Shown: piece by piece, positions 1-64,000 of the stretch
How positions within the stretch are numbered: the stretch's first letter is position 1
Layout of the letters: each line of letters begins with the position of its first letter
Assembly: GCA_964391325.1 (NCBI GenBank)
Contig: CAYMJM010000003.1
Location: 3,211-67,210 of the forward strand
Reading direction: 5' to 3'
Length of the DNA: 64,000 nt
Origin: an uncultured Candidatus Saccharibacteria bacterium
GTDB lineage: Bacteria; Patescibacteriota; Dojkabacteria; B142; JAFGMG01
Notes under the pieces: generated by a model
The model's database searches: none
What the model saw: the letters and a program-made list of their open reading frames with translations, nothing else
What the model was told of the DNA's origin: nothing
Position numbers and translations under genes: made by a program

Positions 1-1052
1 AATAGTAGAATGAGAGATGAGGTTAAAGGGAAATAGCTGACTATAAGAGAAACGGTTCCGGATGGATCAGATAAGATAATAGGCGCGAAGTATATAGGGA
101 TAATACTGAGTAGAATGAATATTGAAGAGAAACTTTGTGCTTCTTTATAGGTAGGTGTAGCAGCCCCAACACCAACCATTAGGTTTGCCATGATAAGAAA
201 TCCGCATATAATATAAAAAGTCCCTCCGATTATCTGAGCTGGGGCGATGCTCAGGTCAGCCAGATTTATCGGTAGGTTGAAATTACTTCCTACAATGAGC
301 ATTGAACCTATGGCTAATACAAAAAGTGCTGCCACTTGAGTTAGGACTATCCCAAGCTGCCCTAGTATTTTCCCCCAGATCAGTTCTTTTGATTTTATGG
401 CAGACATAACAATTTCAATCATCCTGTTTTCCTTTTCTTCTGCTACACTCATGAGTAAATAACTGGTAGAAAACATTATAAGTATGAAGTAGATTAGTAT
501 CGAAACAACAGGGACGACAAACCGTTCAAATCCAGGTTGCTTTTCTCCTTCATCGTTAAATGAAGTCACTTCTACACTGAAGTTTTCCTTGATTGCTGTG
601 ATTTTCAGGTCTGTACCTAATTCCTGCAAAATACTTTGTTTTAGGATCTCCTGTGAAAGGAAAGTGGCGCTTGCTCCGGAGAACAGATCCTTTGATTGCT
701 CGACTGCTTTTATTTCCTTCGTCTCCAGCACATTTTCCGGATAGTAGATTGCTATGTCATACTGGCTGGTTTGCACTAGTGTAGTCGCTTCTTCTAAATT
801 ATCTCCAAAGCTATACTGTTTGAAACTTGTTAGTACATCCTCTATGATTATCCCTGATTTATCTATGATTAATATACTCTCAATTGCATCATTATTTTCT
901 ATATTTTGTTCGAACTTCTCGCCTGATAAGCCGGATACTAAACTTACGATAATAATAAAAACTGGGAAAAACAGAGTTGTAAGCCAGAATGTTAATTTCT
1001 TTACGACCTTAAGATATTCCCTTTTTGCGACTATAAAAATATTTTTAAACAT
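1..1052 (-). CDS. ABC-2 type transporter permease (partial; C-terminus lies beyond window start)
   Basis: Reverse-strand reading frame from ATG (cat at 1050-1052) runs uninterrupted to position 1. It encodes a multi-TM hydrophobic protein directly downstream of, and overlapping by 8 nt, the ABC ATPase gene. Confidence 0.7.
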   Translation of the reverse strand, partial: MFKNIFIVAKREYLKVVKKLTFWLTTLFFPVFIIIVSLVSGLSGEKFEQNIENNDAIESILIIDKSGIIIEDVLTSFKQYSFGDNLEEATTLVQTSQYDIAIYYPENVLETKEIKAVEQSKDLFSGASATFLSQEILKQSILQELGTDLKITAIKENFSVEVTSFNDEGEKQPGFERFVVPVVSILIYFILIMFSTSYLLMSVAEEKENRMIEIVMSAIKSKELIWGKILGQLGIVLTQVAALFVLAIGSMLIVGSNFNLPINLADLSIAPAQIIGGTFYIICGFLIMANLMVGVGAATPTYKEAQSFSSIFILLSIIPIYFAPIILSDPSGTVSLIVSYFPLTSSLILL

Positions 1053-1947
1053 TTTCTTTACTTATCCTGATAAATATTTGATGCAACGAAGGGGTTGTTT
1101 TTTTGAAACTGTGTATTTTTATTCTTGTATTTATAAGGTATTTTAATACTTCCTCAGTGTTAACGCCTGCTTCTGGAGTAATTTCAGCTACCTTAGGATT
1201 AACAATCGCCTGGTAAAGTTTTTTATTTTCCGGAAATTGGCCCGAGTATTCGACATATAATGTATTAGAACCAAACATTTCTTTAATATCAGATAAATCT
1301 CCATACAAAGCTTTTTGGCCATCTTTAATCATCAGTATCCGTTGTGCAATTTTCTCTGCCTCCTCCATCTGATGTGTGGAAAATATAATAGTTGCCCCTT
1401 TTTGATTTAACTCGAGAAGAAGGTTTATTAGTAATTCTCTGTTCACGGGATCCAATCCTTTTGTTGGTTCATCTAGAATTAACAGTTTTGGTTTATTAAG
1501 AATAGTCATTCCAAGTTGGATTTTCTGCTGTTGTCCAGATGACAACCTTTTTATGGTTTCATCTTTCTTATTAATAAGTTCTACCTTCTTAAGATAGATC
1601 AAGGCTTCTTTTTCTGCTTGTCCTTTAGTCATTCCTTTTAACTGACCAAAGTACACCATAGTTTCCAGTACTTTAGATGTAGTATACAAGCCTCTTTCCT
1701 CGGGTAGATACCCAATTATCTTTGTTCTGTCTGGAGAGTAAGTCTTCCCGTTAATTAGTAGCTTTCCCTCATCTGGGTGATAAATATTAAGAAGTGTCCT
1801 GAGAGTAGTTGTTTTTCCAGAACCATTTGCTCCTATAAAAGCAAATATCTCCCCTCTTTGTACTTCAAAGGAAAGGTCTTTTATTACTTTATTACTATGA
1901 AAACTTTTAGAAAAATTTTTTATTGTTACAATAGGATGTTTTCCCAT
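1045..1947 (-). CDS. ABC transporter ATP-binding protein
   Basis: Walker A GANGSGKTT, ABC signature LSSGQQQK, Walker B LLILDEP; 300 aa. Confidence 0.9.
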   Translation of the reverse strand: MGKHPIVTIKNFSKSFHSNKVIKDLSFEVQRGEIFAFIGANGSGKTTTLRTLLNIYHPDEGKLLINGKTYSPDRTKIIGYLPEERGLYTTSKVLETMVYFGQLKGMTKGQAEKEALIYLKKVELINKKDETIKRLSSGQQQKIQLGMTILNKPKLLILDEPTKGLDPVNRELLINLLLELNQKGATIIFSTHQMEEAEKIAQRILMIKDGQKALYGDLSDIKEMFGSNTLYVEYSGQFPENKKLYQAIVNPKVAEITPEAGVNTEEVLKYLINTRIKIHSFKKTTPSLHQIFIRISKENV

Positions 1948-2029
1948 AGATCCTTATATTACATTAACTATTTTGAGTATTCAAGGTGTTTTATATGACA
2001 GAGCGCATATGTTCGAGTATAATTAGGTT

Positions 2030-3934
2030 ATGACAAAATACGATATAACAAAAATCAGGAATTTTTCTATAATCGCTCATATCGACCATGGTAAATCAAC
2101 CTTGGCAGATAGACTAATGGAGTATACAGGCACAGTCTCGGAAAGAGAGTCAAAAGATAGGATGCTAGATACTCTAGAGCTTGAGCAGGAAAGGGGAATT
2201 ACTATAAAACTGCAAACAGCACGCATGCATTATCAGTATATAACCAGAACAGATTCTAAAGTAGAAAGTGGGATGTATATACTCAATCTTATTGATACAC
2301 CAGGGCACGTAGATTTTTCCTACGAAGTTTCGAGATCTTTGGCTGCCTCAGAAGGAGCAGTGCTCTTAGTTGACGCTACCCAGGGAATACAAGCTCAAAC
2401 ATTAACAACAGTCTATAAAGCACTTGACCATAATTTATTTATTATCCCCGTTGTGAATAAGGTTGACTTACCCGGCGCTATGGTTGAGAAGGTAAAGAAG
2501 GAGCTAGTTAAAACCTTTGGCTTTGATTATGAAGAGATTATAGAAACTTCAGGCAAAACCGGTATAGGAGTAAAAGCGCTTCTAGATGTAATAGTTGAAA
2601 AGTGTCCGGCTCCCTACCAATATGAAGAACAAGAAACAAAGTCGTTGATATTTGATTCTTTTTACGATGAGCATAAAGGAGTGGTAGCTTTAGTAAAGCT
2701 TGTGCAGGGTAGTTTAGATACTATAGACGTGTTCAAGACCTTGGAGACAAAAATAGATATTGATCCCATTGAAATAGGATATCTCAAACCCCGACTGGTC
2801 CCCTGTCCTGAACTAAATATGGGAGAGGTAGGATATATTGCTACTGGCCTTAAAGATATACGGATGATACATATAGGCGATACAATTACAACAAAGAAGT
2901 CCTACGAAATAAATCCAGACATGAATCCTTTGCCAGGCTACAAGCAACCTAAATCAATGGTGTTCGCATCGTTGTATCCAATAGAGAGCGATGATTTTAC
3001 TTTATTGTCAGAAGCTATAGAAAAACTTGCTTTGAATGATGCTGCGCTAAGCGTGCAAAAAGAATCTTCTCCAGTCTTGGGATCTGGTTTTGTATGTGGT
3101 TTCTTGGGATTACTTCATCTGGAAATTACACACGAGAGGCTAGAAAGGGAATTTGGGGTAGAGCTTATTACAACTACCCCTACAGTCGAGTATTTGGTGA
3201 AGTTAGCTACTAAGGACTACAGCAAAGTAGCAAATATCAACATAGCTAATGTTGAGAATAACTATCTAAAAGTACGAGGAGCAGCTGATTTTCCTGACGC
3301 CACTTTGATAGAGGAAGTGATGGAGCCTTGGGTGAAGCTAGAAATTATTACACCGGATGATTACATTGGACCAATTATGGAGCTTACCCAGCAGGCTAGA
3401 GGAGAATACAAGTCAATGGAGTATCTTACAGGTGATGAGGATATAAAAGGGAAAAAGCATATTATCCTAAAATATGATGTGCCAACTGCTGAGATTATCG
3501 TAAATTATTTTGATAAACTAAAGTCTGTTAGTCAGGGATATGCTTCTATGGATTATGAGTTCAAGGAATATCGTAAAAGTGACGTAGTGAAGGTTAGTAT
3601 TTTAGTAAACTATGAGGAAATTCCTGCACTATCATTTTTAACACACAGGAGCAATGCTGCAATTAAAGGATCGGCTGTAGTTACAAAGCTAAAAGAACTG
3701 ATCCCGCGTCAACAGTTTAAAGTACCAATTCAAGCTGCTATTGGCGGTAAGGTTGTTGCAAGGGAAACTATATTAGCCTATAGGAAAGACGTAACAGCCA
3801 AATTATATGGAGGAGATGTTACTAGAAAGAGAAAACTGCTAGAAAAGCAGAAAAAAGGAAAGGAAAGGTTAAAGAGGTTTGGGAAAATAGATATTCCAAA
3901 AAAAGCATTTTTAGAAGCACTGAAGACTGGGTAG
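2030..3934 (+). CDS. lepA: Elongation factor 4 (LepA)
   Basis: GTPase motifs AHIDHGKST, DTPGHVDF, NKVD; 634 aa; LepA-specific C-terminal region. Confidence 0.95.
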   Translation: MTKYDITKIRNFSIIAHIDHGKSTLADRLMEYTGTVSERESKDRMLDTLELEQERGITIKLQTARMHYQYITRTDSKVESGMYILNLIDTPGHVDFSYEVSRSLAASEGAVLLVDATQGIQAQTLTTVYKALDHNLFIIPVVNKVDLPGAMVEKVKKELVKTFGFDYEEIIETSGKTGIGVKALLDVIVEKCPAPYQYEEQETKSLIFDSFYDEHKGVVALVKLVQGSLDTIDVFKTLETKIDIDPIEIGYLKPRLVPCPELNMGEVGYIATGLKDIRMIHIGDTITTKKSYEINPDMNPLPGYKQPKSMVFASLYPIESDDFTLLSEAIEKLALNDAALSVQKESSPVLGSGFVCGFLGLLHLEITHERLEREFGVELITTTPTVEYLVKLATKDYSKVANINIANVENNYLKVRGAADFPDATLIEEVMEPWVKLEIITPDDYIGPIMELTQQARGEYKSMEYLTGDEDIKGKKHIILKYDVPTAEIIVNYFDKLKSVSQGYASMDYEFKEYRKSDVVKVSILVNYEEIPALSFLTHRSNAAIKGSAVVTKLKELIPRQQFKVPIQAAIGGKVVARETILAYRKDVTAKLYGGDVTRKRKLLEKQKKGKERLKRFGKIDIPKKAFLEALKTG

Positions 3935-3986
3935 TGTATCTCTTTATGTAATAATTAGGTAAAATTAAGAAGTTTATATTAATACT

Positions 3987-4985
3987 ATGAAAAAACGAAT
4001 TTTAACTGGCGATAGGCCTACTGGTAAATTACATCTGGGGCATTATGTAGGGTCTTTAAAAAGTAGGGTGCAGTTACAACATGAATACGAGACTTTCATT
4101 ATGGTTGCTGATGTTCAGGCATTGACTGATAATTATGATGATTCCGAAAAAATAAGTAACAATATATTGGAAGTGGTAATGGATAATTTAGCAGTTGGGG
4201 TAGATCCTGGAATTTCAACAGTTTTTATACAATCCCAGATACCTCAGATAGCTGAACTTACCGTATTTTTCATGAACTTGGTAAAACACTCAGAAGTTCT
4301 GAGGAACCCTACGGTCAAAACGGAAATCAAGCAAAAGAATTTTAAGGGGGGCACTCCTTTTGGTTTTGTAGCTTATCCTATATCGCAGGCAGCTGATATT
4401 CATTTTTTGCGCGCTGACTTGGTGCCAGCTGGTGAGGATCAAGCTCCTATGATTGAACTTGCTAATGCTATTAAAGATAGATTTAACAAGGTTTATAAAA
4501 CAAGCGTATTTCATGATGTGAAAGGACATTTCAGTAATTTTAGCAGGCTTGTAGGAACAGATGGAAGTGCAAAGATGAGTAAGTCATTGGGGAATACTAT
4601 ATACTTGGCAGATGATGAGGATACAGTTAAAAAGAAAGTCACGAGCATGTACACAGACCCCAATAGAGTACGAGCTACTGATCCTGGAAAAGTAGAGGGC
4701 AATCCAGTATTTATTTATCATGATGCTTTTAATCTTAATAAGGCCGAAGTTGATGATTTGAAAGCAAGGTATGAAGTAGGAAAAGTAGGGGATGTTGAAG
4801 TTAAGGATAAACTCCAAACTGCTATCAACATTTTACTTGATCCCATAAGGGAAAAAAGAAGCTATTATCAAGATCATAAACAAGAAGTAATTGATATTCT
4901 AGAAACTGGGAAGGATAAAGTTTTGGATGAGGCTGAGAAGACTATGGAGCTTGTGCGAGAAGCTATGAAAATTAACTATTTTTAA
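3987..4985 (+). CDS. trpS: Tryptophan--tRNA ligase
   Basis: Class I HIGH motif (PTGKLHLGHY) and KMSKS motif; 332 aa typical of TrpRS. Confidence 0.92.
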   Translation: MKKRILTGDRPTGKLHLGHYVGSLKSRVQLQHEYETFIMVADVQALTDNYDDSEKISNNILEVVMDNLAVGVDPGISTVFIQSQIPQIAELTVFFMNLVKHSEVLRNPTVKTEIKQKNFKGGTPFGFVAYPISQAADIHFLRADLVPAGEDQAPMIELANAIKDRFNKVYKTSVFHDVKGHFSNFSRLVGTDGSAKMSKSLGNTIYLADDEDTVKKKVTSMYTDPNRVRATDPGKVEGNPVFIYHDAFNLNKAEVDDLKARYEVGKVGDVEVKDKLQTAINILLDPIREKRSYYQDHKQEVIDILETGKDKVLDEAEKTMELVREAMKINYF

Positions 4986-5000
4986 GAGTCTCTATATAAA

Positions 5001-5426
5001 TCAGCTGATTATATAATAGCTCATTAAAGATAGAGTCAAACCTAATATAAAACCACCCAGAGCTTCAATATAGGTATGTCCAAGATTTTCCTTTAATTTT
5101 CTTCCTATAGATTTTTGGGGCTTTGTTTGTTCATTTAACACTTTTGCATGCAAGCCCGCTTGGTATCTTATATTTACAGCATCATATATTACAATAAAGG
5201 CAAACACCATAGCTATGACTGTTAAGGTAGATCCCCAGCCCTCCTGAAATGCCACGCTAAAGGTTAAAGCTGATACTAGTGTGACATGTAGACTTGGAAA
5301 TCCATTCGATGCAAGATGATCAATTCTATTACGCTTGATTATTTTTACGATGGATTTAACTGAATGTGCAATAAGCCATGCTAACAGTATCGACCATATA
5401 ATTTGATTATTTAGTAGCTCAACCAT
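5001..5426 (-). CDS. Divergent PAP2-family membrane protein (DUF212/YuiD-like)
   Basis: 141 aa, multi-TM, NGFPSLHVTLVSAL resembling the PAP2 SGMPSSH-type motif of YuiD-like proteins. Confidence 0.6.
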   Translation of the reverse strand: MVELLNNQIIWSILLAWLIAHSVKSIVKIIKRNRIDHLASNGFPSLHVTLVSALTFSVAFQEGWGSTLTVIAMVFAFIVIYDAVNIRYQAGLHAKVLNEQTKPQKSIGRKLKENLGHTYIEALGGFILGLTLSLMSYYIIS

Positions 5427-5580
5427 TTGATAAATCTAATATTTACTATACTAGCAGCATTTTCTATCTCTGAAAAGGAGGAGCATCTCAAAAAGACTAC
5501 GCTTACGAGTAGCCTAATTGGCTAAAGTGCTTTCTGTGTGTACTTAGTTGTGAAAGCTGGTCAGCTTAGAGAGGTTTTGT

Positions 5581-5841
5581 CTACCGCTGGCTATATCCCG
5601 TTTCTTCCCAGGGAGATTCCCATCCTTCATCACCGGGTCTAACACAATTACCATTAAATGGAATCAGAGTCTGATACCCTTCTCCTGCATTATTCTCGGT
5701 GTTAGACGTAGCGGTCTCTAGTGGCAAAGGATTTGAACCAGCTTGTACCTCTGGAGGCTCATCAACAGGAAAAAGAGGTTGTTGTTTGTATTCAGATGGA
5801 TCCCAACATGGATCCCAACTTGGTACTTCTGGCATATTCAT
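5581..5841 (-). CDS. Hypothetical small acidic Pro-rich protein (doubtful)
   Basis: 86-aa ORF with ATG start inside a locally GC-richer (~48%) segment; contains tandem 12-nt duplication (WDPxWDP); no SD; no recognisable domain. Confidence 0.25.
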   Translation of the reverse strand: MNMPEVPSWDPCWDPSEYKQQPLFPVDEPPEVQAGSNPLPLETATSNTENNAGEGYQTLIPFNGNCVRPGDEGWESPWEETGYSQR

Positions 5842-5972
5842 ACTTTAATATTAGCCGGAGCTTAACAAATCTTGATATATCTTGTAAAGCAAAAAAGGAG
5901 AAACTTGTCCTATAAGTAATTGGATTATATAATCATTGTTTCTATCTATATAATACGGTTACTTCCCAGTAA

Positions 5973-6527
5973 CTATATTGGGGTATCTTTAAGCTTTACA
6001 AAATACGCGAAGATTGTGGAGATTGGATGTAGTGTTGCCCATATAACAAGTATGTACAAATAATGGACAAAATCAAGTTGAATATATACATAGGAAAATA
6101 AAATCCCTCCCAGTATATAATCTATTTGATCAAATGGTATCCATGTTTTACCGGGCATTATATTCGCACGTCTTTTAAAGAAACTTTTCATAAAGTCACC
6201 GGCAAGAGCGCCAAAGCTCAAGAGAAAGCCGAGCAACAAAGGCTCCATGGTAGTGTAATTTATTGGAGAAGCCTTCTGTATCAGGCTTGAGTTGTTGTAG
6301 ATAGCTGTTTCAATGTATACAGATACTGTCCCGGCTAGTATCCCGGCTACCAGCCCTCTTATTGTTTTATGGTCTCCAAAAACCCTTGTACCTTTAAAGC
6401 TTTTATAAAAATCCAGTGGATAATTAAAATTTTTTAAAACTGGCAGCTTGGCTATTATAACAGGGGTCGTATTTGCAACACCTGCTGGTAAAAAGAAGAA
6501 TAAGGCAAAAAGGATATTATTCAACAT
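5973..6527 (-). CDS. carS: CDP-archaeol synthase (CarS, DUF46) family membrane protein
   Basis: 184 aa multi-TM; motifs FGDHKTIRGLVAGILAG and ALAGDFMKSFFKRR...PFDQIDYILGG match the archaeal CarS signature (GDGKTIRG... AGDLVGSFIKRR...DQLDF) recalled from A. fulgidus CarS. Confidence 0.75.
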   Translation of the reverse strand: MLNNILFALFFFLPAGVANTTPVIIAKLPVLKNFNYPLDFYKSFKGTRVFGDHKTIRGLVAGILAGTVSVYIETAIYNNSSLIQKASPINYTTMEPLLLGFLLSFGALAGDFMKSFFKRRANIMPGKTWIPFDQIDYILGGILFSYVYIQLDFVHYLYILVIWATLHPISTIFAYFVKLKDTPI

Positions 6528-7443
6528 TTTTCAATAAATGATTTAAATGAATTTTTGATAGGTTGATTATAAGATTTGGAATAATCAAGCCTCGTTTGAC
6601 AAGATTAGACTTTGAGTCCCAGAACCACCTCGTATCAACGAATTTTAATCCTTCTTTTGAAATAATTATATTATCAGTTTTAGTAAGCCAGTTGTAAGAT
6701 TCTATAAAAATGTATCGTGGCCTTGTGTCCGGAATAATATTTATTTGATAATGCATTAGCAAAAGCAGATATATCATCAGGATCAGTTGATAAGTTTCTT
6801 CCCTTGACATTTTAGCACTGTTCACATCATGCAAAAGTTCTCCTTTTATATACTGTTGAAAAATGAATTGAGTTTTCCTGTCTTTGTTTGGCTTGGAAAT
6901 GGAAGAGCCGTATAACAGGTATTCCTTTGGTAAGAAATTGTGATAACGAACTTTGGAGTCTAGTATTTTGTCGATTTTGGAATTTAACTTTATCCCGTAT
7001 TTTTTCTCTAGCTTAGGCTTAAAGTACGGAAGTGAATCCCTGATGCTTTTCTGGGCTGTATGAATGATACCTAGATTGGGATGGAAATAGTCTTCTTCTG
7101 ATTCAAAAAATCCAAAGTACTCTATAAAGTTCAGATATAGTTGGTACTGTCTTAATATTTCTTCTTCTCTGGGCAGGAAAGTAAAAGCAAACAATTTCAA
7201 AACTCTTTCCGTTATTTCCGCAGGGAGTGGTAGCTTTTTATCTCGAAAAAGCTCGATACTGAGGTCCCATCTGCTTTCTTTAAATACCCAGTCTTCTTGA
7301 TCAATCTTATATACACGTCCCATTTGTCCTGCAGCAATTCTGTCGTAGGTTCTCTTCGCCAGAATTTTTTTGATAGGTGCAGAGTGTACGGATAGCGGTG
7401 TATAAATGGCGTGTTTTTGAAGTTGTTTTTCAAATGTATTCAT
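6517..7443 (-). CDS. Hypothetical protein (308 aa) in operon between PHP phosphoesterase and CarS homolog
   Basis: ATG start; 4-nt overlap with upstream PHP gene and 11-nt overlap with downstream CarS gene imply co-transcription; no recognisable motif. Confidence 0.6.
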   Translation of the reverse strand: MNTFEKQLQKHAIYTPLSVHSAPIKKILAKRTYDRIAAGQMGRVYKIDQEDWVFKESRWDLSIELFRDKKLPLPAEITERVLKLFAFTFLPREEEILRQYQLYLNFIEYFGFFESEEDYFHPNLGIIHTAQKSIRDSLPYFKPKLEKKYGIKLNSKIDKILDSKVRYHNFLPKEYLLYGSSISKPNKDRKTQFIFQQYIKGELLHDVNSAKMSREETYQLILMIYLLLLMHYQINIIPDTRPRYIFIESYNWLTKTDNIIISKEGLKFVDTRWFWDSKSNLVKRGLIIPNLIINLSKIHLNHLLKNVE

Positions 7444-8090
7444 TTCCGGAATAATTTGATTATTTTATTTCTCTTCGGACCTAAAAATCCCCAGAGCGAG
7501 ACAGATCGTAAAACTAATTCAGGGTTAGTTAACTGTTCAAGCAGGTTTGATACGGTGGGCGCTTCAGCTGTGAGCGTATAAGTCCGTCCAATTTCTCCAA
7601 GCGAATGAGCATCGCTGCTTGCAGCAAAAGGCTTTGAATGTTTTTCATTAAAGTCTACAACAGTATTATTTCCATTGGGCATGATATTTCGCGCATTAAA
7701 GACTTCTATAATATCAACTAGTTGGATTAGTTCTTCCAGAATTTTTTTTGGAATTCCCTTCCGTCTAATATCAAAAGGATGTGGGATGTATACAAGTCCT
7801 CCTTGTCCTTTTATTTGTTCGATAGTTTCTCCAAGTTCTTGCTCGGGAGAAATTTTCTTTTTTAGAAAAAGCCCGATCACCTCGCCTGCTGTTGTTTTGA
7901 TTTCTTCTCCGACTATAATCTGTTCTCCAAGTTCTTGGTGCAGCGCAAGAGCCAAATCTATTTCATTATGGTCAGTAACTGCCACATAATTAAGCAACCC
8001 GGATTCCAGAATCTTTTTGTATGATTCTAGAGGTATCCCTCCGTCATGAGATAGGGTAGAATGTGTATGTAAATCTAGCTTATATGCCAT
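7440..8090 (-). CDS. PHP-domain metal-dependent phosphoesterase
   Basis: N-terminal DLHTHS(T)LSHDG and internal HPF/DAH motifs of the PHP (polymerase/histidinol-phosphatase) fold; 216 aa. Confidence 0.8.
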   Translation of the reverse strand: MAYKLDLHTHSTLSHDGGIPLESYKKILESGLLNYVAVTDHNEIDLALALHQELGEQIIVGEEIKTTAGEVIGLFLKKKISPEQELGETIEQIKGQGGLVYIPHPFDIRRKGIPKKILEELIQLVDIIEVFNARNIMPNGNNTVVDFNEKHSKPFAASSDAHSLGEIGRTYTLTAEAPTVSNLLEQLTNPELVLRSVSLWGFLGPKRNKIIKLFRK

Positions 8091-8168
8091 AATGATATTA
8101 TTTATTGAAAAACTTGACCTCCTACTTTAACAAGAAGGGGTGCTAAAGTAAATTATTATATTGTCTAT

Positions 8169-8765
8169 ATGTTCAATAAATTTCGTCCGCAATTGTTGCC
8201 TCTAGTTAATTTCGTGGCAACTCCATTCATGAGAATCCATCCAAATATTTTATCATTAATGTCCTTTGCAATGGCAGCTCCTGGCTTTTATTTTTATGTA
8301 AAGGGGAATTCACTGTTAGGTAGTTTATTTATTTTAGGAGCTTTATTTGACTCTGTGGATGGAGTAGTGGCCAGAAAAACCGATAAAACTTCTAAGTTTG
8401 GTGGGGTACTGGATGCAACTCTGGACCGTATTTTTGAAGGAGTCTTGCTTCTCTGTATTGGGATAGGTAATTTGGTTTCCTGGAATTTAGTCATGCTTTT
8501 GTATATTTTTTCGATATCAGTAAGCTATGTAAAGTCTAAGGCTGAGACAGTACTGCAGGAGACTAGTGTCGGCACTAATCAATTGTCGGTAGGTATTGCT
8601 CAGAGAGGAGAAAGGGTTGTAATTATTTTCTTGAGCTCTATTTTGAACTACTTTTTTACGCCTGAGAGTAATTCGTTATTTAACATTGCTCTGTTGATTC
8701 TGACTTTACTTGCTGCTTTTACTTTGTTGTGGAGGTTAAAAGTAGTTTATAATTTGCTGAGATAG
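8169..8765 (+). CDS. CDP-alcohol phosphatidyltransferase family protein
   Basis: Signature D-G-x2-A-R-x8-G-x3-D-x3-D present as DSVDGVVARKTDKTSKFGGVLDATLDR; multi-TM; divergent from the CarS operon. Confidence 0.85.
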   Translation: MFNKFRPQLLPLVNFVATPFMRIHPNILSLMSFAMAAPGFYFYVKGNSLLGSLFILGALFDSVDGVVARKTDKTSKFGGVLDATLDRIFEGVLLLCIGIGNLVSWNLVMLLYIFSISVSYVKSKAETVLQETSVGTNQLSVGIAQRGERVVIIFLSSILNYFFTPESNSLFNIALLILTLLAAFTLLWRLKVVYNLLR

Positions 8766-8966
8766 GGATCATAGTTTATCCTACTTGAGAGCAGTTTTAG
8801 TTCCCATAAAGTAGTGCGTTTTAGTGTATCTGGAATTAGCACGATCTATCCTGGATTTTCCTGCAAAATCTTTACTAAACCTACAGCTTGACGTATAATT
8901 GCAGCGTACTTTACGGGGGGAAACAGCTTGTCTTTCTTCCCTTGTAGAGTAAAAGAAGGTACAGCT

Positions 8967-9041
8967 GGGTCGGTAGCTCAATGGTAGAGCAGTGGCCTTT
9001 TAAGCCATTGGTTGGGGGTTCGAGCCCCCCCCGACTCACCA
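8967..9041 (+). tRNA. tRNA-Lys (anticodon TTT), CCA encoded
   Basis: Manually folded cloverleaf: acceptor GGGTCGG/CCGACTC, D-arm GCTC..GAGC, anticodon stem GTGGC/GCCAT with loop CTTTTAA, T-arm GGGGG-TTCGAGC-CCCCC, discriminator A plus CCA. Confidence 0.9.
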
Positions 9042-9198
9042 AATTCAACAGGACGAACATATCTTCTGCTTACTATATATAGCTAGCAATAGTAGAACAT
9101 CCTTCATGTAATTATGGGCCATTTTTGTAGCACATAAGTGCATTAAGAGATAGAATGGAATAATTTCCCTTCATCAAAATTTCTGGTAGTATCTTTGT

Positions 9199-9852
9199 AT
9201 GCTTATATCCCAAATCTACAAAAACTATAATATCCCTCCTGGACTTCAATTACATATGTATAGAGTTACTGGAGTTGCATTTATAATATGCAACCATTTT
9301 AATGAGGGTATTGACAGAAATACTATCCTTTCAACCTGCTTTCTTCATGATATGGGAAACATAATTAAATTCAATTTTGATCTACTTCCTGAGTTATTTG
9401 AAGAAAAAGGGATAGAGTATTGGAAACAGGTTCAACAGGAATTTATTAAAAAATATGGTAATGACGAACATACTGCAACTCGAAAGATAGCGGAAGAAAT
9501 CGGTGTAAGTAAAAAAATTATTGATATTCTTGAGAATTTAGGATTTTCAAAAGCTCGCCAAATCTTTTTTTCGACTGATTACAATCTTAAAATATCCAGC
9601 TACGCAGATCAAAGGGTATCTATCAAGGGGATTGTTCCGATGGAAGAAAGGCATCGTGAAGGAAGGACAAGATACCTTAAAAGAAGCGACTTGAAGTCGG
9701 ACAAATCAGTTGAAAAATTTGAAAAACGAGCTGTGTGGATGCAGAAACTAGAGAAGCAAATTTTTGGCAAAACAGATATAAGTCCAACTTTTATCACAGA
9801 CGACGCGGTAAATAAGCAGATCTCAAATTTTTATGATTATGAGATTGTATAG
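9199..9852 (+). CDS. HD-domain phosphohydrolase
   Basis: H...HD metal-binding pattern (LHMYRV ... FLHDMGN); 217 aa. Confidence 0.7.
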   Translation: MLISQIYKNYNIPPGLQLHMYRVTGVAFIICNHFNEGIDRNTILSTCFLHDMGNIIKFNFDLLPELFEEKGIEYWKQVQQEFIKKYGNDEHTATRKIAEEIGVSKKIIDILENLGFSKARQIFFSTDYNLKISSYADQRVSIKGIVPMEERHREGRTRYLKRSDLKSDKSVEKFEKRAVWMQKLEKQIFGKTDISPTFITDDAVNKQISNFYDYEIV

Positions 9853-9919
9853 CAGGAGAAGCAATAGATGGAGAAAAAGAGAGTAGAAAGTAGCTTAATT
9901 TAAATATTATAAACAAATC

Positions 9920-10510
9920 ATGAAGCTATTATTTGTACGGCATGGAGAATCAGTAGATGATCTTACTGATCAGTATGGTGGTTGGGGAGACTTTGACTTA
10001 ACCCCCAAAGGAAAAGTGCAGATACAGGAAACAGCAGAGAAGATAAAGGAGTTGGGCATTTCGTTTGATAAAGTACTGACTTCTCCTTTATTAAGAGCTT
10101 GGCAATCAGGAATGGTTATTGCAAATACACTTTCTATCCCGCTTGAAATTTTTCTTTATGCAAAGGAAAAAAATGGAAATGGACTCTTATCAGGTATGAA
10201 TAGAGAAGAAGCTAGAGAGGACTATCCTGAGCTGGTAAATGCTTTGGAACAAGGTTATGTATATGGCGCAGAGCCACAAGAGATGTTTATCGAACGCGTT
10301 AAATTTTCTGTTTCAGTGCTGTTGGAAAAACAGGCAAAAGCCTTAATAGTTGTAACACATGGAGGATACATGGGTGCTCTATTTAAAGAAATACTACATT
10401 TAGAATATCAGAAGACTCATGATGGAGGATTTATTTTATTGGAAGGGGATCATACTGAGAGACTGAAAATTAACACAATAGATGGAATTGATTATAAAGG
10501 CCAGATCTAG
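9920..10510 (+). CDS. Histidine phosphatase family (phosphoglycerate mutase-like) protein
   Basis: N-terminal RHGES catalytic motif; 196 aa. Confidence 0.8.
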   Translation: MKLLFVRHGESVDDLTDQYGGWGDFDLTPKGKVQIQETAEKIKELGISFDKVLTSPLLRAWQSGMVIANTLSIPLEIFLYAKEKNGNGLLSGMNREEAREDYPELVNALEQGYVYGAEPQEMFIERVKFSVSVLLEKQAKALIVVTHGGYMGALFKEILHLEYQKTHDGGFILLEGDHTERLKINTIDGIDYKGQI

Positions 10511-11142
10511 GCTAATTGTAACAGATCCCGAAAGTCAGTAAAAAAATAGTCTGCTCTGAGACTTTTTACTACTTCGTCGATATATAGTTTCTGATTAACT
10601 TCAGGGTAGAATAAAGCTGTTGCTACCCCTGTATTCTTGCCTGCTAAAATATCTTTTTCTGAATCACCAATCATAATAGTTTCTTCAGGATGCGCAGCAA
10701 TTTCTCTCATGGCCTTTTCCAGAGGTTCTGGGTCTGGTTTGAATCTGGTGACATCATCGCCACATACTACAGTATCAAATAGATCCTCAAGTTTATTTAT
10801 TCCTAATGCCGGCTTTACCTCTGTACTGTAACTAGTAGATACAATAGCTAATTTTTTTTCCTTAGATTTTAAATCTTCCAGAGTTTCCTTTACATTCGGA
10901 TGCAGTGATACAGATTGCAAACTTGTAGAAACTCTTGGCATCAATTCTACATAAAATTCTTCACCATCCAGCCCATGCTTTTGTGGCCCCTCATAGCCAC
11001 CTCCAAAAAAATCACTAACAATCTGGTCTGAAGTTAGTAGAATATTCTTTTCTTTTAATAATAAATCATAAGCTCTCAGCCATAGAGATAGTGTATCTGC
11101 TAAGCATCCATCCCAGTCAAAAAGAAAGTATTGATATTTCAT
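10507..11142 (-). CDS. HAD-superfamily hydrolase (subfamily IA)
   Basis: Motif I FDWDGCLADT, C-terminal IMIGDSEKDILAG motif; 211 aa. Confidence 0.85.
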   Translation of the reverse strand: MKYQYFLFDWDGCLADTLSLWLRAYDLLLKEKNILLTSDQIVSDFFGGGYEGPQKHGLDGEEFYVELMPRVSTSLQSVSLHPNVKETLEDLKSKEKKLAIVSTSYSTEVKPALGINKLEDLFDTVVCGDDVTRFKPDPEPLEKAMREIAAHPEETIMIGDSEKDILAGKNTGVATALFYPEVNQKLYIDEVVKSLRADYFFTDFRDLLQLA

Positions 11143-11355
11143 AGGCGTGGTTCCAAATTATCCTACGATTATAGCTTAAGGCAATCACATTGTCCATGTG
11201 AGTTTACTATACATAACTTTTACTGTAGAATACTATCTGTCTATTTTTATATTTTTATTAAAGTGGAAAATAGCATAACTTCTTCAGATGACGAGCCTCC
11301 GCATTCGCGGTTAAGTGTAATTTCCCCAAAGTCTCAATACCAAACAGTCAAATTT

Positions 11356-12294
11356 TTGAAAACTCAAAAGTATCGGAGGAGTAACGTAGCTGACTTAGAA
11401 ATATATGTAGAACATGATATTACAAGGGCGGAAAGTTTATGGAATTTGTTCAGCCCGAAAAATTCTCTTTTTGATCTGTGGAGCTTTAGGTTGGCATTTT
11501 GGCAGGCTTATCAGCACCTACCTTATTTCGTGGTTGCGAAAGATAAAAAGATAAATATTGGCGTAATCCCTCTATGGTATGAACGGGATACCAAAAAATA
11601 TACTTGGTTTGGAAGCTATTGGCATGAGGATAACAATTTATGGATCACAAGCCCAAAATATATTAGACCAGTATTAGAGCATATACCAAAAGGTACTATT
11701 TTAAACTCTATCCTCCCTTTTTTGTATAGAAGTAAATTACTAGGCTTTGTTCCTGATGAGCCTAAATATGTTATTGATGTATATAAGTTTAGGTCGATCG
11801 AAGAGTATTTCTTGGCATTGCCGAAGAGGAATCGCGATAAATTGAAAGCTGATTATAAGAGGATAAATAAGCTATCGCCAAAACTAATTATCAATCGATG
11901 GAGTGATTTTGGTACTTTGATCAAATTGAGTCAACAAAGACTGGTAAGTATTGGGGAGATTCCTGACACATATGATAAAAGGAGATTATGTACATTTAGA
12001 AATATTATAAAAAATTCAGGAGAGCTGCAGGAGTATGAAGTTAAATTGTTGACTATAGAAATTGAAGGACAGATAGCAGCTGTTGATTTAATTTGTGTAT
12101 ACAATAACAGATATTATTCGATCAGGGGAGGAAACGACATAAAAAATTTCCCAGGTGTCGGTAATTATATACACCTTATGGAAATTGAAGATGCAATTAA
12201 GTTGGGTAAAGAAAAGGTCGATTTTCTTGCTACAGACTGTAACTGGAAACATAAGTGGACCAAACCAATGGCTCTTTATAAGTACGTAAGATAG
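11356..12294 (+). CDS. GNAT-fold Acetyltransf_6 / FemAB-CelD-like protein (start uncertain)
   Basis: C-terminal VDFLATDCNWKHKW resembles the FDFGRGDEPYKxxW motif of CelD/BioF2-like GNAT proteins. The track ORF begins at a TTG (11131) overlapping the upstream gene; no in-frame ATG in the first 300 nt; in-frame TTG at 11356 or GTG at 11263 are the candidates. Confidence 0.55.
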   Translation: MKTQKYRRSNVADLEIYVEHDITRAESLWNLFSPKNSLFDLWSFRLAFWQAYQHLPYFVVAKDKKINIGVIPLWYERDTKKYTWFGSYWHEDNNLWITSPKYIRPVLEHIPKGTILNSILPFLYRSKLLGFVPDEPKYVIDVYKFRSIEEYFLALPKRNRDKLKADYKRINKLSPKLIINRWSDFGTLIKLSQQRLVSIGEIPDTYDKRRLCTFRNIIKNSGELQEYEVKLLTIEIEGQIAAVDLICVYNNRYYSIRGGNDIKNFPGVGNYIHLMEIEDAIKLGKEKVDFLATDCNWKHKWTKPMALYKYVR

Positions 12295-12365
12295 GATAAG
12301 AATGCAAATTTGTTTGTATCTTGTCATAAAAATAATATAATAGCACTGCTGTTAGAGTATATTTA

Positions 12366-13511
12366 ATGTTCCTATTCTTTTTTGGACGCGATCAGGTTCT
12401 CTCGAAACTTGAGTTGACCATGGTTTTTAAAAAAGAAGGTGTTTTATTTGAGAAAGTTTATGAGGAAGAAAAATTTGTAATCATAGATTTTCCACGAATA
12501 CCAGATTTTGAGAAATTAATTTCCCAATTAGGCGGCACAGTGAGAATTGCAAAGGTATACTATGGAGCAGAAAAATTATCCGAGGAATTTGTAGACAAGC
12601 TGGATTTTTACTTCCCAAAAAATTTTAATTATGCGGTTGAGGGGATTAATTTGACTGTAGATGAAGTAAATGAAGTGGAAGGATATATTAAAAAAGCTAT
12701 TAGGCAGTATAAGTCTAAGGGTGTACAGAAGCATGCTACTCTCAGTATAGTAGTCCCCAGCAACTATTTCTCTTGGAAACTTGAAGAGGGTTTTGAGCTA
12801 TTTGTCCTGAAGATCAAAAATAAATACTTTTTTGCCCAGACACTGGAGTGTACCAATCCCAGACAATATGAATATAAAGACAATAAACGCCCTGTCCAAA
12901 AGCTCACCAGAGGCACGTCTTTTCGCCTGGCCCAGATGATGGTGAATTGCCTTGACCTGGGAAAAGGAAGAACCCTAGTAGATCCCTTTTGTGGAATTGG
13001 CACATTTCTTATAGAAGGTATGATAGCGGGATATAATGTTATAGGTATCGATAACGAGGAGGAAATGATACAAGCCTCTCTACGTAATATTGAGTGGGCA
13101 AGAAAAGAGTTTGGTTTAAGTACCTCCTATAAACTATTCACACAGAATGCGCAGGAAGCACAATTTGAAGCAGATGGATGTGTCTTTGAGCCTTTTATGG
13201 GACCGTTCATGACTAAGCTGCCAAATAAGCAAAGAGCCATTAAAGTAATGCAAAGACTAGAAGAACTTTACTTGGAGGTATTTGAGAATTTAAACAGATC
13301 TCTGAAAAAATTTGCACCTGTAGTATGCGTCCTCCCGTACTTGGAAACGCAGGATGGCGATATTATTCAATTATCTTCTAGATTTTTCAAAGGAATCAAA
13401 TTTGATATAGCTTCAATGTATGAGCATTTTCAGATAAACAATCCGATTGACTATGATACGCCTGCTGGATCGAGGATTAGAAGGAGGATATATCTTTTTA
13501 AAAAACAGTAG
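12366..13511 (+). CDS. THUMP-like tRNA (guanine-N2)-methyltransferase, Trm11/TrmN family
   Basis: SAM-MTase motif I LVDPFCGIGTFLIEG preceded by LTRGTSFRLAQMMVNC as in Trm11/TrmN; 381 aa. Confidence 0.7.
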   Translation: MFLFFFGRDQVLSKLELTMVFKKEGVLFEKVYEEEKFVIIDFPRIPDFEKLISQLGGTVRIAKVYYGAEKLSEEFVDKLDFYFPKNFNYAVEGINLTVDEVNEVEGYIKKAIRQYKSKGVQKHATLSIVVPSNYFSWKLEEGFELFVLKIKNKYFFAQTLECTNPRQYEYKDNKRPVQKLTRGTSFRLAQMMVNCLDLGKGRTLVDPFCGIGTFLIEGMIAGYNVIGIDNEEEMIQASLRNIEWARKEFGLSTSYKLFTQNAQEAQFEADGCVFEPFMGPFMTKLPNKQRAIKVMQRLEELYLEVFENLNRSLKKFAPVVCVLPYLETQDGDIIQLSSRFFKGIKFDIASMYEHFQINNPIDYDTPAGSRIRRRIYLFKKQ

Positions 13512-13512
13512 A

Positions 13513-14841
13513 ATGAGAACTTTGTATGATGAATATCGAGAAAAGCTTGCAGATTTTGTGAAGATTTCCAGTATTTCGATGGATAAAAAATACGAGGAAG
13601 AGCTAGAAGCGGCAGCTGAGTGGATTGAAGAGCTGCTGGATAACAAAGGATTATCAGTTGACGTGGTTGAGGGATATGGCAATCCAATTATAATTGCGGA
13701 TTATCAGGTGAGTAATTCTGCGGATACTTATTTGATATATGGACATTACGATGTTCAGCCAGCCAGCCAAGAGGCTGGCTGGCTGGATAATCCCTTTAAG
13801 CTAACAGAGTCTCAAGATAGACTGATTGCAAGGGGGGTAGTTGATAACAAGGGGCAAATTTTATTATACCTGACAGTGATTTTCGATTTGATAAAGCATG
13901 GAAAACTTAGGCACAATATTAAGTTTTTAATAGAGGGGGGAGAAGAGGTAGGATCCCCTAATATTGATAAATTTATTGAGAAGTATAAAGATACACTAAG
14001 CTCAGATTGTATTTTGATATCAGATGGGGCCATGCTAGGGGACCATCCAATCCTTGAAGTCGGATTTCGTGGTACCCTGAATGTGCACTTGATTTTGAAA
14101 ACTGCGGAAACCGATATGCACTCGGGAGAGTATGGTGGAGCTATCCCAAATGCTGCCCATGAACTTACTACGCTTCTATCAAAACTATATTTAAAAAATA
14201 GACAGATAAACATTCAAGGCTTTTATGATGATGTTCAATCAGTCAAGCCTCAATTTGCGCAACAGCAAAAAAGTGTAAGGTATAGCGTTGGAGAACTTAG
14301 AAAAAGTACGGGTGTGAAAGAAATTCTCACGGAGCCTAATCTAAGCATATTTTCCCAAACTGGAATGAGACCTTCTATAGAAGCTACTTCATTAAAATCC
14401 GGATATCTGGAAGAGGGTTTTAAAAATGCTATCCCTTCTCGTGCTGATGCGAAACTGAATATTAGATTGGTGCCCGCACAAAAACCTGAAAGAGTAGTAA
14501 CACTTTTGAAAAGGTTTATAGAGACAAAGTTACCTTCCTATGTTGAGTATCAGCTTCTCTCAACTGAATCTGATCATAATGAGCCCATAGTCATTAATAT
14601 TGATAATGATTACGCAAAAAAAGCAAAAAGGCTACTAAAAGAAGTTTATAAAAATCAAGTAATAGAGCACTATGTAGGAGGAACACTGCCTATCGTGAAA
14701 TATTTTCAGGATCTTTTGAAAATTCCGCAACTGTCAATTCCTCTTGCGAACCAGGACTGCCGTATGCATGGAGTAAATGAAAATTTTGAGATCAAGAAGA
14801 TTATAAAGGGTCTGGAATTTATCAAGCAATTTTTAATATAA
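13513..14841 (+). CDS. M20-family metallopeptidase (dipeptidase/desuccinylase-like)
   Basis: GHYDVQP and GVVDNKG metal-ligand motifs; start moved to ATG 13513 immediately after the upstream stop (the track start is a TTG inside the previous gene). Confidence 0.85.
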   Translation: MRTLYDEYREKLADFVKISSISMDKKYEEELEAAAEWIEELLDNKGLSVDVVEGYGNPIIIADYQVSNSADTYLIYGHYDVQPASQEAGWLDNPFKLTESQDRLIARGVVDNKGQILLYLTVIFDLIKHGKLRHNIKFLIEGGEEVGSPNIDKFIEKYKDTLSSDCILISDGAMLGDHPILEVGFRGTLNVHLILKTAETDMHSGEYGGAIPNAAHELTTLLSKLYLKNRQINIQGFYDDVQSVKPQFAQQQKSVRYSVGELRKSTGVKEILTEPNLSIFSQTGMRPSIEATSLKSGYLEEGFKNAIPSRADAKLNIRLVPAQKPERVVTLLKRFIETKLPSYVEYQLLSTESDHNEPIVINIDNDYAKKAKRLLKEVYKNQVIEHYVGGTLPIVKYFQDLLKIPQLSIPLANQDCRMHGVNENFEIKKIIKGLEFIKQFLI

Positions 14842-14895
14842 ATGCAATAAAAACATAAAAAAGTAGTTATTAGTTTACTTGGTTACATTCATAAA

Positions 14896-15078
14896 ATGAA
14901 TACAGAGTATTTTTGGTTTATTGCTTCAGGCATTTTCTGCCTTTTTGCAATTATTATTTTCCTTAGTGGAATTTATCTTTATCGAAAAGATCACAAATCC
15001 GTTTCAATTATTGCGATCTTGCTTTCTCTTCTTTTGACCTGTGCTTGCTCAACTTTTGTTACCGCTTTGTTAGTTTGA
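14896..15078 (+). CDS. Small two-TM membrane protein (hypothetical)
   Basis: 60 aa, two hydrophobic helices; weak support. Confidence 0.3.
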   Translation: MNTEYFWFIASGIFCLFAIIIFLSGIYLYRKDHKSVSIIAILLSLLLTCACSTFVTALLV

Positions 15079-15468
15079 ACCTTCTGCTTCTATAATGGAC
15101 AGTATTATCTCGCGTTTTCTGGGACCATCAAGCTCAACTACGATTACTCTCTGCCACATCCCTAATATTAATTTCCCCTCGTCAAAAGGCAGTAGTAGTT
15201 GCGGACCAATGATACTTGACATGATATGATCTGGCACATGATCTGGATTATGAGGATGGCGGTAGTTTAGCTTTGGTACCATCTCCACAAATGCATCAAG
15301 CATATCTAGATCTGTACCGGGATCAAGATCCGCTGTAGTTAAAGCAGCTGTTGTATGTAGTACAAGAAGATTACAGAGACCGCCAGTAGATGGAAGCTCT
15401 TGCTCTATAAGCTTAGTTATATCAATAATTTGTTTATTTTGCTGTGTGTTTATAATAATTTTCTTCAC
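15070..15468 (-). CDS. YjbQ/UPF0047 family protein (secondary thiamine-phosphate synthase-like)
   Basis: LHTTAALT, DPG, HPHNPDHVPDHI..GMWQRV motifs characteristic of YjbQ; 132 aa; overlaps ogg by 4 nt. Confidence 0.85.
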   Translation of the reverse strand: MKKIIINTQQNKQIIDITKLIEQELPSTGGLCNLLVLHTTAALTTADLDPGTDLDMLDAFVEMVPKLNYRHPHNPDHVPDHIMSSIIGPQLLLPFDEGKLILGMWQRVIVVELDGPRKREIILSIIEAEGSN

Positions 15469-16298
15469 TTTATGTTGTGTTTTCTAACGTATTCAAATAG
15501 AAACTGTCCCGCGTATGCGGCATAACCGTTGAAGTAATTCTTATACCATTTCCGCATTTGCTCGTAATTGAGTCTAGAGGAAAGGTTGTATAGCTTTATT
15601 AGAAATCTCTGCCCCCAGATGTCTAGAGGGGTGACGTTCGAAAAGCCAAGTGAATAAGTAAGTATACAATCAGCTACTTTCGGTCCTACACCTTCTAACT
15701 GTAGCAGATTCCCGCGTGCCTGTTCCTCGTCCATACTCTTAATTGTTTCGTTTATTTGGGCTTGGAGCAAGGAGTTCGCACTCCTTTTTATGTACTCAGC
15801 CCTATATCCTAGTTTTGCTTGTCTTAGTGTTTCTATAGGGGCGTGAGCAATTTCCTCTGTTGCTGGATATAAATAAAATCTGTGGAAATTTATCTTTATA
15901 TCTTTTCCTAAGTTCTTAGAAAGTAGTTTTCTACTTTGGCGAATAAGTTTGAGATTCCTATTAGTAGAGCTGATGAAATTTAGAACAGTTTGTTCAAAAG
16001 GCTGCCTAAGAATTTTAATATTACCAAATTCCTGAATAGCTTTAGTCACATGCAAATCTCTTCTGATCTCAGCTATAATTGTTTCATATGCTTCATCTAA
16101 AGCAAAGTATTTTTTTATCAATTGATAATTATCTTTCTGAGGGTAGGTTTGCCATAGAATACCAGTCTGTATAGGCTTGATCCTGATAATAGCTTCCTGC
16201 GTACTTGCAAAGTACTCATCATCAACCGGCTCCCAGTTGAAGTCTTGTCCGCCTAGTAAAGTTATAGGAAGGTTGTAGTTGAATTCCAATTCATTCAT
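15465..16298 (-). CDS. ogg: 8-oxoguanine DNA glycosylase/AP lyase (Ogg family, HhH-GPD)
   Basis: HhH-GPD element LQLEGVGPKVADCILTYSLG...PLDIW with catalytic Lys and Asp; 277 aa. Confidence 0.8.
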   Translation of the reverse strand: MNELEFNYNLPITLLGGQDFNWEPVDDEYFASTQEAIIRIKPIQTGILWQTYPQKDNYQLIKKYFALDEAYETIIAEIRRDLHVTKAIQEFGNIKILRQPFEQTVLNFISSTNRNLKLIRQSRKLLSKNLGKDIKINFHRFYLYPATEEIAHAPIETLRQAKLGYRAEYIKRSANSLLQAQINETIKSMDEEQARGNLLQLEGVGPKVADCILTYSLGFSNVTPLDIWGQRFLIKLYNLSSRLNYEQMRKWYKNYFNGYAAYAGQFLFEYVRKHNIK

Positions 16299-16364
16299 AC
16301 AAATAATTCTAACATGTCATCAATATAGTTTTGCAGAAAGTAGAGAATTGAATTATCATTAGTT

Positions 16365-17654
16365 ATGGAATTGATAGTAGATTTACACATACACTCACAC
16401 TTCTCTCGGGCAACCAGTAAAGAGATGAACATAGCATCTCTTTATAGGTGGGGTAAGATAAAGGGAATTAACGTCATTGGTACCGGAGATTTTACACATC
16501 CACTTTGGTATAAAGAGCTTATGGATAAGCTGGAGCCTGCCGAGCCAGGATTATTTAGACTTAAAGAGGAGTATGCCAAAGAGCAGGATGACCAACTTCC
16601 TGAGATTTTAAAAGGGAAGTTAATCAGGTTTATCCTCACAGTTGAAATTAGTAATATTTACTCGAAAAACAATCAAGTACGTAAACTCCATAATGTACTT
16701 ATAGCTCCAAGTTTCCAAGCTGTTGCAGAAATAAATGATAGGCTTTCCAAAATCGGAAACTTGAAAGCGGATGGGAGACCAATTCTAGGGCTCGATAGTA
16801 AAGAACTGCTTCGGATTTCTATGGAAACCAATCCTGATAACTTTTTTATTCCAGCTCACATATGGACACCCTGGTTTTCTATGTTTGGCTCAAAATCAGG
16901 CTTCAATGCTATCGAAGAAGCCTTCGAAGAATTATCTCCAGCAATAAAAGCAGTTGAAACTGGTTTATCTTCTGATCCATACATGAACTGGAGAATCAAT
17001 GAGTTGCAAAACGTGACTTTGGTTTCTAATTCAGATGCTCACTCTCCTTGGAAGCTGGGAAGGGAGGCTAATACACTAGATTGTAAGTTGTCTTATTATG
17101 AAATTATTAATGCAATCAAAAAAGGAGATGAACGCTTTATAGGAACAATTGAGTTTTACCCTGAGGAAGGAAAATACCATTATGATGGACATAGAGTCTG
17201 TAAATTTCGCTGTAACCCAGAGAAAACAAAAGATTTAAAAGGAATATGTCCCAAATGCGGGAAGCCTTTGGTCGTTGGTGTGCAGAGTAGGGTATCTGAA
17301 TTATCGGACAATCCGTTTGATTACAGACCTAAAACATATAAAAAGGTTGAGTATATCATTCCACTTCCAGAGATTCTTTCCGAATTACGAGGAGTCAAGA
17401 ATCCACAATCCAAAACAATTAATAGTATGTATGAAGAAATGTATTCGAAATTAGGAGACGAGTTTAGTATACTCCGTATAGTTCCAATAGAAGAAATTCG
17501 TACTGCTGGATTCAGTGCTATCGCAGAAGGGATAAGCAGGATGCGACAAGGTAAAGTAACAGTTGAACCGGGCTATGATGGTATTTATGGAGTTATCAGA
17601 GTTTTTGAAGAAGGAGGAACAGAAAGAATAACAGGACAGCAAAAATTACTTTAA
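16365..17654 (+). CDS. Endonuclease Q-like protein (PHP domain plus C-terminal Cys4 zinc finger)
   Basis: N-terminal DLHIHSHFSRATS PHP motif, NSDAHSP, and C-x3-C-x11-C-x2-C finger (CKFRCNPEKTKDLKGICPKCG); 429 aa matches EndoQ architecture; divergent from ogg-yjbQ. Confidence 0.65.
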   Translation: MELIVDLHIHSHFSRATSKEMNIASLYRWGKIKGINVIGTGDFTHPLWYKELMDKLEPAEPGLFRLKEEYAKEQDDQLPEILKGKLIRFILTVEISNIYSKNNQVRKLHNVLIAPSFQAVAEINDRLSKIGNLKADGRPILGLDSKELLRISMETNPDNFFIPAHIWTPWFSMFGSKSGFNAIEEAFEELSPAIKAVETGLSSDPYMNWRINELQNVTLVSNSDAHSPWKLGREANTLDCKLSYYEIINAIKKGDERFIGTIEFYPEEGKYHYDGHRVCKFRCNPEKTKDLKGICPKCGKPLVVGVQSRVSELSDNPFDYRPKTYKKVEYIIPLPEILSELRGVKNPQSKTINSMYEEMYSKLGDEFSILRIVPIEEIRTAGFSAIAEGISRMRQGKVTVEPGYDGIYGVIRVFEEGGTERITGQQKLL

Positions 17655-17700
17655 ATATAACCATCCTATTGAAAAATAAAATATTTTTTATGATAAATAT

Positions 17701-18627
17701 ATGTATAAAATAATTGGACATTTATCCCCAGATACTGATTCTACTTGTGCTCCTATTGTTTATGCTTGGTATCTAAGGCACAAAGATATGGACGTAAAGC
17801 CTTTTATTACGGGAGATCTCAACCGTGAAGCAGCTTATGTGCTAGAACATTTTGGTGTAGCCAAACCGGAATTACTAGAATCGCTCAGTAAAGAGGATAA
17901 ATATTTTCTAGTCGACACAAATAACCCTGAAGAACTTGTAAGCGGATATGATAAAGCTGAGTTAATGGGAATAGTGGATCACCATAAATTAGTTGGTGGA
18001 TTAAACACTGAATCTCCAATTCATATTACTATCCGTCCAGTTGCATGTACGATGACAGTTATCTGGGAGTTGATGGAGAGAGATGGTATTACAGATATTC
18101 CGCAGGATGTGGCTGGGCTTATGCTGGCTGCTATTCTTTCAGATACGTTAAAATTTACCAGCCCAACCACTACAAATATTGATAAAGAGATCGCAGAGAA
18201 GCTGGCAGATATAGCAAGGGAAGATATGGATAAGTTAGCGGAGGAGATGTTTGCTGCAAAATCTAACTTAGAAGGAATGTCAGCTAAAGACATACTATTA
18301 TCCGACAGCAAGAAATTTGACTTAAATGATAAAAAGCTGAGGGTATCAGTGCTGGAAACTACGAAGCCAGAAAATTCACTAAGCCTGAAAGAGGGTCTGC
18401 TTGATGCCATGCAAGAGATAAAAGAAGAGGAGAAGTTGGACGGATTTTTCTTCTTTATCGTGGATATTTTGAATACAGAATCTCATTTAATAGTACCAGG
18501 AGAATTTGAGGTAGAGCTAGCACAAAAAGCTTTTGAAGGCAGGTTTGCGGATAAGGCGATGCGACTGCCAGGAGTTGTTTCGAGAAAGAAGCAAATGATA
18601 CCGAATATTCAAAAAACACTGTCTTAA
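17701..18627 (+). CDS. ppaC: Manganese-dependent inorganic pyrophosphatase (family II, DHH/DHHA2)
   Basis: N-terminal IGHLSPDTDS, DHH motif (VDHHKL), 308 aa. Confidence 0.9.
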   Translation: MYKIIGHLSPDTDSTCAPIVYAWYLRHKDMDVKPFITGDLNREAAYVLEHFGVAKPELLESLSKEDKYFLVDTNNPEELVSGYDKAELMGIVDHHKLVGGLNTESPIHITIRPVACTMTVIWELMERDGITDIPQDVAGLMLAAILSDTLKFTSPTTTNIDKEIAEKLADIAREDMDKLAEEMFAAKSNLEGMSAKDILLSDSKKFDLNDKKLRVSVLETTKPENSLSLKEGLLDAMQEIKEEEKLDGFFFFIVDILNTESHLIVPGEFEVELAQKAFEGRFADKAMRLPGVVSRKKQMIPNIQKTLS

Positions 18628-18645
18628 AACTGCAGAAAGACTAAA

Positions 18646-20562
18646 ATGGATGATCTAAACCTAGAGCAAAGAAGGGCTGTTGAATTAATTAATGGCCCTG
18701 TTGTAATCAAGGCCGGTCCTGGTACGGGGAAAACAAAGACGCTGGTTGCTAAAATAAGTTATTTGCTTCATTCTGGAGTACATCCTGAGGCGATACTAGC
18801 ACTTACTTTCACTAAAAAAGCAGCAAAAGAAATTGCAAGCCGTATTAAAATTAGCGAATCAAGTAGCAAAAAACATCTTAATGTTTATACATTTCACAGC
18901 TTTGCTTACGAACTTCTGAGACAAGAGAATGATAATGTAAATATCATAAATAACGACCAGAAAAGAAAAATCCTTTTAGGTTTGCAAGAAAGTGCCCCTG
19001 ATATTAAGAATATTAGTTTGAGAGAGCTAGAGTTAATTATAAGCAGGGCTAAAAATATAGAAACCCGAAATGAGAAAATTCAACAATTAGTTGACACATA
19101 TCAAAGATTGATAGAGGCGGAGGGATTTATAGATTTTGATGATCTCTTGCTAAAGCTTATTAATTCTCTCTCAGACAACGCTACCAAATTACAGCAAATC
19201 CAAGACAAGTACCGCTATGTTCTAGTGGATGAGTTTCAGGATACTAATTTTATTCAGTATAAACTGATCCGGATGCTCACTGGAAAGTATAGGAATATAA
19301 CTGTAATTGGAGATCCTTTACAGTCAATTTATACTTTTAGAGGCGCTGATAGCACTATATTTGACCAGTTTTTCAATGACTATCAAGAAGTGGAAGTTGT
19401 TGAATTTACGGTCAATTATCGTTCGCGTAAAAGTATTTTGAAAACAAGTACGAGGCTGTTTCCAGATAGCAGAGAACTGCACTCTTTCAAAGAAGGGCAT
19501 CCGGGGGTGGTAGCTTTGATTGAGACATTAGATTCTTATACAGAAGCTGCATGGATTATTAATAAAGTAGAGGAAAAAGTAGGAGGCAGTGATTTAAACA
19601 AAGCATCTGATATGGCTGGCAATCAAGATGAGTCAGCTCGTTTTAAAGATTTCGCTATATTATACAGAGTGCATGGCATTAACCATGTCATTGAACAGAA
19701 GCTAAGAGAGTCAGGGATTCCATATCAAAAAGTGGGGGCAGAAAGTATGTATGATAAAAAAGAGATCAATTTTATTATCACACTTCTTAAATACTATCAT
19801 TCAAGAGAAGATAAAGACCTACTTCTTGTGCTGAGTCATCCTTATTTAAAATTATCACGAGCAGTTTTAGGTAAAATACAACGTTTCTATAAGAATGAAG
19901 GCAATTTACGGGAAATGCTTCTAACAATTATCTCTCAGAAAAATTTGACAAAGTCACAGATTGGAAAATTAAGGACAATAATAAATAATATTGAACAAAT
20001 TGATTCTGTTATCAAAGAATCAAATGTATCCGCTGTTGTGAGCTTCATTGTAGAAAAGTTTAATATACTTGAGTCTGGAAATGAACAAACTGAGTTGGAG
20101 ATTAGGGAGTTTATTAATAATTTAGGTAGATTTGAAGATGATCCAGCCAGTCTGGGCACATTTCTCGATTATCTTACCGAAATAGAAGCTCAAGATTATT
20201 ATGATGATAAGGTTGATAAGATCTCTTTAATGTCGATTCATGCAGCAAAAGGCTTGGAGTTTAAATATGTTTTCATTATAGGTTTAGAGGAGGGGATAAT
20301 TCCTTACCAAAAGAGCATTGAGGAAAACAATATCGAAGAGGAGAAACGGCTTTTGTATGTTGGAATGACAAGAGCAGAAGACGGTCTTTATCTTCTATAT
20401 ACACAAGAGCGTTGGAAAGAAGGCTACATAAAGGCTTCTTCCTTTAAGAAGTTCATTGAGGGCAAGCCTTTGCTGGAGATCCAAGATGAGGCAATAGCAA
20501 AGGTAAAAAAGGCAAGGGAAAGGTACAAAGCTAAAAAAAGTCAAATTAGGTTTGGAATTTAA
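18646..20562 (+). CDS. ATP-dependent DNA helicase, UvrD/PcrA/Rep family
   Basis: Walker A AGPGTGKTKTL, motif VDEFQDTN, C-terminal helicase motifs VGMTRA; 638 aa. Confidence 0.9.
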   Translation: MDDLNLEQRRAVELINGPVVIKAGPGTGKTKTLVAKISYLLHSGVHPEAILALTFTKKAAKEIASRIKISESSSKKHLNVYTFHSFAYELLRQENDNVNIINNDQKRKILLGLQESAPDIKNISLRELELIISRAKNIETRNEKIQQLVDTYQRLIEAEGFIDFDDLLLKLINSLSDNATKLQQIQDKYRYVLVDEFQDTNFIQYKLIRMLTGKYRNITVIGDPLQSIYTFRGADSTIFDQFFNDYQEVEVVEFTVNYRSRKSILKTSTRLFPDSRELHSFKEGHPGVVALIETLDSYTEAAWIINKVEEKVGGSDLNKASDMAGNQDESARFKDFAILYRVHGINHVIEQKLRESGIPYQKVGAESMYDKKEINFIITLLKYYHSREDKDLLLVLSHPYLKLSRAVLGKIQRFYKNEGNLREMLLTIISQKNLTKSQIGKLRTIINNIEQIDSVIKESNVSAVVSFIVEKFNILESGNEQTELEIREFINNLGRFEDDPASLGTFLDYLTEIEAQDYYDDKVDKISLMSIHAAKGLEFKYVFIIGLEEGIIPYQKSIEENNIEEEKRLLYVGMTRAEDGLYLLYTQERWKEGYIKASSFKKFIEGKPLLEIQDEAIAKVKKARERYKAKKSQIRFGI

Positions 20563-20584
20563 GGATTGGTAAATACTTTTTAAA

Positions 20585-21029
20585 CTAGCGTTTAGATACT
20601 GGGTTAGCACAATTCTTGCAGTAACCAAAAAATTCTATAGAGTGGTCAATTTTCTTAAATCTCAACTTTCTTTGTATTTTTATTTCAGTTTTTAGTATCA
20701 ATTCTTCCACTCCTCTTAGTTCTACAGCAATAATTTTACTACAGCCCTTACACACAATATGATGGTGGTGCTTCTTTTGTGCCAATTCGTAGCGGATATA
20801 GTTATCGTTAAAGTATACTTCTTTGATTATCCTATTCTGTAGTAAAAATTCAAGATTTCTGTATATAGTAGCTTTGTCTGCAGAGGTAACTTTACGTACC
20901 TTGAAAATAATTTCTTTTGGGGTTAGCGGCTTATTAGCTTCCATCAAAGCTTCAAGGATTGATAGTCGCTGCTTGGTTATACGAAAACCTCGATTTTTTA
21001 ATCTGTCTGTTAGCTCTAAAGTTTTCATA
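20585..21029 (-). CDS. Fur-family metalloregulator (probable Zur)
   Basis: HHHH-x-C-x2-C ... C-x2-C metal sites, winged-helix N-terminus; divergent from znuACB; start set to ATG at 21029 (track start 21037 is TTG). Confidence 0.85.
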
Positions 21030-21031
21030 CT

Positions 21032-21058
21032 TGACAATTAAAACACTTAATTATAATA
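21032..21058 (+). promoter_or_regulatory. Candidate sigma70 promoter of znuA (TTGACA -35, TATAAT/TAATAT -10) embedded in AT-rich imperfect palindrome TAATA-N5-TATTA (possible Zur box)
   Basis: TTGACA at 21032-21037, TATAAT at 21053-21058 (15-nt spacer) or TAATAT at 21055-21060 (17-nt); 35-40 nt upstream of the znuA ATG. Confidence 0.4.
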
Positions 21059-21091
21059 TATGTTATTAGTTATTACAACTGAGTTGCAATA

Positions 21092-22030
21092 ATGGACAAG
21101 AAAAAAATAATCCTTTTTGTAAGTGCAGCTATTCCGATCCTTTTAGTACTGTTTTTCCTTTCTTTTCCTGAGAGGCAGGAAAAGAAAGACGACAAGCTAA
21201 AAGTAGCGGCGAGTATTTTTCCAATATACGATATAACAAGGCAAATAGCAGGAGACAAAGTCGAAGTAGTGCAAATACTTCCTAATAACCAGAGTGAGCA
21301 TACATACAGCCCAACAATTAGAGACAAGGAAAGGGTAATGGGTTCAGACGTTGCATTGTTAATAGGGTTAGGGATAGATGACTGGTGTATAGACCTCTTA
21401 GACGACGATACTCTGACTTATACTCTTTATAAAGATATCAATCTGATTGCAGCAGAGGAGCTGGCAATCGAGGAAGAAGGTGTTATTGAAGATGATCATG
21501 AAGAGTATGAAATTGCGGACCCACATTACTGGATGTCGATTCAAAACGGCATAATTATTACTGATAATATTAAGAATATTTTATCAGAGATGGATCCAGA
21601 TAATTCTGACTATTATGAAACACAAGCTAATCAATATAAAGCCCAACTTGCTGTAGTATATGATAAGTATCAGCAAAGTTTACATGAATTAGAAAAGAGA
21701 GAATTAGTTACCTTTCATGAAGCTTTTAACTATCTGGCAAGGGAATTGGGATTAAATGTTGTCGCGACAATAGAACCATTTGCTGGCAAGGAACCCAGTC
21801 TTGCTTATATACAAAAGGTTGGGAAGATAATAGAAGAGTATGATATTAGAGTTTTATACAAAGAACCTCAGTTATCAGATGTTTCCTTAGAGCCTTTAAA
21901 AAACGCTTATGACGTTGAAATAAGAACCTTAGACCCATTAGGAGGTGTGGAAGACCGAGATTCCTTTATAAAATTGTTAGAGTATAATATAAATATAATT
22001 TTTGAAGACCTTAATGAAAACAGTAATTGA
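21092..22030 (+). CDS. znuA: Metal (Zn/Mn) ABC transporter substrate-binding protein, ZnuA/TroA family
   Basis: Signal-anchor, cluster-9 SBP fold motifs, acidic/His loop DDHEEYEIADPHYW; 312 aa. Confidence 0.85.
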   Translation: MDKKKIILFVSAAIPILLVLFFLSFPERQEKKDDKLKVAASIFPIYDITRQIAGDKVEVVQILPNNQSEHTYSPTIRDKERVMGSDVALLIGLGIDDWCIDLLDDDTLTYTLYKDINLIAAEELAIEEEGVIEDDHEEYEIADPHYWMSIQNGIIITDNIKNILSEMDPDNSDYYETQANQYKAQLAVVYDKYQQSLHELEKRELVTFHEAFNYLARELGLNVVATIEPFAGKEPSLAYIQKVGKIIEEYDIRVLYKEPQLSDVSLEPLKNAYDVEIRTLDPLGGVEDRDSFIKLLEYNINIIFEDLNENSN

Positions 22031-22667
22031 GCTGAAGGATATCAGTGCTGGTTATAATAACGCTTTAGTATTAAAGGATATAAACCTTGCCATAAAAGAA
22101 GGAGAACAGCTGTTTGTTTTGGGAGGCAATGGTTCTGGAAAAACTACTTTAGTTAAAACAATTTTAGGCTTGGTCAAGCAAGATAAGGGGGAAGTTTTGA
22201 TATATGGCGAAAGACGTACACAAGAAGCAGTCGCAAGTAACTTCGGCTATGTCCCACAATCAACCTCTGGTATTAGGACTTTTCCAATATCAGTAAGTGA
22301 AGTTATTAAAATTGAATGTAGTATGGCTGATAATTGTCCAGTAGGAGTGATTGAGCATTTAGAAAAGTTTAATGCTGAACATCTTATGGATAGAAAGTTG
22401 AGCGATTTGTCTGGAGGTGAGTTTCAGAGAGTTCTGCTGGCTCGAGCATTTGTTACACAGCCGCAAGTGCTTGTCTTGGATGAGCCAACCAATAATCTTG
22501 ATGTAGAGTCTATTCATAGATTGCATGAAATAATTGTTGACTATAAAAATAGTGGACATACTATTATTACTATATCTCATGACGATGATGTCGTAGAAGA
22601 AACTCGAGTAGATAGTAAATCCAGAGTGGTTAAACTAGAGGAGGGTACATTAGTTAATCTAGATTAA
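22014..22667 (+). CDS. znuC: Metal ABC transporter ATP-binding protein
   Basis: Walker A GGNGSGKTT, signature LSGGEFQRV, Walker B VLVLDEP; start moved to ATG 22014 (track start 22002 is TTG). Confidence 0.85.
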   Translation: MKTVIELKDISAGYNNALVLKDINLAIKEGEQLFVLGGNGSGKTTLVKTILGLVKQDKGEVLIYGERRTQEAVASNFGYVPQSTSGIRTFPISVSEVIKIECSMADNCPVGVIEHLEKFNAEHLMDRKLSDLSGGEFQRVLLARAFVTQPQVLVLDEPTNNLDVESIHRLHEIIVDYKNSGHTIITISHDDDVVEETRVDSKSRVVKLEEGTLVNLD

Positions 22668-22668
22668 T

Positions 22669-23481
22669 ATGAATATTATCGATACGTTTACACAACCATT
22701 TATGCTACAGGCCTTATTTGTTGGTATCTTGGTAGGAATTTTACTGGCAGTATTAGGTGTCTTCATAACCTTAAGAAATAAGGCGTTTTTGGTAGATGGG
22801 ATTTCGCACGGATCTCTGGCAGGCATTGCTATCGGTTTAGTACTCTTCGGCCAGCCATTGATGCTTGCACTTATGGTCGCAGTTTTAATTGCAGTAGGCA
22901 TCACGTATTTTCAGAAAAATTCAAACGTGCAGGTAGATTCTTTAATAGGAATTTTTTATACAGTTTTCTTTGCACTTGGAGTCCTTATAATCAATCTTTC
23001 TAGTAGTTACCAGCCTGATATCACCAGGTACTTATTTGGGTCTTTATTATTTTTAGATGAGGGATCTATGTACCTGTCAGCAGGAACCTTTTTTATAGTG
23101 TTTATTTTAATATTATTTAACTATTCCAAATTGCTATATGTTACCTTTGACCCTGAGGCTGCTTATATCAGAGGAATAAAAGTGGATCGATGGGAACTCT
23201 TACTAAATATTATGACAAGTATGGCAATTGTTATTGCCTTAAAACTTATTGGGGTCGTAATGGTTTCAGGGCTCGTCATTATTCCAGCTAGTATTGCCAG
23301 GTTGCTAGCTAGAGATTTTAAGTCCATGATTCCCGTCTCTATTTTGGCAAGTATTACCTCTACTATATTAGGGATAGTACTTTCGTATTATCTTGATGTT
23401 CCCTCCGGGGCCTCTATTGTGATGATCGCCGGGATCATCTTCCTTCTGTCGTTCCTTCTTCATAAGATCAGACTGTTTTAA
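22669..23481 (+). CDS. znuB: Metal ABC transporter permease
   Basis: 270 aa, 7-8 TM helices, immediately follows znuC (1-nt gap). Confidence 0.85.
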   Translation: MNIIDTFTQPFMLQALFVGILVGILLAVLGVFITLRNKAFLVDGISHGSLAGIAIGLVLFGQPLMLALMVAVLIAVGITYFQKNSNVQVDSLIGIFYTVFFALGVLIINLSSSYQPDITRYLFGSLLFLDEGSMYLSAGTFFIVFILILFNYSKLLYVTFDPEAAYIRGIKVDRWELLLNIMTSMAIVIALKLIGVVMVSGLVIIPASIARLLARDFKSMIPVSILASITSTILGIVLSYYLDVPSGASIVMIAGIIFLLSFLLHKIRLF

Positions 23482-23596
23482 TATACTTCTATCTTAATTT
23501 TGCCTTTTGCAAGGTAAAAGGGCATAATTATGTAAAGCTCTTTTAAATCTGCGTTTTAATTTAGAGAGCAGGTATTTTATTTTTTATATACTTTTT

Positions 23597-23854
23597 ATGA
23601 ATATATTGGTATGGATCCTGGTGGGTTTGATTGCAGGTGGATTAGCCGGATGGTTTGTGAAGGGAAGAGGATTTGGGTTGGTAGGCGATACGATAGTAGG
23701 TCTTTTGGGCGCGTTAATTGGTGGCTTCCTATTTAGCTTATTTGGGCTGGAAGCTGATAACATTTTAGGTTCTATAGTTGTATCGTTTGTCGGGGCTGTT
23801 GCTCTATTAATGCTTGTCAAAGCGGTTAAACCAAGTACCTCGCCAGCCGCTTAG
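23597..23854 (+). CDS. GlsB/YeaQ/YmgE family stress-response membrane protein
   Basis: 85 aa, Gly-rich TM helices (GGLAGW, GALIGG) typical of transglycosylase-associated protein family. Confidence 0.75.
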   Translation: MNILVWILVGLIAGGLAGWFVKGRGFGLVGDTIVGLLGALIGGFLFSLFGLEADNILGSIVVSFVGAVALLMLVKAVKPSTSPAA

Positions 23855-23887
23855 AAACTTGAAATTTGATATTGGGTAAAAAGTTAG

Positions 23888-25147
23888 TTAGTAGTCGCCA
23901 TGTGTGGGTCTATGACGTAATACGTATAAAAGGTCATTTTTCCTTACCTTCTTGCTAATTTTGAAAGTGATTACCTCTCCCTGTGTAGCCATCTGAATTG
24001 CTTTTTCGTCTTTTAGCATTGATTCAATCTTTCCTCTTGCCAGGCCTGTTGTCGGTCCAGTAATTATGTACTTATCTCCAATCTGAAATTGATCTTTGGC
24101 CTGTATTCGTGCTTGTGCAACGCCTATTTTAGGATAGTAGCGTTCTATTATTCCGATATGTGTTCGTTCCTGCGTAGCCTTACTACCATATACGCCTGCC
24201 CATTCGTTTATCTTGCGACCCATGTAGAAATTCTGGGTAAAGCCTCTGTTGAATACTGTTTTGAGTTCTTGATTCCATTTCTTTACAAGTTCTTGTGAGT
24301 AAGTTCTATCTTCAATAGCTTGTAGTGCCTCTTTATACGTCCGTATTACAGTATCTACGTACTCCGGTGATCTGCCGCGACCTTCAAACTTTAATACCTT
24401 AATGCCGGTTTTAACTAGCCCAGGAAGCATACCAATAGTGCAAAGATCTGCAGAACTCATGATGTAGTTGTTATCAACCACGAGTTCTTTTCCGCTACTT
24501 AAATCTGTAACTTTATACTCCCTTCTGCACATTTGGCTACACTTTCCACGATTTGCGGAAGTATTGTAACAATACATACTCATTCCGCATCTCCCGCTGA
24601 CAGCTACACATAGTGCTCCGTGTGCAAAAACTTCAACCTCAATCAGTTTTCCCTTTGGTCCTTTGATATTTTGAGCTTCTATTTGTTTGACTATACCTTC
24701 TACTTGTTTTAGGGATAGTTCGCGCGCTAATACAACTCTGTCTGAAAATTGTGAATAAAACTTTAAGCTTTCTGAATTTGAAATAGACATTTGAGTTGAT
24801 ATATGTACTTCAATGTTCTGAGATCTTGCATATTGGATGGTAGCCATGTCTGATGCGATTATCGCATCAATTTTATACCTCTCTGCTCCCTCTACTATTT
24901 TTCGCATTCGGTCAAGTTCTTCATCGTAAAGCAAAGTGTTTAAGGTAATGTAGGTTTTTACACCTTTTCGTTTACACCTGCGGGTAACTTCCTGAAGATC
25001 TTCAAGCTTGAAGTTGGCCGCTGCAGTTGCACGCATATTAAAATCGTCAATACCAAAATAGATGGCATCTGCGCCAGCATCTATAGCTGTTTGTAATGTT
25101 TCAAAAGAACCTGCGGGAGCAAGTAACTCGATGTGTTCTGTCTTCAT
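23888..25147 (-). CDS. Peptidase U32 family protein
   Basis: N-terminal ELLAPAGSFETLQTAIDAGADAIYFG and E..ARELS motifs of U32 (collagenase-like/RlhA/TrhP) family; 419 aa. Confidence 0.85.
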   Translation of the reverse strand: MKTEHIELLAPAGSFETLQTAIDAGADAIYFGIDDFNMRATAAANFKLEDLQEVTRRCKRKGVKTYITLNTLLYDEELDRMRKIVEGAERYKIDAIIASDMATIQYARSQNIEVHISTQMSISNSESLKFYSQFSDRVVLARELSLKQVEGIVKQIEAQNIKGPKGKLIEVEVFAHGALCVAVSGRCGMSMYCYNTSANRGKCSQMCRREYKVTDLSSGKELVVDNNYIMSSADLCTIGMLPGLVKTGIKVLKFEGRGRSPEYVDTVIRTYKEALQAIEDRTYSQELVKKWNQELKTVFNRGFTQNFYMGRKINEWAGVYGSKATQERTHIGIIERYYPKIGVAQARIQAKDQFQIGDKYIITGPTTGLARGKIESMLKDEKAIQMATQGEVITFKISKKVRKNDLLYVLRHRPTHGDY

Positions 25148-25203
25148 GGTTTTCAGAAATCCTCTTAAACTCCGATTTTATCATTTATAGTGAAACTTGG
25201 GAG

Positions 25204-25605
25204 TTATTTTTTTGATTCCAGACTTTCTAATGCTGCTTTGAACATACGTTCATGGTCATCCTCTCTATCTATTGCAACTTGAAAGGCTTTAATAGCCTCT
25301 TCCTTATTGACAGCTTCTTCTTCTTTGGCTTCCTCAATCATTTTTGGGTACATGGTATCAACTTCGTCTGCTTCTCCTTCTACCGCGTCACGGAGGTTCT
25401 CTAAAGTTGATTTTACTAGGCCTGCAGCTCTAAGGTGTGTTATGCCATGAATTGTCTCCGCCCCAGCTGCTTCCATAAAGAGTTGAGCTATCTCAGGCAT
25501 TCTTTCTTCCATTGCCTGTTGTGCAAAAGCAGTATATTTTAATCTTGCCATCGCTTCTCCCTGTGCAGCCTTCAGGAGATTTTCATTGGTTTTCGTTGCT
25601 TGCAT
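25204..25605 (-). CDS. Rubrerythrin-like ferritin-fold diiron protein (no rubredoxin domain)
   Basis: E..H-type ligand helices (EAMARLKY..., PEIAQLFMEAAGAETIHGITH); 133 aa; probably co-transcribed with U32 gene. Confidence 0.7.
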   Translation of the reverse strand: MQATKTNENLLKAAQGEAMARLKYTAFAQQAMEERMPEIAQLFMEAAGAETIHGITHLRAAGLVKSTLENLRDAVEGEADEVDTMYPKMIEEAKEEEAVNKEEAIKAFQVAIDREDDHERMFKAALESLESKK

Positions 25606-25666
25606 TAGTACACTATTAATAAATAAAATATTTTAATTATAGTAATTAGTGTTTAATTCGGTCGTA

Positions 25667-26827
25667 TCATGCGCCAATTATTATCAACTCTTCCTGAGCA
25701 CGGGTTACTGCAGTGTAAAGCCATTTTTTCCACATTTCGTCCGTCATCTGCTTAAATCGTTCTTCAAACAGAACGACTTTTTTCGCTTCGCTTCCTTGGG
25801 CTTTATGGACAGTCAGGGCATATCCATAATCGAATAGATCTGCTTCTAAAGTTTCCTTACGTTTACTGGAAAAATTATAAACCATTTTTGAGTTGAATTG
25901 TTGAGCCAAGATAATACCTTGGAAGAAATGTCCATCATCAAATTCTATTTTCGCATAATAATCCTTCGTTTCTGGGCTAATTGAGTTAATAGTGCCTAGC
26001 ATTCCATTAAATATCTGCTTTTTATGGTTATTACGAAGACAGATAACTCTATCTCCGATTACTGGAATTTCCGTTTCAATGCCTTTATTTTGTCTGATTT
26101 GTTGATTTAGTTTAATACGTGTGAAGTTGTAACCACAGAGTATTAAAGTATTTGAGTTATATCCTTGCAATATGTCTTCAAGCTCATTATAAATATCCGG
26201 ATCATACCTATTGATTTTTCTTACGCCGTTACCAAAGACTCCTACGGGGATTTGTCCGGTTTGTCTGGCTATTTGTGATACATGGATGATAGGATCTCCT
26301 GCTGCCTGGCGATGTATCTGTTCCAGCTTGATATCTGGTTGCTGCATCAAATTAAATTCTCCCTCTATTGGCGGTAGCTGTCCATGATCTCCCACAGCTA
26401 GTACTGGTATTGAATAACTCAGCATATCCTGCCAGATTCTTTGATTAACCATAGATGCTTCATCAACAATAATTAAATCAATATCTATAGTATCTTTTCC
26501 TTCCCATCCAATGATTTCCTCTGTTTTAGGGTCTATGATCGGGGAGTAGAATAGAGAATGGATGGTGCCTATATAATCTTGCTTATATTTTGATTTGGAG
26601 TGCGAAATCTTGCCTTCCAGAACTCTTGCTCCCTTTCCAGTGTAGCTTACAAAAGCAACTTTAAGTTTATTATTTTTCTTATGGAGTTGTTGCCTTAGTA
26701 TGGAAATAAGGGTTGTTTTTCCTGTGCCTGCATAACCTCCTAACGTGATATAAGATTTCTTGTCCTTTTGTCTATACCATGACAGCAGAACGTCTAATGC
26801 GTATTTTTGGTCGGGAGATAGTTGCAT
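25667..26827 (-). CDS. RecD-like/Dda-like SF1B ATP-dependent DNA helicase
   Basis: Walker A GYAGTGKTT, Walker B IIVDEASM, motif VGDHGQLPP, C-terminal TVHKAQGSE and TAVTRAQ; start set at ATG 26827 (MQLSPDQ...), the track N-terminus upstream is hydrophobic junk. Confidence 0.8.
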   Translation of the reverse strand: MQLSPDQKYALDVLLSWYRQKDKKSYITLGGYAGTGKTTLISILRQQLHKKNNKLKVAFVSYTGKGARVLEGKISHSKSKYKQDYIGTIHSLFYSPIIDPKTEEIIGWEGKDTIDIDLIIVDEASMVNQRIWQDMLSYSIPVLAVGDHGQLPPIEGEFNLMQQPDIKLEQIHRQAAGDPIIHVSQIARQTGQIPVGVFGNGVRKINRYDPDIYNELEDILQGYNSNTLILCGYNFTRIKLNQQIRQNKGIETEIPVIGDRVICLRNNHKKQIFNGMLGTINSISPETKDYYAKIEFDDGHFFQGIILAQQFNSKMVYNFSSKRKETLEADLFDYGYALTVHKAQGSEAKKVVLFEERFKQMTDEMWKKWLYTAVTRAQEELIIIGA

Positions 26828-26912
26828 GACATAATATTGTAACAGAAGAGGTAGCCAATATAAATAATATATTGGATATATATGATATAATATTACGTTT
26901 ATACTAAATAAT

Positions 26913-27899
26913 ATGAGAGAGGTCAACTCGCCTGTATGGGAGCAATGCAAAAATAACTTCAATAGGAGAGGCATTATAGATATCGTGAGAAGACCAGATG
27001 CATGGGCGCCTATTTTAGATAGGGTGCTAGAGACATTTCTCGAAAGTCAGGAAGGATTTATTAGAATTTATGAAAAAGCGCTTAAAATGCCCTGTGAAGC
27101 TAGTTTAAATGTGATTGATGTCGGTGATATTTCATTAGGTGGAGTAATTACTTATGATTTTGGGACGCAAGCTGTCCCTTTATTTAGAAGAGACTACCTT
27201 TCCAATTCAGAACAAGACAGGGTAGTTGAACAGATACCTGTTGTAAATATAGATGCTTCACGAAGGAATAAGTATATAGGTATCAGTGGACCAACAAGTT
27301 TAACATCAGGCTTCTTGAACAATGGCATTTTGTCAGTTGGACCACAAGGAGAGATTGTTTCGACAGGTATTCCTCCTTTCAAGGGTGGAATAATTATAAA
27401 ACAAGATTTATCTCTAGAGCTAGCAACAGCCGAACAATTAACAGAAATTCATTTTGATAGGGAGACTAATATAGCAGCATTAGGCGCTTCTTTGACTCTA
27501 GATACAAATTTTCTGCATGAACTGCAGCCAGGGGAAGCAGATCTTCTTCTATTAGCAAGAAGTATATGTATAGAAAATAAATATTTAGACTCATATAATG
27601 ACCAGTTTGGTTTTCTTTCCCAATCTAAAAAGGGTGATATGCTATATCATGTTGTTTCTTATTCGCCTAGAAGGGGAGACGAAGTTCACGCCGCAAATCC
27701 AACGTCTCACTTTCCCGATCCAATAGGAGAAAGTGTCGTTTGGGGAACATATTTATTGCTAAGGCATTTAGAGACTTACAAAGAGCCTAGAACAGCAGTG
27801 CTGCTGGAGGAATTTATACGTGGAGTCCCTTTTGTAGTTTCGAGGCATAGACGCCAAACTGCGCCAGTAGAATTCCTTTTCCCGGTCCAAGCAAAATAA
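26913..27899 (+). CDS. Hypothetical protein (328 aa), locally elevated GC
   Basis: Clean ATG start, long ORF, no recognisable motif; divergent from helicase gene. Confidence 0.55.
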   Translation: MREVNSPVWEQCKNNFNRRGIIDIVRRPDAWAPILDRVLETFLESQEGFIRIYEKALKMPCEASLNVIDVGDISLGGVITYDFGTQAVPLFRRDYLSNSEQDRVVEQIPVVNIDASRRNKYIGISGPTSLTSGFLNNGILSVGPQGEIVSTGIPPFKGGIIIKQDLSLELATAEQLTEIHFDRETNIAALGASLTLDTNFLHELQPGEADLLLLARSICIENKYLDSYNDQFGFLSQSKKGDMLYHVVSYSPRRGDEVHAANPTSHFPDPIGESVVWGTYLLLRHLETYKEPRTAVLLEEFIRGVPFVVSRHRRQTAPVEFLFPVQAK

Positions 27900-27945
27900 C
27901 CTGTAAAGATATCTTTTTATAGTAATAAATGAATACTTCGTATGC

Positions 27946-28572
27946 TCAATTAGACTGATTATTTAATAGACTATAGAGAGTGTTACTTAAAGCATGGTCC
28001 ACTCCTCTTAGTTCATGTTCAGTTAATTCACTATAGTACTTCCATCTTCCATGCAAATTTATTTGAGAAATTGAAGCAAAGAAATAACCGGCCATCAATT
28101 TTTCACTTACTGTGTTTATCAATCTACAATTCAATTTTGCACCTTTACTTTTCAGTTTCTTGCCATCGTATAAAGCAAAGCCGTAGCTGAAGGTCGTTGA
28201 GATCTGTCCTCCATACTTGTTAGCCAAAGTTACGTAGTAGTTTAAGGCCAAGCTATCACTGAATTTCCCATATTTTTTTATAACAGGGTCTTTTATGCTC
28301 ATGCTTGGCTTGTCTGCTTCTTCAATATTATCGAATTGAATTGTGTCATCTTGGGTTAGTACCGGATATTTAAGCCTTAACTTCTTCCAATAATGTATGG
28401 CTTTCTCTTCTGCTATTCTCATAGGTGAATTTTGATTTTCAATTGGTGCTGGAATTTCATAACTTAAATCTGAAAGTGTCAGGATTGTCAGTCTCGATTT
28501 CTGAAGTATATTTTTGACTCTTCGTATTTTAGCGGGATTTGTTGTAGCAAACAGAATTTTTTCGTACTTCAT
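27946..28572 (-). CDS. Ham1/RdgB-family non-canonical purine NTP pyrophosphatase-like protein
   Basis: N-terminal ILFATTNPAKI, EENA..KA region, DDTIQFD and SYGFALYD align with the ITPase fold motifs (FATGNxxK, E..ENA, Dsgl, GyGFgYD) recalled from Mj0226/RdgB. Confidence 0.6.
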   Translation of the reverse strand: MKYEKILFATTNPAKIRRVKNILQKSRLTILTLSDLSYEIPAPIENQNSPMRIAEEKAIHYWKKLRLKYPVLTQDDTIQFDNIEEADKPSMSIKDPVIKKYGKFSDSLALNYYVTLANKYGGQISTTFSYGFALYDGKKLKSKGAKLNCRLINTVSEKLMAGYFFASISQINLHGRWKYYSELTEHELRGVDHALSNTLYSLLNNQSN

Positions 28573-28593
28573 CTAATAGTGAGTTATAGCGTC

Positions 28594-28778
28594 TCGACTT
28601 CCTCGCCTTTCGACCCTTCGTTTACACTCAGGGCTCAAGGCTCGGAGCTCGAACTGACATAAGAAAATAAATTGTTAAGCTAAACTTATAAACTGTCAGT
28701 TCGAGCCCTTCGACTAAGCCAGGATAAACTAGCTTGCCTTGAGCGAAGCCGAGAGGAGAACTGACATACTTAAATACT
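28594..28778. repeat. GC-rich composite nested palindromic/direct-repeat element (putative MITE-like or structured-RNA element)
   Basis: 13-bp perfect inverted repeat GCTCGAACTGACA (28647-28659) / TGTCAGTTCGAGC (28694-28706) around a 34-nt AT-rich loop; outer inverted repeat CTCAAGGC (28634-41)/GCCTTGAG (28736-43); direct repeat GAACTGACATA at 28651-61 and 28758-68; CCCTTCG(AC) copies at 28604-20 and 28706-14. Confidence 0.6.
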
Positions 28779-28829
28779 AATTCGTAACTTAGATTCAATT
28801 AACTTCTAACTTCTTTTTGTATGAACTAT

Positions 28830-30080
28830 TTACAAATTCTTCCCTACAATATATCCGGAGCTCCATGCCCACTGGAGATTGTATCCTCCACATTCTCCAT
28901 CAATATCTAGTATTTCTCCACAGAAGTACAAGCCTTGTTGCTTTTTGGATGCTAGAGTTTCAGGATGCACCTCTTTTACGGAAACTCCGCCAGCAGTAAA
29001 GTGCGCGTCATCGAAGCCACGTATCCCCTTTATGTCAAATCTGTAAGATTGGAGTAATCGACTGATCCTGTTTCTTGTCTTTTTTGTTACTTCTGATACT
29101 TTTTGAGAGGAATCTATTCCTTCTGTCTCTAGGATTGCTGGAAATACTTTGTAGGGTAGTAACCCAACAAGACTAAAACCTAGAGACTTGTTAGGAGATT
29201 GCTTCCATCTCTCGATTAAATATTGATCTAATTGATCCTTGTTTATTTGTGGAAGGAAATTGACCTCAACTGCTACTGGATTTTGTTTAATAAGTGTTTG
29301 TTCTGCAATATCTCTACTTATTTCTAGGATAGCAGGGGCAGACAATCCAAAATGTGCAAACATAATGGTTCCATGGTTTTCTGTGAACACTTTGTTGTTT
29401 GCATACGCCTTGATGTTGACTTCTACTTTTACTCCTTGTAGGCTATGGCACAGTGGTGATTTTACAAGTACTGGAACATGAGCTGGGAATAGAGGTGTGA
29501 TTGTATGCCCAAATTGTTCGGCATACCTATATCCGTCACCTGAGGTGCCTAATTTTTCATGGCTTTTTCCTCCAGTTGAAATTACAAGTTTAGGTGCAAA
29601 TACGTGTCTGCCGTCAGTTAATACAATTTCAAATAATTCTGCTTTTTCATCATATTTAATAACTTTTGGTACATTGGGTTTTGCTGTTTTGATTTCTAAG
29701 TTTTTCATTTCATACTCCAGTACGTCTACTACTGCTTGCGCCTGGTTAGATACTGGGAACAAACGCCCGTTATCTTCTTCTTTTAGTTCTATTCCAAGTT
29801 CTCGGAAAAACTGTTTGGTTTCGTAGACACCAAATTGGTTAAGGGCATTTAGCACAAACTTAGGTTCCGTTCCGAAATAGTGGATGGGTCGAGAGAGATC
29901 TTTGGTAACATTTTCATTAGATATGTTACATCTTCCATTTCCAGTTACCAGGATTTTTTTACCAAGTTTCTGGTTTTTCTCTACAATAAGAATATTTTTT
30001 CCTTTTCGCGTTGCTACTATTGCAGCCATCATGCCTGCAGCACCTCCACCAATAATTATGGCATCAAATTTATTTTTCAT
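28830..30080 (-). CDS. NAD(P)/FAD-dependent oxidoreductase, HI0933/BaiN-like family
   Basis: N-terminal dinucleotide fold DAIIIGGGAAGMMAA, NGRCN motif; 416 aa. Confidence 0.85.
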   Translation of the reverse strand: MKNKFDAIIIGGGAAGMMAAIVATRKGKNILIVEKNQKLGKKILVTGNGRCNISNENVTKDLSRPIHYFGTEPKFVLNALNQFGVYETKQFFRELGIELKEEDNGRLFPVSNQAQAVVDVLEYEMKNLEIKTAKPNVPKVIKYDEKAELFEIVLTDGRHVFAPKLVISTGGKSHEKLGTSGDGYRYAEQFGHTITPLFPAHVPVLVKSPLCHSLQGVKVEVNIKAYANNKVFTENHGTIMFAHFGLSAPAILEISRDIAEQTLIKQNPVAVEVNFLPQINKDQLDQYLIERWKQSPNKSLGFSLVGLLPYKVFPAILETEGIDSSQKVSEVTKKTRNRISRLLQSYRFDIKGIRGFDDAHFTAGGVSVKEVHPETLASKKQQGLYFCGEILDIDGECGGYNLQWAWSSGYIVGKNL

Positions 30081-30249
30081 CAGTGTGTTTTAATTACTTT
30101 AACTAACATGCATTATATATGTTCATGGATTCTATGATAAGTTAATCTATTTTGCATATGGTAAATACAAGGCTGATGGTATTTCAGTTAGATGAAATCT
30201 ACGGCATAAATATATTAAAATGTGACTAATAATTCTTAAGCTTAAACGA

Positions 30250-31014
30250 ATGATTTTGTTACTGGTGCTTTTGGTTTTTAGCGTAATTCTCGGGATTTTA
30301 TATCAACACTTCAGAGCAGATATGAGTAGATTTACAAAAGAAGCTGCTGGGGAGATAGAAAAATATAATTACTCGGTTCTTCTAAGATTTTTTCTTTTGT
30401 ACAGCATTATTTGTATTTCGCCAATGCTTGCTATATTAGCATTTATCTCAGTTTATAGTTTACCTTGGGTAGAATCTTTCGTCCAGTTTCTTTTAATAGT
30501 TCTAGGGATAATTATAATCAGCTTTGCCAGCGCTACTTACTATACCTCGATAACTATTGAGCAATTTGTGATGAAACCCATAAAGGAGTCTGATTACTAT
30601 AAGCCATTGAGAATCGCTATCAAGTTTTTCCACGGGCCTATCAGTCATATTGGTCAGTATTTAGGATTTAATCTTTTGCTAATGTCATTGAGCATGTATT
30701 CTTACTTCGATGTTAAAGATTTTAGTCTGCATGAACTAGTTTTGGCTGGAAGCTTGGGGATTTCGCTAGGAGGGCTTATCGGATATGCACAGCATCTAAA
30801 TAGAACGTGGAAATATCAGCTATGGGCTTTTGCTTTTGTTGCGAGTCTTTTTATTACTCTGATTGCGTTTCAACTCATTGATTTAAGAAACGAATTTACC
30901 GTAATTTATTTATTTTACCTGATTGTAGCTTTAAGCTTCCTATTTATAAAAAATATCCGTGCATTTAGGTATAAAGAAAGAAATATATATTCGCAAGAAT
31001 ACTGGTGGATTTAA
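30250..31014 (+). CDS. Hypothetical polytopic membrane protein
   Basis: 254 aa, about 6 TM helices, no motif recognised. Confidence 0.55.
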   Translation: MILLLVLLVFSVILGILYQHFRADMSRFTKEAAGEIEKYNYSVLLRFFLLYSIICISPMLAILAFISVYSLPWVESFVQFLLIVLGIIIISFASATYYTSITIEQFVMKPIKESDYYKPLRIAIKFFHGPISHIGQYLGFNLLLMSLSMYSYFDVKDFSLHELVLAGSLGISLGGLIGYAQHLNRTWKYQLWAFAFVASLFITLIAFQLIDLRNEFTVIYLFYLIVALSFLFIKNIRAFRYKERNIYSQEYWWI

Positions 31015-31036
31015 ATTACATATAAAAATTAAAAAT

Positions 31037-31639
31037 ATGGATCAGACAGAACTTGAAACATTTTTACAAGCAAGTATTTTACCTGTTTTAGAAAAAGGAA
31101 GGAAAAATTGGGATAAGGAGCATACATTAGCTGTAGTGCACTACCTAAAGGAAATTTTGAAGCACATAGATTATAATCTTGATGAGACAGTATTATTGAT
31201 AGCAGCTTATGCACATGATTGGGGGTATTCAGGGCTTTTTCTGCATCCTAACGTCCAGCTTGATGAAGTGGCCAAACAGAAAAAATTGCATGCTATACGT
31301 GGCGCGGAGATGCTTGCCAAGTTACTCCAAAGTCCTTTTTTTAACGTTCTGTCGCCTGCTCAAAAGGAGCGAGCTGTGCATTTGGTTAAAGTTCATGATG
31401 AGCTAGAGAGCCTTGTCTCTAAGGATGAAATCATTTTAATGGAAGCTGATACTCTAGGAGGACTAGATATCAAAAGGGTAAAACCGACATTTAATAAGCA
31501 ATCCAACGTTAAGTATATAGCAGGTGTGAAAAAGAAGCGTTTGCCTTTATTTGCACATAAGTTTAGTATTCAAAAGGCGCACATGCTGTTAGCAGAAAGA
31601 GAGAATTATTATAAAAATTATAAACTGACCGATGGTTGA
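31037..31639 (+). CDS. HD-domain phosphohydrolase
   Basis: H..(AYAHDWGY) HD motif; start moved to ATG 31037 (MDQTELE) to remove overlap with upstream membrane gene. Confidence 0.7.
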   Translation: MDQTELETFLQASILPVLEKGRKNWDKEHTLAVVHYLKEILKHIDYNLDETVLLIAAYAHDWGYSGLFLHPNVQLDEVAKQKKLHAIRGAEMLAKLLQSPFFNVLSPAQKERAVHLVKVHDELESLVSKDEIILMEADTLGGLDIKRVKPTFNKQSNVKYIAGVKKKRLPLFAHKFSIQKAHMLLAERENYYKNYKLTDG

Positions 31640-32240
31640 TATAATTCAAGTTGGGGATCTAAAACAACAGGAGAAGAAATTAGCCAAGCAAAAAGCATCT
31701 CAAACTGAAAAAGAAATAGCCTTCAAACCTCTGTACATTCGTCACTGTCGATTCTATTTGGTTACCCAATTGTTGTCTATTCAACTTACATTTTTTATCC
31801 TAGGCGTATTATTAGCTTTCACAGTATATATGCTTACTATGGTGCAATTACCAGTATTGCTCCCAGTTGGTTTATTGTATATATCTGGCTTTCTGATAGA
31901 TGGGATAGTTGCTTTCCATGTTTATACTCAGTGGAAGAGAAGTTATTACGAAGTAAGTTTAAAAAGTATTGCTTATTACAAACAGTCAATATTTTTTTCG
32001 CGAATAAATACTTACAAAGTGGAGCAGGTTATCAGAGTGCGCTTTATACAAGGTGCGTTAGGGAAGATCTTTAATTGTGGAGATATAGAAGTATATGATT
32101 CTGCGTCTACAAACCCAGTCCGGCTTCTGAATGTTCCGGAACCCAATAAAATTAGGGATGCTATAGAAGAAGCCATGATTCAGGAGAAAAGAGTAGACAC
32201 AGATGTTGTTCTCCTAAACGATGAGAATAAAGAAATCTAA
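31632..32240 (+). CDS. Membrane protein with bacterial PH-like domain (YdbS/bPH_2-like)
   Basis: Two N-terminal TM helices followed by a ~90 aa soluble domain; pattern matches YdbS-type bPH proteins. Confidence 0.6.
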   Translation: MVDIIQVGDLKQQEKKLAKQKASQTEKEIAFKPLYIRHCRFYLVTQLLSIQLTFFILGVLLAFTVYMLTMVQLPVLLPVGLLYISGFLIDGIVAFHVYTQWKRSYYEVSLKSIAYYKQSIFFSRINTYKVEQVIRVRFIQGALGKIFNCGDIEVYDSASTNPVRLLNVPEPNKIRDAIEEAMIQEKRVDTDVVLLNDENKEI

Positions 32241-32253
32241 TTATAGCTCAGGG

Positions 32254-33987
32254 TTAGCTTTTTAATCTGCCGGTTTGCAAATCCCATAGGTTTTTGTAAA
32301 CGCCGTTTGGTGTTTTGATTAAGCCCTTATGAGTTCCTTCTTCTACTATACTGCCATTTTCTAGTACTATAATCCTGTCGGACTTCATGATCGTAGACAA
32401 CCTGTGGGCAATAACAATTGTTGTTTTGTCTGCGGCAATTCTCCAGAAAGCCTCTTGAATCAATTTTTCTGACTCTGAATCCAGCTGACTTGTTGCCTCG
32501 TCAAAAACAATAATTGGCGGATTTACTAATACCATCCTGGCTATTGCCAGCCTTTGCTTTTGCCCGCCAGAGAGCTTGATGCCCCTTTCACCCACCATTG
32601 TATTGTATTTGTCTGGAAGCGACTCTATGAATTTATCTAAATTTGCCATCCTTGCCGCTTCTTTAACTTCCTTTAGCGTTGCCTTTGGATTGCCGTAGGC
32701 AATATTAAAGGCTATTGTGTTGTTAAACATTAAGGCCTCTTGTGGTACCATCCCTATGTTAGACCTCAAACTTTCTTTCGTAACTTCTTTGATATCATAG
32801 CCATCTATAAGGATTGATCCTTTAGTAGGATCATAAAATCTTAACAGTAATTTTATCAGAGTAGTTTTTCCTGCTCCTGACTTGCCAACAAGCGCAATTG
32901 ATTCATTAGGCTTTATATGCAGATCAATTGAGCTCAAGACGGCTGTCCTATCTGAGTATTTGAAGTCGACATTTTTAAAATATATATCTCCTTTTATTGG
33001 AGGTAACTTTATAGCATCCTTTTTTTCCTGAATTGCTACTTTAATACTGAGAATACTAAGATATTTCGACAAGTCACTTTGGTGCTTGGCAAGCTCCCTT
33101 AGCCTATATATTAAATCCTTTAGTCTGGGGAAAAACATAAAAGAGAAAGTAAGTGTCACAGCAAAATCTCCAGTTGTAAATTCTCCACTTTCAACTTTAT
33201 TCACGCTTATAACAATTATCAATATAAGGCTAATGAGAGCAAGGAACCCGGTCCATACTTCAATCAACCTGAAAGTATTTGCATAATTCCACATTGCCCT
33301 GATCCATCCTTTATACTGGTGTAGTAAACGTTTTTGCTCCTGTTTTTCTTGAGCAAAAATATTGACGGTTTCATAATTGATCAAGTTGTCTCCTATTATC
33401 CCTGATATTCTGTCTTCTTCGTCATTTAAAGTATCTCGGTTTTTCACGTTAATTTTAATCAAAAAGTAAGTGAACAATAAGTTTATGATGAAGCTAATCG
33501 TGATGACTGCACTCAGCGATCTATCTAAGGCAAAAAAGACTATTGATACAAATATTAAGTCTATGAAGATTTTTAGTAACCCACGGAATATTTCTATGTT
33601 ATAACTCCAAAAAGCACTATCTCCTCTTTTAATCATTGAAATCAATGAGCCACTCCTTTTATTAGCATGAAAGTCAAAATCCAGCTCATGTAGTTTATTA
33701 AAGACCTCAATCTTAAGATCTCTCGCTGCTTGGATTAGATAGCTGTCATGAATAATATAAGAGAAGGGTACGAGGAATAGATTAATACTTTCCAGAACAA
33801 TAAATGCGACAATCGTTCTAAGCAACAAAGCTTTGTTGAAATTTTCTATTCCTTCAAAGAAATATCTTACTAGCAGAGCTGAACAATTATTGACTACTTG
33901 ACTTAGTATAATGAGCCCGATCCCAATAAAAAAGCTATATTTATACTTTTTTATAAAAATGTAAAAGTCACTGAAAGAATTTTTCAT
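32254..33987 (-). CDS. ABC transporter ATP-binding/permease fusion (type I exporter, MsbA-like)
   Basis: Six-TM N-terminal domain, Walker A GKSGAGKTT, signature LSGGQKQR, Walker B IIVFDEATS; 577 aa. Confidence 0.9.
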   Translation of the reverse strand: MKNSFSDFYIFIKKYKYSFFIGIGLIILSQVVNNCSALLVRYFFEGIENFNKALLLRTIVAFIVLESINLFLVPFSYIIHDSYLIQAARDLKIEVFNKLHELDFDFHANKRSGSLISMIKRGDSAFWSYNIEIFRGLLKIFIDLIFVSIVFFALDRSLSAVITISFIINLLFTYFLIKINVKNRDTLNDEEDRISGIIGDNLINYETVNIFAQEKQEQKRLLHQYKGWIRAMWNYANTFRLIEVWTGFLALISLILIIVISVNKVESGEFTTGDFAVTLTFSFMFFPRLKDLIYRLRELAKHQSDLSKYLSILSIKVAIQEKKDAIKLPPIKGDIYFKNVDFKYSDRTAVLSSIDLHIKPNESIALVGKSGAGKTTLIKLLLRFYDPTKGSILIDGYDIKEVTKESLRSNIGMVPQEALMFNNTIAFNIAYGNPKATLKEVKEAARMANLDKFIESLPDKYNTMVGERGIKLSGGQKQRLAIARMVLVNPPIIVFDEATSQLDSESEKLIQEAFWRIAADKTTIVIAHRLSTIMKSDRIIVLENGSIVEEGTHKGLIKTPNGVYKNLWDLQTGRLKS

Positions 33988-34071
33988 AAGAACTTAGGAA
34001 ATGCAATTCTATATTCTATCAGTTATATAAAGCGTTTCAAAGTGGTTGCAATTTAATATGCTGCAAAATAA

Positions 34072-34080
34072 TGTTATAAT
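34072..34080 (+). promoter_or_regulatory. Candidate extended -10 promoter element (TGTTATAAT) upstream of rnj
   Basis: TGnTATAAT at 34072-34080, 22 nt upstream of the rnj ATG; no good -35. Confidence 0.3.
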
Positions 34081-34101
34081 ATTAGGTTAATAAATAATAA
34101 A

Positions 34102-35778
34102 ATGTCATATAATAAGAAAGAAAAAGTAAGAATAATACCGCTTGGTGGAGTTGAGCAAATCGGAGCAAATTGTACCCTTATCGAGTATGAGAATCAAATT
34201 GTCATAATTGATGTTGGATTGGGTTTTCCTTCTTCCCAGATACTAGGTATTGATTATTTTATTCCTAATCTTGATTATTTAAAGAAAAATAAGCACAAAA
34301 TTGAAGGTGTTGTGATCACACATGGTCATTTGGATCACATTGGCGGGCTCTCTCATTTTATTGAGGCGCTAGATTTCCCCGAAGTTTATGCCTCCAGATT
34401 CGCACTTGAGCTAATCAAGGTTAAATTAAAAGAAAAAAAATTGTTGGATAAGGCAAGACTGCGGGAGGTCTCTCCCGATTCCAAATTGCAGTCCAAAGCT
34501 ATTACGATAGAGTTCTTTAGAGTAAACCACTCGATCCCGGAGTCTATGGGAGTTTTAGTTAGAACTCCAGCCGGTAATATAGTGCATACAGGAGATTTCA
34601 AATTTGATAATTCTCCTGTCAACGAGCCAGTAGCTGATTATGGTAAATTAGCCAAGATTGGTAATGAAGGGGTACTTGCTTTACTGTCTGATTCAACAAA
34701 CTCTTTTAAGGCTGGCCACTCAACATCTGAGACTGAGGTTGCTGAAATACTGGAGAACGTTTGCGAAGATGCAAAAGGCAGAATTATTGTTGCAACTTTT
34801 TCCTCTCTTGTTACTAGATTATACCAATTAATCCAGATAGCCCAAAAATTGAATAGGAAAATCTATATTTCAGGTAGAAGTATGGAGACAGCGATCAAGA
34901 TTGCTAAACAGATTGGTTATATAAATGCATCTTCAGATTTGTTCATTAACCCCAAATCTGTTAAAAGATACAAAGAAGACAGAGTGATGGTGCTGGCTAC
35001 TGGGGCACAGGGAGAAAGTATGGCTGCTCTCGCAAGAATGGGCAGAGGAGAACACAAGGATATCAAAATTCAAAAAGGAGACACAATAATTCTATCGGCT
35101 TCTGTAATCCCTGGGAATGATCTTGAGGTGCAAACTATGATTGATGCTCTGAGTAAAAAAGGCGCCATAGTTTTTCATAAGGATATAATGGATTTGCATA
35201 GTTCCGGACATGGATTTAAAGAAGATCAGAAATTAATGATTAATTTAGTTAGACCGAAATACTTCATTCCTATTCATGGATACCAGTCTTTTCTCTTTGA
35301 GCATGGTAGAACAGCACAGGAGCTAGGCATAAAAAAACAGCATGTTATTTTATCTGAGAATGGAGATATTATTGAAATAGACCGTTCTAGCTGGGACAAG
35401 GTTGGTAGAATTAAAGCAACTCCACTGCTAGTATCAGGATTAGGCGTCGGCGATATAGGAGCCAGCGTTTTGTCAGATCGAGAACAGCTAGCAAATTATG
35501 GCATTGTTTTCGTTGTGATGGTAGTGGACAAGAAAACTAAAAAACTATTAAACAGGCCGGATATTATTTCTCGTGGGTTCGTGTATGTGAAGCATAATTT
35601 TGATTTGATTGACTCCATATCAGATAAAGTACAAGCAATTTACAACCAGGAGATTACAAAAGCCAGTGACCTCAAGAGTGTTAAACAAAAAATTCAGGCA
35701 GAAATTAGAAGGTTATTATATAAAGAAACAGAGAGAGAGCCCATGATATTAGTTAGTTTTCAGGAAATTGGTGTATAA
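34102..35778 (+). CDS. rnj: Ribonuclease J
   Basis: Metallo-beta-lactamase HGHLDHIGG motif, beta-CASP and C-terminal domain; 558 aa. Confidence 0.92.
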   Translation: MSYNKKEKVRIIPLGGVEQIGANCTLIEYENQIVIIDVGLGFPSSQILGIDYFIPNLDYLKKNKHKIEGVVITHGHLDHIGGLSHFIEALDFPEVYASRFALELIKVKLKEKKLLDKARLREVSPDSKLQSKAITIEFFRVNHSIPESMGVLVRTPAGNIVHTGDFKFDNSPVNEPVADYGKLAKIGNEGVLALLSDSTNSFKAGHSTSETEVAEILENVCEDAKGRIIVATFSSLVTRLYQLIQIAQKLNRKIYISGRSMETAIKIAKQIGYINASSDLFINPKSVKRYKEDRVMVLATGAQGESMAALARMGRGEHKDIKIQKGDTIILSASVIPGNDLEVQTMIDALSKKGAIVFHKDIMDLHSSGHGFKEDQKLMINLVRPKYFIPIHGYQSFLFEHGRTAQELGIKKQHVILSENGDIIEIDRSSWDKVGRIKATPLLVSGLGVGDIGASVLSDREQLANYGIVFVVMVVDKKTKKLLNRPDIISRGFVYVKHNFDLIDSISDKVQAIYNQEITKASDLKSVKQKIQAEIRRLLYKETEREPMILVSFQEIGV

Positions 35779-35854
35779 ATATACATTAAGATGGATTTTT
35801 GTATATTTATAGAATATAATTCTATTAACCTTCAAGCTATTACAATAAAACAAT

Positions 35855-36457
35855 ATGGGTGATGAGCAAATTGGTCTCCAGATAAAAAAAGCGCGTATGG
35901 AAAAAGGACTTTCTCAAGAGGATCTGGGAGAGAAGCTAAGTGTTACATGGGAGATGATAAGTCGTTATGAGAATGGGAGAAGCAGCGCAAGAAAATATCT
36001 AGTGCAACTGTCAGAAATTTTAGAAAAACCAATTAGTTATTTTTTTGGAGTTCAGGAGTCACTTAGTACAAATATTGTAGAACAAATTGTAAAATCTCTG
36101 AAAGAGAACGATATAGGCTTACAGCAAGGATATATTAATAAAGTTCCTCTAGTGGATGATATGTCCATTTTGGGTTTCGCAAAAAGTCTGAAATTCACCC
36201 GACAGGTCTATACAGCCCCTGATTGGATAATTGAAAAATATAAGGATATTTTTGCCTTGAGACTGGCAAGTACTGCTTACGAAGGAATTGAAGTTGGTGA
36301 AGGGGATATTGGCTTTTTTTCTCCAGGAATAGAGTCTCAAGCAGATGATATTGTTTTGGTAGAGGATATTTCTTTTTATAAACTTAGAAAGTTCTCACCA
36401 GAAGAAAAGAATTCTGTTGTTGCTGTTTTAATAATGCAAGAGAAGCGCTATAGATAA
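35855..36457 (+). CDS. XRE-family helix-turn-helix transcriptional regulator
   Basis: N-terminal HTH (LSQEDLGEKLSVTWEMISRYENG) typical of Cro/C1-type regulators; 200 aa. Confidence 0.75.
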   Translation: MGDEQIGLQIKKARMEKGLSQEDLGEKLSVTWEMISRYENGRSSARKYLVQLSEILEKPISYFFGVQESLSTNIVEQIVKSLKENDIGLQQGYINKVPLVDDMSILGFAKSLKFTRQVYTAPDWIIEKYKDIFALRLASTAYEGIEVGEGDIGFFSPGIESQADDIVLVEDISFYKLRKFSPEEKNSVVAVLIMQEKRYR

Positions 36458-36513
36458 TGTTGTGCTTTCTTGATAGAATCAGCCAAGTACATTACTTTTG
36501 TCTATCATATATT

Positions 36514-37905
36514 ATGCCGAGAACCAAAATTTTATGTACCCTAGGACCTTCCAGTTGGGACAGACCGGTCCTTCAAGAGATGATTGAGAATGGAATGACT
36601 ATAGCCCGAATCAATGGAGCATACGCAGATATAGAAGAGTTGCAACGGGTAGCCAAGCTGGTTAGATCTATCTCCAAAGAGGTTGCTTTGATGCTGGACA
36701 TTAAAGGGGCACAGGTACGTTTAAACAAATTTGAAGAATCTATTACGGTACAACCAGGTGATGAGATTATAATAGGAAGTTCTGCAGAAGATACGATGTA
36801 CCCAATTACCTATCCAGAACTCTATCGGGACTTGGAAAAAGGCCACATTTTATTGATAGATGATGGTAGAGTTAAACTTGAGGTAGTCAAGATCCAGGAT
36901 GCAAAGATAAAGGCTAAGGTAATATATGGAAAAAAGATTCTTCCTGGCAAAACAATTAGTACTCCAGGCATACCATTATCCAATCCTCCTATAACTAAAC
37001 GGGATATTGAGCAGATAAAATTTGCTGTGAAAGATAATTGGGATTATATTGCTGCCTCTTTTGTGAGAAATAAAGATGATATCCTTCAGGTTAAAAAGCA
37101 TGCTAAGGATTCTCTTATTAAGGTTATGGCTAAAATAGAAGATGAGCAAGGTGTTAAGAATATTGAGGAAATAATCGACGTATCAAATGGAATAATTATA
37201 GCAAGAGGAGATCTGGGAGTAGAAATGCCATATGAAAAAATTCCTGCTCTTCAAAAACACATAACCACCAGATGTTTGCTCAAAGCAAAGCCGGCGATTG
37301 TTGCGACGCATATGCTTGAATCAATGCTTGAGAACCCAAATCCAACAAGGGCTGAAATTAATGACGTCGCAAATGCGGTCTTTGATGGTTGCGATGTTGT
37401 TTGGCTGAGCGCTGAAACCACTACGGGAAAGTATCCAGTTGAGGCCGTGAAAACTTTGGCAAGAATAAGTTTAGAATCTGAAAAATATGTAGTTCCTGAA
37501 ATTCTTTACGGAGAGCCAGAAGATATTAATCCTATTACTGTAGCGCTAGCAAGGGGAGTTATTGATATATGTGAGGGCCTTCCAATTGATAAAATAATAG
37601 TAGCTACTGGAACCGGAAAAACAGCCAGAGTGATTTCTAGTTTTAAGCCAAAGCAACCTATTATTGCTCTTACCTCAAATGACATATATCAGAGACAGCT
37701 CCAAGCTACCTGGGGAGTTATACCTAGAGTACTGTTTACTGAGGATGTTAGTAGGGATAAAGGTATAAAGAAAATAGCTAAAAAAATTATTTCAGAAGGT
37801 TTGGTCAAAAAAGATGATTTAATACTGGTCATAAGAGGAACTACGCCAATAACAAAAAGGACCAACTCTCTCGAAGTGGGTTTAGCTAAGGAATTCCTTA
37901 AGTAA
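36514..37905 (+). CDS. pyk: Pyruvate kinase
   Basis: N-terminal RTKILCTLGPSS, MLDIKG, and conserved barrel motifs; start moved to ATG 36514 (the 19-aa track extension from 36457 is non-protein-like). Confidence 0.92.
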   Translation: MPRTKILCTLGPSSWDRPVLQEMIENGMTIARINGAYADIEELQRVAKLVRSISKEVALMLDIKGAQVRLNKFEESITVQPGDEIIIGSSAEDTMYPITYPELYRDLEKGHILLIDDGRVKLEVVKIQDAKIKAKVIYGKKILPGKTISTPGIPLSNPPITKRDIEQIKFAVKDNWDYIAASFVRNKDDILQVKKHAKDSLIKVMAKIEDEQGVKNIEEIIDVSNGIIIARGDLGVEMPYEKIPALQKHITTRCLLKAKPAIVATHMLESMLENPNPTRAEINDVANAVFDGCDVVWLSAETTTGKYPVEAVKTLARISLESEKYVVPEILYGEPEDINPITVALARGVIDICEGLPIDKIIVATGTGKTARVISSFKPKQPIIALTSNDIYQRQLQATWGVIPRVLFTEDVSRDKGIKKIAKKIISEGLVKKDDLILVIRGTTPITKRTNSLEVGLAKEFLK

Positions 37906-37976
37906 ATCTGAATTATAAAGATAAAATTAAAGCCCTCTTTCAGGAGGGCTTTCTGTTGCAGTTTGAGAATATAGGT

Positions 37977-38387
37977 TTATCCTAGAAGAACAAATAATAG
38001 TACTCCTATTAGGACTAATAGAGCTATGGTCAAACCTAGTAGCAAGAAAAGTCCTTTATTTGATGAAGAAGGTTCTTCTTCTGAGTGCTCTTCTAGTTCT
38101 GGTGTCTCCTCTAGTTCTGTTTGGGATAGGATACCTTCAGGAGGAGTTTTGTGCGGCTGAGTTTCTACTTCAGCATCAGGTTCAATTTGAGTTTCATCTG
38201 TGTCTAAGTCTTGGGCTATATTTACTTCATCTGGATTGGTTTCTACTATTTTTTCACTTTGATCTGTTGTTTGGTCTGGGCTTAAGTCGATATTATCACT
38301 GGGCTCAGGATGAGTAGCCGTAGGCAATGGCTGTGGAGGATCCTGTATAGGATCGGATGGACTGCCTTGATTCTGTGGAGTTGCCAT
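37977..38387 (-). CDS. Acidic low-complexity tail-anchored membrane protein (hypothetical)
   Basis: 136 aa: ~110 aa D/E/P/T/Q-rich segment followed by single C-terminal TM helix (LFLLLGLTIALLVLIGVLLFVLLG); GC higher than surroundings. Confidence 0.45.
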   Translation of the reverse strand: MATPQNQGSPSDPIQDPPQPLPTATHPEPSDNIDLSPDQTTDQSEKIVETNPDEVNIAQDLDTDETQIEPDAEVETQPHKTPPEGILSQTELEETPELEEHSEEEPSSSNKGLFLLLGLTIALLVLIGVLLFVLLG

Positions 38388-38544
38388 ATACTTAATTTAA
38401 TAATTTTATTGATTACAATATATATATTTTTTTACAACATTACAAGGTTGATAATTTAGTTGAGGATTTCACAAGCATCCCTGTTATGTTAAAATTGCAT
38501 GTTTGAATGGTAGTATTGATTTTTCGAGTTTGAAAATCTAAAAT

Positions 38545-38616
38545 GGCGACGTAGCCAAGTAGTAAGGCAGCGGTCTGCAAAACCGCTATGCGCGGGTGCA
38601 ATTCCCGCCGTCGCCT
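38545..38616 (+). tRNA. tRNA-Cys (anticodon GCA), CCA not encoded
   Basis: Acceptor GGCGACG/CGTCGCC perfect 7 bp, anticodon stem GCGGT/ACCGC with loop CTGCAAA, T-arm GCGGG-TGCAATT-CCCGC (non-canonical T-loop), discriminator T. Confidence 0.85.
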
Positions 38617-38625
38617 TGTCGTTAT

Positions 38626-38710
38626 GCCGGGATGGTGGAATGGTAGACACGCTGGACTTAAAATCCAGTGCCTTTAACCAGGCGTGCGGGTTCGAGTCCC
38701 GCTCCCGGCA
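38626..38710 (+). tRNA. tRNA-Leu (anticodon TAA), long variable arm, CCA not encoded
   Basis: Acceptor GCCGGGA/TCCCGGC, anticodon stem CTGGA/TCCAG with loop CTTAAAA, long variable arm, T-arm GCGGG-TTCGAGT-CCCGC, discriminator A. Confidence 0.9.
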
Positions 38711-39240
38711 CTTGATCTTCGTGTTTTATCTTTCAGCAAGTGGGATAAAGCGATACCAACAGATACTGCGACATTTAGACTAGAGCCTTTCCCGAGCATT
38801 GGGATAAAAACTGCTGAATCGCATTTATCGAGCACTTTAGGAGAGATGCCGTGAGCCTCGCTTCCTACGATTACAGCTAGCTTCTCTGGGACATCGTAAC
38901 TATATATATTTTCCGACTTATCTGTAATCTCCAATGCTACCATGGTGTATCCTCTTTTCTTTAAAGAAGAAATAATTTCCAATGGATTTTGGTAATACTT
39001 CCAAATAATTCTATTTTCTTTTGACCTTGATACTTTTTTTAGTTCTTTACCAAAAGGTGGAGTTGTTGTTGCCCCTGTAAGATAAATAGCGTTAACTGCC
39101 ATAGCATCAGCTACTCTAAATATCTGAGCCACATTTTTCGCATATTGTAGGCTATCAAGGATAAGAACAATATTTTTCTTACTATGTACTGTATGCTGTC
39201 GCAGAAATCTTTTTAATTCTATTTTCCGTAATTGTTTCAT
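38674..39240 (-). CDS. TrmH/SpoU-family RNA 2'-O-methyltransferase
   Basis: SPOUT motifs (ALEITDKSENIY, GSEAHGIS, IPMLGKGSSLNVAVSVGIAL); the reading frame runs 37 nt into the antisense of tRNA-Leu before its first stop. Confidence 0.8.
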   Translation of the reverse strand: MKQLRKIELKRFLRQHTVHSKKNIVLILDSLQYAKNVAQIFRVADAMAVNAIYLTGATTTPPFGKELKKVSRSKENRIIWKYYQNPLEIISSLKKRGYTMVALEITDKSENIYSYDVPEKLAVIVGSEAHGISPKVLDKCDSAVFIPMLGKGSSLNVAVSVGIALSHLLKDKTRRSSAGSGTRTRTPG

Positions 39241-39330
39241 AAATGGATTTTTAATTTTAATGCTTGTATTATAGTATAAGTAACTGATATTCTTAAAAGT
39301 CTATATTAATTAGCATTATTAAAACTGTCT

Positions 39331-40887
39331 ATGGCCGAGTTCTATAAATATCCTAAACCAATTGTATTAGTAGTGCTTGACGGGGTAGGAGTGGCACCCC
39401 CGGGCCCCGGGAATGCGGTTACACTTGCAAATACTCCAATTCTTGATAGTCTGTGGCCGAAGTATCCTCATGCCTATCTTCAAGCAGCTGGCAGAGCAGT
39501 AGGATTACCTGATGGCGCAGATGGAAATAGCGAGGTTGGTCATATGACATTAGGTACAGGCAAAGTTCTTTTTCAGGATTTACCCAGAATTGAAAATAAG
39601 ATAAAAAGTGGAGAGTTTATACGCAATGAGGAATTAAACAATGCAGTTAAACATGTGAAGAAAAATAAATCAAGTCTTCATGTAATGGGACTGCTAGGAG
39701 ATGGGTTGGTGCATTCAAGCAAGAAGCATTTGTATGAGCTAATTAAGTTGATTGAGCAGTCCGATGTTGATCCAAATAAAGTTTATTTCCATATGTTCCT
39801 AGATGGACGCGACTCCTCTCCGAAAGCTGGGGTCAAATTGGTGCAAGAACTTCAAGAAGAGTTGGAGCGTAAGAAAATAGGACAAGTTGCCAGTATCATA
39901 GGACGGTACTATGCAATGGATAGAGATTTAAGATGGGAGAGGGTAAAGAAAGCGTATGATTTGATTACAAGAGGAATTGGAGAAGAATCTAAAAATATAT
40001 TAAAAACACTACAGGATGCTTATAAAAAAGACCTGACAGATGAATATATGACAGAGTTTGTAATTCCTGACTATGAAGGCAAGAAAGCACGTGTAGGTAC
40101 AGGAGATGGCCTGATTTTCTTTAATTTCAGACCTGACCGCGCGCTACAGATTACTAAAGCATTTGAAGATGAAAAATTCACAGGTTTTAACAGAGAGTTG
40201 ATAAAAGACTTATATTTTGTAGGCTTTACTGATTACAAGCAGGGATTTCCTAAGAAAATTGCATTCCCTCAGGAGAAAGTTACAGATTCTCTGGGAAAAG
40301 TTTTAAGCGAAAATCAATTAACTCAATTAAGGATAGCAGAATCAGAAAAGTTTCCACATGTTACCTATTTTTTTGACGGTGGAAAAAAAATTGTTTACGA
40401 AGGTGAAGAGCAAATTGAGGTTCCTTCTCCCAAAGATGTCGCAACCTATGATCAAGCTCCGAGGATGAGTACTGATAAGCTAATTGAAGTCTTTACTTCA
40501 AAAATGGAGAAAGAAAAGTTTGACTTCGCACTAATTAATGTTGCAGCTCCTGATATGGTAGCGCATACTGGGGTCTTAGATGCTGCCGTTAAGGCTATGG
40601 AGGCGGCAGATGAGGCAGTTGGAAAGATTTTGGAATATGTACTAGGACAGGATGGAGTTGTTCTTATCACGGCTGATCATGGTAATTGTGAAGAATTAGT
40701 AAATATTAGGACCGGTGAGGTGGATACCAAACACTCAACTAATCACGTTCCTTTCGTTGCAGTGAAAAGAGACTTTACTCCTCAGGAACTACAATTAGGA
40801 ATTCTGGCTGATATTGCTCCGACTATTTTGTATTTGTTTGGTATAGAAAAGCCTGATGAAATGACCGGAAGAAATCTGCTAGTCTAG
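39331..40887 (+). CDS. gpmI: 2,3-bisphosphoglycerate-independent phosphoglycerate mutase
   Basis: iPGM motifs VVLDGVG, SEVGHMTLG, ITADHGN; 518 aa. Confidence 0.93.
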   Translation: MAEFYKYPKPIVLVVLDGVGVAPPGPGNAVTLANTPILDSLWPKYPHAYLQAAGRAVGLPDGADGNSEVGHMTLGTGKVLFQDLPRIENKIKSGEFIRNEELNNAVKHVKKNKSSLHVMGLLGDGLVHSSKKHLYELIKLIEQSDVDPNKVYFHMFLDGRDSSPKAGVKLVQELQEELERKKIGQVASIIGRYYAMDRDLRWERVKKAYDLITRGIGEESKNILKTLQDAYKKDLTDEYMTEFVIPDYEGKKARVGTGDGLIFFNFRPDRALQITKAFEDEKFTGFNRELIKDLYFVGFTDYKQGFPKKIAFPQEKVTDSLGKVLSENQLTQLRIAESEKFPHVTYFFDGGKKIVYEGEEQIEVPSPKDVATYDQAPRMSTDKLIEVFTSKMEKEKFDFALINVAAPDMVAHTGVLDAAVKAMEAADEAVGKILEYVLGQDGVVLITADHGNCEELVNIRTGEVDTKHSTNHVPFVAVKRDFTPQELQLGILADIAPTILYLFGIEKPDEMTGRNLLV

Positions 40888-40947
40888 CTTTCTTGACCAA
40901 ATCAATAGACTAGTATAGTCTGTAATTAGCAATATTAAATAACTAGA

Positions 40948-41496
40948 ATGAAACTGTTCTTTAGTTTTTTAACAGATTCAGTGTATGTTGTATTTTTCTT
41001 CTTGATAATTTTGGCTGCTTTCATGGCGACTTACGCATTGTCTCCAATTAAGTTCGAAGATTCAATCCTGGGGAAAACAAACCAGCCGATGGGAGTACTA
41101 GGTGACGTAGATGTTCATCGAATTGAATACGTAGAGCTTTACGAAGAGCATAATTATTTCTCAATTGATAGTAACATAGTAGGGAACAATTATTATGCTG
41201 ATTTTAAGATCGGTCCTTACACAGCTGGAGAATTGGAAAAGCCTATCGTGAATATTAAAAATACATCAGCAGCGGGAGCAAACGTAAAAGTTAGTCTAAA
41301 GGCTGCGATATCGGCGGTAGAAGGTCTACAGATGGGATTACGAGTCGGAGATGAGAAGGTTTCTATGCAGAAAGGAGTATTTGAAAGAGAAATATTTCTT
41401 ACGGGAAATACAGAGAAGGAAGTATCTTTTTATACTAATACTTCCAGTGATATAAATTATCCCCTCAGTTTATATCTAGAAATAACACAATTGTAA
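40948..41496 (+). CDS. Hypothetical protein with N-terminal signal-anchor
   Basis: 182 aa; single N-terminal hydrophobic helix then soluble domain; no motif. Confidence 0.5.
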   Translation: MKLFFSFLTDSVYVVFFFLIILAAFMATYALSPIKFEDSILGKTNQPMGVLGDVDVHRIEYVELYEEHNYFSIDSNIVGNNYYADFKIGPYTAGELEKPIVNIKNTSAAGANVKVSLKAAISAVEGLQMGLRVGDEKVSMQKGVFEREIFLTGNTEKEVSFYTNTSSDINYPLSLYLEITQL

Positions 41497-41597
41497 GCAT
41501 TCACCACTTCTTGCAAAGAGTCGTTTTTTATCATAGTATCATATAGGGATCAACTTTCATTTCCTACCTCCACCAGATTAATTATTAATAAATCAAA

Positions 41598-42617
41598 ATG
41601 TCACACATAGGGGCAGAAGAGGGTAGTGCTGGCCAAAGTAGACACTTAATTCCTGGGAGTGAAGTACTCCAAGAGAGCGGTATCAATGAATTTTATGCTG
41701 TCCCTGGGCTGGAGGATGTAGATCCATTACTCAATACTTATGCTAAGGCAGTTGCTGAAAGAATTTTTACATTATCTTTAGAGAATGGCAGGGTCCCCCA
41801 ACTAATAATCCCACTAAATGGAGGTATTTTACCCGCTGTGCATGTTGTCACAGAACTAGCAGCGAGAAGTCAGGAGGATAAAAGTTGGATGGCAATCTAC
41901 GATGCATATACAAGGGCAGGCTTAGACGGTGGCTTATTTAATGTTATTTTTGCTGCAAAGCGTCCTGATGACGCCTATAGTAGAAACCAGCCATATATAC
42001 TGGGTAGAGAAGTTATTGGAGAAAGAAATTTTATTATATTAGACGATATTGCTGATGAGTTAAAGGCTTATGCTGGACTCATTGCAGGGATTAATAACTT
42101 GCCATCTCATCTGCCTGAGGATGTATTTAGTCCAGTAAATCAGGGTTACGCAAATATTGAAATGTTTGCTATTACAAGAAAGGCTTCTACCGCACAAGCA
42201 CCTGGTTACTCTGAAAGGGTGGTAACTATGCATACAATACCAAATGTTGAAGGAGGAGGACCTCCTTGGATCAGGGCTGGTGTTGGAATGAACTCAGGTG
42301 ACGCGCGAGAACCGGATCTTACAGCAAGACAGAGATTGTCTAGAGTGTGTTATTATAGGGAAGGTGAAGATCAGGTGCGGGCTCAGCAGTATGTGGATCA
42401 AGAATTTGAATTCGCAATGCTATGTAATCCAGATAATCTTTGTAGAATCGCCTCGGACCCAAGGGCTACCGTGGTTGGACCAGAGGGAAAAAACATGGGT
42501 TTAATTCAATTGCTAACTGAGGTTGAAGTACTAAGATGTTCAGGTAGCTCAGGGGTAAACCGACAGCTTGGGCTGGCTCAACAGTATTTCGGAGGTGTCT
42601 TACATAATTCACGGTAA
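41598..42617 (+). CDS. Hypothetical protein with phosphoribosyltransferase-like motifs; GC-anomalous
   Basis: IIPLNGGILPAVHV and NFIILDDIADELKAYAG resemble PRTase type-I nucleotide-binding and PRPP loops; local GC ~44% versus ~36% elsewhere. Confidence 0.5.
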   Translation: MSHIGAEEGSAGQSRHLIPGSEVLQESGINEFYAVPGLEDVDPLLNTYAKAVAERIFTLSLENGRVPQLIIPLNGGILPAVHVVTELAARSQEDKSWMAIYDAYTRAGLDGGLFNVIFAAKRPDDAYSRNQPYILGREVIGERNFIILDDIADELKAYAGLIAGINNLPSHLPEDVFSPVNQGYANIEMFAITRKASTAQAPGYSERVVTMHTIPNVEGGGPPWIRAGVGMNSGDAREPDLTARQRLSRVCYYREGEDQVRAQQYVDQEFEFAMLCNPDNLCRIASDPRATVVGPEGKNMGLIQLLTEVEVLRCSGSSGVNRQLGLAQQYFGGVLHNSR

Positions 42618-42756
42618 AAATATAGTAGTAGAGTTCAGAAGAGCGGGGTTTCCAGCATCACGCAGGTAGAACCTTTTGATTAATAATATATTTACTGGAG
42701 TGAGATAGAAAATGTTTTGTGTTAGAATAGGTTAATTTAATTGTTATTGTAAATTT

Positions 42757-43212
42757 ATGTCAATTTTTGGTGATCTAAATGAAGCGCAGGTAATAGGTAA
42801 TATGACCCAAGATATAGAAGTGCGTTATACTACGAATGGCAGTGCAGTTGCAAATTTTTCTGTTGCGACAAATAGAAGTTTTCGGAGGCAGGGGAGTGAT
42901 GAGTGGCAAGAAGAAGTAGCTTTCCATAATATTGTTGTCTGGGGGAGCGATGCAGAATCATTGAGCCAAAGAGCCAAAAAAGGAACACGAATATACATTA
43001 AAGGACGGTTGCAGACACGATCCTGGGAAGATCAAGATGGCAAAAAAAACTACAGGACAGAAATTATCGCAGAAAAGATTATCTTACTTGATAGATATGA
43101 AAGGGGCGCTCAGGAGTCTGCTAGTCCAACTTCCAAACAGGTCTCTTCTGAACAAAAGGCAAGTGAGTCCACTTCTTCAGACGAGATTGACCCAGATGAC
43201 TTACCATTTTAA
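42757..43212 (+). CDS. ssb: Single-stranded DNA-binding protein
   Basis: OB-fold N-terminal region, disordered linker and canonical acidic tail ending DDLPF; 151 aa. Confidence 0.9.
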   Translation: MSIFGDLNEAQVIGNMTQDIEVRYTTNGSAVANFSVATNRSFRRQGSDEWQEEVAFHNIVVWGSDAESLSQRAKKGTRIYIKGRLQTRSWEDQDGKKNYRTEIIAEKIILLDRYERGAQESASPTSKQVSSEQKASESTSSDEIDPDDLPF

Positions 43213-43220
43213 AAGTTAAT

Positions 43221-43610
43221 ATGGGCAAGACATTTAAAGAAATGGTAAAAATTATTGATGATTTTTGTGAGCAAAGAAAGTGGGATAATGGCGAGCCTAA
43301 CCATCTTATTTCTTCGATTTATATTGAACTGGGGGAGTTAGCAGAGAACTATCAATGGCAACATAAGTTTAACAAAGAGCTGACAGAAGAAGAAAAGAGG
43401 GTAATTGGGTATGAGTTTGTAGACGTAATTTTTTATCTTTTCCGGCTGGCGTCTAAAACGGGTGTAGATATTGAAAAATACTTCGACGAAAAAGTGCCAA
43501 AACTACAGAAAAAATTCCCGGTAAAGAAAGTGTTAGGTCTGAATAATCAAAGTTTAAGAGAAATCCATGACAAGTATAGAAAAGAAGGTAAGAATAAATT
43601 ATACAGTTAG
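43221..43610 (+). CDS. MazG-like nucleotide pyrophosphohydrolase domain protein
   Basis: All-alpha EExxE...E/D pattern (IELGELAENYQW, YEFVDVIFYL); 129 aa. Confidence 0.7.
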   Translation: MGKTFKEMVKIIDDFCEQRKWDNGEPNHLISSIYIELGELAENYQWQHKFNKELTEEEKRVIGYEFVDVIFYLFRLASKTGVDIEKYFDEKVPKLQKKFPVKKVLGLNNQSLREIHDKYRKEGKNKLYS

Positions 43611-43622
43611 TTCCTAAGCTGG

Positions 43623-44162
43623 ATGTTCAAGACTATTTCGCATAAGAAAATTTATCAGAATAGATGGCTTACTTTCTATGCAGACAGCATATCTTTTCCT
43701 AATGGTGCAAAAGGAGTTTATGGCTACGTTGAGAGAAATAGTGGAGTGTCTATTGCAGTCTTGGACAAAAACTATAGCATCCTTCTTATAGAACAATACA
43801 GGTATCCTACTAAAAAGTGTCATATAGAAATTCCTGCTGGTTCTATAATTAAAGGAGAAACTCCAGAACAAGCATGTTTACGTGAGTTAGCTGAAGAAGC
43901 GGGGATTTACGAAATAGAGGAATTGGAATTCTTACAAACATACTATCCTTTGAGCGCACACAGTACTGAAACCCAGAGTCTATTTATGGCTAGGGTTCAG
44001 AGGTTTTCAGAATTTAAGGGAACTGAATTTGATGAAGATATCCAAAGCTACCTAGTCACACCTATTGATAAAGCTTTGAAAATGATAGATATAGGAAAGA
44101 TAGATGATGCAATAACCTCTAATGCAATTCAGCTAGTACATAGAAAGTTGAATAAAAAATAA
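43623..44162 (+). CDS. NUDIX hydrolase
   Basis: Nudix box GSIIKGETPEQACLRELAEEAGI (Gx5Ex7REUxEExGU); 179 aa. Confidence 0.85.
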   Translation: MFKTISHKKIYQNRWLTFYADSISFPNGAKGVYGYVERNSGVSIAVLDKNYSILLIEQYRYPTKKCHIEIPAGSIIKGETPEQACLRELAEEAGIYEIEELEFLQTYYPLSAHSTETQSLFMARVQRFSEFKGTEFDEDIQSYLVTPIDKALKMIDIGKIDDAITSNAIQLVHRKLNKK

Positions 44163-44189
44163 ATTTATCATAAAATAAATTGGCTTAGA

Positions 44190-44399
44190 AAAGGAATAGT
44201 AGACATATACAGAGAGCTGTTATGTTCTGAGAGACAGGAAATGTCGAACCTACCTTGGAGCTATCCTGGGAAACTAGGACGCATATCAGCGTTAAGATAT
44301 AATGAGTCTGTTTTAACAGTAAATTAAGGTGGTACCACGAGAAAGCTCGGCCTTATACACTTCATTTTTTGATATGATGTATAAGGCCGAGCTTTTTTC
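44190..44399 (+). promoter_or_regulatory. T-box riboswitch-like leader of proS (candidate Pro specifier CCU; antiterminator/terminator switch)
   Basis: T-box consensus AAATTAAGGTGGTACCACGAG at 44321-44341 (vs AATTAGGGTGGNACCGCG). Antiterminator fold: helix A1 AAGG/CCTT, 7-nt bulge TGGTACC, helix A2 CGAG-AAAG-CTCG. Overlapping 17-bp terminator hairpin 44343-44359/44378-44394 followed by TTTTTT. Candidate specifier CCT-A at 44249-44252. Confidence 0.7.
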
Positions 44400-44427
44400 A
44401 TATAATTTAACTTTTAAATGAGGATCT

Positions 44428-45663
44428 ATGAAATACTCACAGCTATTTACCAGAACAGATAAGACTGCTAAAGAGTATGACACTGTTAATGCAACCTTGC
44501 TGGTTAAAGCGGGTTTTGTTAACCAACTTATGGCTGGAGCTTACACGATTTTACCCTTAGGCCTACGGGTATTAAGAAAAATTGAGAACGTAATCAGGAC
44601 CGAAATGAATGAGGCTGGTGGACAGGAAATTCTGATGCCAGCCTTACATCCAGCAGAAAATTGGAAGACCACAGGTGCTTGGGAGAGTGTAGATGTATTA
44701 TTTAAAATCAAGAGTAGAACTGGAAAGGAATACGCTTTGGGTCAAAGCGAAGAGGAGGTAGTTGCTCCCTTGGTGAAGCAGTATGTAAAGTCCTACAAAG
44801 ACCTTCCAGTGGCTGTGTATCAAATACAAAATAAATTTAGAGACGAACTTCGGGCAAAATCGGGTATCTTGAGAGGGCGTGAGTTTGGTATGAAGGATAT
44901 GTATTCATTTCATGAATCTCAACAAGATTTCCTGCGATTTTATGAAGAAATTAAAGAGGCATACAAAAGGATATTTAAGAAGCTTGGTTTAGTAGCTAAG
45001 GTAACTGAAGCTTCTGGGGGTGATTTTTCACAAAAAATTTCTTATGAATTTATGGTACTGACCGATGTAGGTGAAGACGACATTTTATATTGTCCTGAGT
45101 GTGACTTCTGTATAAATCAAGAAATAGCTAGCGATTTAAGGGACTGTAAGAAATGTGCAGCTGAGCTTATAAAAGCTAAAGCAGCAGAAGTGGGGAATGT
45201 TTTCGACTTAGGGCAAAAGTATCCTAAAGATTTCGATTTTACTTATACTGACAGGGATGGGGCAGAAAAATATCCATTTATGGGTTGCTATGGGATTGGC
45301 ACTACACGTGTAATGGGAGTAATTGTGGAGAAGTTTCATGATGACAAAGGTATCATCTGGCCGGAGCAGGTAGCACCTTTTAATGTTCATCTTATATCTT
45401 TGGGAGAGGGTACTGAAATTACCAAGGTTACTCAAAAAATTAATCGGGCTTTTCTTGATGCTGGGATAGAGGTTTTGTGGGACGATCGACAAGATATTAC
45501 TGCTGGAGAGAAATTTGTAGATGCAGACTTAGTAGGTATCCCACATCGTATTGTGGTGAGTGAAAGATCTTTGGAAAAGGGGGGAGTAGAGTATAAAAGC
45601 AGAAACGAGCAGACATCTCACATTTTCCCTAAAGAGGAATTGCTGGCTTTTCTTTTAAAGTAA
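44428..45663 (+). CDS. proS: Proline--tRNA ligase lacking the INS editing domain
   Basis: Class II motifs (KFRDELRAKSGILRGREF motif 2; GCYGIGTTR motif 3), C-terminal anticodon-binding domain; GAGGA SD 5 nt upstream; 411 aa, too short to contain the bacterial insertion editing domain. Confidence 0.9.
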   Translation: MKYSQLFTRTDKTAKEYDTVNATLLVKAGFVNQLMAGAYTILPLGLRVLRKIENVIRTEMNEAGGQEILMPALHPAENWKTTGAWESVDVLFKIKSRTGKEYALGQSEEEVVAPLVKQYVKSYKDLPVAVYQIQNKFRDELRAKSGILRGREFGMKDMYSFHESQQDFLRFYEEIKEAYKRIFKKLGLVAKVTEASGGDFSQKISYEFMVLTDVGEDDILYCPECDFCINQEIASDLRDCKKCAAELIKAKAAEVGNVFDLGQKYPKDFDFTYTDRDGAEKYPFMGCYGIGTTRVMGVIVEKFHDDKGIIWPEQVAPFNVHLISLGEGTEITKVTQKINRAFLDAGIEVLWDDRQDITAGEKFVDADLVGIPHRIVVSERSLEKGGVEYKSRNEQTSHIFPKEELLAFLLK

Positions 45664-45689
45664 CTGTTATTTAGTGTAATTTTTATATA

Positions 45690-45851
45690 TAATATTATCA
45701 AGAGATTGAGCTGTGCAGTGAAAGGTTCAAGTATTCTTGTGACGTATAAAAGCATTTTAATTAAAAAAGTAAAAATAGAGGTGGCACCGACCTTAATTTA
45801 AGTATTTAAGGGCCCTCCAGATCATTGATCTTGGGGGTCTTTTTGTTTTTT
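45690..45851 (+). promoter_or_regulatory. T-box riboswitch-like leader of aspS-ybaK fusion gene (candidate Asp specifier GAC)
   Basis: AAAAATAGAGGTGGCACCGACC at 45771-45792 matches the T-box core (GGTGGNACCG). Antiterminator fold: GAGG/CCTC with 7-nt bulge TGGCACC (45782-45788), A2 helix GACCTTAA/TTAAGGGC. Terminator hairpin 45810-45839 plus T-run. AGAGA and AGTGA stem-I-like elements and GAC-G at 45741-45744. Confidence 0.6.
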
Positions 45852-45874
45852 ATTTTTTATTTATCTAATATAGC

Positions 45875-47671
45875 ATGAAACGTACAATTTCTAATGAGTT
45901 AAAAAATAAAGTTGGAAAAAAGGTTTTAGTAAAAGGATGGCTGCATTCTCTAAGAATGTTAGGAGCTGTCAATTTTCTGATGTTAAGAGATCGAGGGGGA
46001 TTTACTCAGGTGGTGATTGAATCTAGAGATGAGCTAAATAAAGTTAAGGATTTGCAGCCCGGCTCTGTTCTTGCTATAGAAGCAGAGGTACAGAAATCTC
46101 TAAAGACATCATTGGGGGTAGAATTAGTATCTCCCTCGATTGTCATCGAGGTCCCCGTTAAGTATCCTTTACCACTTGATATTTCCAAAAAAGAGTTAAG
46201 CGCCAATTTGGATACTATTTTGGACTATAGATCTTTGGTATTGAGAAATGAAAAACAAATGGCAATATTTAAAATCCAAGCATCTATAATTGAAGCCTTT
46301 GCTCACAGTATGAAGGCTCAGGGATTCACGAGGTTTGATTCGCCTGTTTTGATGGGATCTCCTTCTGAGAGCGGAGCTGATGTTTTTGAAGTAAAGTATT
46401 TTGGCGACAAGGCTTATTTAGCTCAAAGCCCTCAAATATATAAGCAGATTATGGTAGGAGTCTTTGAAAGAGTATACACAATAGCCAAGGTTTTTCGGGC
46501 AGAAAAGCACAATACGTCGAGACACTTGATGGAGATCACTCAGCTCGATGGAGAAATGGGGTTTATAGAAAATTACGATGAGGTATTAGAAGTGGTTGAA
46601 AAGGTCGTAAGAGATATATTTACATACCTGGAAATTAACAATCCCATAGAGATAGAAGTGCTTAGCATTCAATTGCCTCAGTTACCGGAAGGAGGGTTTC
46701 CTAGAATTAAAGTAAAAGAAGCTTTGACCTTGATAGAGCAAAGAACTGGCAAATCAGCCAACAGAGAAGAGTTGGATGTTGACCCCGAGGACGAAAGGGA
46801 GATTACAGAATGGGCTAAAGAAGAACACAATTCTGAGTTTGTTTGGCTGCTAAATTTTAAATCCAATAAGAATTTTTATACATTAGACAATCCAGAAGAC
46901 AAAGGTGAATCTTTTAGTTATGACCTGCTATGTAGGGGGTTGGAATGGCTATCTGGGACTCATAGAATCCACAACTATAGTACACTACTGGAAAGACTAA
47001 AAAATCAAGGGTTGCAGGAGGAGCATTACAGCCATTACTTACAGGCTTTCAAATATGGTATGCCTTCTGAAGCGGGTTTTTCTTTTGGACTGGAGCGGGT
47101 AACACAACAGATTGTAGGGCTAGACAATATACGTGAAGCTACGCTTTTTCCTTCTGATCAGAAAAGAATTGCAGGGGCTAGAATTAAGAGAAAAGTAGTA
47201 CATGGAGAGGAGGAAGTTATCCGAGCTATTAAAACAATGTTTGAGGAAAGCAATAAGGAGTATAGATTTTTTGAACATGAAGCAACTATAACTTCTCAGG
47301 ATGCTGCTCGAATTCGTGGAACGAATCCAGATGAGGGGGTAAAAGCTTTGATTCTCAGATCCAAAAAAGATGGTAGAAACATAATGCTATGCTTACAGGG
47401 CAGTAAGAAAATAGATATGGGTAAATTGAAAAATTTATTGGGAGAATCCTTTACCTTTGAAGAGGCAGATAAGATAAAGCAAAGGTATGGTTTAGAGATA
47501 GGAGGAATCCCTCCTTTTGGCAATATTTTGGGTTTGGAGACCTACTTTGATTCTTCTATATTAAATACAGAGTATGTTTCTTTTAATTGTGGAAGCAGAT
47601 ATAAGTCAATACGTACAAAGACAAATAATTTAGCTAAACTTGTGTCACCTCAAATAGTTGATGTAGTGTAG
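45875..47671 (+). CDS. aspS: Aspartate--tRNA ligase (archaeal/eukaryal-type class IIb core) fused to a C-terminal YbaK/ProX-like aminoacyl-tRNA deacylase domain
   Basis: OB anticodon-binding N-terminus, motif 2 FRAEKHNTSRHLMEITQLDGEM, motif 3 GFSFGLERV, canonical class IIb C-terminus FPSDQKR at ~aa 440. A further ~150 aa follows with the YbaK pattern (VKALILRSKKDGRNIMLCLQG...GLEIGGIPPFGNILGLETYFD...VSFNCGS). Confidence 0.8.
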   Translation: MKRTISNELKNKVGKKVLVKGWLHSLRMLGAVNFLMLRDRGGFTQVVIESRDELNKVKDLQPGSVLAIEAEVQKSLKTSLGVELVSPSIVIEVPVKYPLPLDISKKELSANLDTILDYRSLVLRNEKQMAIFKIQASIIEAFAHSMKAQGFTRFDSPVLMGSPSESGADVFEVKYFGDKAYLAQSPQIYKQIMVGVFERVYTIAKVFRAEKHNTSRHLMEITQLDGEMGFIENYDEVLEVVEKVVRDIFTYLEINNPIEIEVLSIQLPQLPEGGFPRIKVKEALTLIEQRTGKSANREELDVDPEDEREITEWAKEEHNSEFVWLLNFKSNKNFYTLDNPEDKGESFSYDLLCRGLEWLSGTHRIHNYSTLLERLKNQGLQEEHYSHYLQAFKYGMPSEAGFSFGLERVTQQIVGLDNIREATLFPSDQKRIAGARIKRKVVHGEEEVIRAIKTMFEESNKEYRFFEHEATITSQDAARIRGTNPDEGVKALILRSKKDGRNIMLCLQGSKKIDMGKLKNLLGESFTFEEADKIKQRYGLEIGGIPPFGNILGLETYFDSSILNTEYVSFNCGSRYKSIRTKTNNLAKLVSPQIVDVV

Positions 47672-47775
47672 TTGGAAATACTTTAATCTGATAGAGCCCT
47701 GTTTTTTTTGCGGGGCTCTGTTTTCGGGTATTATTCGGGTCTTTTGACTTGTCTGGAATATAGAAATATTTTATA

Positions 47776-47802
47776 GTGGTGACAAGTGGTGAATGGTGGT
47801 GA
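47776..47802 (+). promoter_or_regulatory. Putative MraZ operator: three direct GTGGTGA repeats at 10-bp periodicity
   Basis: GTGGTGA at 47776-82, 47786-92, 47796-802 (3-nt spacers) ~145 nt upstream of mraZ; an inverted fourth copy (TCACCAC within GATTCACCACTTG, 47903-47915) lies 30 nt before the ATG. Confidence 0.5.
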
Positions 47803-47945
47803 AAAGTAGGATACTACAGTTTGTACTCTTAACTACTTTTCTGTTTAATAAACAGGCCTCATACCGGGTTGGACAACCGGTTACTTCAAAACTTCTGCAC
47901 CCGATTCACCACTTGTTTTAAAATGCTGCCCAGAAAGGCAGTCAT

Positions 47946-48377
47946 ATGTTAATAGGAGAATATAAAACTAAATTACAAGAAAAAAATAGGACAGCTATAC
48001 CAAAAAGATTTAGGGATGAACTGGAGGGACAACTAATAATAACTAGAGGATATGAAGGTTGTTTGATAGTTTTAGATAAAAGCAGATGGGAGAAGTTAAT
48101 AAGATTAATAGAGACTCGACCTTTAACAAATCAGGATGTTCGAAATACAAAAAGGTTTTTGGTAGGAGGGGCTGCGGAAATAGAATTTGATAAGCAAGGA
48201 AGATTTGTCTTACCGGATGTATTAGTAGAGTATGCGCACTTTGAAAATGAGTTAGTGTTCGTGGGAATAGAAAACTGGCTTGAGGTATGGGACCTGGAAA
48301 CGTGGCAAACTAAGATTGAGCAGATCACTGAGTCTGCAGCAGATATAGCTGATAGATTAAGTAGCATAGCATTATGA
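47946..48377 (+). CDS. mraZ: Transcriptional regulator MraZ
   Basis: Two tandem MraZ/SpoVT-AbrB-like repeats (IPKRFR...; LPDVL...); 143 aa; first gene of dcw-type cluster. Confidence 0.92.
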   Translation: MLIGEYKTKLQEKNRTAIPKRFRDELEGQLIITRGYEGCLIVLDKSRWEKLIRLIETRPLTNQDVRNTKRFLVGGAAEIEFDKQGRFVLPDVLVEYAHFENELVFVGIENWLEVWDLETWQTKIEQITESAADIADRLSSIAL

Positions 48378-49363
48378 ACAAAGTAACAAGGCACGTACCA
48401 GTTTTGCTAAAAGAAGTTCTTAGCACCATTTCTCCCGAGGCAGGAGGAGTGTATGTTGATGCTACCCTTGGTGGAGGAGGTCACTTTTTTTCTTTACTAA
48501 ATGCTATTCCCAAAAATACAAATCCAAGATCTGTATACATTGGTTTTGATCATGATGAGTCTGCAGTAAGGAGAATCATTAGGCAAATAGAAGTGGATTT
48601 CAAAGAGAGGTTTACTAATACTCGAGAGAATGTGTATGAGCTGACTACTCCAAGCAAGAGAGTTCTTCTAATAAACAAAAATTTTGAAACTTTAAGTGAA
48701 GAACTAGCTCTTAGTAAGATTTATAAAGTTGATGGGATTATCGCTGATTTAGGGACATCACAAGATCAGTTAGATGATTTGACAAGGGGATTCAGTTTTT
48801 TGGAGACGGGATCCTTGGATATGAGGATGGATAGTAAGTTGCAGATTAAGGCATCCGATTTATTAAAAATCTTGACACGACAGGAACTAATCAAGCTCTT
48901 TAATAATTTAGCTGACATAAAAGGGAAAGAAGGAGAATGGATTGTGGAGGAAATAATGAAAGCGAGAGAGCATGGAGACATTAAGACAACGGATGAATTG
49001 AAAAAAATAATTACCCGAGCTGTGCCTTTGAAAAGCGTTGGTTCGCGTACGAAAGGCATACGGAATAGACGTAACCTTGAGGCTAGAGTGTTTCAAGCTT
49101 TAAGAATTGCTGTTAATCATGAATTGGATTCATTACAGCAATTCCTGCCCCAAGCATTTGAAACACTCGAAGCCTTTGGTGTATTAGTGGTGATTTCTTT
49201 TCACTCTGGAGAGGACAGAATAGTGAAACACTATGTTAGATCTCTGGTAGAGCAGGAAGTAGCAGATTATGTCCATAAGTTAGTAAGACCAAGTATATCG
49301 GAGATCAAATATAATGCAAAAAGCTCTAGCGCAAGGCTTAGAGCTATCAGAAAAATTAAATAA
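48374..49363 (+). CDS. rsmH: 16S rRNA (cytosine1402-N4)-methyltransferase RsmH
   Basis: HVPVLLKEVL, DATLGGGGH SAM motif; 329 aa; ATGA overlap with mraZ. Confidence 0.92.
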   Translation: MNKVTRHVPVLLKEVLSTISPEAGGVYVDATLGGGGHFFSLLNAIPKNTNPRSVYIGFDHDESAVRRIIRQIEVDFKERFTNTRENVYELTTPSKRVLLINKNFETLSEELALSKIYKVDGIIADLGTSQDQLDDLTRGFSFLETGSLDMRMDSKLQIKASDLLKILTRQELIKLFNNLADIKGKEGEWIVEEIMKAREHGDIKTTDELKKIITRAVPLKSVGSRTKGIRNRRNLEARVFQALRIAVNHELDSLQQFLPQAFETLEAFGVLVVISFHSGEDRIVKHYVRSLVEQEVADYVHKLVRPSISEIKYNAKSSSARLRAIRKIK

Positions 49364-49415
49364 AGCACTTTTAACTATTATTCTGGTTGATTATGCAATC
49401 AGCCGTAATTGCACA

Positions 49416-49745
49416 ATGAATAGACAAACAAAAAACAGAGCACAATCTGATTATATCCAAAGACAAATTTTTATAATAGCGGCAGTTTTACTGGTTGTTT
49501 TTATAGTCGCACAATTCATAGTACTTGACTTAGCTGGTATTCATGGGCCTCAAATTACCAGGTTAAGACAGGAGCAAAACGAATTAAAAGTTTCTAATGA
49601 ATTAAAGAGAGCGAAAATAAATGAATTGAACACCAGCAATGATATTAAAAGCTACGCTTCCCAAGATTTAGGGTTGGTGTCAACCCCGGTAACTACTTTG
49701 AAAGTAAAAGAAGATAATGTAACCGCATCTATTAATGGTAACTAA
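49416..49745 (+). CDS. ftsL: FtsL-like cell division protein (septum formation initiator family)
   Basis: 110 aa: short basic N-terminus, single TM, coiled-coil (QEQNELKVSNELKRAKINELN); position between rsmH and ftsI; start moved to ATG 49416. Confidence 0.55.
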   Translation: MNRQTKNRAQSDYIQRQIFIIAAVLLVVFIVAQFIVLDLAGIHGPQITRLRQEQNELKVSNELKRAKINELNTSNDIKSYASQDLGLVSTPVTTLKVKEDNVTASINGN

Positions 49746-49789
49746 TTTAGACTGGAAGTTTTAGTGGTACAGTAATTTCAGCTATAGAT

Positions 49790-51562
49790 ATGAAAAGTTC
49801 TCTTGGTAAAGGAAAACTTAAAATATTATCCATAATATTCATAGTCTTCTTTTTGTTAAACTTGGGATTTTTGGTTAGATGGCAGGTTTTTAATCATGAG
49901 AAATTTGTTGCTTTGGCCAGAGAACGTATTATGGATAATAAGATACCTTCGATTAGAGGAGAAATTCTTGCTGCTGATGGTTCTTCTCTAGCTTACTCAG
50001 AGCCAAGATATAATGTGGTCGTATATAAGACTGAATTAGAATACGCTGAAGAGCATAGCAAACAGACTAGAGAAGAGTTTATTTCCAAAGTTGCTGGTGC
50101 TCTTGAAATAGAGAAAGAAGTATTGGAAGATAGAATTAATGTCGAAGGTAATTGGTTAGTTATAGAAAACAAAGTCTCTTATGAAGTAAAAGAACGCTTA
50201 TTGGAATTAAAAAGAGACAATGCTCCAGACAAGACATTGGACGGTATCAGATTAGAGTATACTTCTCAAAGAATTTATCCTGAAGGCGCTATGGCTTGCC
50301 ACGTTATCGGCTTCCTGGGAAAGAATGATCTAGGGGAAGATTTAGGAAGGGCTGGGTTGGAGCATTACTGGGAGGGATTACTAAAGGAGCAGGTTGGTTT
50401 TGATAATACTGAAGTAGACAGTTTCGGCAATATTATTGCCTTAGATAATGTCAATAATGTTGAAGCTAGAAGGGGAGCAACAATTTACACGACCATTGAT
50501 AAAAATCTACAGAGCATAGCTGATAGAGAAATACAAAAAGCAGTGGAAAAGTATAATGCAAAATCAGGAAGTGTAATAATTATGGATCCCAAAACAGGTA
50601 AAGTTATGGCACTATCTAATTACCCAAGCTTTAATCCCAATGAGTATCAAAAGGTACAAGATTCTATGTCGTTCAAGAATGTGGCAATTACGGATCCGGC
50701 AGAACTAGGTTCTGTAGGCAAGGCTTTTACTATGGCTGCAGCTTTAGACTTGGATAAGATTGAGCCAGATACAGTTGTGATTAAGGGACACAAGGGCTGC
50801 ACAACTGTAGAGGAGGCAGAGAGGGAGTGGGAAATCTGTACTTATGATAAAAAATCCCAGCCGGCGATGACAACGACACAAGCATTGGTTAAGTCTGATA
50901 ACCTAGCTCTCTATGAAATTTCCAAATTAATTGGACAACAAGATTTACAGGATTATTTACAAAGATTTGGTATTGGAACCCGGACAGATATTGATATCTC
51001 AGGGGAATCTAATGGTGTTTTAAAAGATGTGTCACAATGGACAAATGTTGATACAGCCACGTATTCATTTGGTCATGGTTATCAGATGACACAATTGCAG
51101 GCGATAACTGGGATAGCGGCAATTGCAAATGGAGGGGAGCTTGTCAGACCTTATATTGTATCAAAGGTTGAAGAATCTAATGGAGATACAAAAGATTATG
51201 GGCCGGTGGTTGTCAGACGAGTAATACGTCAAACTACAGCGGATAAGTTGACTAATATGTTGTATGAAGTTTATAAATCTAACATACCTGAGTATCAATA
51301 TAAAGATTTATCAAAATACAAAATAGCTATGAAATCCGGAACTGCAACCATCCCTTATAAAGACAGAGCGGGTTATTCAAAAGAGATAAATGCTTCTTAT
51401 ATTGGATTTGACGCTTCGGATAAGTCTACTTTTATAATGTTAGTAAAACTGGAAGAACCAAAAGCAGTGGAGAGACTCTCTTTTTATAGTGCGAGGGTTG
51501 TATGGCTTGACATTTTCATCCAGGTAAAAGATTATTTAGGAGTACCTGAAATCGGCGGTTAA
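49790..51562 (+). CDS. ftsI: Peptidoglycan D,D-transpeptidase (class B PBP, FtsI-like)
   Basis: N-terminal TM anchor, PBP dimerisation domain, transpeptidase motifs SVGK (SxxK), SDN, KSGT; 590 aa. Confidence 0.88.
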   Translation: MKSSLGKGKLKILSIIFIVFFLLNLGFLVRWQVFNHEKFVALARERIMDNKIPSIRGEILAADGSSLAYSEPRYNVVVYKTELEYAEEHSKQTREEFISKVAGALEIEKEVLEDRINVEGNWLVIENKVSYEVKERLLELKRDNAPDKTLDGIRLEYTSQRIYPEGAMACHVIGFLGKNDLGEDLGRAGLEHYWEGLLKEQVGFDNTEVDSFGNIIALDNVNNVEARRGATIYTTIDKNLQSIADREIQKAVEKYNAKSGSVIIMDPKTGKVMALSNYPSFNPNEYQKVQDSMSFKNVAITDPAELGSVGKAFTMAAALDLDKIEPDTVVIKGHKGCTTVEEAEREWEICTYDKKSQPAMTTTQALVKSDNLALYEISKLIGQQDLQDYLQRFGIGTRTDIDISGESNGVLKDVSQWTNVDTATYSFGHGYQMTQLQAITGIAAIANGGELVRPYIVSKVEESNGDTKDYGPVVVRRVIRQTTADKLTNMLYEVYKSNIPEYQYKDLSKYKIAMKSGTATIPYKDRAGYSKEINASYIGFDASDKSTFIMLVKLEEPKAVERLSFYSARVVWLDIFIQVKDYLGVPEIGG

Positions 51563-51574
51563 GCTCATGTCATC

Positions 51575-52741
51575 ATGACTAAGAAAGAGTATTTATCATG
51601 GCTTGCGAACATCTTTTATTGGTATACCAGATATTTGAGTAATCGTTCCGCAGCAAAAGAAGCCAGATTATCCAGTCAAAATTTTCTCTCTAGGCATAGG
51701 AAGGTTTTCGAACGTATTGAGATAGGATGTTCCTTGTCGCCAGAAGAGTTAGTGGCGAAGGGTTTCGACACAAAAGATATTATAAAGATAATTGATTTTA
51801 TATACGACTCCCTAGGGATTAGAGACGTAAGATTTGGGATACGGTGGAGCGAAGCAGTAAATGCCAAAGGTGAAGTGGACTTGAGCTTTTATAAGCCTTA
51901 TTTAAAACATTTACTGTCGGGGAAATTCTCAATTTGTTTGAATGTAGGGCCAATTAAAACTTTTCGTTGGCCGGAGCAGCATGTGCCCCAACAAATACTA
52001 AGATCGCTTAAAGATTTACCTGACAAAGGCACATGCTTAGAGCAGAAAGATCCCCTAATAGAATATGCCTTAGATTATTTACGGAACTTGGTTGAGAGCT
52101 TGAAGCAAAATTTTTCTGCGCAAGAGCTCAATTATGTTACATGTATTCAGCCCGAAAATGAACCACTAAAGCAGTTCGGAGAATATGGATGGTTGTTAAA
52201 CCCGGAATATTTGAAAAATCTCATTCTATATTTTCATAAAGTTTTTCCTAATCGTAGTTACATGTTAAGTAGTTCTGGATGCTTACAAGCTACAAAAATA
52301 CAAACCATTTTTAGTGAAATAATTAGAAATGTTTCTACTCTATTCAGTCAGTTGGTTATGGGAATAAACTATTATTATGAGTTTCCCGGAAAGTCTACTT
52401 TACCAGTTTTTAAAGAGTTTGATGATATTCTCTTTTCCCAGAAGAAAAGAAACTTATGTAAAGAGAATATAGAGTTTTCTGAGAGTATTGGCTACAAAAT
52501 CGAAGTTGCAGAAGCACAAATGGAAGGATGGGGTACAAATATTCAAACCCCTGGCAATTCAATAAGAGAATTTCGATATGTTATTTTAAGATGTGCAAGT
52601 CACTTATTGAATCTAAAACAAGTTATGTCTATTATTAGAGTATGGGGAATAGAAAATCTTGCAGTGGCTTGGATACGGGGTAATTTGAATAAAGACCAGA
52701 AAAAGATAATTTATTTAATAAAAGAGATTAATAATATATAG
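51575..52741 (+). CDS. Hypothetical protein, possible clan GH-A TIM-barrel glycoside hydrolase-like
   Basis: 388 aa; IQPENEPL resembles the GH-A acid/base NEP strand motif; otherwise unrecognised; embedded in dcw cluster. Confidence 0.45.
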   Translation: MTKKEYLSWLANIFYWYTRYLSNRSAAKEARLSSQNFLSRHRKVFERIEIGCSLSPEELVAKGFDTKDIIKIIDFIYDSLGIRDVRFGIRWSEAVNAKGEVDLSFYKPYLKHLLSGKFSICLNVGPIKTFRWPEQHVPQQILRSLKDLPDKGTCLEQKDPLIEYALDYLRNLVESLKQNFSAQELNYVTCIQPENEPLKQFGEYGWLLNPEYLKNLILYFHKVFPNRSYMLSSSGCLQATKIQTIFSEIIRNVSTLFSQLVMGINYYYEFPGKSTLPVFKEFDDILFSQKKRNLCKENIEFSESIGYKIEVAEAQMEGWGTNIQTPGNSIREFRYVILRCASHLLNLKQVMSIIRVWGIENLAVAWIRGNLNKDQKKIIYLIKEINNI

Positions 52742-52823
52742 TATAAAGCAATTGGTGATGTTATATTGAAAGTAGCGTTAGTAGATTACCGTTCTCTAGT
52801 TACTAATTTTTATATACATTGTA

Positions 52824-54107
52824 ATGTCTTCTTATAAAGTCGTAGGCGGTAGGCCTTTGAAAGGAACAATTACTCCTATGGGTAATAAAAATGCCGCATT
52901 GCCCATAATCGCTGCAACTATGCTCACAAGCGAGAAAGTAACACTGACGAATGTTCCTGATATCTCTGACGTGAGAATACAATTTAAGATTTTAAAGAAG
53001 TTAGGGGTAGATGTAGAATACAATCGTCAGGCAAACAAAGCAGTAATTCATGCCAAGAAGCTTAAGACTACTAAACTTGACAAGCAGGATGTATTAAAAA
53101 CTAGAGGTTCCATTTTATTTTTAGGACCGTTAATTGCACGGGCAGGGAAAGCGACACTGTGGTCAACTGGTGGCTGTAGCTTAGGGAAAAGACCAGTTGA
53201 TAGTTATTTCCAGGCAATATCAAAGCTGGGAGCTAAAGTCCGCTACGAAGGAGATTCTTTTGTCGTGGATGCGCCTAAATTAAAGGGAACGAAAGTATGG
53301 CAGGCTGAAAAAGCTGTAACAGGAACAGAGAATTTAATCATGGCTGCAGTTCTGGCAAAAGGGACTACTGAAATTATTAATGCAGCATCCGAACCACATG
53401 TTCAAGATTTATGTAACATGCTAAATTCAATGGGTGCTAAAATCACAGGGGTAGGAAGCGATAGATTACTTATTGAAGGGGTAGAAATACTATATGGCAC
53501 AGAACATAGGATAAATAATGACTTCATGGAGGTTGGGACATTTATTACAGCTGCTGTAGTTACAGGTGGAAGTCTCCGTATAGAGAATGCCATGCCGGAA
53601 TACATGGATATGATACTTAATGAGTTTGCAAAATTTGGAGTGAAAACGAAGTGGGATGGCGATACTCTTGTAGTTTCTGACAATCAAAGTCTTAAAACTA
53701 AGGCTTGCTTAGATGGGTCAATGAACAAAGTAGAGTGCCTGCCGTGGCCAGGCTTCCCTCCTGACTTACTGCAGTTTATGATTGTTTTGGCAACTCAAAG
53801 CAGTGGAAGAATTTTGATACATGACAAATTATATGAAGGCAGGCTGTTTTATACCTCAGAATTAAACAACATGGGGGCTGACATATTTCTTTCAGACCCA
53901 CATAGGTTAATTGTTTTTGGTAAAACCCCCCTTAGAGGTAAAGTGCTTAAATCTCCCGATATCCGTGCAGGAATGTCTTTGCTGGTAGCCGCTTTATGTG
54001 CTAGAGGAGAAAGCATAATTGAGCGGGGAGAAATCATTGAGAGAGGATATAGTAATATTGAGGAACGATTTAAAAGTCTAGGGGCTAATATAGAGAGGCT
54101 AGACTAA
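52824..54107 (+). CDS. murA: UDP-N-acetylglucosamine 1-carboxyvinyltransferase
   Basis: N-terminal KVVGGRPLKGTITPMGNKNAALPI, catalytic-loop Cys (GGCSLGKRPVD), 427 aa. Confidence 0.93.
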   Translation: MSSYKVVGGRPLKGTITPMGNKNAALPIIAATMLTSEKVTLTNVPDISDVRIQFKILKKLGVDVEYNRQANKAVIHAKKLKTTKLDKQDVLKTRGSILFLGPLIARAGKATLWSTGGCSLGKRPVDSYFQAISKLGAKVRYEGDSFVVDAPKLKGTKVWQAEKAVTGTENLIMAAVLAKGTTEIINAASEPHVQDLCNMLNSMGAKITGVGSDRLLIEGVEILYGTEHRINNDFMEVGTFITAAVVTGGSLRIENAMPEYMDMILNEFAKFGVKTKWDGDTLVVSDNQSLKTKACLDGSMNKVECLPWPGFPPDLLQFMIVLATQSSGRILIHDKLYEGRLFYTSELNNMGADIFLSDPHRLIVFGKTPLRGKVLKSPDIRAGMSLLVAALCARGESIIERGEIIERGYSNIEERFKSLGANIERLD

Positions 54108-54153
54108 TTATCTGAGATGACATTCTTCTTGATATTTGCTATAAATAGAACAG

Positions 54154-54930
54154 ATGAACATTCCTAGAAAAATTTTAAAACAAGTTTTGACAGTATTGTC
54201 TAGATGGGCTATTGCCAAGCATGACATGGAATTGATTGTAGTTACGGGCTTTTATGGAACAGAAATTGTAAGAGAAGGGATATACGAGCTTTTGAGTGAG
54301 ACTTATACTGTCAGAAGGAACACTACTCAAATCGTGTGGGATATGTCAATTCCCCTAGCTGTATTAGGTTATCCAGATAAGAAGAGAAATTTATTTCAAT
54401 GGATCGGTTTGATTATCCGGGCTACGGCGTATTTGGCAATTGGAGGTAAAAATCCCCATAAATTGATCCTCAATGCTAACTGTACATTTGAGGAAACAGC
54501 ACATTTTTGGGCTGCGTTTTTGAGGCCGGATTATCTGATAGTTTTAAACTATGACAAAGATTCAAAAATCGTTGATGCTTTAGTGGGAAGATTAAAACCA
54601 GAAAAAAGTATTTTAATCTATGACAAGGATAATGTTGACTTTGAAAAATTAAACAAAGCAAAATATAAAGATACTTTTGTTTATGGGAAAAACAAGGTTG
54701 CTTTAGTTTACAACGTTCAGCTTCGGGAAATAACCTATAAGGAAGAAGTCTTAAAGATCCCTGATGCCGTTCCAAAAGTTACGATACCTCATATTGCAGC
54801 TATTTTTGCTGTGGTCATTAAGCAGGGAATACAATTCTCTGAAGCTGGATTTGGCGCTCTTAAATTTGATATGGGTGCTCTTTTAGTTAAGCGGATTAAA
54901 GCCAACTTTGAAAAAGCAGGAACTAACTAA
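54154..54930 (+). CDS. Mur ligase-like protein with degenerate P-loop (MurF-like central domain, truncated)
   Basis: ELIVVTGFYGTEIVRE aligns to the Mur ligase ITGTNGKTTT P-loop but lacks the GK(T/S); downstream spacing of conserved hydrophobic blocks resembles MurF central domain; 258 aa, no C-terminal domain. Confidence 0.45.
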   Translation: MNIPRKILKQVLTVLSRWAIAKHDMELIVVTGFYGTEIVREGIYELLSETYTVRRNTTQIVWDMSIPLAVLGYPDKKRNLFQWIGLIIRATAYLAIGGKNPHKLILNANCTFEETAHFWAAFLRPDYLIVLNYDKDSKIVDALVGRLKPEKSILIYDKDNVDFEKLNKAKYKDTFVYGKNKVALVYNVQLREITYKEEVLKIPDAVPKVTIPHIAAIFAVVIKQGIQFSEAGFGALKFDMGALLVKRIKANFEKAGTN

Positions 54931-55477
54931 AAAACAGCAAAAGGTGATTTTTTCCAAAGATAAAATTACCAAAAAGGATTTTGATACTTTGTATGAAATA
55001 TACTATAAGAAAGTATATGATTTTACTTTGAAGCGTGTTTCGGATTCACATATAGCTGAAGATCTAACAAGCTCCATTTTTGAGAAAATCGTAAAGTCTA
55101 TAGATGACTTCCAGTGGCAAGGCATTACGATAAGTGCATGGATTTTTAGGATAGCGAGGAATAGAATTATTGATTATTATCGTAAGAGCAACAAGTATAA
55201 AGGGAATGTCTCTTTGGAAGAGGTTTCCAACTTTATAGAATCAAAAGTACAGAGTACTATGGAGATAATGATTGATGATGAAATACAGATTAAGCTTTAT
55301 AACGCAATACGAGAATTCAGGGATGAAGATCAATATTTAATTTATTATAAATACTTCGAGGGGTTAAATAATAAAAAGATAGCGGAAATGATGAAGATGT
55401 CTGAGACAAATATTGGGACAAGGTTACATAGAATACGGAAAAAGCTAAGAAAGTATTTGCAAGAAACAGAAAATTAA
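54908..55477 (+). CDS. RNA polymerase sigma factor, sigma-70/ECF-like (regions 2 and 4)
   Basis: Region 2 (SIFEKIVKSIDDF...ISAWIFRIARNRIIDYYRK) and region 4 HTH (NKKIAEMMKMSETNIGTRLHRIRKKL). Track start is a TTG overlapping the upstream gene by 23 nt; in-frame GTG at 54944 is an alternative. Confidence 0.8.
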   Translation: MKKQELTKKQQKVIFSKDKITKKDFDTLYEIYYKKVYDFTLKRVSDSHIAEDLTSSIFEKIVKSIDDFQWQGITISAWIFRIARNRIIDYYRKSNKYKGNVSLEEVSNFIESKVQSTMEIMIDDEIQIKLYNAIREFRDEDQYLIYYKYFEGLNNKKIAEMMKMSETNIGTRLHRIRKKLRKYLQETEN

Positions 55478-55483
55478 ATCATC

Positions 55484-56842
55484 ATGATGTTAAGGAGATT
55501 TAAAAACTTTTACCATAAATTCCAAGCTCTTTTGGCCAATATTTATTACTTATTTCCTTCAAGAAAGTTAAAAATTATAGGGGTAACTGGTACGGATGGT
55601 AAGACAACGACTGTTGCGATGATCTATCATGTATTGAAAGTGGCAAAAGTAAAAGTAGGAATGATAAGTACAATTGAAGTTCTTATTGGTAATAAGTCTT
55701 ACGATTCCGGTTTTCATGTAACTACGCCAGAGCCTTGGCAATTGCCTAAGTACTTACACTTAATGCGTAAAGAGGGAGTGAAATTTGTAATTATTGAAGC
55801 AACTTCTAATGGGTTAGAACAAAATCGTTTGTTTGGGATTAAGTTTGATTCCTCAGCTATAACTAATATTAAAGAAGATCACCTTGATTACCATCACACA
55901 TGGGAAAATTATGCTGAAGCTAAGTTTAGGCTGTTACAGCAGACCAAGGATCATGGGTTAGCTGTAATGAATTTGGATGACTCAAAAGCTGCAAAATGGC
56001 TACAAAGAGAATCGCGGATTTTACCACAAACACTTTATGCTAAATGGGTAACAAAAAAGTCATTACAAAATAAGCAACTTACGCGTGAAGGCATAAAGTT
56101 TGACTATAAAGGCGTGAACTTCAGAGTACCAATTTTGGGTGATTATAATTTTGAGAATGTGTTGCAGGTGATTGGTGTTTGTGAAAGATACTTAGATCTG
56201 GAAAATATACGAGAAGCTCTGCTTTCTTTTAATAGTCCGGAAGGAAGAATGCAATTGATGCAGGTTGAGCCGTTTGTAGTAATAGTAGATTTTGCTCATA
56301 CTCCCGAAGCCCTGAGGAAAGCACTTCAGTCAGTTGAAAAATTAAAGCGTGCTAAAAAGAATCGAATTATTACTGTTTTTGGTTGTGCTGGTCAAAGAGA
56401 TAAGGGTAGGCGCAGGATGGGAGAGATTAGCGCACAGTATTCTGATATTACAATTCTAACCGCAGAAGACCCTCGTGATGAAGAATTGGGTGATATCAAC
56501 AATGAAGTTTTCAGTTATGCAGAAAAGAAAAACGGAGTTTTAGTCGAACGATTTACGAATCATGATGCTTATGGCATTAGAGATCTCAAGGATATTAAAG
56601 CAAAAGTTGCCCTAGTAGTAAAAAATCAGGATAAACCGTTTTTAGCTTTTGATGAGAATTCTATAAGAAGTCGTGAAGATGCAATTGAGCTAGCCTTGAG
56701 ACTTGCTAATTCTGATGATATTGTATTTATTACTGGAAAAGGTCATGAAAAAAGCATGGCCTTTGGTAAACAGTTAAAAGAATATGCCTGGTCTGATCAG
56801 AAAGTAGTAAACAGAAAGCTAAAGAAAGTTCTTAAGTCATAA
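55484..56842 (+). CDS. murE: UDP-N-acetylmuramoyl-tripeptide synthetase (MurE-type Mur ligase)
   Basis: P-loop GVTGTDGKTTT, TTPE, NIKEDHLDYH motif, C-terminal FITGKGHE; 452 aa. Confidence 0.8.
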   Translation: MMLRRFKNFYHKFQALLANIYYLFPSRKLKIIGVTGTDGKTTTVAMIYHVLKVAKVKVGMISTIEVLIGNKSYDSGFHVTTPEPWQLPKYLHLMRKEGVKFVIIEATSNGLEQNRLFGIKFDSSAITNIKEDHLDYHHTWENYAEAKFRLLQQTKDHGLAVMNLDDSKAAKWLQRESRILPQTLYAKWVTKKSLQNKQLTREGIKFDYKGVNFRVPILGDYNFENVLQVIGVCERYLDLENIREALLSFNSPEGRMQLMQVEPFVVIVDFAHTPEALRKALQSVEKLKRAKKNRIITVFGCAGQRDKGRRRMGEISAQYSDITILTAEDPRDEELGDINNEVFSYAEKKNGVLVERFTNHDAYGIRDLKDIKAKVALVVKNQDKPFLAFDENSIRSREDAIELALRLANSDDIVFITGKGHEKSMAFGKQLKEYAWSDQKVVNRKLKKVLKS

Positions 56843-58099
56843 GGTATGAAACCGCATTTCAGGCGTCTCAATATTCAGTTCAGATTCTTTGGCCTTTTCA
56901 TACAGTATATCAGCAGATCTAATAGTAAAATTTCCGAAACGGCTATTTATTTGATCTAATGCTTTGTCAAGTGTTAGAGTTCTAGTTTGTTGGAGATCTT
57001 CAAAACTGATCATATCAGGGGTTGTTAAGTTTCCCACTCCGACAACCAATTGTCTTATTCTTGTCTGCTCAAGGTTCACTTCTCCTAAAATATGTTTGCA
57101 GACCTGATATATCGTGTATCCGTTATTGGTATTGCCTGGCAAGTGTTTACTCCTATGGAACCATCCTCCTGCTCCCCAGCCATAATTAGATGAATTTTCC
57201 GGTACAAGGTTTAAATATACAGTTCTGCATTTTTGCCTGTGTTTTCTTAGTCTTATCGCGATACGTTCAATCAGTTTTCGCGCTAGCTTTTGTAGGCTAG
57301 AAATATTATTTGTTGCTTGATCTAGTGTGTGTGCGTGTTGCATGCTTTGAGCAGGTTTAGACGGTGCATATTTAATAGGCTCAAAATGATAGCCATGTAG
57401 AAGGGATTTTAAGCGTAGGTAGTAACCGCCTACTATAGTATACAATTCTTTGTCAGAAAGTGCTTTTAAGTCTCTTACCTTATAAATACCTCTACTATAC
57501 ATTTTTTTTGTGATTCGGCGTCCTATACCCCATATATCCTCTAGAAGCATTGGGTCTAGGTACTTGGCTCTTTCTTCCCAAGCGATAACAGATAGTCCGT
57601 CGGGTTTGTCATAGTTGGAGGCAACTTTTGCAAGCAATTTATTATTTCCAAGACCTATTGAGCAAGTAAAAGTTACTCCAAGTCCATCTATGATAGATTG
57701 TTTTATATTATATTCTATCTCTTCCAGTTCATATAAATCTTTGTCAGTCATAGTTAAATCTAAAAAAGCCTCGTCTATGCTATACACTTCTATTAAGGGA
57801 GAGTATTTTTTAAGTAGATCTATAAATTTAGTATGAAGTTCGTAATATTTAATATGATCAATATTGGCTAACTCAAATGTTGGGTCTATTTGTTTTGCTT
57901 CATTATATCTGGTACTCAGTCCGATGCCTTGTTTCTTTGCAGGATAAGAGGCTGCAATTATAGCTGATCCCCAATAGGCTCTTCTCCCTACTCCCATTGA
58001 TTTATTCCTCAAAAAGGGATTAGCCTGTTGTTCAGCAGAAGCGAAGAAGGAGTTAAGATCTATATGCATGATTTTGTTTGTTGGTTTAGGGATATTCAT
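56837..58099 (-). CDS. dinB: Y-family DNA polymerase (DinB/Pol IV-like)
   Basis: N-terminal HIDLNSFFASAE, SIDEAFLDLT catalytic motifs; 420 aa. Confidence 0.85.
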   Translation of the reverse strand: MNIPKPTNKIMHIDLNSFFASAEQQANPFLRNKSMGVGRRAYWGSAIIAASYPAKKQGIGLSTRYNEAKQIDPTFELANIDHIKYYELHTKFIDLLKKYSPLIEVYSIDEAFLDLTMTDKDLYELEEIEYNIKQSIIDGLGVTFTCSIGLGNNKLLAKVASNYDKPDGLSVIAWEERAKYLDPMLLEDIWGIGRRITKKMYSRGIYKVRDLKALSDKELYTIVGGYYLRLKSLLHGYHFEPIKYAPSKPAQSMQHAHTLDQATNNISSLQKLARKLIERIAIRLRKHRQKCRTVYLNLVPENSSNYGWGAGGWFHRSKHLPGNTNNGYTIYQVCKHILGEVNLEQTRIRQLVVGVGNLTTPDMISFEDLQQTRTLTLDKALDQINSRFGNFTIRSADILYEKAKESELNIETPEMRFHTL

Positions 58100-58103
58100 A
58101 TAT

Positions 58104-58358
58104 TTAATCTTCCCAGTAAATTTCCTCTAGCCACCAGGATAGCGTATCCGTATCTAGCCTGATTTTAAAAGCGCCCTTGCTGTTAGATACAGAAAATAAG
58201 TGAACAGGAACTGTCCCGTTAGAGGCTTTGGTTATAAGGTTGAGAGAAGTGATCTTATACAGTTTATTTTTCCAAGCAAAAGCACGAATTTGAGGTTTCT
58301 GTTCTCCAAATTGTACCCATACATCTATGGAGTCATGTATATATTCGTATCTACGCAT
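58104..58358 (-). CDS. Small hypothetical protein co-transcribed upstream of dinB (possible YolD/UmuD-like accessory factor)
   Basis: 84 aa ORF ending 4 nt before the dinB start on the same strand; no motif recognised; functional guess from synteny only. Confidence 0.45.
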   Translation of the reverse strand: MRRYEYIHDSIDVWVQFGEQKPQIRAFAWKNKLYKITSLNLITKASNGTVPVHLFSVSNSKGAFKIRLDTDTLSWWLEEIYWED

Positions 58359-58539
58359 GTGAAAGAATAGTAATTTTTATAATATCATACCGAATAAAAA
58401 CCGAAGATACAAGAATTTTTATTAACTTGGTTTCTCTTTAATATTAGCCTATAATTTAATCTGTAACTTACAAAAATATTTTCGTATGCGTGTATTGAAG
58501 AGGTAATAATTCTATTTTTAATTATTAAGAGTTTTATGT

Positions 58540-59421
58540 ATGAATTATCTCAAAAAAGTAGAGGAATCTATAAAGTTTACATGGAAGTATAAAACTTTAT
58601 GGATATTTGGAGCAATTGTTTCGATTTTTGGAGGGGGAGGCTTCTTCAACTCTCCGGGCAATTTTAGTAGTGATCAAAACTCTCAGGTAGCTGATAAAGT
58701 AGAAGAAATATCTGAGTCTCCAACGGCAATTGTACTGATTATTGTATTTTCTATAATTGCTCTTATCCTTGCAGTTATTGGCTGGTATCTAAACAGTGTG
58801 GCAAAAGCTGCATTGATTAATTCCGTCAAGGTTGATGCTGCTGGAGGCAGACCTACTTTTAAAGAAGGTTGGAAATTCGGAAGAACTCTGGCTTTAAGAA
58901 TAATGTGGATGGATGTGATTGGCTTTGGTATCAGTTTAACTATTATTATACCAATTCTCCTTGTGGTCATACTGGGAATTCTTTTTCCACCGTTTTTTAT
59001 ACTTTTCTGCCTGTTGATCCCTCTTGTCATACTGCTTGGTGTACTGTGGGTTATCGTCTATACAGGAGCACTGAGATATCTTGTTCTAAAGGACTTGAGT
59101 GCATGGGATAGTTTAGTATCTGGTTGGAATTTAGCAAAAAGTACTATTGTAGAGTATATCGTAGGAGGGCTGGTTTCGCTACTTACTGGATGTATCTGGG
59201 CTGTAGTTTTAATACCTTTGGCAATAATTTCGGTTATCTTTTTTATACTTCTGGTTGCAATGACATTATTGATAAATCCTATCCTTGCTGTTCTTATACT
59301 GATAATAGGACTTCTGTTAGGGGTGCTGGCTATGGCGTTAGTTAATGCTCCTTATGCTGTATTTACTAACACATATTGGACGAAAGTGGTTATGACGTTA
59401 ATGGAGAAGTTTGAAAAATAG
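58540..59421 (+). CDS. Hypothetical polytopic membrane protein
   Basis: 293 aa, about 6 TM helices, Gly-rich N-terminal loop; no motif. Confidence 0.6.
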   Translation: MNYLKKVEESIKFTWKYKTLWIFGAIVSIFGGGGFFNSPGNFSSDQNSQVADKVEEISESPTAIVLIIVFSIIALILAVIGWYLNSVAKAALINSVKVDAAGGRPTFKEGWKFGRTLALRIMWMDVIGFGISLTIIIPILLVVILGILFPPFFILFCLLIPLVILLGVLWVIVYTGALRYLVLKDLSAWDSLVSGWNLAKSTIVEYIVGGLVSLLTGCIWAVVLIPLAIISVIFFILLVAMTLLINPILAVLILIIGLLLGVLAMALVNAPYAVFTNTYWTKVVMTLMEKFEK

Positions 59422-59434
59422 CTTCAATAGTATT

Positions 59435-60400
59435 ATGTACAAGAAAATTATTGTAGTTGGTGGCCCAACTGCTACAGGAAAGACTAAGCTGGCAATTTCT
59501 GCTGCTTCTATCGTGAATGGAGAAATACTGAATGCGGATTCTATGCAAGTCTACAGTAGTTTAAATATCGGCACTAACAAGGGAGACCTGGCTTCTGCAA
59601 AAAATGTAAGAGAACGCGAAGTTTTATTGGATCAAAAAAAGTTTGTAATCAAGCCCTATTATTTGGAGGGCTCCAAAATAGTTAGTTGGCTATTTGATCT
59701 TGTCCCACCAGATTATAATTTTACTGTTATAGAATATAAGCAATTAGCAGAGCACTTTATTCAAGATATAAGAAGTAGGGGGAAGGTCCCAATTCTTGTG
59801 GGTGGAACAGGATTATATATAGACGCTGTTCTCAGAGATTATAATACACGGGGTCAAGTGAATAGAAAGCTAAGGGAAGAGTTAAAGTATCTTTCAATAC
59901 CTGAGTTGCATACTAGGCTTCTGGAGTTAGATTTTAAGCCGGACCTTCTGAACAATTCTGATAAAAATAACCCCAGACGGTTGATTCGTTTAGTTGAGAA
60001 ATTAAAATCAGAGAATACTCCTATTTATAAAAGCGCTAGCTTTGTTTATGATCACGTATTTCTGTACCCTCGATTTGAGTTTAAAGAATTAGAGCAAAAG
60101 CTAAAGCTGCGAGTAGATAGAATGCTAGCTGAAGGATTTATCATGGAAGTTGAAGAGTTGCTACGCAAGGGATATAGTTCTGAACTAAAAGCTTTGCAAG
60201 CTACGGGATATAGAGAAGTTATTATGTTTTTACAAGGAAAAATTATTTCTATAGAAGAATTAAAGAAAAAAATAGTATTGGCTCATAGGCAGTATGCAAA
60301 GCGGCAAGTTACTTGGTTTGAAGGACGAGGGAGAAACTACGATTTGGTAAGGATTAACTTCGATTCTAAGTCAGATTTAGAAAATTCTCTAGAAATTTGA
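59435..60400 (+). CDS. miaA: tRNA dimethylallyltransferase
   Basis: P-loop GGPTATGKT, ADSMQVY motif; start moved to ATG 59435 (track start 59411 is TTG overlapping upstream gene). Confidence 0.9.
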   Translation: MYKKIIVVGGPTATGKTKLAISAASIVNGEILNADSMQVYSSLNIGTNKGDLASAKNVREREVLLDQKKFVIKPYYLEGSKIVSWLFDLVPPDYNFTVIEYKQLAEHFIQDIRSRGKVPILVGGTGLYIDAVLRDYNTRGQVNRKLREELKYLSIPELHTRLLELDFKPDLLNNSDKNNPRRLIRLVEKLKSENTPIYKSASFVYDHVFLYPRFEFKELEQKLKLRVDRMLAEGFIMEVEELLRKGYSSELKALQATGYREVIMFLQGKIISIEELKKKIVLAHRQYAKRQVTWFEGRGRNYDLVRINFDSKSDLENSLEI

Positions 60401-60475
60401 ATTTTCGGTAAATTTTCGGCATAATAACTTTGAGTTTCTGCTATTAAATTCGGATTACAAGAAGAATTATTCAAT

Positions 60476-61750
60476 ATGAGGCAGTCCAATTTTTTTGAAA
60501 ATAGTCAAGTTAAGAAGAGCTCTTCAAAGCGTCCATTAGCGGATCTAATGAGACCAACTACATTAGAAGACTATCTGGGGCAGGATAAATTAGTAGGAAA
60601 AGAGGGTCCTATCAGCAGAATGATACAGAAAGATGATTTAGTATCCATGGTTCTATGGGGACCACCCGGAAGTGGCAAGACTACACTTGCTGCTATTATT
60701 GCGAAAGAGACTAGCTCATACTTCGTTCAGCTTTCTGCTGTAAGCTCGGGGAAACAAGATGTGGCTAAAGTTATAGATGAAGCTAAGGATGTGTATCAAG
60801 CCTATAATGGCAAAAGAACGATTCTTTTTTTAGATGAAATTCATAGATTTAATAAAGCGCAACAAGACTACTTACTTCCTTATGTGGAGGATGGAACTAT
60901 TATACTAATAGGTGCTACTACAGAAAATCCTTCTTTCGAAGTAAATTCGGCACTACTTTCTAGGATGAGGGTATTTGTGCTGGAGAAATTAAGGCCTGAA
61001 GAAATCAAAAAGCTTCTAGAGCGAGCTGTTAAGTATATATTTGAAGAGACTGGCTTAAAGATTGAGCTAAATGGTAAGGCAAAAAAAATGATGATTAATT
61101 TAGCCAATGGCGATATGCGAAACGCCCTAAATACATTGGAGGTCGCCATTAAGATAGGTGTGACGCACAAGAGTAAAAAATTATTAATTAATCATCAGCT
61201 TATTAAACAAGCAGTGCAGCAATCTCCTCTATATTACGATAAGCAAGGAGAAGAACATTATAATCTTATTTCCGCATTACATAAGTCTATGCGTGCAAGT
61301 GATGCTAATGCAGCTTTGTACTGGTTAGCAAGGATGTTGGAAGCAGGGGAAAAACCAGAGTATATAGCAAGACGTATGCTGAGGTTTGCATCTGAAGATA
61401 TCGGAAACGCAGAGCCATTGGCTGTTATTCTAGCCAATTCTGTCTTTGATTCTGTCCATAAAATAGGTCTGCCCGAATGTAAGGTACATTTAGCACAACT
61501 GGCGATCTTTCTATCTAAAGCTCCAAAAGATAATTCTGCATATATAGGCTATGGGAAAGCCTCTCAGGATGCAAAATCCACTCTAAATTTGGCTGTCCCT
61601 CTCCATCTTCGAAATGCACCTACGGAATTCATGAAAGATATAGGCTATGGGAAAGGATACATTTATGATCATGACTTAAAAAATAAAAAAAGTGGCCAGC
61701 AATGCCTTCCGGATGAATTGCGGGATAGGGATTACCTTTCTTCACCTTAA
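60476..61750 (+). CDS. rarA: Replication-associated recombination protein A (AAA+ ATPase RarA/MgsA)
   Basis: LRPTTLEDYLGQ, Walker A GPPGSGKTTLA, Walker B LFLDEIHRFNK, sensor motifs; 424 aa. Confidence 0.92.
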   Translation: MRQSNFFENSQVKKSSSKRPLADLMRPTTLEDYLGQDKLVGKEGPISRMIQKDDLVSMVLWGPPGSGKTTLAAIIAKETSSYFVQLSAVSSGKQDVAKVIDEAKDVYQAYNGKRTILFLDEIHRFNKAQQDYLLPYVEDGTIILIGATTENPSFEVNSALLSRMRVFVLEKLRPEEIKKLLERAVKYIFEETGLKIELNGKAKKMMINLANGDMRNALNTLEVAIKIGVTHKSKKLLINHQLIKQAVQQSPLYYDKQGEEHYNLISALHKSMRASDANAALYWLARMLEAGEKPEYIARRMLRFASEDIGNAEPLAVILANSVFDSVHKIGLPECKVHLAQLAIFLSKAPKDNSAYIGYGKASQDAKSTLNLAVPLHLRNAPTEFMKDIGYGKGYIYDHDLKNKKSGQQCLPDELRDRDYLSSP

Positions 61751-61823
61751 TTTCATAACTAATTCAGGAATCTATCAGTATTTTGGTTTATAGTCTCCTG
61801 ATTTAAATTTTTATATTACAAGC

Positions 61824-62141
61824 ATGTACTACCATATGCTTCAGATTCTTGGCAGAGCTACGGCAGACGTTGAATTCTCCAATAGTAAGGCCGGGAAGAA
61901 ATATGTCAGAATGTCTATTGCTGTTAATCAGACAGAAAAGGACAAGAAGGAATCAAAGACTTATTACTATGATGCTTTATTATTTGGGAAATCCGCAGAA
62001 AATGCACAAAAGTTAATTAAGAAGGGAGATCTTGTTTTTGTATATGGTAAACCTGACTTCGATGCCTATATTACTAAAGATAAGAAAACAGCAAAGCCCA
62101 GTCTTACATTACTGACTGAGAATTGGCAGGTTATTAAATAA
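61824..62141 (+). CDS. SSB-like OB-fold protein lacking acidic tail (second SSB paralog)
   Basis: 105 aa; the overall pattern (ILGRATADVEF...GKKYVRMSIAVNQ...YYDALLFGKSAEN...KGDLVFVYGK) resembles the SSB OB core; no C-terminal D-D-D-I-P-F-type tail. Confidence 0.55.
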   Translation: MYYHMLQILGRATADVEFSNSKAGKKYVRMSIAVNQTEKDKKESKTYYYDALLFGKSAENAQKLIKKGDLVFVYGKPDFDAYITKDKKTAKPSLTLLTENWQVIK

Positions 62142-62232
62142 ATATTATACGATAATGTCTTCGTACATTACCTGGAACAGAAGAGAAGCTGATTTTCTGG
62201 TATCAGGTTGCTTCAGCTCCCATTATAGTTTA

Positions 62233-62256
62233 TGCCAGCAAGAACTCTTGCTGGCA
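62233..62256. terminator. Perfect 10-bp hairpin (TGCCAGCAAG-AACT-CTTGCTGGCA) between convergent genes; possible terminator
   Basis: Inverted repeat seen directly; weak T-tract (TTCTTCT) downstream on plus strand. Confidence 0.4.
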
Positions 62257-62427
62257 TTCTTCTATAAAAATACTGTCGCCTGACTACTCTAATATTATCT
62301 ACTATAAACGATGAGGCGTTTTCACGATCTGGAAACGCTCATCTCCTCAAGGAAAACTGTCGGAGGCTGTGTAAGCATTTTAAGGATTCAGTCTTATATA
62401 AGAGCCTTTGTCACAAGAGATGTATTT

Positions 62428-63129
62428 CTATAGGGGTTGAGAAGCTTGTATCAGTAGATTTTTTATTTGGCTAATATCTTTTTGCCAGGCTTTACCGTCC
62501 CACCATTCTAGGCCTCTAAATTGTAGTTTGTATATATCAGCAGATCTTGTAGCAGAGCCGAGATAAATATACTTTTTTTGGGTTTCTTTTGCCCATACGA
62601 TTGCTTTGAGCATCATACCCATTCCTACATTAGAAGTCGTTGTGTCTAGTGAGTAAAAAGGGTAGCAGTAATGCAGAATATTGTCTGTATGGAAACAAAT
62701 AGAGTACCCTAGGGGTTTTTGATAATCTGGGTTTTGCTTAATTGGCTGGGCAGGCGAAACGTAGGCCAAAAGTAGGTTGAATTTTTGATTATTCTTCTGA
62801 TAAAGAATCTCGCGGAATTTATTTGCTGTAAAATCAACTACCTTAAACTTTTCTTTATAGAAAGCTTTTCCCTTGGCGATAATAGCCCAGTTTGTTTCAT
62901 TTTTCAATAAAGGCAGTGTAACTTCTACTAAGTTTAAGTTTTGAGTTTTGTTTAAAACCCTATTATTCTCGCTGGTCAAGCTGAATAAACTGAGGTCTAT
63001 GCGCAGACTTCTTGTCTGAATTAAATTGGGGATTCGTGTTAGTACATATCCTTGCGCATAGAGGTTTTCGATTTTCTCTAAACTTAGGCTATTTAGCTCT
63101 TTGCTGTCAGTTTTGTAATAATCGCCCAT
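62428..63129 (-). CDS. Aminoacyl-tRNA--protein transferase-like protein (ATE_C domain, Bpt/Ate1 family)
   Basis: C-terminal HYCYPFYSLD...MLKAIVWAKETQKKYIYLGSATRSADIYKLQFRGLEWWDGKAW parallels the Bpt motif (YTFYDPD...WQIEWAK...YVYLGYWI...KMNYKGRFRPLE..DGEW); 233 aa. Confidence 0.6.
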   Translation of the reverse strand: MGDYYKTDSKELNSLSLEKIENLYAQGYVLTRIPNLIQTRSLRIDLSLFSLTSENNRVLNKTQNLNLVEVTLPLLKNETNWAIIAKGKAFYKEKFKVVDFTANKFREILYQKNNQKFNLLLAYVSPAQPIKQNPDYQKPLGYSICFHTDNILHYCYPFYSLDTTTSNVGMGMMLKAIVWAKETQKKYIYLGSATRSADIYKLQFRGLEWWDGKAWQKDISQIKNLLIQASQPL

Positions 63130-63161
63130 GATATTGATTTAATTGATTAATCTTAGCTTAC

Positions 63162-63389
63162 TTATTTGGGAATGTAAATGTGCTTGATTGTACTGGTTAA
63201 CCCTTTTTTGATAATAATATCCTGCCGAGATGCATCGAAGCTCTTTGAGATTAATTTAATAAGAGCTTCGTTCGCTTTTCCCTTTTCGGGTTGGGCTTTA
63301 ACTGTAGCTTTATAGTCGTAGTCAGGATGACTTATTTTCTGGATCCCCTCTTTATTCCCTCCTGTTTTAATTTTAACTCGTATTAACAT
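63162..63389 (-). CDS. YggU/DUF167 (UPF0235) family protein
   Basis: 75 aa; V.V.P.A..N.V...-type beta pattern with conserved PEKGKANEALIKL core typical of DUF167. Confidence 0.75.
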   Translation of the reverse strand: MLIRVKIKTGGNKEGIQKISHPDYDYKATVKAQPEKGKANEALIKLISKSFDASRQDIIIKKGLTSTIKHIYIPK

Positions 63390-63623
63390 ACTAATTACAT
63401 TATAAATATGAGATTATAACAATTATGCCGTGGTATAATATAACTTCGTATGTATGCTAGTTATAAAATTAATAACGAAATCAAATTTTCATACCCCCTT
63501 ATCAGCGTTAAAGGGGGATTGCCGCATCTTCAGGATTTAATTTCTCAGCAGTTATTGACGAGCCTTAGGAAGTCCAGCCCAAATACGGAAGTGCTAGTAG
63601 TAAGGCGTTTCTCTTCGGATATT

Positions 63624-64000
63624 ATGAGGTTCGTAAATTCCATTGAAATGGTTGATAAAGGAATTACATACGCGGGGTTGTCTCTCACTTTGACAGAGAC
63701 GGGTTTTGATTTTGTAATGAAGGTAGAGGGGCCAGGACAGTATAGCCGGCAGGGAGATAGTATATCTTTTTGGCCTATTGGATATGAACGCCCTATAAGA
63801 GCTGAATTTTTTGATGACACTTTGGAGTCTATGGTCAGCTATGATGAACTATATGGAAGAAAGTATTCCAGTAGGAATAGAGCATTTATTGGCAAAGCTG
63901 ACATCCTCGATGATAAAGTGGAGTGGGCAAATCTGCTATTTCCATCTCAGACTAAGCAAGAGAACTCCACTCTACTTAAATTTGATGAAAACTTTAAGGG
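63624..64000 (+). CDS. Mfd/UvrB-family protein fragment (UvrB-domain-2-like motif; partial, continues past window end)
   Basis: Open frame from 63468 to the window end encodes GFDFVMKVEGPGQYSRQGDSISFWPIGYERPIRAEFFDDTLESMVSYD, matching the Mfd/UvrB motif GEYATRGALLDLFP...PYRLDFFDDEIDSLRVFD; first ATG at 63624, true start uncertain (in-frame GTG 63591). Confidence 0.45.
   Translation, partial: MRFVNSIEMVDKGITYAGLSLTLTETGFDFVMKVEGPGQYSRQGDSISFWPIGYERPIRAEFFDDTLESMVSYDELYGRKYSSRNRAFIGKADILDDKVEWANLLFPSQTKQENSTLLKFDENFK

Follow-up and report, generated by a model that had tools for sequence, protein, structure and literature searches.

A CarS-like gene cluster conserved across the CPR and its proposed role in phospholipid head-group replacement

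The gene cluster around the CarS-like gene is interpreted here as a CPR-wide (Patescibacteria) module that activates and replaces the head groups of lipids which the bacteria cannot make themselves, a reading to which we assign a probability of about 0.55. In the proposed pathway, a 308-aa kinase-fold protein would add a phosphate to a scavenged lipid alcohol, diacylglycerol being the likeliest, and the CarS-like membrane enzyme would convert the resulting phosphatidate-type lipid with CTP to CDP-lipid and PPi. An AIPS/PIPS-like transferase would then swap CMP for inositol-1-phosphate to give PIP, and a PHP phosphoesterase would take off the head-group phosphate, leaving a phosphatidylinositol-type lipid. 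The proteins have assignable families or folds and intact catalytic residues, and their genes are translationally coupled and linked across the CPR. What we infer is which substrate each of the four enzymes uses, in what order the steps run, and that the acyl/alkyl part of the lipid is bacterial (diacyl).

CPR have been reported to be unable to make lipids and are probably scavengers (PMC7242380, PMC13293708), and in a Saccharibacterium scavenging followed by a route from CDP-DAG to PI to PIM was proposed from generic annotation (PMC6031116). If the salvage reading is true, a CPR cell with a tiny genome, in this case probably one of the Dojkabacteria, would turn the lipids it scavenges into phospholipids of its own.

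Layout of the locus and conservation among CPR genomes

The window, which is the whole 64-kb stretch of DNA analysed, contained all five ORFs of the original prediction at their coordinates and on their strands (Table 1). The overlapping-gene operon that had been described was confirmed: ATGA at 7440-7443 contains both the stop of PHP and the start of the 308-aa gene (4-nt overlap), and the 308-aa stop and the CarS-like start overlap by 11 nt (6517-6527). The CDP-alcohol transferase gene was divergently transcribed from the PHP gene, as claimed. The 78-bp spacer between them is presumed to hold promoters for both directions; promoter-like hexamers were seen in this region, but their number (18) was not in excess of that in shuffled controls (14.6±3.3), so regulation by the spacer is only presumed. 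Homologues of the ORFs of the locus were found at about 50% identity in several CPR phyla, and these are therefore real genes rather than chance ORFs.

Table 1. Features of the locus, with positions in the window
Feature	Position	Strand	Evidence or remark
DUF212 (divergent PAP2) membrane protein	5001-5426	-	PF02681 E=1.2e-33
CarS-like protein (PF01864), integral-membrane, 184 aa	5973-6527	-	PF01864 E=2.7e-28
308-aa orphan protein, protein-kinase-like fold	6517-7443	-	No Pfam match
Stand-alone PHP-family metal-dependent phosphoesterase	7440-8090	-	PHP_C E=3.9e-9 and weak PHP match
Divergent intergenic spacer, 78 bp, AT-rich	8091-8168	.	Separates CDP-alcohol transferase from PHP-kinase-CarS operon
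CDP-alcohol phosphatidyltransferase, probably of inositol-phosphate (AIPS/PIPS) type	8169-8765	+	PF01066 E=8.5e-16

A search for relatives of the CarS-like protein returned 1374 homologues, and at least 499 species-level genomes encode it. The best 80 GTDB loci of these were used as the conservation sample; they were essentially all from CPR and spanned Dojka-, Sacchari-, Levyi-, Roizman-, Microgenomates-, Pacei- and Parcubacteria. The module is thus conserved across CPR lineages, and is not an archaeal insertion peculiar to one bacterium. The most constant neighbour was the CDP-alcohol transferase, which lay within about 3 kb of the CarS-like gene in 66 of the 80 loci; PHP lay within the same distance in 51, and all three genes occurred together in 49. 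Myo-inositol-1-phosphate synthase (MIPS; PF01658, E ~1e-36) was beside the module in 10 loci. DUF212 is adjacent in the source genome, as predicted, but was not found beside the CarS-like gene in any locus of this sample of 80. It is separated from that gene by a 546-bp gap containing a doubtful 86-aa ORF, and is probably not part of the module.

The slot between PHP and the CarS-like gene was occupied in 24 of the 80 loci by a DAGK_cat + YegS_C lipid kinase (PF00781, 4e-18; TIGR00147, YegS/Rv2252/BmrU family); in the Dojkabacteria clade the 308-aa protein occupied this slot, and no locus of the sample had both. In sister lineages the lipid kinase filled the equivalent slot with or without MIPS. 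No kinase was found in the operon of the Saccharibacteria loci, which counts against the salvage reading. Within the 64-kb window, none of cdsA, pls, GGGPS, DGGGPS (UbiA-type), G1PDH, MIPS, DAGK_cat or dgkA was found.

The 308-aa protein and the PHP phosphoesterase

The 308-aa protein gave no match in Pfam, and its sequence could not be related to that of any Pfam kinase family. Its fold was protein-kinase-like (PKL), with invariant Lys/Asp/Asn/Asp, and its top structural neighbours were the protein kinases haspin, RIO, PKR, PknG and YabT. A helical insertion of about 75 residues (residues ~93-167) follows helix αC. The canonical position of the catalytic-loop Asn is taken by Tyr, and the invariant N258, which comes after an insertion, is its probable equivalent. 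PKL small-molecule and lipid kinases include APH, RIO and COQ8/ADCK3, as well as WaaP/KdkA and choline kinase. The 308-aa protein differs from these in its lack of a Pfam kinase-family relationship, in the insertion and the displaced Asn, and in belonging to a family nearly confined to Dojkabacteria. It is a previously unrecognised kinase-fold protein, which the original prediction had left unexplained, and the most novel part of the cluster.

We propose that it acts as a lipid kinase, supplying the CarS-like protein with its phosphatidate-type substrate, and that it displaces the DAGK_cat kinase non-orthologously. M. tuberculosis Rv2252 is a DAGK_cat kinase feeding PIM synthesis. The kinases of this group (DgkB/YegS/Rv2252/BmrU) share the slot, and the proposed role, phosphatidate supply for head-group synthesis, would be the same; however, the folds are unrelated (protein-kinase-like versus DAGK_cat/NAD-kinase-like) and there is no sequence similarity. 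The 308-aa gene adjoined the CarS-like gene in 10 of the 14 contexts examined, in three arrangements (co-directional and overlapping, divergent, or convergent). It was still beside the CarS-like gene in two loci that lacked a head-group enzyme (L007, L012) and in one (L005) where a true PgsA (TIGR00560, 130 bits) lay about 1 kb upstream, past an epimerase gene, which indicates that it tracks CarS and not the head-group enzyme. A DgkA-type kinase (PF01219) was near the module in two loci containing the 308-aa gene (L028, L047), so the protein may be redundant there as a diacylglycerol kinase. Four more distant members of the family (36-47% identity) were not beside lipid genes; GT2 glycosyltransferases adjoined one of these and two remoter relatives.

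It is unlikely that the 308-aa protein instead phosphorylates myo-inositol (or some other polyol, or a sugar) obtained by scavenging, standing in for the MIPS that is missing near Dojkabacteria modules. The gene stays with CarS in the two loci without an inositol-type transferase, the PgsA of L005 needs only glycerol-3-phosphate, and in sister lineages a lipid kinase fills the equivalent slot both with and without MIPS. We also regard it as distinctly unlikely that the protein is a pseudokinase scaffold or a regulatory protein kinase, there to control or organise the membrane enzymes without being a pathway enzyme itself. The protein kinases among the structural neighbours and the off-position Asn would fit such a role, but the invariance of the Lys/Asp/Asn/Asp set argues for catalysis, no sensor or interaction domains were present, and replacement of a lipid kinase in its slot together with translational coupling to CarS better fits a pathway enzyme.

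The original prediction had also linked a phosphatase to the head-group genes, and the PHP phosphoesterase does sit in the operon. Its PHP fold was assigned confidently, all metal ligands were invariant and the trinuclear-site ligand set was complete; in fold and ligands it resembles stand-alone PHP phosphoesterases (TM0559, BAD_1165 pAp phosphatase, RNase AM, HisJ/HisK). Unlike these, it had no PDB relative detectable by sequence, and its proposed substrate is a lipid head-group phosphate. To our knowledge, no PHP enzyme is known to act on such a substrate; the proteins closest to it in structure work on nucleotides or RNA, or are uncharacterised. We propose that the protein may strip the head-group phosphate from PIP to give PI, a step whose phosphatase is described as yet to be identified (PMC9385802).

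The CarS-like protein and the CDP-alcohol transferase

Membership of the CarS family was borne out. The match to PF01864 covered profile positions 1-174 of 175 with 99.6 bits, against 30.1 bits for the CdsA family PF01148, and the motifs quoted originally (GDHKTIRG, AGDFMKSFFKRR and PFDQIDY) were all found in the translation. The sole PDB relative was ApCarS 5GUF (E=2.4e-14), which has in common with it the motifs GDxKTxxG, GALAGDxxxSFxKRR and DQxDY. Residues D111, K118, R119, D133 and D136 were invariant among 35 CPR homologues. Like archaeal CarS (A. fulgidus; A. pernix 5GUF), it is a full-length PF01864 multi-pass membrane protein of similar size (184 aa, and 182 aa for the 5GUF chain), presumably with the same CTP-transfer chemistry; a crude hydropathy scan gave only 3 strongly hydrophobic segments. 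Relative to ApCarS it has about 20 extra residues, with insertions of ~7 (near 32-38) and ~13 (near 90-102). It further differs from archaeal CarS in that it occurs in bacteria (CPR), its operon contains a kinase and a PHP phosphatase in place of archaeal ether-lipid genes, and its lipid substrate is probably diacyl. We propose that it is a CTP:lipid-phosphate cytidylyltransferase.

The CDP-alcohol transferase scored best with the NCBIfam models for archaetidylinositol-phosphate synthase (AIPS; 128.8 bits, equivalog cut-off 180) and PIP synthase (87 bits, cut-off 170), and the pgsA model gave just 30.5 bits. Its best PDB relatives were M. tuberculosis PIP synthase (PgsA1, 6H53; 1e-9), IPCT-DIPPS 4MND and R. 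salmoninarum PIPS 5D91. The protein has the size of AIPS and bacterial PIP synthases (~200 aa) and their complete CAPT motif, D-x2-DG-x2-AR-x8-G-x3-D-x3-D, readable in FDSVDGVVARKTDKTSKFGGVLDATLD. AIPS was the best model for all module transferases tested (85-159 bits), and counterparts scoring in this way adjoin MIPS in other loci, although the window itself is without MIPS. These data support assignment to the inositol-phosphate (AIPS/PIPS) type, in line with the archaetidylinositol-type pathways originally named.

The original interpretation as a whole is partly supported. Public records already carry the automatic annotation 'CDP-archaeol synthase' for CarS-like proteins; the family part of that claim stood, but the identity is not established, because the CarS-like protein (133.5 bits with the NCBIfam equivalog model, cut-off for archaeal CarS 148) and the transferase both miss their cut-offs. 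A genuine archaeal-type pathway, in which the CarS-like protein makes CDP-archaeol (or another CDP-isoprenoid-ether lipid) and the AIPS-like enzyme archaetidylinositol phosphate, starting with ether lipids that the cell produces itself or acquires from an archaeal host, seems quite improbable to us. The best family models of both proteins and the only PDB relative of the CarS-like protein are archaeal. CarS purified from archaea takes DGGGP in strong preference to diacyl-PA and does not complement E. coli cdsA (PMC9385802), so use of a diacyl lipid by a CarS-family enzyme would be without precedent. Some CPR parasitise methanogenic archaea (PMC13293708), and one Parcubacteria genome was reported with GGGPS and DGGGPS homologues (PMC7852524). 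Against these points, both scores are below the archaeal cut-offs, the G1P dehydrogenase, GGGPS and DGGGPS genes are absent from the window, the kinases found as partners belong to the bacterial DAGK_cat/YegS type, a bacterial-type PgsA is paired with the module in one locus, most loci are in classes other than those of known archaeal-host CPR, and the lipids so far found enriched in CPR are fatty-acid based lysolipids (PMC7242380). The earlier suggestion of a possible action on diacyl lipids, and not on diether lipids, agrees with this context.

In the salvage reading, the CarS-like protein would carry out the same step as CdsA in a bacterial cell, from phosphatidate and CTP to CDP-lipid. CdsA is a distant superfamily relative of a different subfamily, and is larger (Pfam profile of 264 positions). 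The CTP-transferase superfamily (PF01148) includes CTP-dependent dolichol and phytol kinases. That the CarS-like protein is a CTP-dependent lipid-alcohol kinase in a cluster for recycling of polyprenyl-phosphate or cell-wall carrier lipids, with PHP as pyrophosphatase or phosphatase, is very improbable, since the weak superfamily match, the wall-synthesis and DgkA-type (undecaprenol-kinase-like) genes near some modules and the GT2 enzymes beside remote relatives of the 308-aa kinase are set against a far stronger similarity to bona fide CarS, the motifs in common with ApCarS, and the nearby transferase, which needs a CDP-activated donor, in those 66 loci.

Layout and neighbourhood of the cluster

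The five open reading frames named in the original prediction were all verified in the window, each on the strand and at the coordinates claimed for it. The overlapping operon of PHP phosphoesterase, 308-aa protein and CarS-like protein was borne out by an ATGA at 7440-7443 and an 11-nt overlap at 6517-6527, and so was the divergent orientation of the transferase gene, which is separated from the PHP-led operon by a 78-bp spacer. As the reading frames, their family matches and the operon overlaps were all verified, the observation was confirmed; its interpretation, taken as a whole, was partly supported. A promoter and terminator scan of the operon gave results no better than those from shuffled sequence.

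Features of the window, in order of position
Feature	Position	Strand	Evidence or remark
DUF212 ("divergent PAP2") protein	5001-5426	-	Pfam, E=1.2e-33
Acidic, Pro/Trp-rich ORF, 86 aa	5581-5841	-	between CarS-like and DUF212 genes
CarS-like protein	5973-6527	-	Pfam PF01864, full length, E=2.7e-28, 99.6 bits (cut-off 22), profile positions 1-174/175
308-aa protein	6517-7443	-	Pfam, no match
PHP-type phosphoesterase	7440-8090	-	Pfam
CDP-alcohol phosphatidyltransferase	8169-8765	+	Pfam PF01066, E=8.5e-16, 59.1 bits
Weak HD-domain protein	9199-9852		past tRNA-Lys
Histidine phosphatase (His_Phos_1)	9920-10510		past tRNA-Lys
HAD hydrolase	10507-11142		past tRNA-Lys
T-box leader	44177-44357	+	97.4 bits, barely over gathering score of 93
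Class II synthetase, 411 aa	44428-45663		tRNA-synt_2b + HGTP_anticodon
Class II Asp/Asn/Lys-type aminoacyl-tRNA synthetase	45875-47671	+	tRNA-synt_2 + OB anticodon domain; C-terminal YbaK-type tRNA_edit (PF04073, E=2.4e-22)

The window is bacterial in type, with a low GC content (about 36%) and no compositional break at the cluster, and its genes include LepA, TrpRS, an mraZ-mraW-ftsI-murA wall and division cluster, RNase J, pyruvate kinase, iPGM and SSB. Among relatives with a name, those closest to the cluster proteins came from Candidatus Dojkabacteria / WS6, a group within the Candidate Phyla Radiation (CPR). Outside the cluster, the 64-kb window held none of the bacterial lipid genes cdsA, plsX/Y/C, pgsA, dgkA and DAGK_cat, and none of the archaeal ether-lipid genes for G1PDH, GGGPS and DGGGPS was present within it. 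The 86-aa ORF appears in public records as an 84-aa gene and had no counterpart in the 80 related loci; it is doubtful as a genuine gene.

The neighbourhood of the CarS-like gene was surveyed in the 80 best loci, which were searched with the window proteins and HMMs. The CDP-alcohol transferase was found within about 3 kb of the CarS-like gene in 66 of the 80 loci and PHP in 51, and both were found in 49, several of the other loci being contig ends. These counts define a module core of transferase, PHP and CarS-like protein. The DUF212/PAP2 protein, which had been noted beside the cluster, is not conserved with it: neither its gene nor the phosphatase-type HD, His_Phos_1 and HAD genes were near the CarS-like gene in any of the 80 loci (0/80), and all four were rejected as module members. 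In two loci a guanylate-kinase-family gene lies directly downstream of the CarS-like gene and in the same direction (L088:6460-7014 and L089:6472-7029), followed by NDP-sugar epimerase and Nudix genes.

The CarS-like protein, the transferase and the PHP protein

The PF01864 assignment of the CarS-like protein was confirmed by the profile check, and the CdsA family PF01148 gave a weak secondary match (30.1 bits). The archaeal CarS equivalog model, NCBIfam NF003114, scored 133.5 bits, below its cut-off of 148. By sequence the protein belongs to the CarS family, but its function as a CDP-archaeol synthase is not established. Its sole solved relative was Aeropyrum pernix CarS (5GUF, E=2.4e-14). 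The alignment to 5GUF upheld the CarS motifs that had been quoted for it, GDxKTxxG, GALAGDxxxSFxKRR and DQxDY being common to both proteins, and showed that the polar motifs of the putative CTP/metal site were kept relative to the A. pernix enzyme. The catalytic-looking residues D111, K118, R119, D133 and D136 were invariant in 35 CPR homologues.

In all, 1374 homologues were detectable; those with names belonged to Patescibacteria, and several were already annotated automatically as "CDP-archaeol synthase" in public records. A scan with one genome per species placed the gene in at least 499 genomes, of which the best 80 covered Dojka-, Sacchari-, Levyi-, Roizman-, Microgenomates-, Pacei- and Parcubacteria. 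Complete CPR genomes with the module include CP129475.1 (Dojkabacteria), OY970292.1 (Levybacteria) and OZ246394.1. This CPR-wide conservation, together with the unremarkable composition of the cluster, spoke against a recent archaeal transfer into this genome, a reading that was rejected. Some module-bearing records carry the titles Gammaproteobacteria, Chloroflexia, Ktedonobacteraceae, Limnocylindrales, Sulfotelmatobacter or Lysobacterales (loci L009, L010, L017-L019, L030, L033, L039, L043, L048, L061, L065, L068, L070, L071, L073 and L077). They are probably mislabelled or misbinned, because they carry the same CPR-type module and were interleaved with CPR sequences in a distance tree of CarS-like proteins, which was built with one outgroup sequence, copied from the 5GUF alignment.

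The transferase was checked against PF01066 and matched it, and the CAPT motif D-x2-DG-x2-AR-x8-G-x3-D-x3-D is readable in its translation. Against NCBIfam models it scored 128.8 for AIPS (cut-off 180) and 87 for PIPS (cut-off 170), missing both cut-offs, and these scores were far above those for pgsA (30.5) and pssA (31). When the window transferase and those of six other loci were tested together, the AIPS model was best in each (85-159 bits), the bacterial PIP synthase model was second, and pgsA and pssA scored far lower. The best PDB relatives of the window transferase, M. tuberculosis PgsA1, IPCT-DIPPS and RsPIPS, are all users of inositol phosphate.

The inositol-phosphate head group suspected in the original prediction is backed directly by genomic context in related loci: a gene for myo-inositol-1-phosphate synthase (MIPS; PF01658, E about 1e-36) adjoins the module transferase in 10 of the 80 loci, usually with a LysR regulator. 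No MIPS gene was present within the 64-kb window. MIPS was paired with a divergent LysR-type regulator in L014, L015, L016, L019, L023, L025, L048 and L071, roughly 2.4-5.7 kb from the CarS-like gene and, in L025, on its downstream side. The pairing suggests that inositol-lipid synthesis is regulated in those CPR bacteria.

The PHP family gave 3689 matches, with about 50% identity across CPR phyla. The PHP fold is present and the His/Asp/Glu set of metal ligands is complete, the canonical ligands all being invariant. The PHP gene keeps a constant place, next to the transferase and upstream of CarS-like, and from this context the protein may act in dephosphorylation of the lipid head group after PIP synthesis. 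A 2022 review lists the PIP phosphatase as unidentified in bacteria and archaea (PMC9385802), and the PHP protein would be a concrete candidate for this step.

The 308-aa protein and the kinase slot

Searches of the 308-aa protein against Pfam, NCBIfam and PDB profiles gave no match, and Pfam at E<=5 gave no kinase family match for any of the 45 family members; the fold was seen only by structure prediction. The family is tiny: clustering at 90% identity gives 76 clusters, a set of 1.84 billion proteins contains 87 representatives, and every named member is from Dojkabacteria. An AlphaFold model made from a 45-sequence alignment was confident (pLDDT 87.4, pTM 0.87) and showed a bilobal kinase fold; the protein is soluble and net basic. 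Five residues are invariant and stand in kinase-like order: G39 in the β1-β2 turn, K55 in β3, D239 in "PDTRPRY" after the long core helix, N258, and D270 in "IDTRW". K55, D239, N258 and D270 would correspond to the β3 Lys, the catalytic-loop Asp, the metal-binding Asn and the DFG Asp of kinases. N258 is shifted by an insertion relative to the canonical catalytic-loop Asn. Comparison with PKA by hhalign was weak and local (probability 2.4%); its single alignable region placed "IPDTRP" on "YRDLKP" and D239 on PKA D166, which amounts to consistency only. The protein is best viewed as an orphan enzyme of the protein-kinase-like kind whose active site looks intact. The top Foldseek matches were all protein kinases, and a regulatory protein kinase is one rival reading of the 308-aa protein.

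The position between PHP and CarS-like was compared among the 80 loci. In 24 of them it is held by a gene of roughly 300 aa for a DAGK_cat + YegS_C lipid kinase (PF00781, E=4e-18; PF19279, E=1e-12) of the YegS/Rv2252/BmrU family, in Levyibacteria-type, Microgenomates, Paceibacterota and further lineages. In mycobacteria, the DAGK_cat kinase Rv2252 feeds PIM synthesis. In Dojkabacteria-type loci (six GTDB loci and the window) the same slot holds the 308-aa protein, in which Pfam found neither PF00781 nor PF19279, and the two kinds of protein never occurred together in one of the 80 loci. The slot proteins of loci outside Dojkabacteria were missed by an HMM built on the 308-aa family; they belong to the unrelated DAGK_cat family, so that divergent orthology was ruled out for them. 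Sequences linked to the 308-aa gene grouped together in the CarS-like distance tree, a grouping that would fit a single displacement event.

The 308-aa gene adjoins the CarS-like gene through rearrangements in L085, L088 and L089; in the last two it is convergent and flanked by the transferase and CarS genes. It is still beside CarS-like in L007 and L012, where the inositol-type transferase is lost, and also in L005, where an epimerase gene separates it from a true PgsA about 1 kb upstream. The data from L007, L012 and L005 showed that the gene follows CarS and not the head-group enzyme, and these are the contexts against which its other rival reading, a head-group (inositol or polyol) kinase, has to be set. 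The tracking of CarS points to a protein that supplies the CarS substrate by phosphorylating a lipid alcohol, for example diacylglycerol to phosphatidate.

We see about an even chance that the 308-aa protein acts as a lipid kinase that feeds CarS, since several observations weaken this reading: contexts without lipid genes, GT2 neighbours, DgkA-type kinases nearby, kinase-less modules in Saccharibacteria and the displaced Asn. Lipid neighbours were absent from 4 of 14 family contexts, which are among the most divergent members (36-47% identity). One of these four (L091) has GT2 glycosyltransferases as neighbours, as do two remoter relatives found on short contigs, and some enzymes of the wider family may act on other substrates. 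DgkA-type kinases (PF01219) are encoded near the module, on the other strand, at L028:5742-6146 and L047:8202-8621, where a DgkA-type and a 308-aa kinase share the locus. The modules of Saccharibacteria, a group with cultivable members, consist of the transferase, PHP and CarS-like genes and have no kinase in the operon.

Some minor features of these loci were also recorded. The remote members that adjoin GT2 genes (L091:4073-5011, L092:1360-2385 and L093:1767-2783) have no CarS-like gene beside them. Tandem 308-aa paralogues (311 and 334 aa), divergent from the transferase and CarS-like genes, occupy L085:4998-7005, and two protein records, P0165 and P0177, suggest adjacent paralogues in another Dojkabacteria MAG. 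In L012, the complete Dojkabacteria genome CP129475.1, a gene for a 1336-aa Cas12a/Cpf1 follows the kinase-CarS pair about 2 kb downstream (L012:12480-16490), with RuvC_1 (E=2.7e-77), REC1, NUC, Cpf1 PI and Cpf1 REC2 domains.

Proposed pathway and other genes in the window

The functions of all four module proteins are predictions, and they can be placed in a single line. A scavenged lipid alcohol would be converted to a phosphatidate-type lipid by the 308-aa kinase, or by DAGK_cat in other CPR; the CarS-like protein would use CTP to convert this to a CDP-lipid; the AIPS/PIPS-like transferase would join the CDP-lipid to inositol-1-phosphate, giving PIP; and PHP would convert PIP to PI. The proposed line agrees with the reported lipid biology of CPR, in which lipid synthesis is lacking and fatty-acid-based lysolipids are present (PMC7242380, PMC13293708), and in which lipid scavenging with a route from CDP-DAG through PI to PIM was proposed from generic annotation for a rhizosphere Saccharibacterium (PMC6031116).

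The main objection to a diacyl line is biochemical: purified archaeal CarS preferred DGGGP over diacyl-PA and failed to complement an E. coli cdsA mutant (PMC9385802). For the CarS-like protein, use of a diacyl substrate would thus mean a specificity shift within the family. As an alternative, the module could carry out true ether-lipid chemistry with lipids of the archaeal type, but neither the window nor the partner genes supported this.

For the diacyl line we estimate a probability of about 0.3 that all of its parts hold jointly: that several large CPR lineages make head groups with archaeal-type CarS and AIPS on scavenged diacyl lipids, that these two enzymes replace or accompany CdsA and the bacterial synthases, that PHP is the PIP phosphatase, and that the 308-aa protein represents a new protein-kinase-fold family of diacylglycerol (lipid) kinases, which displaced DAGK_cat in Dojkabacteria. 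If this were true, a CarS-family enzyme would cross the "lipid divide" in substrate use, and, archaeal CarS being regarded as an enzyme that refuses bacterial phosphatidate, the CarS clade in a diacyl context would show how CarS specificity can shift. The 308-aa protein would then be a structurally unexpected lipid-kinase family and a clean case of non-orthologous displacement.

Every module part is of a known kind or resembles one (CarS, AIPS/PIPS, PHP, PKL kinases). The route follows the logic of bacterial and archaeal PI synthesis, and public annotation of CPR genomes already shows a "CDP-archaeol synthase". A full-text literature search, in part loosely targeted, found no paper on CarS homologues in CPR. 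On the present evidence, three elements are new: the conserved operon for four steps, an orphan family with a kinase fold that takes the place of DAGK_cat, and, in the PHP protein, a candidate for the PIP phosphatase that is still being sought. A large part of bacterial diversity lies in the CPR, and for the head-group side of building a membrane without lipid synthesis the module offers a compact, conserved operon whose four enzymes can be tested directly.

Two class II aminoacyl-tRNA synthetase genes were also observed in the window. The T-box leader lies upstream of the 411-aa class II synthetase, in a genome of CPR type, and the Asp/Asn/Lys-type synthetase with its C-terminal tRNA_edit domain looks like an unusual fusion.

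Follow-up and report, generated by a model that had tools for sequence, protein, structure and literature searches.

A stand-alone bacterial endonuclease Q homologue and its PcrA/UvrD-like helicase neighbour

Endonuclease Q and enzymes of related function

In reviews, endonuclease Q (EndoQ) still figures as a mostly archaeal enzyme, its bacterial examples being put at 'a limited number'. The archaeal 'family 1', including P. furiosus EndoQ (PfuEndoQ, PF1551; PDB 5ZB8 and 7K30-7K33) and TK0887 of T. kodakarensis, has the same PHP, Zn-binding and C-terminal helical architecture as the protein considered here. The roles of individual PfuEndoQ residues have been described (PMC5961232, PMC8307549), and archaeal EndoQ is stimulated by PCNA via a C-terminal PIP box (PMC4858679). 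The enzymes of Bacillus pumilus and B. subtilis (YqxK) are the only bacterial members for which the accessible literature cites biochemical tests (Shiraishi et al. 2017). They are reported to nick 5' of dU, dI and AP sites, as the archaeal enzyme does, and, like the EndoQ encoded here, are short and stand-alone. YqxK also figures among the abasic-site binders in one proteomics table.

Long bacterial forms have been documented as well. Homologues from Parcubacteria and Microgenomates (CPR) and from many other phyla, and the long forms, are listed in Suppl. Fig. S1 of Shiraishi et al. 2016 (PMC4858679). The long proteins measure ~950-1240 aa and come from Desulfovibrio, Geobacter, Caldilinea, Rhodothermus and others; they have QL[DS]LF as a C-terminal motif, and within the EndoQ domain they share 48-55% identity with the protein described below. 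The same supplement already notes QL[DS]LF as the clamp motif of bacterial EndoQ and shows the tails QQKLF and QQALF, so that both the fusion architecture and the EndoQ clamp motif are visible there; our literature search found a link between EndoQ and the bacterial clamp only in this source.

Several enzymes of unrelated fold, namely the Mth212/ExoIII dU endonuclease, Endonuclease V (Nfi) and Nfo, resemble EndoQ in making a glycosylase-independent incision beside a deaminated base. The cut made by EndoV falls at the second bond 3' of the lesion. To our knowledge, none of these enzymes has been reported as a fusion to a helicase. Mth212 shares with EndoQ a cut on the 5' side of dU (PMC8307549).

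A short EndoQ homologue encoded in the window

The window, that is, the whole stretch of DNA analysed (64,000 nucleotides), comes from a low-GC (about 36%) metagenomic bacterium, most likely a member of the Patescibacteria/CPR. The features of the locus are collected in Table 1; the three ORFs reported by the first-pass annotation (yjbQ, ogg and a PHP gene) lie where it had placed them.

Table 1. Features of the EndoQ locus, in window coordinates
Feature	Position	Strand	Basis
YjbQ/UPF0047 protein, 132 aa	15070..15468	-	PF01894, TIGR00149
Ogg1-type 8-oxoguanine DNA glycosylase/lyase, 277 aa, catalytic K207 and D226	15465..16298	-	OGG_N, PDB 3f0z
Divergent intergenic spacer ogg-endoQ, 66 bp	16299..16364	.	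sequence
EndoQ-family lesion-specific endonuclease (predicted), 429 aa, stand-alone 'short' bacterial form	16365..17654	+	phmmer, TIGR00375, AF2/Foldseek
PHP catalytic domain, about residues 1-265	16365..17159	+	column-by-column mapping onto PfuEndoQ
Zn-binding domain (predicted), about residues 266-332	17160..17360	+	197-sequence alignment
C-terminal helical domain, about residues 333-417	17361..17615	+	PfuEndoQ 304-385 aligned without break; PF27218 MJ0043_C
C-terminal tail GQQKLL, residues 424-429, degenerate beta-clamp-binding-type motif	17634..17651	+	position same as homologue QLxLF/QLxLxL tails
Family II (Mn-dependent) inorganic pyrophosphatase, between EndoQ and helicase	17701..18627	+	NF003877 345 bits, cutoff 283
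PcrA/UvrD-like SF1A helicase, 638 aa	18646..20562	+	PDB PcrA 1pjr E 8.5e-76; Pfam UvrD-helicase, UvrD_C

The 429-aa protein matches PfuEndoQ (5zb8/7k30) over its full length (phmmer against the PDB, E 1e-51, ~30% identity), residues 5-416 corresponding to PfuEndoQ 5-385. It also matches the full TIGR00375 model, a curated family HMM of hypothetical-equivalog type (NCBIfam; E 1e-50), with 173 bits against an equivalog cutoff of 326.6. Since fused bacterial relatives score alike (168-182 bits), the entire bacterial EndoQ clade appears to fall below this threshold, and the low score therefore points to divergence of that clade. [quoted passage not shown] In Foldseek comparisons with the PfuEndoQ crystal structures, TM values range from 0.78 to 0.88 (TMq/TMt 0.81/0.87 to 5zb8 and 0.78/0.84 to 7k30); the next-best matches are generic PHP esterases, with TMq up to 0.33 and coverage of the PHP domain alone.

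Residues of known function were followed through an alignment of 197 sequences (this EndoQ, PfuEndoQ and 195 bacterial homologues). The PHP metal ligands H8, H10, E94, H109, H165, D224 and H226 are identical to H8/H10/E76/H84/H139/D193/H195 of PfuEndoQ and invariant in 191-197 of the 197 sequences. Likewise, T168, W170, E198, G200, L201, S202 and N222 reproduce the lesion pocket and Trp wedge of PfuEndoQ (T142/W144/E167/G169/L170/S171/N191), in columns invariant or nearly so; S202, read from the pairwise alignment with PfuEndoQ, is invariant in a separate 48-sequence alignment. L168 of PfuEndoQ, which contributes main-chain atoms only (PMC5961232), is replaced by T199. The PHP domain differs from that of PfuEndoQ by insertions of ~25 residues, around residues 64-83 and 98-104.

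The predicted zinc ligands form the pattern H276-x2-C279-x15-C295-x2-C298, a His-Cys3 arrangement in which the first ligand is His, in contrast to the Cys4 type of PfuEndoQ (C249/C252/C268/C271). H276 and C279 are each conserved in 195/197 sequences, C295 and C298 in all 197. The C-x3-C-x11-C-x2-C finger pointed out in the first-pass annotation can indeed be read literally at residues 279-298, but its first Cys pair does not consist of conserved ligands, C283 being Cys in only 16/197 sequences. Nor is this finger C-terminal, as had been stated; it lies about two thirds of the way along the sequence, within the Zn-binding middle domain. Helices are predicted at residues 334-394 of the C-terminal domain, and the precomputed Pfam match of the protein is PF27218 (MJ0043_C).

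Judged by its sequence, its modelled fold and its active-site residues, the 429-aa protein is a genuine EndoQ homologue. The first-pass annotation had called it EndoQ-like on the strength, in part, of a DLHIHSHFSRA motif, which is present at residues 6-16, and had proposed a homology search against characterised EndoQ and a comparison of its predicted structure with EndoQ crystal structures as checks; both uphold the assignment, as does the conservation of all published catalytic and lesion-pocket residues. It had also named generic PHP esterases as the best homologues to be expected if it were wrong, and the Foldseek ranking is the reverse. The rival reading, in which the protein is an ordinary PHP phosphoesterase or an exonuclease, equipped with a zinc ribbon but lacking lesion specificity, would account for the TIGR00375 score under the trusted cutoff and for a Pfam match that is weak and confined to PHP_C (E 0.0013, below cutoff). 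It would leave unexplained the full-length PfuEndoQ match, the superposition of all three EndoQ domains (TM 0.81-0.88) and the conservation of lesion pocket and Trp wedge besides the metal ligands. The PfuEndoQ match, the 197-sequence alignment and the Foldseek comparison effectively refute this reading, and we regard it as extremely improbable.

Neighbouring genes and the conserved helicase partner

Upstream and divergent from EndoQ lie ogg and yjbQ, which overlap by 4 bp. The Ogg glycosylase of the first-pass annotation is confirmed as Ogg1-type: it carries OGG_N (PF07934; E 1.4e-12, 48 bits, Pfam cutoff 23), matches the NCBIfam ogg subfamily model (E 1.1e-34) without reaching the TIGR00588 cutoff (120 versus 398), and aligns over its full length with Clostridium acetobutylicum Ogg 3f0z, its best PDB match (E 5e-32), including the HhH-GPD catalytic Lys and Asp in GVGPKVADC (K207) and P-[LV]-D (PLD, D226). 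YjbQ is equally recognisable (PF01894, E 1.5e-27, 96.5 bits, cutoff 27; TIGR00149, 86.9 bits, cutoff 67.75), and its family is not one of DNA repair.

These genes had been taken, together with EndoQ, for a compact oxidative/deamination repair module. A co-regulated base-damage module in which one divergent control region serves both 8-oxoG removal and deaminated-base incision would suit the mere 66 bp that separate ogg from endoQ, the retention of the arrangement in a 78%-identical relative, and the authenticity, by homology, of both Ogg and EndoQ as base-damage enzymes. The arrangement is, however, not conserved. By tblastn, neither Ogg nor YjbQ adjoins EndoQ in any of 80 related genome loci; both genes are absent near EndoQ in relatives with 71% and 67% identity, and the association was seen only in the 78% relative. 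In the 71% relative, EndoQ is directly preceded by an M20 peptidase gene, so that ogg-yjbQ appears to have come into the present lineage later. Two other Ogg loci, the only ones from a metagenome scan (43% identity), lack both YjbQ and EndoQ within 4 kb. The spacer contains a single, weak sigma-70-like match (TTTGCA-18-TATCAT, 16330-16359, plus strand), which is not a significant promoter signal. Between 14800 and 20800, promoter-like matches (25, versus 20.5 +/- 4.3 in shuffles) and terminator-like matches (4 versus 3.4) are not in excess, counts that speak neither for nor against an operon or shared control; an Rfam scan of the window gave tRNAs and a T-box only, and nothing at the EndoQ locus. 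The lack of conservation weakens the proposed Ogg-YjbQ-EndoQ module, which, with a non-repair family as one of its three members, appears improbable. The divergently placed ogg and yjbQ genes are probably recent, lineage-specific neighbours that lie outside the EndoQ-helicase module.

The conserved partner of EndoQ is instead a PcrA/UvrD-like helicase. Of the EndoQ loci, 63 are informative in having at least 2.5 kb of downstream sequence. A UvrD-like helicase follows EndoQ on the same strand in 48 of these, at a distance of no more than 600 bp in 43; upstream or antisense helicases do not occur, and in 15 loci the flank contains no helicase. EndoQ and helicase form a single fused ORF in 28 loci, and of the 150 best cluster representatives (50% identity) 119 are fused proteins no shorter than 1000 aa in which EndoQ occupies residues 1-430. 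The helicase is kept in all three relatives with 78%, 71% and 67% identity. All-versus-all clustering of 856 flanking ORFs from the 80 loci revealed no other recurrent neighbour family, the next-commonest cluster occurring in 13/80 loci at mixed positions. In a rough NJ tree of EndoQ domains, which has no support values, fused and stand-alone forms are interspersed and the state changes 10 times or more, a hint of repeated switching between the two.

In the window, the helicase is encoded two genes downstream of EndoQ, where the first-pass annotation had overlooked it. The best structural relative of this protein is PcrA (1PJR); all seven SF1A motifs are found, with motifs I-VI intact (GPGTGKT 24, DEFQD 195, GDPLQSIY 222, NYRS 257, HAAKGLEF 532, VGMTRA 572), in the domains PF00580 and PF13361 (Pfam). 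Compared with PcrA it is shorter by ~90 residues at the C-terminus (aligned to 11-642 of 724), and it falls below the NCBIfam equivalog cutoffs for pcrA (367 versus 911), rep (348 versus 951) and uvrD (294 versus 1144). Ten EndoQ-linked helicases from other phyla likewise fall below the PcrA/UvrD/Rep cutoffs; the EndoQ-linked enzymes of CPR and non-CPR phyla alike make up a sub-threshold PcrA-like group (317-589 bits, cutoffs at least 911). Another difference from UvrD/PcrA is a genetic tie to EndoQ and not to MutL or UvrAB.

The pyrophosphatase gene between EndoQ and helicase adjoins EndoQ in none of the 80 related loci (tblastn), was seen only in the 78% relative, and is outside the conserved module. 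Gaps of 46 and 18 bp, with no terminator-like site, make co-transcription of EndoQ, pyrophosphatase and helicase likely on sequence grounds. Overall, we are confident in describing the locus as a stand-alone bacterial EndoQ partnered with a PcrA/UvrD-like helicase, with ogg-yjbQ as a recent neighbour outside that module. No such helicase link has been reported for the archaeal enzymes, and our literature search found no link between EndoQ and UvrD/PcrA.

Clamp-type tails, a possible excision pathway and distribution

Archaeal EndoQ carries a PIP box as its sliding-clamp-interaction motif at the extreme C-terminus. The EndoQ of the window has in this place a degenerate tail resembling the bacterial beta-clamp type, GQQKLL fitting only the loose Q-x-x-L pattern. 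A C-terminal clamp-type motif occurs in 70 of 109 stand-alone EndoQ homologues under strict definition (QLxLF/QLxLxL) and in 102 under the loose one (0.1 and 6.6, respectively, in shuffled controls). Strict motifs also terminate 13/27 linked helicases and 61/119 fusions (shuffle means at most 0.1), and only 8/119 fusions have one within the linker. As a rule, EndoQ and its helicase partner end in a motif of the beta-clamp-binding type. Unlike UvrD/PcrA, the helicase of the window has a clamp-motif-like tail (QIRFGI), and close relatives show SQIGFNL, AQITLSI and SQMELF. Where the long bacterial proteins include the helicase in one polypeptide and carry just one clamp motif, at their distal end, the separate genes of the window each encode a motif-like tail.

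It has to be considered whether EndoQ and helicase form an anti-phage or anti-foreign-DNA system that cuts DNA containing uracil, hypoxanthine or other non-canonical bases (e.g. dU phage genomes), the helicase driving degradation. Nuclease-helicase fusions and pairs are common in defence systems, and the helicase matches PADLOC GajB models; these matches, however, reflect generic UvrD-family similarity, and PADLOC gave no match for EndoQ, Ogg, YjbQ or the pyrophosphatase. The locus gene table contains no GajA-like, other defence or mobile-element gene, and no defence-type neighbour recurs in the 80 loci. Gabija (GajA + GajB) was rejected specifically, the GajA OLD/TOPRIM nuclease being absent from the table. 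The conserved beta-clamp tail and retention in small CPR genomes fit replication-coupled housekeeping repair better, and a defence function seems rather unlikely.

A repair role could take the following form. By homology with characterised EndoQ, the enzyme would flip the lesion, be it uracil, hypoxanthine, xanthine or an AP site, into the EndoQ pocket beside the Zn-loaded PHP active site. [quoted passage not shown] EndoQ and helicase may both be tethered to the beta sliding clamp by their C-terminal tails. Moving 3'->5' on the intact strand, the helicase would peel the lesion-bearing 5' end off the EndoQ nick; a polymerase could then extend the 3'-OH, a flap or 5'-3' nuclease remove the displaced strand, and a ligase seal the nick. 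Classically, UvrD starts at a repair nick and unwinds DNA in mismatch and nucleotide excision repair, and the role proposed for the present helicase is the same. The helicase is fused to the EndoQ C-terminus in many bacteria, and here the two are split by the pyrophosphatase gene.

It is conceivable, at somewhat less than even weight, that EndoQ and a dedicated PcrA-like helicase, fused or split, make up a complete pathway of their own, tethered to the beta clamp, that excises deaminated and abasic bases by 'nick-and-unwind', the split halves each having their own clamp tail, and that the pair could serve as a main route of uracil and hypoxanthine removal in genome-reduced bacteria. Where CPR genomes are reduced, the helicase could also act as the only PcrA/UvrD of the cell. 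The clamp motif of the separate helicase, the repeated fusion and fission, and the pathway appear to be uncharacterised in the searchable literature, in which no biochemistry or mechanism was found for helicase-linked or fused bacterial EndoQ.

The first-pass annotation expected this homologue to extend the distribution of the family. This expectation did not hold, CPR homologues being already listed (PMC4858679) and close relatives already named 'endonuclease Q family protein' at NCBI. Named top matches come from Dojkabacteria, Pacebacteria, Woesebacteria, Parcubacteria and Saccharimonadia, and matches with E <=1e-30 fall into ~1,000 clusters at 50% identity from many phyla, most of the closest being helicase fusions. 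The 429-aa EndoQ is an ordinary addition to a known family in a bacterial group already known to carry such genes, and the locus itself, one more recognisable EndoQ in a group already listed, changes little. The helicase-coupled form, however, is dominant among the closest relatives, whereas the bacterial enzymes with biochemical data in the accessible literature are the short ones of Bacillus. Its mechanism is directly testable by standard oligonucleotide, helicase and clamp-binding assays.

Identity and metal sites of the EndoQ homologue

The first-pass annotation had proposed that the 429-aa PHP protein is an endonuclease Q (EndoQ), and this assignment is well supported by the full-length sequence match, the predicted fold and the metal-ligand and pocket residues. 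The alignment with Pyrococcus furiosus EndoQ (PfuEndoQ; PDB 5zb8, 7k30-7k33) spans the whole protein (residues 5-416 against 5-385, E 1e-51). An AlphaFold2 model built from 48 homologues (pLDDT 91, pTM 0.90) was compared with the PDB using Foldseek; EndoQ structures rank first (TMq/TMt 0.81/0.87 to 5zb8; 0.78/0.84 to 7k30, a DNA complex), followed by generic PHP phosphoesterases (TMq 0.33) in which the PHP domain alone is covered. The possibility that generic PHP esterases would prove to be the best homologues, raised earlier as an outcome that would speak against EndoQ, is therefore not borne out. The full-length match, the structural ranking and the residue mapping together rule out a generic PHP esterase.

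For this mapping, PfuEndoQ numbering was rebuilt from the pairwise alignment, which reproduces every published residue, and conservation was read from an alignment of 197 sequences (the window protein, PfuEndoQ and 195 bacterial homologues). Residue roles follow Miyazono et al. 2018 (PMC5961232) and the DNA complexes summarised in PMC8307549. The metal ligands H8, H10, E76, H84, H139, D193 and H195 of PfuEndoQ correspond to H8, H10, E94, H109, H165, D224 and H226; the pocket and wedge residues T142, W144, E167, G169, L170 and N191 correspond to T168, W170, E198, G200, L201 and N222. All mapped ligand, pocket and wedge columns are invariant or nearly so. In the pairwise alignment S171 pairs with S202, which is invariant among 48 aligned sequences. 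The sole pocket difference is L168, replaced by T199, and the base contact of L168 is through the main chain.

The N-terminal DLHIHSHFSRA motif is present at residues 6-16. The C-x3-C-x11-C-x2-C finger described initially exists as a literal pattern at residues 279-298, but its first pair, C279/C283, is not the conserved one (C283 is a cysteine in only 16 of the 197 sequences), and the site belongs to the central Zn-binding domain, not to the C-terminus. The columns of PfuEndoQ C249, C252, C268 and C271 are occupied by H276, C279, C295 and C298, H276 being a histidine in 195/197 sequences. The predicted site of the bacterial clade is thus of a His-Cys3 type (G-H-R-x-C ... C-P-x-C), as opposed to the archaeal Cys4. 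A second, small PHP_C-domain protein in the window has an architecture unrelated to EndoQ.

Gene neighbourhood of EndoQ

The three reading frames of the first-pass annotation were all recovered at the coordinates given there (Table), in a window of about 36% GC. The family identity of Ogg and YjbQ is secure. Ogg matches OGG_N (E 1.4e-12) and the ogg subfamily model (E 1e-34); its best solved relative, Clostridium acetobutylicum Ogg (3f0z), aligns over its full length (E 5e-32), including the catalytic lysine (K207 in GVGPKVADC) and aspartate (D226). The ogg and endoQ genes diverge from a 66 bp spacer.

Table. Features of the EndoQ locus and of the surrounding window
Feature	Coordinates	Strand	Remarks
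PHP_C-domain protein	7440-8090	-	216 aa
YjbQ	15070-15468	-	132 aa; passes both curated cutoffs
Ogg	15465-16298	-	277 aa; 4-bp overlap with yjbQ
EndoQ	16365-17654	+	429 aa
Family II pyrophosphatase (ppaC)	17701-18627		between EndoQ and helicase genes
SF1A helicase	18646-20562		638 aa
Fur-family regulator and ZnuA/ABC/ABC-3 metal-uptake operon	20585-23481	- (Fur), + (operon)	directly after helicase
PIF1/RecD-like SF1B helicase	25667-26974	-	adjoins rubrerythrin and U32 peptidase
SSB, MazG-like/dUTPase_2 protein, NUDIX hydrolase	42757-44162		in a row
T-box leader	44177-44357		97 bits, above gathering score
Class II aminoacyl-tRNA synthetase	44428-45663		downstream of T-box leader
DinB/Pol IV-like (IMS)	56837-58099	-	

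It had been suggested that Ogg, YjbQ and EndoQ form one base-damage repair module. This fails the test of conservation. Eighty genome loci encoding EndoQ relatives at 49-64% identity, from Patescibacteria, Omnitrophota, Nitrospirota, Chloroflexota, Desulfobacterota, Gemmatimonadota, Latescibacterota, KSB1 and other groups, were searched with the neighbouring proteins of the window. None of the loci yielded Ogg, YjbQ, the pyrophosphatase, the M20 peptidase or the methyltransferase (0/80 for each), whereas a UvrD-like helicase was present at 54. Where the sequence downstream of EndoQ extends for 2.5 kb or more (63 loci), the helicase lies downstream on the same strand in 48 (within 600 bp in 43), and none has it upstream or antisense. 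At 28 loci the two form a single open reading frame of about 1,040-1,220 aa, one of which ends at a contig edge. When 1.84 billion cluster representatives were searched exhaustively with HMMER, 1,005 clusters matched at E <= 1e-30; in 119 of the best 150 the protein is 1,000 aa or longer and EndoQ occupies residues 1-430. Clustering of all 856 flanking ORFs revealed no other recurrent EndoQ neighbour.

Close relatives agree with these counts. A 78%-identical relative (L087) has the ogg-yjbQ / endoQ-ppaC-helicase layout of the window, while the 71% and 67% relatives lack ogg, yjbQ and ppaC and keep the helicase directly after EndoQ. In the 71% relative the M20 peptidase gene is immediately upstream of EndoQ, which suggests that ogg-yjbQ came between these two genes later, in the lineage of the window. 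Neither YjbQ nor EndoQ occurs within 4 kb of the only other Ogg relatives retrieved. Together, neighbour counts and close relatives identify EndoQ plus helicase as the conserved unit and the Ogg-YjbQ adjacency as recent and local.

Several features of these loci are recorded separately. The intervening pyrophosphatase gene is confined to the window lineage and the 78% relative (0/80 other loci), and no functional rationale for it is evident. The Fur and metal-uptake genes adjoin the Zn-dependent EndoQ and the Mn-dependent pyrophosphatase, which may be plain synteny; the layout is shared with L087, and a Fur gene is found near the EndoQ-helicase pair in another locus (L090). In the same orientation as EndoQ and some 2 kb upstream of it, the 71% relative carries an ExoIII-type (Exo_endo_phos) gene (L088, 3061-3828), which could encode an AP/dU endonuclease. 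The PIF1/RecD-like gene is a second helicase near EndoQ and showed no link to it in other genomes.

The helicase partner and clamp-type tails

All SF1A motifs are present in the window helicase. PcrA (1pjr, E 8.5e-76) is its nearest match; the equivalog cutoffs for PcrA, UvrD and Rep are all far above its scores. The same holds for ten helicases or helicase domains linked to EndoQ in seven further phyla, which reach 317-589 bits where the cutoffs are at least 911. These low scores across phyla suggest that EndoQ-linked helicases may form a distinct PcrA-like subgroup. Shorter forms (about 470-555 aa) occur in Omnitrophota, Nitrospirota and relatives (L017, L019, L020, L023, L026, L029, L034, L040, L047, L048, L061, L067, L074, L086). 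Each of them spans about 56-62% of the window helicase, so that a sub-domain seems to be lacking; L019 and L074, which were run against NCBIfam, match the PcrA model in two stretches only. Many stand-alone EndoQ proteins (about 430 aa; e.g. P0015, P0030, P0038, P0082, P0105) are labelled 'DNA helicase UvrD/PcrA' in JGI and NCBI, probably by transfer from the fused EndoQ-helicase proteins.

Archaeal EndoQ has a PIP box at its C-terminus, through which it binds PCNA and is stimulated by it (Shiraishi et al. 2016, PMC4858679), and QL[D/S]LF-type tails were reported in more than 40 bacterial homologues (PMC4858679 Supplementary Fig. S1; bacterial clamp consensus QL(S/D)LF, PMC9690074). A clamp motif on bacterial EndoQ is therefore already known. 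Stand-alone homologues end in QLSLF, QMSLL, QLGLGI and the like. The very C-terminus carries a strict β-clamp-type pattern in 70 of 109 EndoQs and 13 of 27 linked helicases that stand alone, and in 61 of 119 representatives of the fusions; when the last 40 residues are shuffled, the mean counts do not exceed 0.1. In the linker between the domains such a motif occurs in only 8 of the 119 fusions. The window helicase tail, SQIRFGI, fits a hexapeptide-like form, and the window EndoQ tail, GQQKLL, fits the loose pattern only; helicases of close relatives end in SQIGFNL, AQITLSI or SQMELF. What these patterns would add is that, in split pairs, the helicase keeps a clamp-type motif and EndoQ carries its own.

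The tails also bear on an antiviral role for the pair, which is possible in principle and for which a review (PMC8307549) cites a 2017 paper. They point instead toward replication-coupled housekeeping. Moreover, EndoQ has no PADLOC match, the GajB matches of the helicase are generic, and no defence or mobile genes were seen near EndoQ.

A putative helicase-coupled repair pathway

By homology, EndoQ would flip dU, dI, dX or an AP site into its pocket and cut the bond immediately 5' of the lesion, leaving a 3'-OH and a 5'-phosphate-lesion end (PMC4357722). A 3'->5' SF1A helicase tracking on the intact strand could then start at the nick, pass the lesion and peel off the damaged 5' end, and a clamp-bound polymerase would extend the 3'-OH. 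The displaced strand would be removed by a flap or 5'-3' nuclease and the nick closed by ligase. In the window, endoQ and ppaC lie 46 bp apart and ppaC and the helicase gene 18 bp apart, and neither gap holds a terminator-like site, which makes an operon plausible; promoter and terminator scans around the locus gave counts not above background. Elsewhere in the window, the SSB, MazG-like/dUTPase_2 and NUDIX genes have the look of nucleotide-pool sanitation, which bears on uracil in DNA; a DinB/Pol IV-like gene and a T-box leader upstream of a synthetase gene are also present.

Reviews place EndoQ in 'a limited number of bacteria' (e.g. PMC5961232, PMC8307549). The named best matches of the window protein are from Dojkabacteria, Pacebacteria, Woesebacteria, Parcubacteria and Saccharimonadia, and its exact sequence occurs in metagenomic contigs only; the source is probably a bacterium of the Patescibacteria/CPR. 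The window protein had been expected to extend the distribution of the family. However, the 2016 supplement of PMC4858679 lists short forms from Parcubacteria, Daviesbacteria and Woesebacteria (CPR) with many long forms, and close relatives are already named 'endonuclease Q family protein' at NCBI, so it does not. EndoQ proteins have been divided into three families 'based on the domain organization', as cited by Miyazono et al. 2018 (PMC5961232). In the literature searched, EndoQ and UvrD/PcrA are only incidentally co-mentioned. A helicase-dependent branch of EndoQ repair was drawn in 2015 (PMC4357722). The architecture of a putative helicase-coupled bacterial EndoQ pathway is already visible in literature and databases, and the EndoQ-helicase fusions and linkage provide a concrete bacterial candidate for that branch.

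Follow-up and report, generated by a model that had tools for sequence, protein, structure and literature searches.

A nested palindrome in a Dojkabacteria intergenic spacer: probable degenerate copy of a modular repeat family of Bacteroidota

Introduction

The window, i.e. the whole 64-kb stretch of DNA analyzed in this work, contains a palindromic block at about 28591-28768, inside a 257-nt spacer (28573-28829) that separates two minus-strand ORFs. Upstream of the block lies a BaiN/HI0933-like flavoprotein gene (28830-30080, minus strand; Pfam HI0933_like, E = 1e-79), in whose 3' region the block lies. Downstream lies a Ham1-like gene (27946-28572, minus strand; Pfam Ham1p_like, E = 1e-8), whose ATG is situated 19 nt beyond the end of the outer stem at 28592. 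The question raised by this locus is whether such a structure is a regulatory RNA attached to its two neighbours or a piece of dispersed repeat DNA. Both possibilities had been put forward by a sequence-only reading, which spoke either of a MITE/REP-like interspersed element or of a structured sRNA/attenuator between the two genes.

Among bacterial repeats, the REP/BIME and REPIN elements are mobilised by RAYT (TnpA_REP) Y1 transposases, and REP, ERIC and Correia elements are known to give rise to promoters and to influence the stability or processing of mRNAs. GTAG and CGTC super-families of REPs have been described (PMC3733652), and 'atypical secondary structures' have been noted around the RAYT subclass 2.6 genes of Bacteroidetes (PMC6006769).

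Results

The presence of a GC-rich nested palindrome is confirmed. The perfect 13-nt inverted repeat GCTCGAACTGACA/TGTCAGTTCGAGC was found at 28647-28659 and 28694-28706, on both sides of a 34-nt AT-rich loop. The second inverted repeat, GCTCAAGGC/GCCTTGAGC, is present at 28633-28641 and 28736-28744, with arms of 9 nt and not of 8 nt as had been read. The announced direct repeat GAACTGACATA occurs twice (28651-28661 and 28758-28768), and the CCCTTCG-type copies were located at 28614 and 28706, together with a further CCTTTCG at 28606. The term 'GC-rich' is appropriate relative to the surroundings, since the arms without the loop contain 55% GC, compared with 36.7% for the window and 18-30% for its genuine short spacers, but the element as a whole reaches just 47%. 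The sole ORF of the block is a TTG ORF of 56 aa without Pfam match.

The inner hairpin was searched for as an exact pattern, TCGAACTGACA-N20-50-TGTCAGTTCGA, in 185,579 species genomes (596 Gb), 22 exact bases being needed for a match. This pair of 11-mers was found at 43 loci, of which 39 carry a Bacteroidota title. No Patescibacteria genome was among the 43 loci, in a collection outside of which the species of the window lies (no self-hit) and with a 22-base exact pattern that diverged Patescibacteria copies would escape. The four remaining matches (L008, L011, L015 and L019) resemble unrelated perfect hairpins situated directly past stop codons, which indicates that, over 596 Gb, chance is sufficient for a stem of 11 nt to turn up again. 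The P1 motif was observed on both sides in 32 of the 45 matches, although it was absent from the search pattern.

When folded as single strands, the canonical copies are shown by the predicted structures to adopt a four-way junction with near-invariant P1 (GTTCTCGATAC) and P3 (CACTCGAACTGACA) stems. The outer stem P1 is made of GGTTCTCGATAC and GTATCGAGAACC, and the inner stem P3 (CACTCGAACTGACA/TGTCAGTTCGAGTG) closes a hypervariable loop of 20-50 nt. In the side hairpins P2 and P4, the pairing is kept in spite of a changing sequence. The family also includes a shorter form, 'type II', which consists of a single long hairpin (GGTTCTCGACTNCGC-TCGAACTGACA...). In 14 copies selected for clean folding, P1 and P3 are nearly invariant, and two-sided changes were counted at 13 of the 13 P2/P4 pairs, with 96% of the cells paired, a level of pairing equalled by none of 500 shuffles. 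Part of this 'covariation' may be due to the insertion of different small palindromic modules and not to compensatory substitution.

A covariance model built for the family (R1) recovered further members, as well as an array in L012 that comprises at least eight units. Several genomes hold more than one copy, and the 'variable' loops at separate loci of one MAG (L014 and L023) are near-identical, which indicates recent spread. The copies are all intergenic and mostly found at gene 3' ends (14 between same-direction genes, 9 convergent and 2 divergent). The 63 neighbouring proteins matched 95 unrelated Pfam families, none of them recurrent. The copies adjoin housekeeping genes, which are unrelated to each other, and in some cases are arranged in tandem. 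Stems of 11-14 nt are identical across Flavobacteriales, Cytophagales and Sphingobacteriales.

The repeat family seems to be uncatalogued. The canonical copies (12 + 4 loci) had no match in Rfam 15. Literature searches with the motif sequences returned unrelated primers only, and the work on REP, RAYT and MITE in Bacteroidetes provided general background in which the family is undescribed. The motifs were likewise absent from the published supplementary table of RAYT-flanking REPs, and neither the hairpin, nor the window element, nor a canonical copy was found among viral contigs, phages and plasmids.

In the window, R1 gave a single match, at 28589-28757 on the minus strand (36.1 bits, E about 1e-6), in which model positions 1-126 and all four helices were aligned. 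This score is well below the 75-107 bits of the canonical copies. The P3 stem of the window copy, CTCGAACTGACA/TGTCAGTTCGAG, is a perfect 13-bp stem with a variable loop of 34 nt. As P3 served to find the family, this match is not independent, and the independent support for membership rests on P1, the inserted module and the architecture. The host, a Dojkabacteria species, departs from the Bacteroidota hosts of the family.

The P1 pattern of the family, (G)TTCTCGA(T/C)... / ...TCGAGAA(C), is found on both sides of the block. The arm that is 5' on the plus strand (28591-28605, GTCTCGACTTC) is the 'type II' outer-stem motif GTTCTCGACTNC with one deletion, and pairs with 28741-28754 in the predicted folds. 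The other arm (28741-28756, GAGCGAAGCCGAGAGG) matches the type II consensus GAGCGAAGTCGAGAAC at 13 of 16 positions. With one error allowed, the P1 motif has a single site in both strands of the window (128 kb), 54 nt from P3. The P3 arms, a perfect inverted repeat, occupy 28645-28659, which contains the family-defining CTCGAACTGACA, and 28694-28708, which contains TGTCAGTTCGAGC and is the complement of the former. They enclose the AT-rich loop (28660-28693, 34 nt), which corresponds to the hypervariable part of the family.

Between P1 and P3, a hairpin module is inserted at 28606-28641 and forms P4 on the sense (minus) strand. It carries CCCTTCG...CTCAGGG at 28614-28633 and the inverted-repeat arm GCTCAAGGC. 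On the other side, a second inserted module (CCCTTCGACTAAGCCAGGATAAAC...) extends from 28706 to 28740, the sense-strand P2 hairpin being predicted at 28712-28738. The last nucleotides of this module are shared with the beginning of GCCTTGAGC, which continues into the P1 arm. The module motif occurs twice in the window for 0.09 expected. The same module is found at the same position in a metagenome contig (L060), which shares with the window copy a 20-nt identity, CTGTCAGTTCGAGCCCTTCG, plus CAGGATAAAC, and the right half of the window copy is a P3 + module + P1 composite as in this contig. The closest copies are those of L060 and of the palsa_966/967 MAGs, which have the composite and the type II backbone in common with the window copy. 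The latter is shown to be a type II backbone whose two P1-P3 intervals have each received a second small Bacteroidota repeat module (CCCTTCG...CAGGR). The part of the direct repeat located at 28758-28768 is an extra P3 half-site.

The palindromic repeats of this intergenic family are modular, and the block is probably one of its copies, degenerate and composite. The proposal of a MITE/REP-like interspersed element is borne out, since related copies occupy dozens of intergenic positions that have nothing to do with one another, and the window copy matches the covariance model of the family. As for copies elsewhere, no second one was detected in the window by BLAST, motif searches or R1 at E <= 10; the other copies are in Bacteroidota.

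The expectation that the block folds better than shuffled controls was verified. The sense strand folds at -81.2 kcal/mol (z = -5.3) and none of 200 shuffles did equally well; the plus strand is also better than its shuffles (z = -3.6). On the sense strand, the nested-hairpin fold (-73.6 kcal/mol) and the four-way-junction fold (-74.1 kcal/mol) are iso-energetic. The antisense strand reaches -58.5 kcal/mol, and this difference of 15.6 kcal/mol is the largest strand asymmetry among the 42 copies folded. Such a preference for the sense strand, together with its z-score, is consistent with an element exapted as a cis-acting RNA in a BaiN-Ham1 transcript, where it might act as a barrier to 3' exonucleases or a processing site, as a factor-dependent terminator, or as the donor of a Ham1 promoter. 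Three other observations point in the same direction. The outer stem finishes close ahead of the Ham1 ATG. A sigma-70-like CTGACA-17-AACAAT lies on the sense strand within P3 and the loop. Finally, the element is fixed in the species, the spacer being identical in nine other assemblies (ten in total).

However, several results speak against this exaptation, which we consider possible but rather unlikely. No terminator-like site and no T/U tract were found in 28300-29100. The promoter-like site agrees poorly with the consensus (9 of 12 positions), and the region holds four sigma-70-like sites for 1.8 expected. The G.U pairs (5 in the sense-strand fold vs 2 in the antisense one) do not differ significantly, and the Bacteroidota copies do not show a family-wide bias towards the sense strand that would indicate a role at the RNA level (5 against 13). 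The element is missing from the nearest relatives and is not kept with either gene: Ham1-like homologues of 58% and 44% identity lack it on their upstream side, as does a BaiN homologue of 74% identity on its downstream side. The comparison of strains was set aside as an argument for purifying selection: the absence of differences in the spacer is not significant, since a divergence of 0.6% predicts just 1.5 of them over the 257 nt.

Concerning the host, the named relatives of the LepA protein are all Dojkabacteria (60-75% identity), and the BaiN homologue likewise points to Dojkabacteria/Patescibacteria. RNase J1 and a T-box were identified as well. The element might also belong to a native, possibly active, repeat family of this Dojkabacteria genome, with more copies beyond the window and a resemblance to Bacteroidota copies due to a shared mobilising element and not to a single import. 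The window covers only about 6% of the genome, if a size of about 1 Mb is assumed for the phylum, and the absence of this species from the scanned collection leaves room for such a family. Moreover, the extra half-site and the inserted modules indicate that the element has been rearranged. We nevertheless hold this reading to be improbable. The single copy in the window and the lack of Patescibacteria among the scanned loci argue against it, and no copy was found in about 30 kb of related genomes (L045, L046 and L056-L058). In addition, the P3 variant specific to the window had no match in 241 million metagenome records, and no transposase was found nearby.

Because the family is almost restricted to Bacteroidota and yet has a copy in Dojkabacteria, this copy appears to be imported repeat DNA and not a dedicated regulator. 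A foreign origin is also in line with the GC content of the arms relative to native spacers, with the absence of the copy in relatives and with the lack of Patescibacteria among the scanned loci. The best reading is that of a horizontally acquired REP/MITE-like relic. Within Bacteroidota, the repeats would have spread by a REP/REPIN- or MITE-like process recognising the invariant stems in single-stranded DNA. A copy, or a fragment bearing a copy, would then have passed horizontally to the Dojkabacteria lineage after its split from the nearest sampled relative, and would have been fixed in this species. Neither an empty site, nor a target-site duplication, nor a cognate transposase was found in the sampled loci and the window, so that the mobility, like the direction of the transfer, is here inferred. 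The present role of the element is most likely passive. Co-transcription with the flanking same-strand genes is probable, and a transcribed copy would give the RNA between BaiN and Ham1 a very stable predicted structure, of about -74 kcal/mol. As the REP, ERIC and Correia elements suggest, such a structure could hinder 3' exonucleases or dampen read-through as a side effect. Taken as a whole, from family membership to imported relic, this explanation is in our opinion likely, with appreciable room for doubt.

A strong predicted structure directly upstream of the Ham1-like start codon could also belong to a stand-alone sRNA gene or to a riboswitch-like leader of that gene. This is very improbable, and the sRNA/attenuator half of the earlier proposal found no support. 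In the window, Rfam gave no match at the gathering threshold at the element, and only chance-level matches of miRNA type were obtained at E <= 10. The conserved nucleotides are in the stems and all the loops vary, which would be the opposite of what ligand-binding RNAs show. Family copies adjoin unrelated genes, and no terminator was detected. A conserved leader, a riboswitch or a classical terminator is not supported, and both a conserved Ham1 leader and a conserved BaiN 3' element were rejected on account of the homologous loci without the element.

A fortuitous palindrome, an ordinary bidirectional terminator or an assembly artefact is refuted: chance can reproduce an 11-nt stem, as in the four hairpins mentioned above, but not, judging from the shuffles, so stable a fold, nor a P1 motif, a module and a four-helix architecture common to the family, while both neighbours are minus-strand genes with no T-run between them and the identical sequence in ten independent assemblies shows that the spacer is neither a chimera nor an artefact.

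Other known palindromic systems were also considered. For an integron attC site, R' and R'' do not fit and stand in the reverse order. The spacing is wrong for a LexA/Cheo box, and the near-identical loops of the tandem units speak against CRISPR. As to a retron, no reverse-transcriptase gene was identified among the flanking ORFs (Pfam, NCBIfam). All four were therefore discarded.

Discussion

If the preferred explanation is correct, what looked like a remarkable palindrome is repeat DNA and not a new riboswitch or sRNA, an outcome that is mostly deflationary for the window. At the same time, the fixation of a Bacteroidota-type repeat in a species of Dojkabacteria offers a concrete and checkable trace of DNA that has passed from one phylum into the CPR genome of another.

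The identical stems across orders and the covarying side hairpins imply a conserved trans-acting partner. The Bacteroidetes-specific Y1 transposases associated with 'atypical secondary structures' are an obvious candidate. Y1_Tnp was absent among the best 25 of the 95 Pfam families of the neighbouring proteins, and a six-frame scan of the sampled 8-kb loci gave no match to HUH-Y1 signatures. A bolder proposal is that the family represents a single-strand element, mobile or functional, which is spread through the whole phylum Bacteroidota and has escaped description, with invariant stems that a conserved factor would recognise, a hypervariable loop and tandem arrays, and that the Dojkabacteria copy records DNA taken up by an episymbiotic CPR bacterium from a Bacteroidota host or neighbour. 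We regard it as distinctly unlikely. If it were true, lineage-specific repeats could serve as host-tracing markers for CPR bacteria, a use already proposed for MITEs that are common to viruses and their hosts (PMC11602168).

The family shares several properties with REP and REPIN sequences. It is intergenic, palindromic and dispersed among unrelated genes, with a bias for gene 3' ends. As in REPINs, inverted pairs of a conserved motif flank a variable spacer, and as in BIMEs, mosaic or modular combinations form clusters or arrays. Like REPs, the copies have no target-site duplication and their hairpins must form in single strands. In contrast with REPs, which measure 20-40 nt, the family units are 85-180 nt long with four-way junctions, the window unit being of about 165 nt. 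The GT[AG]G foot is missing; the nucleotides ahead of P1 read CGTC in the window (28590-28593) but CGTTC in canonical copies, and the published CGTC families have stems of 8-9 bp and loops of 4-5 nt, to which those of the window do not correspond. Furthermore, REPs usually co-diverge with their RAYT, whereas the stems of this family are invariant across Bacteroidota orders.

An intrinsic (Rho-independent) terminator is likewise a GC-rich hairpin downstream of a gene, but it differs from the window element by its T/U tract, as well as by the 34-nt loop of P3 and the length of the structure of the latter.

With MITEs, the family has in common terminal inverted repeats, represented by the P1 arms. 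Unlike MITEs, it shows no consistent flanking direct repeat in the window and in the copies inspected by eye. The phage and plasmid collections contained no match that could point to a parent insertion sequence sharing its ends. While MITE families are mostly genus-specific (PMC11602168), the identical stems of this one span three Bacteroidota orders, with one copy in another phylum.

In its length of 100-200 nt and in the stable folding of the whole unit, the family resembles ERIC/IRU, Correia/NEMIS, BOX, RUP and the Rickettsia palindromic elements. As with ERIC-type and MITE repeats, its copies are sited in presumably transcribed spacers, where such elements affect mRNA stability, processing and promoters. 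Extra modules are inserted internally, as in ERIC and BOX. Extra P3 half-sites such as that of the window are common in the Cytophagales copies (L017, L024, L026, L037 and L042).

A GC-rich structured spacer

The spacer between two minus-strand ORFs, a Ham1-like ORF (27946-28572, Pfam E = 1e-8) and an HI0933/BaiN-like flavoprotein ORF (28830-30080, Pfam E = 1e-79), covers positions 28573-28829 (257 nt). All the repeats listed in the sequence-only reading were found in it at their places. Both inverted repeats are present, the first being a perfect 13-nt repeat with a 34-nt loop (28647-28659/28694-28706) and the second 9 nt long (28633-28641/28736-28744). The direct repeat GAACTGACATA starts at 28651 and 28758, and CCCTTCG-type motifs are present at 28614 and 28706, together with CCTTTCG at 28606. 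The composition of the element is foreign to its surroundings: the GC content of its arms is 55%, versus 18-30% in the genuine short spacers of the window and 36.7% window-wide.

The element folds strongly as a single strand. When both strands of the spacer were compared with shuffled controls, each folded better than the controls: the sense (minus) strand reached -81.2 kcal/mol (z = -5.3, equalled by 0/200 shuffles) and the plus strand gave z = -3.6. Two iso-energetic folds were obtained for the sense-strand element, a nested hairpin (-73.6 kcal/mol) and a four-way junction (-74.1 kcal/mol). A scan of the element region showed no terminator-like site.

A family of modular palindromic repeats

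BLAST, motif searches and a covariance model detected no second copy within the 64-kb window. To extend the search, one genome per species (185,579 species, 596 Gb) was scanned with the exact pattern TCGAACTGACA-N{20,50}-TGTCAGTTCGA. The scan returned 43 loci, 39 of them in Bacteroidota (Flavobacteriales, Cytophagales, Sphingobacteriales and unclassified MAGs), and several genomes were matched 2-4 times each. The MITE/REP-like reading is supported in that the element is a palindromic repeat with dispersed intergenic relatives in many Bacteroidota genomes. No Patescibacteria appeared among the 43 loci of this exact-match scan, which covered genomes of species other than the window's own.

The four other loci (L008, L011, L015 and L019) belong to high-GC Actinomycetota and Chloroflexota. 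In these, TCGAACTGACA and TGTCAGTTCGA form the closing ends of long, perfect palindromes located 0-25 nt after a stop codon, and other family features are absent. They are probably unrelated terminator or REP-like hairpins, and their occurrence fits the expectation for chance recurrence of an 11-nt stem in 596 Gb. L011 carries three tandem TCGAACTGACAcccca half-sites.

The family architecture was defined by features outside the search pattern that are common to the Bacteroidota loci. From 5' to 3', it comprises the 5' arm of the outer stem P1 (GGTTCTCGATAC), a variable hairpin (P2), the inner stem P3 (CACTCGAACTGACA, a variable loop of 20-50 nt, then TGTCAGTTCGAGTG), a second variable hairpin (P4) and the P1 3' arm (GTATCGAGAACC). 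A shorter form, type II, is devoid of P2 and P4 and reads GGTTCTCGACTNCGC-TCGAACTGACA...TGTCAGTTCGA-GCGNAGTCGAGAACC; canonical/type II hybrids were found at two loci (L023 and L028). In 14 copies picked for clean folding, P1 and P3 were nearly constant, all 13 pairs of P2 and P4 were changed on both sides with 90-94% of cells still paired, and 95.8% of cells were paired in the whole structure, versus 30-45% with slid partners (0/500 shuffles equal). Some of the apparent covariation of P2 and P4 may stem from the insertion of different small palindromic modules, and not from compensatory substitution. With R1, a covariance model built from family copies, each of these copies was found again on both strands, as well as extra ones outside the exact pattern. 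No Rfam model matched the canonical copies.

The copies are intergenic (14 flanked by co-oriented genes, 9 by convergent and 2 by divergent ones) and prefer spacers containing a gene 3' end. The 63 proteins adjoining them matched 95 Pfam families unrelated to each other; among the best 25 of the 95, none was recurrent and none was a transposase family. Furthermore, no HUH-Y1 signature was detected by six-frame scan of the sampled loci, and no copy in viral, phage and plasmid collections. L014 and L023, which lie at separate places in the same MAG, have "variable" loops matching at 31/34 nt, which argues for recent intragenomic spread. In a Maribacter MAG (L012, NZ_CAXBOU010000021.1), R1 detected tandem arrays of at least 8 units with a period of 166-170 nt. 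These arrays (5640-6428 and 7486-8000) bracket an ORF of 265 aa that contains a ComEA-like HHH_3 motif and DUF6623, and the P1 arms of neighbouring units form an extra hairpin.

The window element as a type II copy

The window element belongs to this family. R1 gave a single match in the window, at 28589-28757 (-), with all four helices aligned (36.1 bits, E about 1e-6; canonical copies score 75-107 bits). As P3 had been the search bait and was hence not independent, other support was sought. The type II P1 motif GTTCTCGACTNC, with at most one error, has a single match over the two strands of the window, at a distance of 54 nt from P3; the P1 3' arm agrees with the type II consensus at 13/16 positions, and the exact 10-mer TCTCGACTTC is shared with a Lacihabitans copy. 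The module CCCTTCG-N5-10-CAGGR is present twice in the window, both times within the element (0.09 expected), and 5 times in Bacteroidota-type loci (0.5 expected). A second scan, on metagenomes, yielded 8 further type II copies. One of them, the composite locus L060, reproduces the right half of the element, P3, CCCTTCG..CAGGATAAAC and P1, with 20 identical nt over the junction; its loop is that of a subfamily of two "Bacteroidetes bacterium palsa" MAGs. The element is accordingly read as a type II backbone that has received a module on either side and carries an extra P3 half-site at 28758-28768.

The module CCCTTCG-N5-10-CAGG(G/A), whose fuller form reads CCCTTCGACAAGCTCAGGGTGAC, lies at 28614-28633 and 28706-28724 of the window and in L007, L017, L023 and L060. 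It appears to be a short palindromic repeat family in its own right, inserting into the larger one.

Host and history of the locus

The host does not belong to the Bacteroidota. All named relatives of LepA are Candidatus Dojkabacteria (60-75% identity), the best named relatives of the BaiN-like protein are Dojkabacteria (53%) and Patescibacteria (46%), and the window contains an RNase J1 gene and a T-box 5' of proS.

The spacer is identical in nine other same-species assemblies from different runs (L001, L047-L054). This excludes a chimera and shows fixation in the species, although a lack of differences over 257 nt is not significant where genomes diverge by 0.6%. A comparison of the window with L048 gave 39 differences in 6.6 kb, 11 of them in the Ham1-like gene, a local hotspot, and none in the adjoining 629 nt (28400-29027), element included.

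In the nearest distinct relative (L045, BaiN 74% identical), the interval bounded by the BaiN-like gene and a conserved gene of 328/360 aa and unassigned function (38% identity) is a variable slot (window 26913-28830, L045 3135-5067). The window slot holds the Ham1-like gene and the element; the L045 slot contains neither, but an unrelated gene of 252 aa, encoded on the other strand. Nor is the element found upstream of Ham1-like homologues with 58% and 44% identity. The element is thus an insertion specific to this lineage, placed in a variable slot, and not a conserved leader of the Ham1-like gene. The structured sRNA or attenuator envisaged earlier is not supported: these homologues and L045 lack the element, which matched no Rfam family even at E <= 10.

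Likeness to known repeats and possible effects

In its working, the element most resembles REP/BIME/REPIN or ERIC/Correia-type palindromic repeats, although the REP/MITE hallmarks (GTAG foot, cognate RAYT, target-site duplication, parent insertion sequence) are not evident in it. MITE families are usually genus-specific (PMC11602168), whereas the stems of this family are identical across orders. CGTC-tagged REPs have no transposase of their own and are unlike the family in both shape and size (PMC3733652). If REP/REPIN and MITE biology is taken as a guide, copies would have spread in Bacteroidota via a factor recognising the invariant P1/P3 stems in single-stranded DNA. RAYT subclass 2.6, mostly from Bacteroidetes, has "atypical secondary structures" on its flanks that recur at other places in the genome (PMC6006769), and is a candidate for this factor from the literature; the supplementary table of that study contains no family motifs.

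The window element is an ordinary relic copy, most likely with no specific activity in its Dojkabacteria genome; what is noteworthy is the repeat family itself and its occurrence in a CPR genome. Co-transcription with both same-strand genes, if it occurs, would give an RNA structure of about -74 kcal/mol whose end lies 19 nt ahead of the Ham1 ATG. Over the family, the better-folding strand was unrelated to flanking-gene direction (5 versus 13), so the constraint looks DNA-level or strand-neutral rather than sense-RNA-specific. In the window element, the sense strand is 15.6 kcal/mol stabler than the antisense, the largest asymmetry among 42 copies, and its fold contains 5 G.U pairs versus 2 in the antisense fold. 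Tolerance or exaptation at the RNA level is hinted at by this single, non-significant case.

A weak sigma-70-like site, CTGACA-17-AACAAT, lies on the sense strand in P3 and its loop (28699-28671 (-)). CTGACA, a near-consensus -35 hexamer, is part of the conserved P3 motif and is directed into the loop on both strands; with AACAAT 17 nt further on, the probably imported repeat could therefore be a candidate promoter in a sigma-70-type host.

Other features of the window

The T-box leader (44177-44357 (+), 97.4 bits for a gathering score of 93) lies ahead of the gene for a short proline-tRNA ligase of 411 aa (44428-45663). Directly 3' of the latter, 45875-47671 (+) encodes a 598-aa fusion in which residues 1-432 are an archaeal-type, non-discriminating aspartate-tRNA ligase and residues 462-597 a YbaK/EbsC Cys-tRNA(Pro) deacylase domain, an arrangement that puts a ProRS trans-editing domain on AspRS. 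A Shine-Dalgarno-like motif was present 5' of 3/43 ORFs of at least 200 aa (7%). Taken alone, this scarcity would suggest Bacteroidota; translation initiation in this Dojkabacteria genome seems largely SD-independent.
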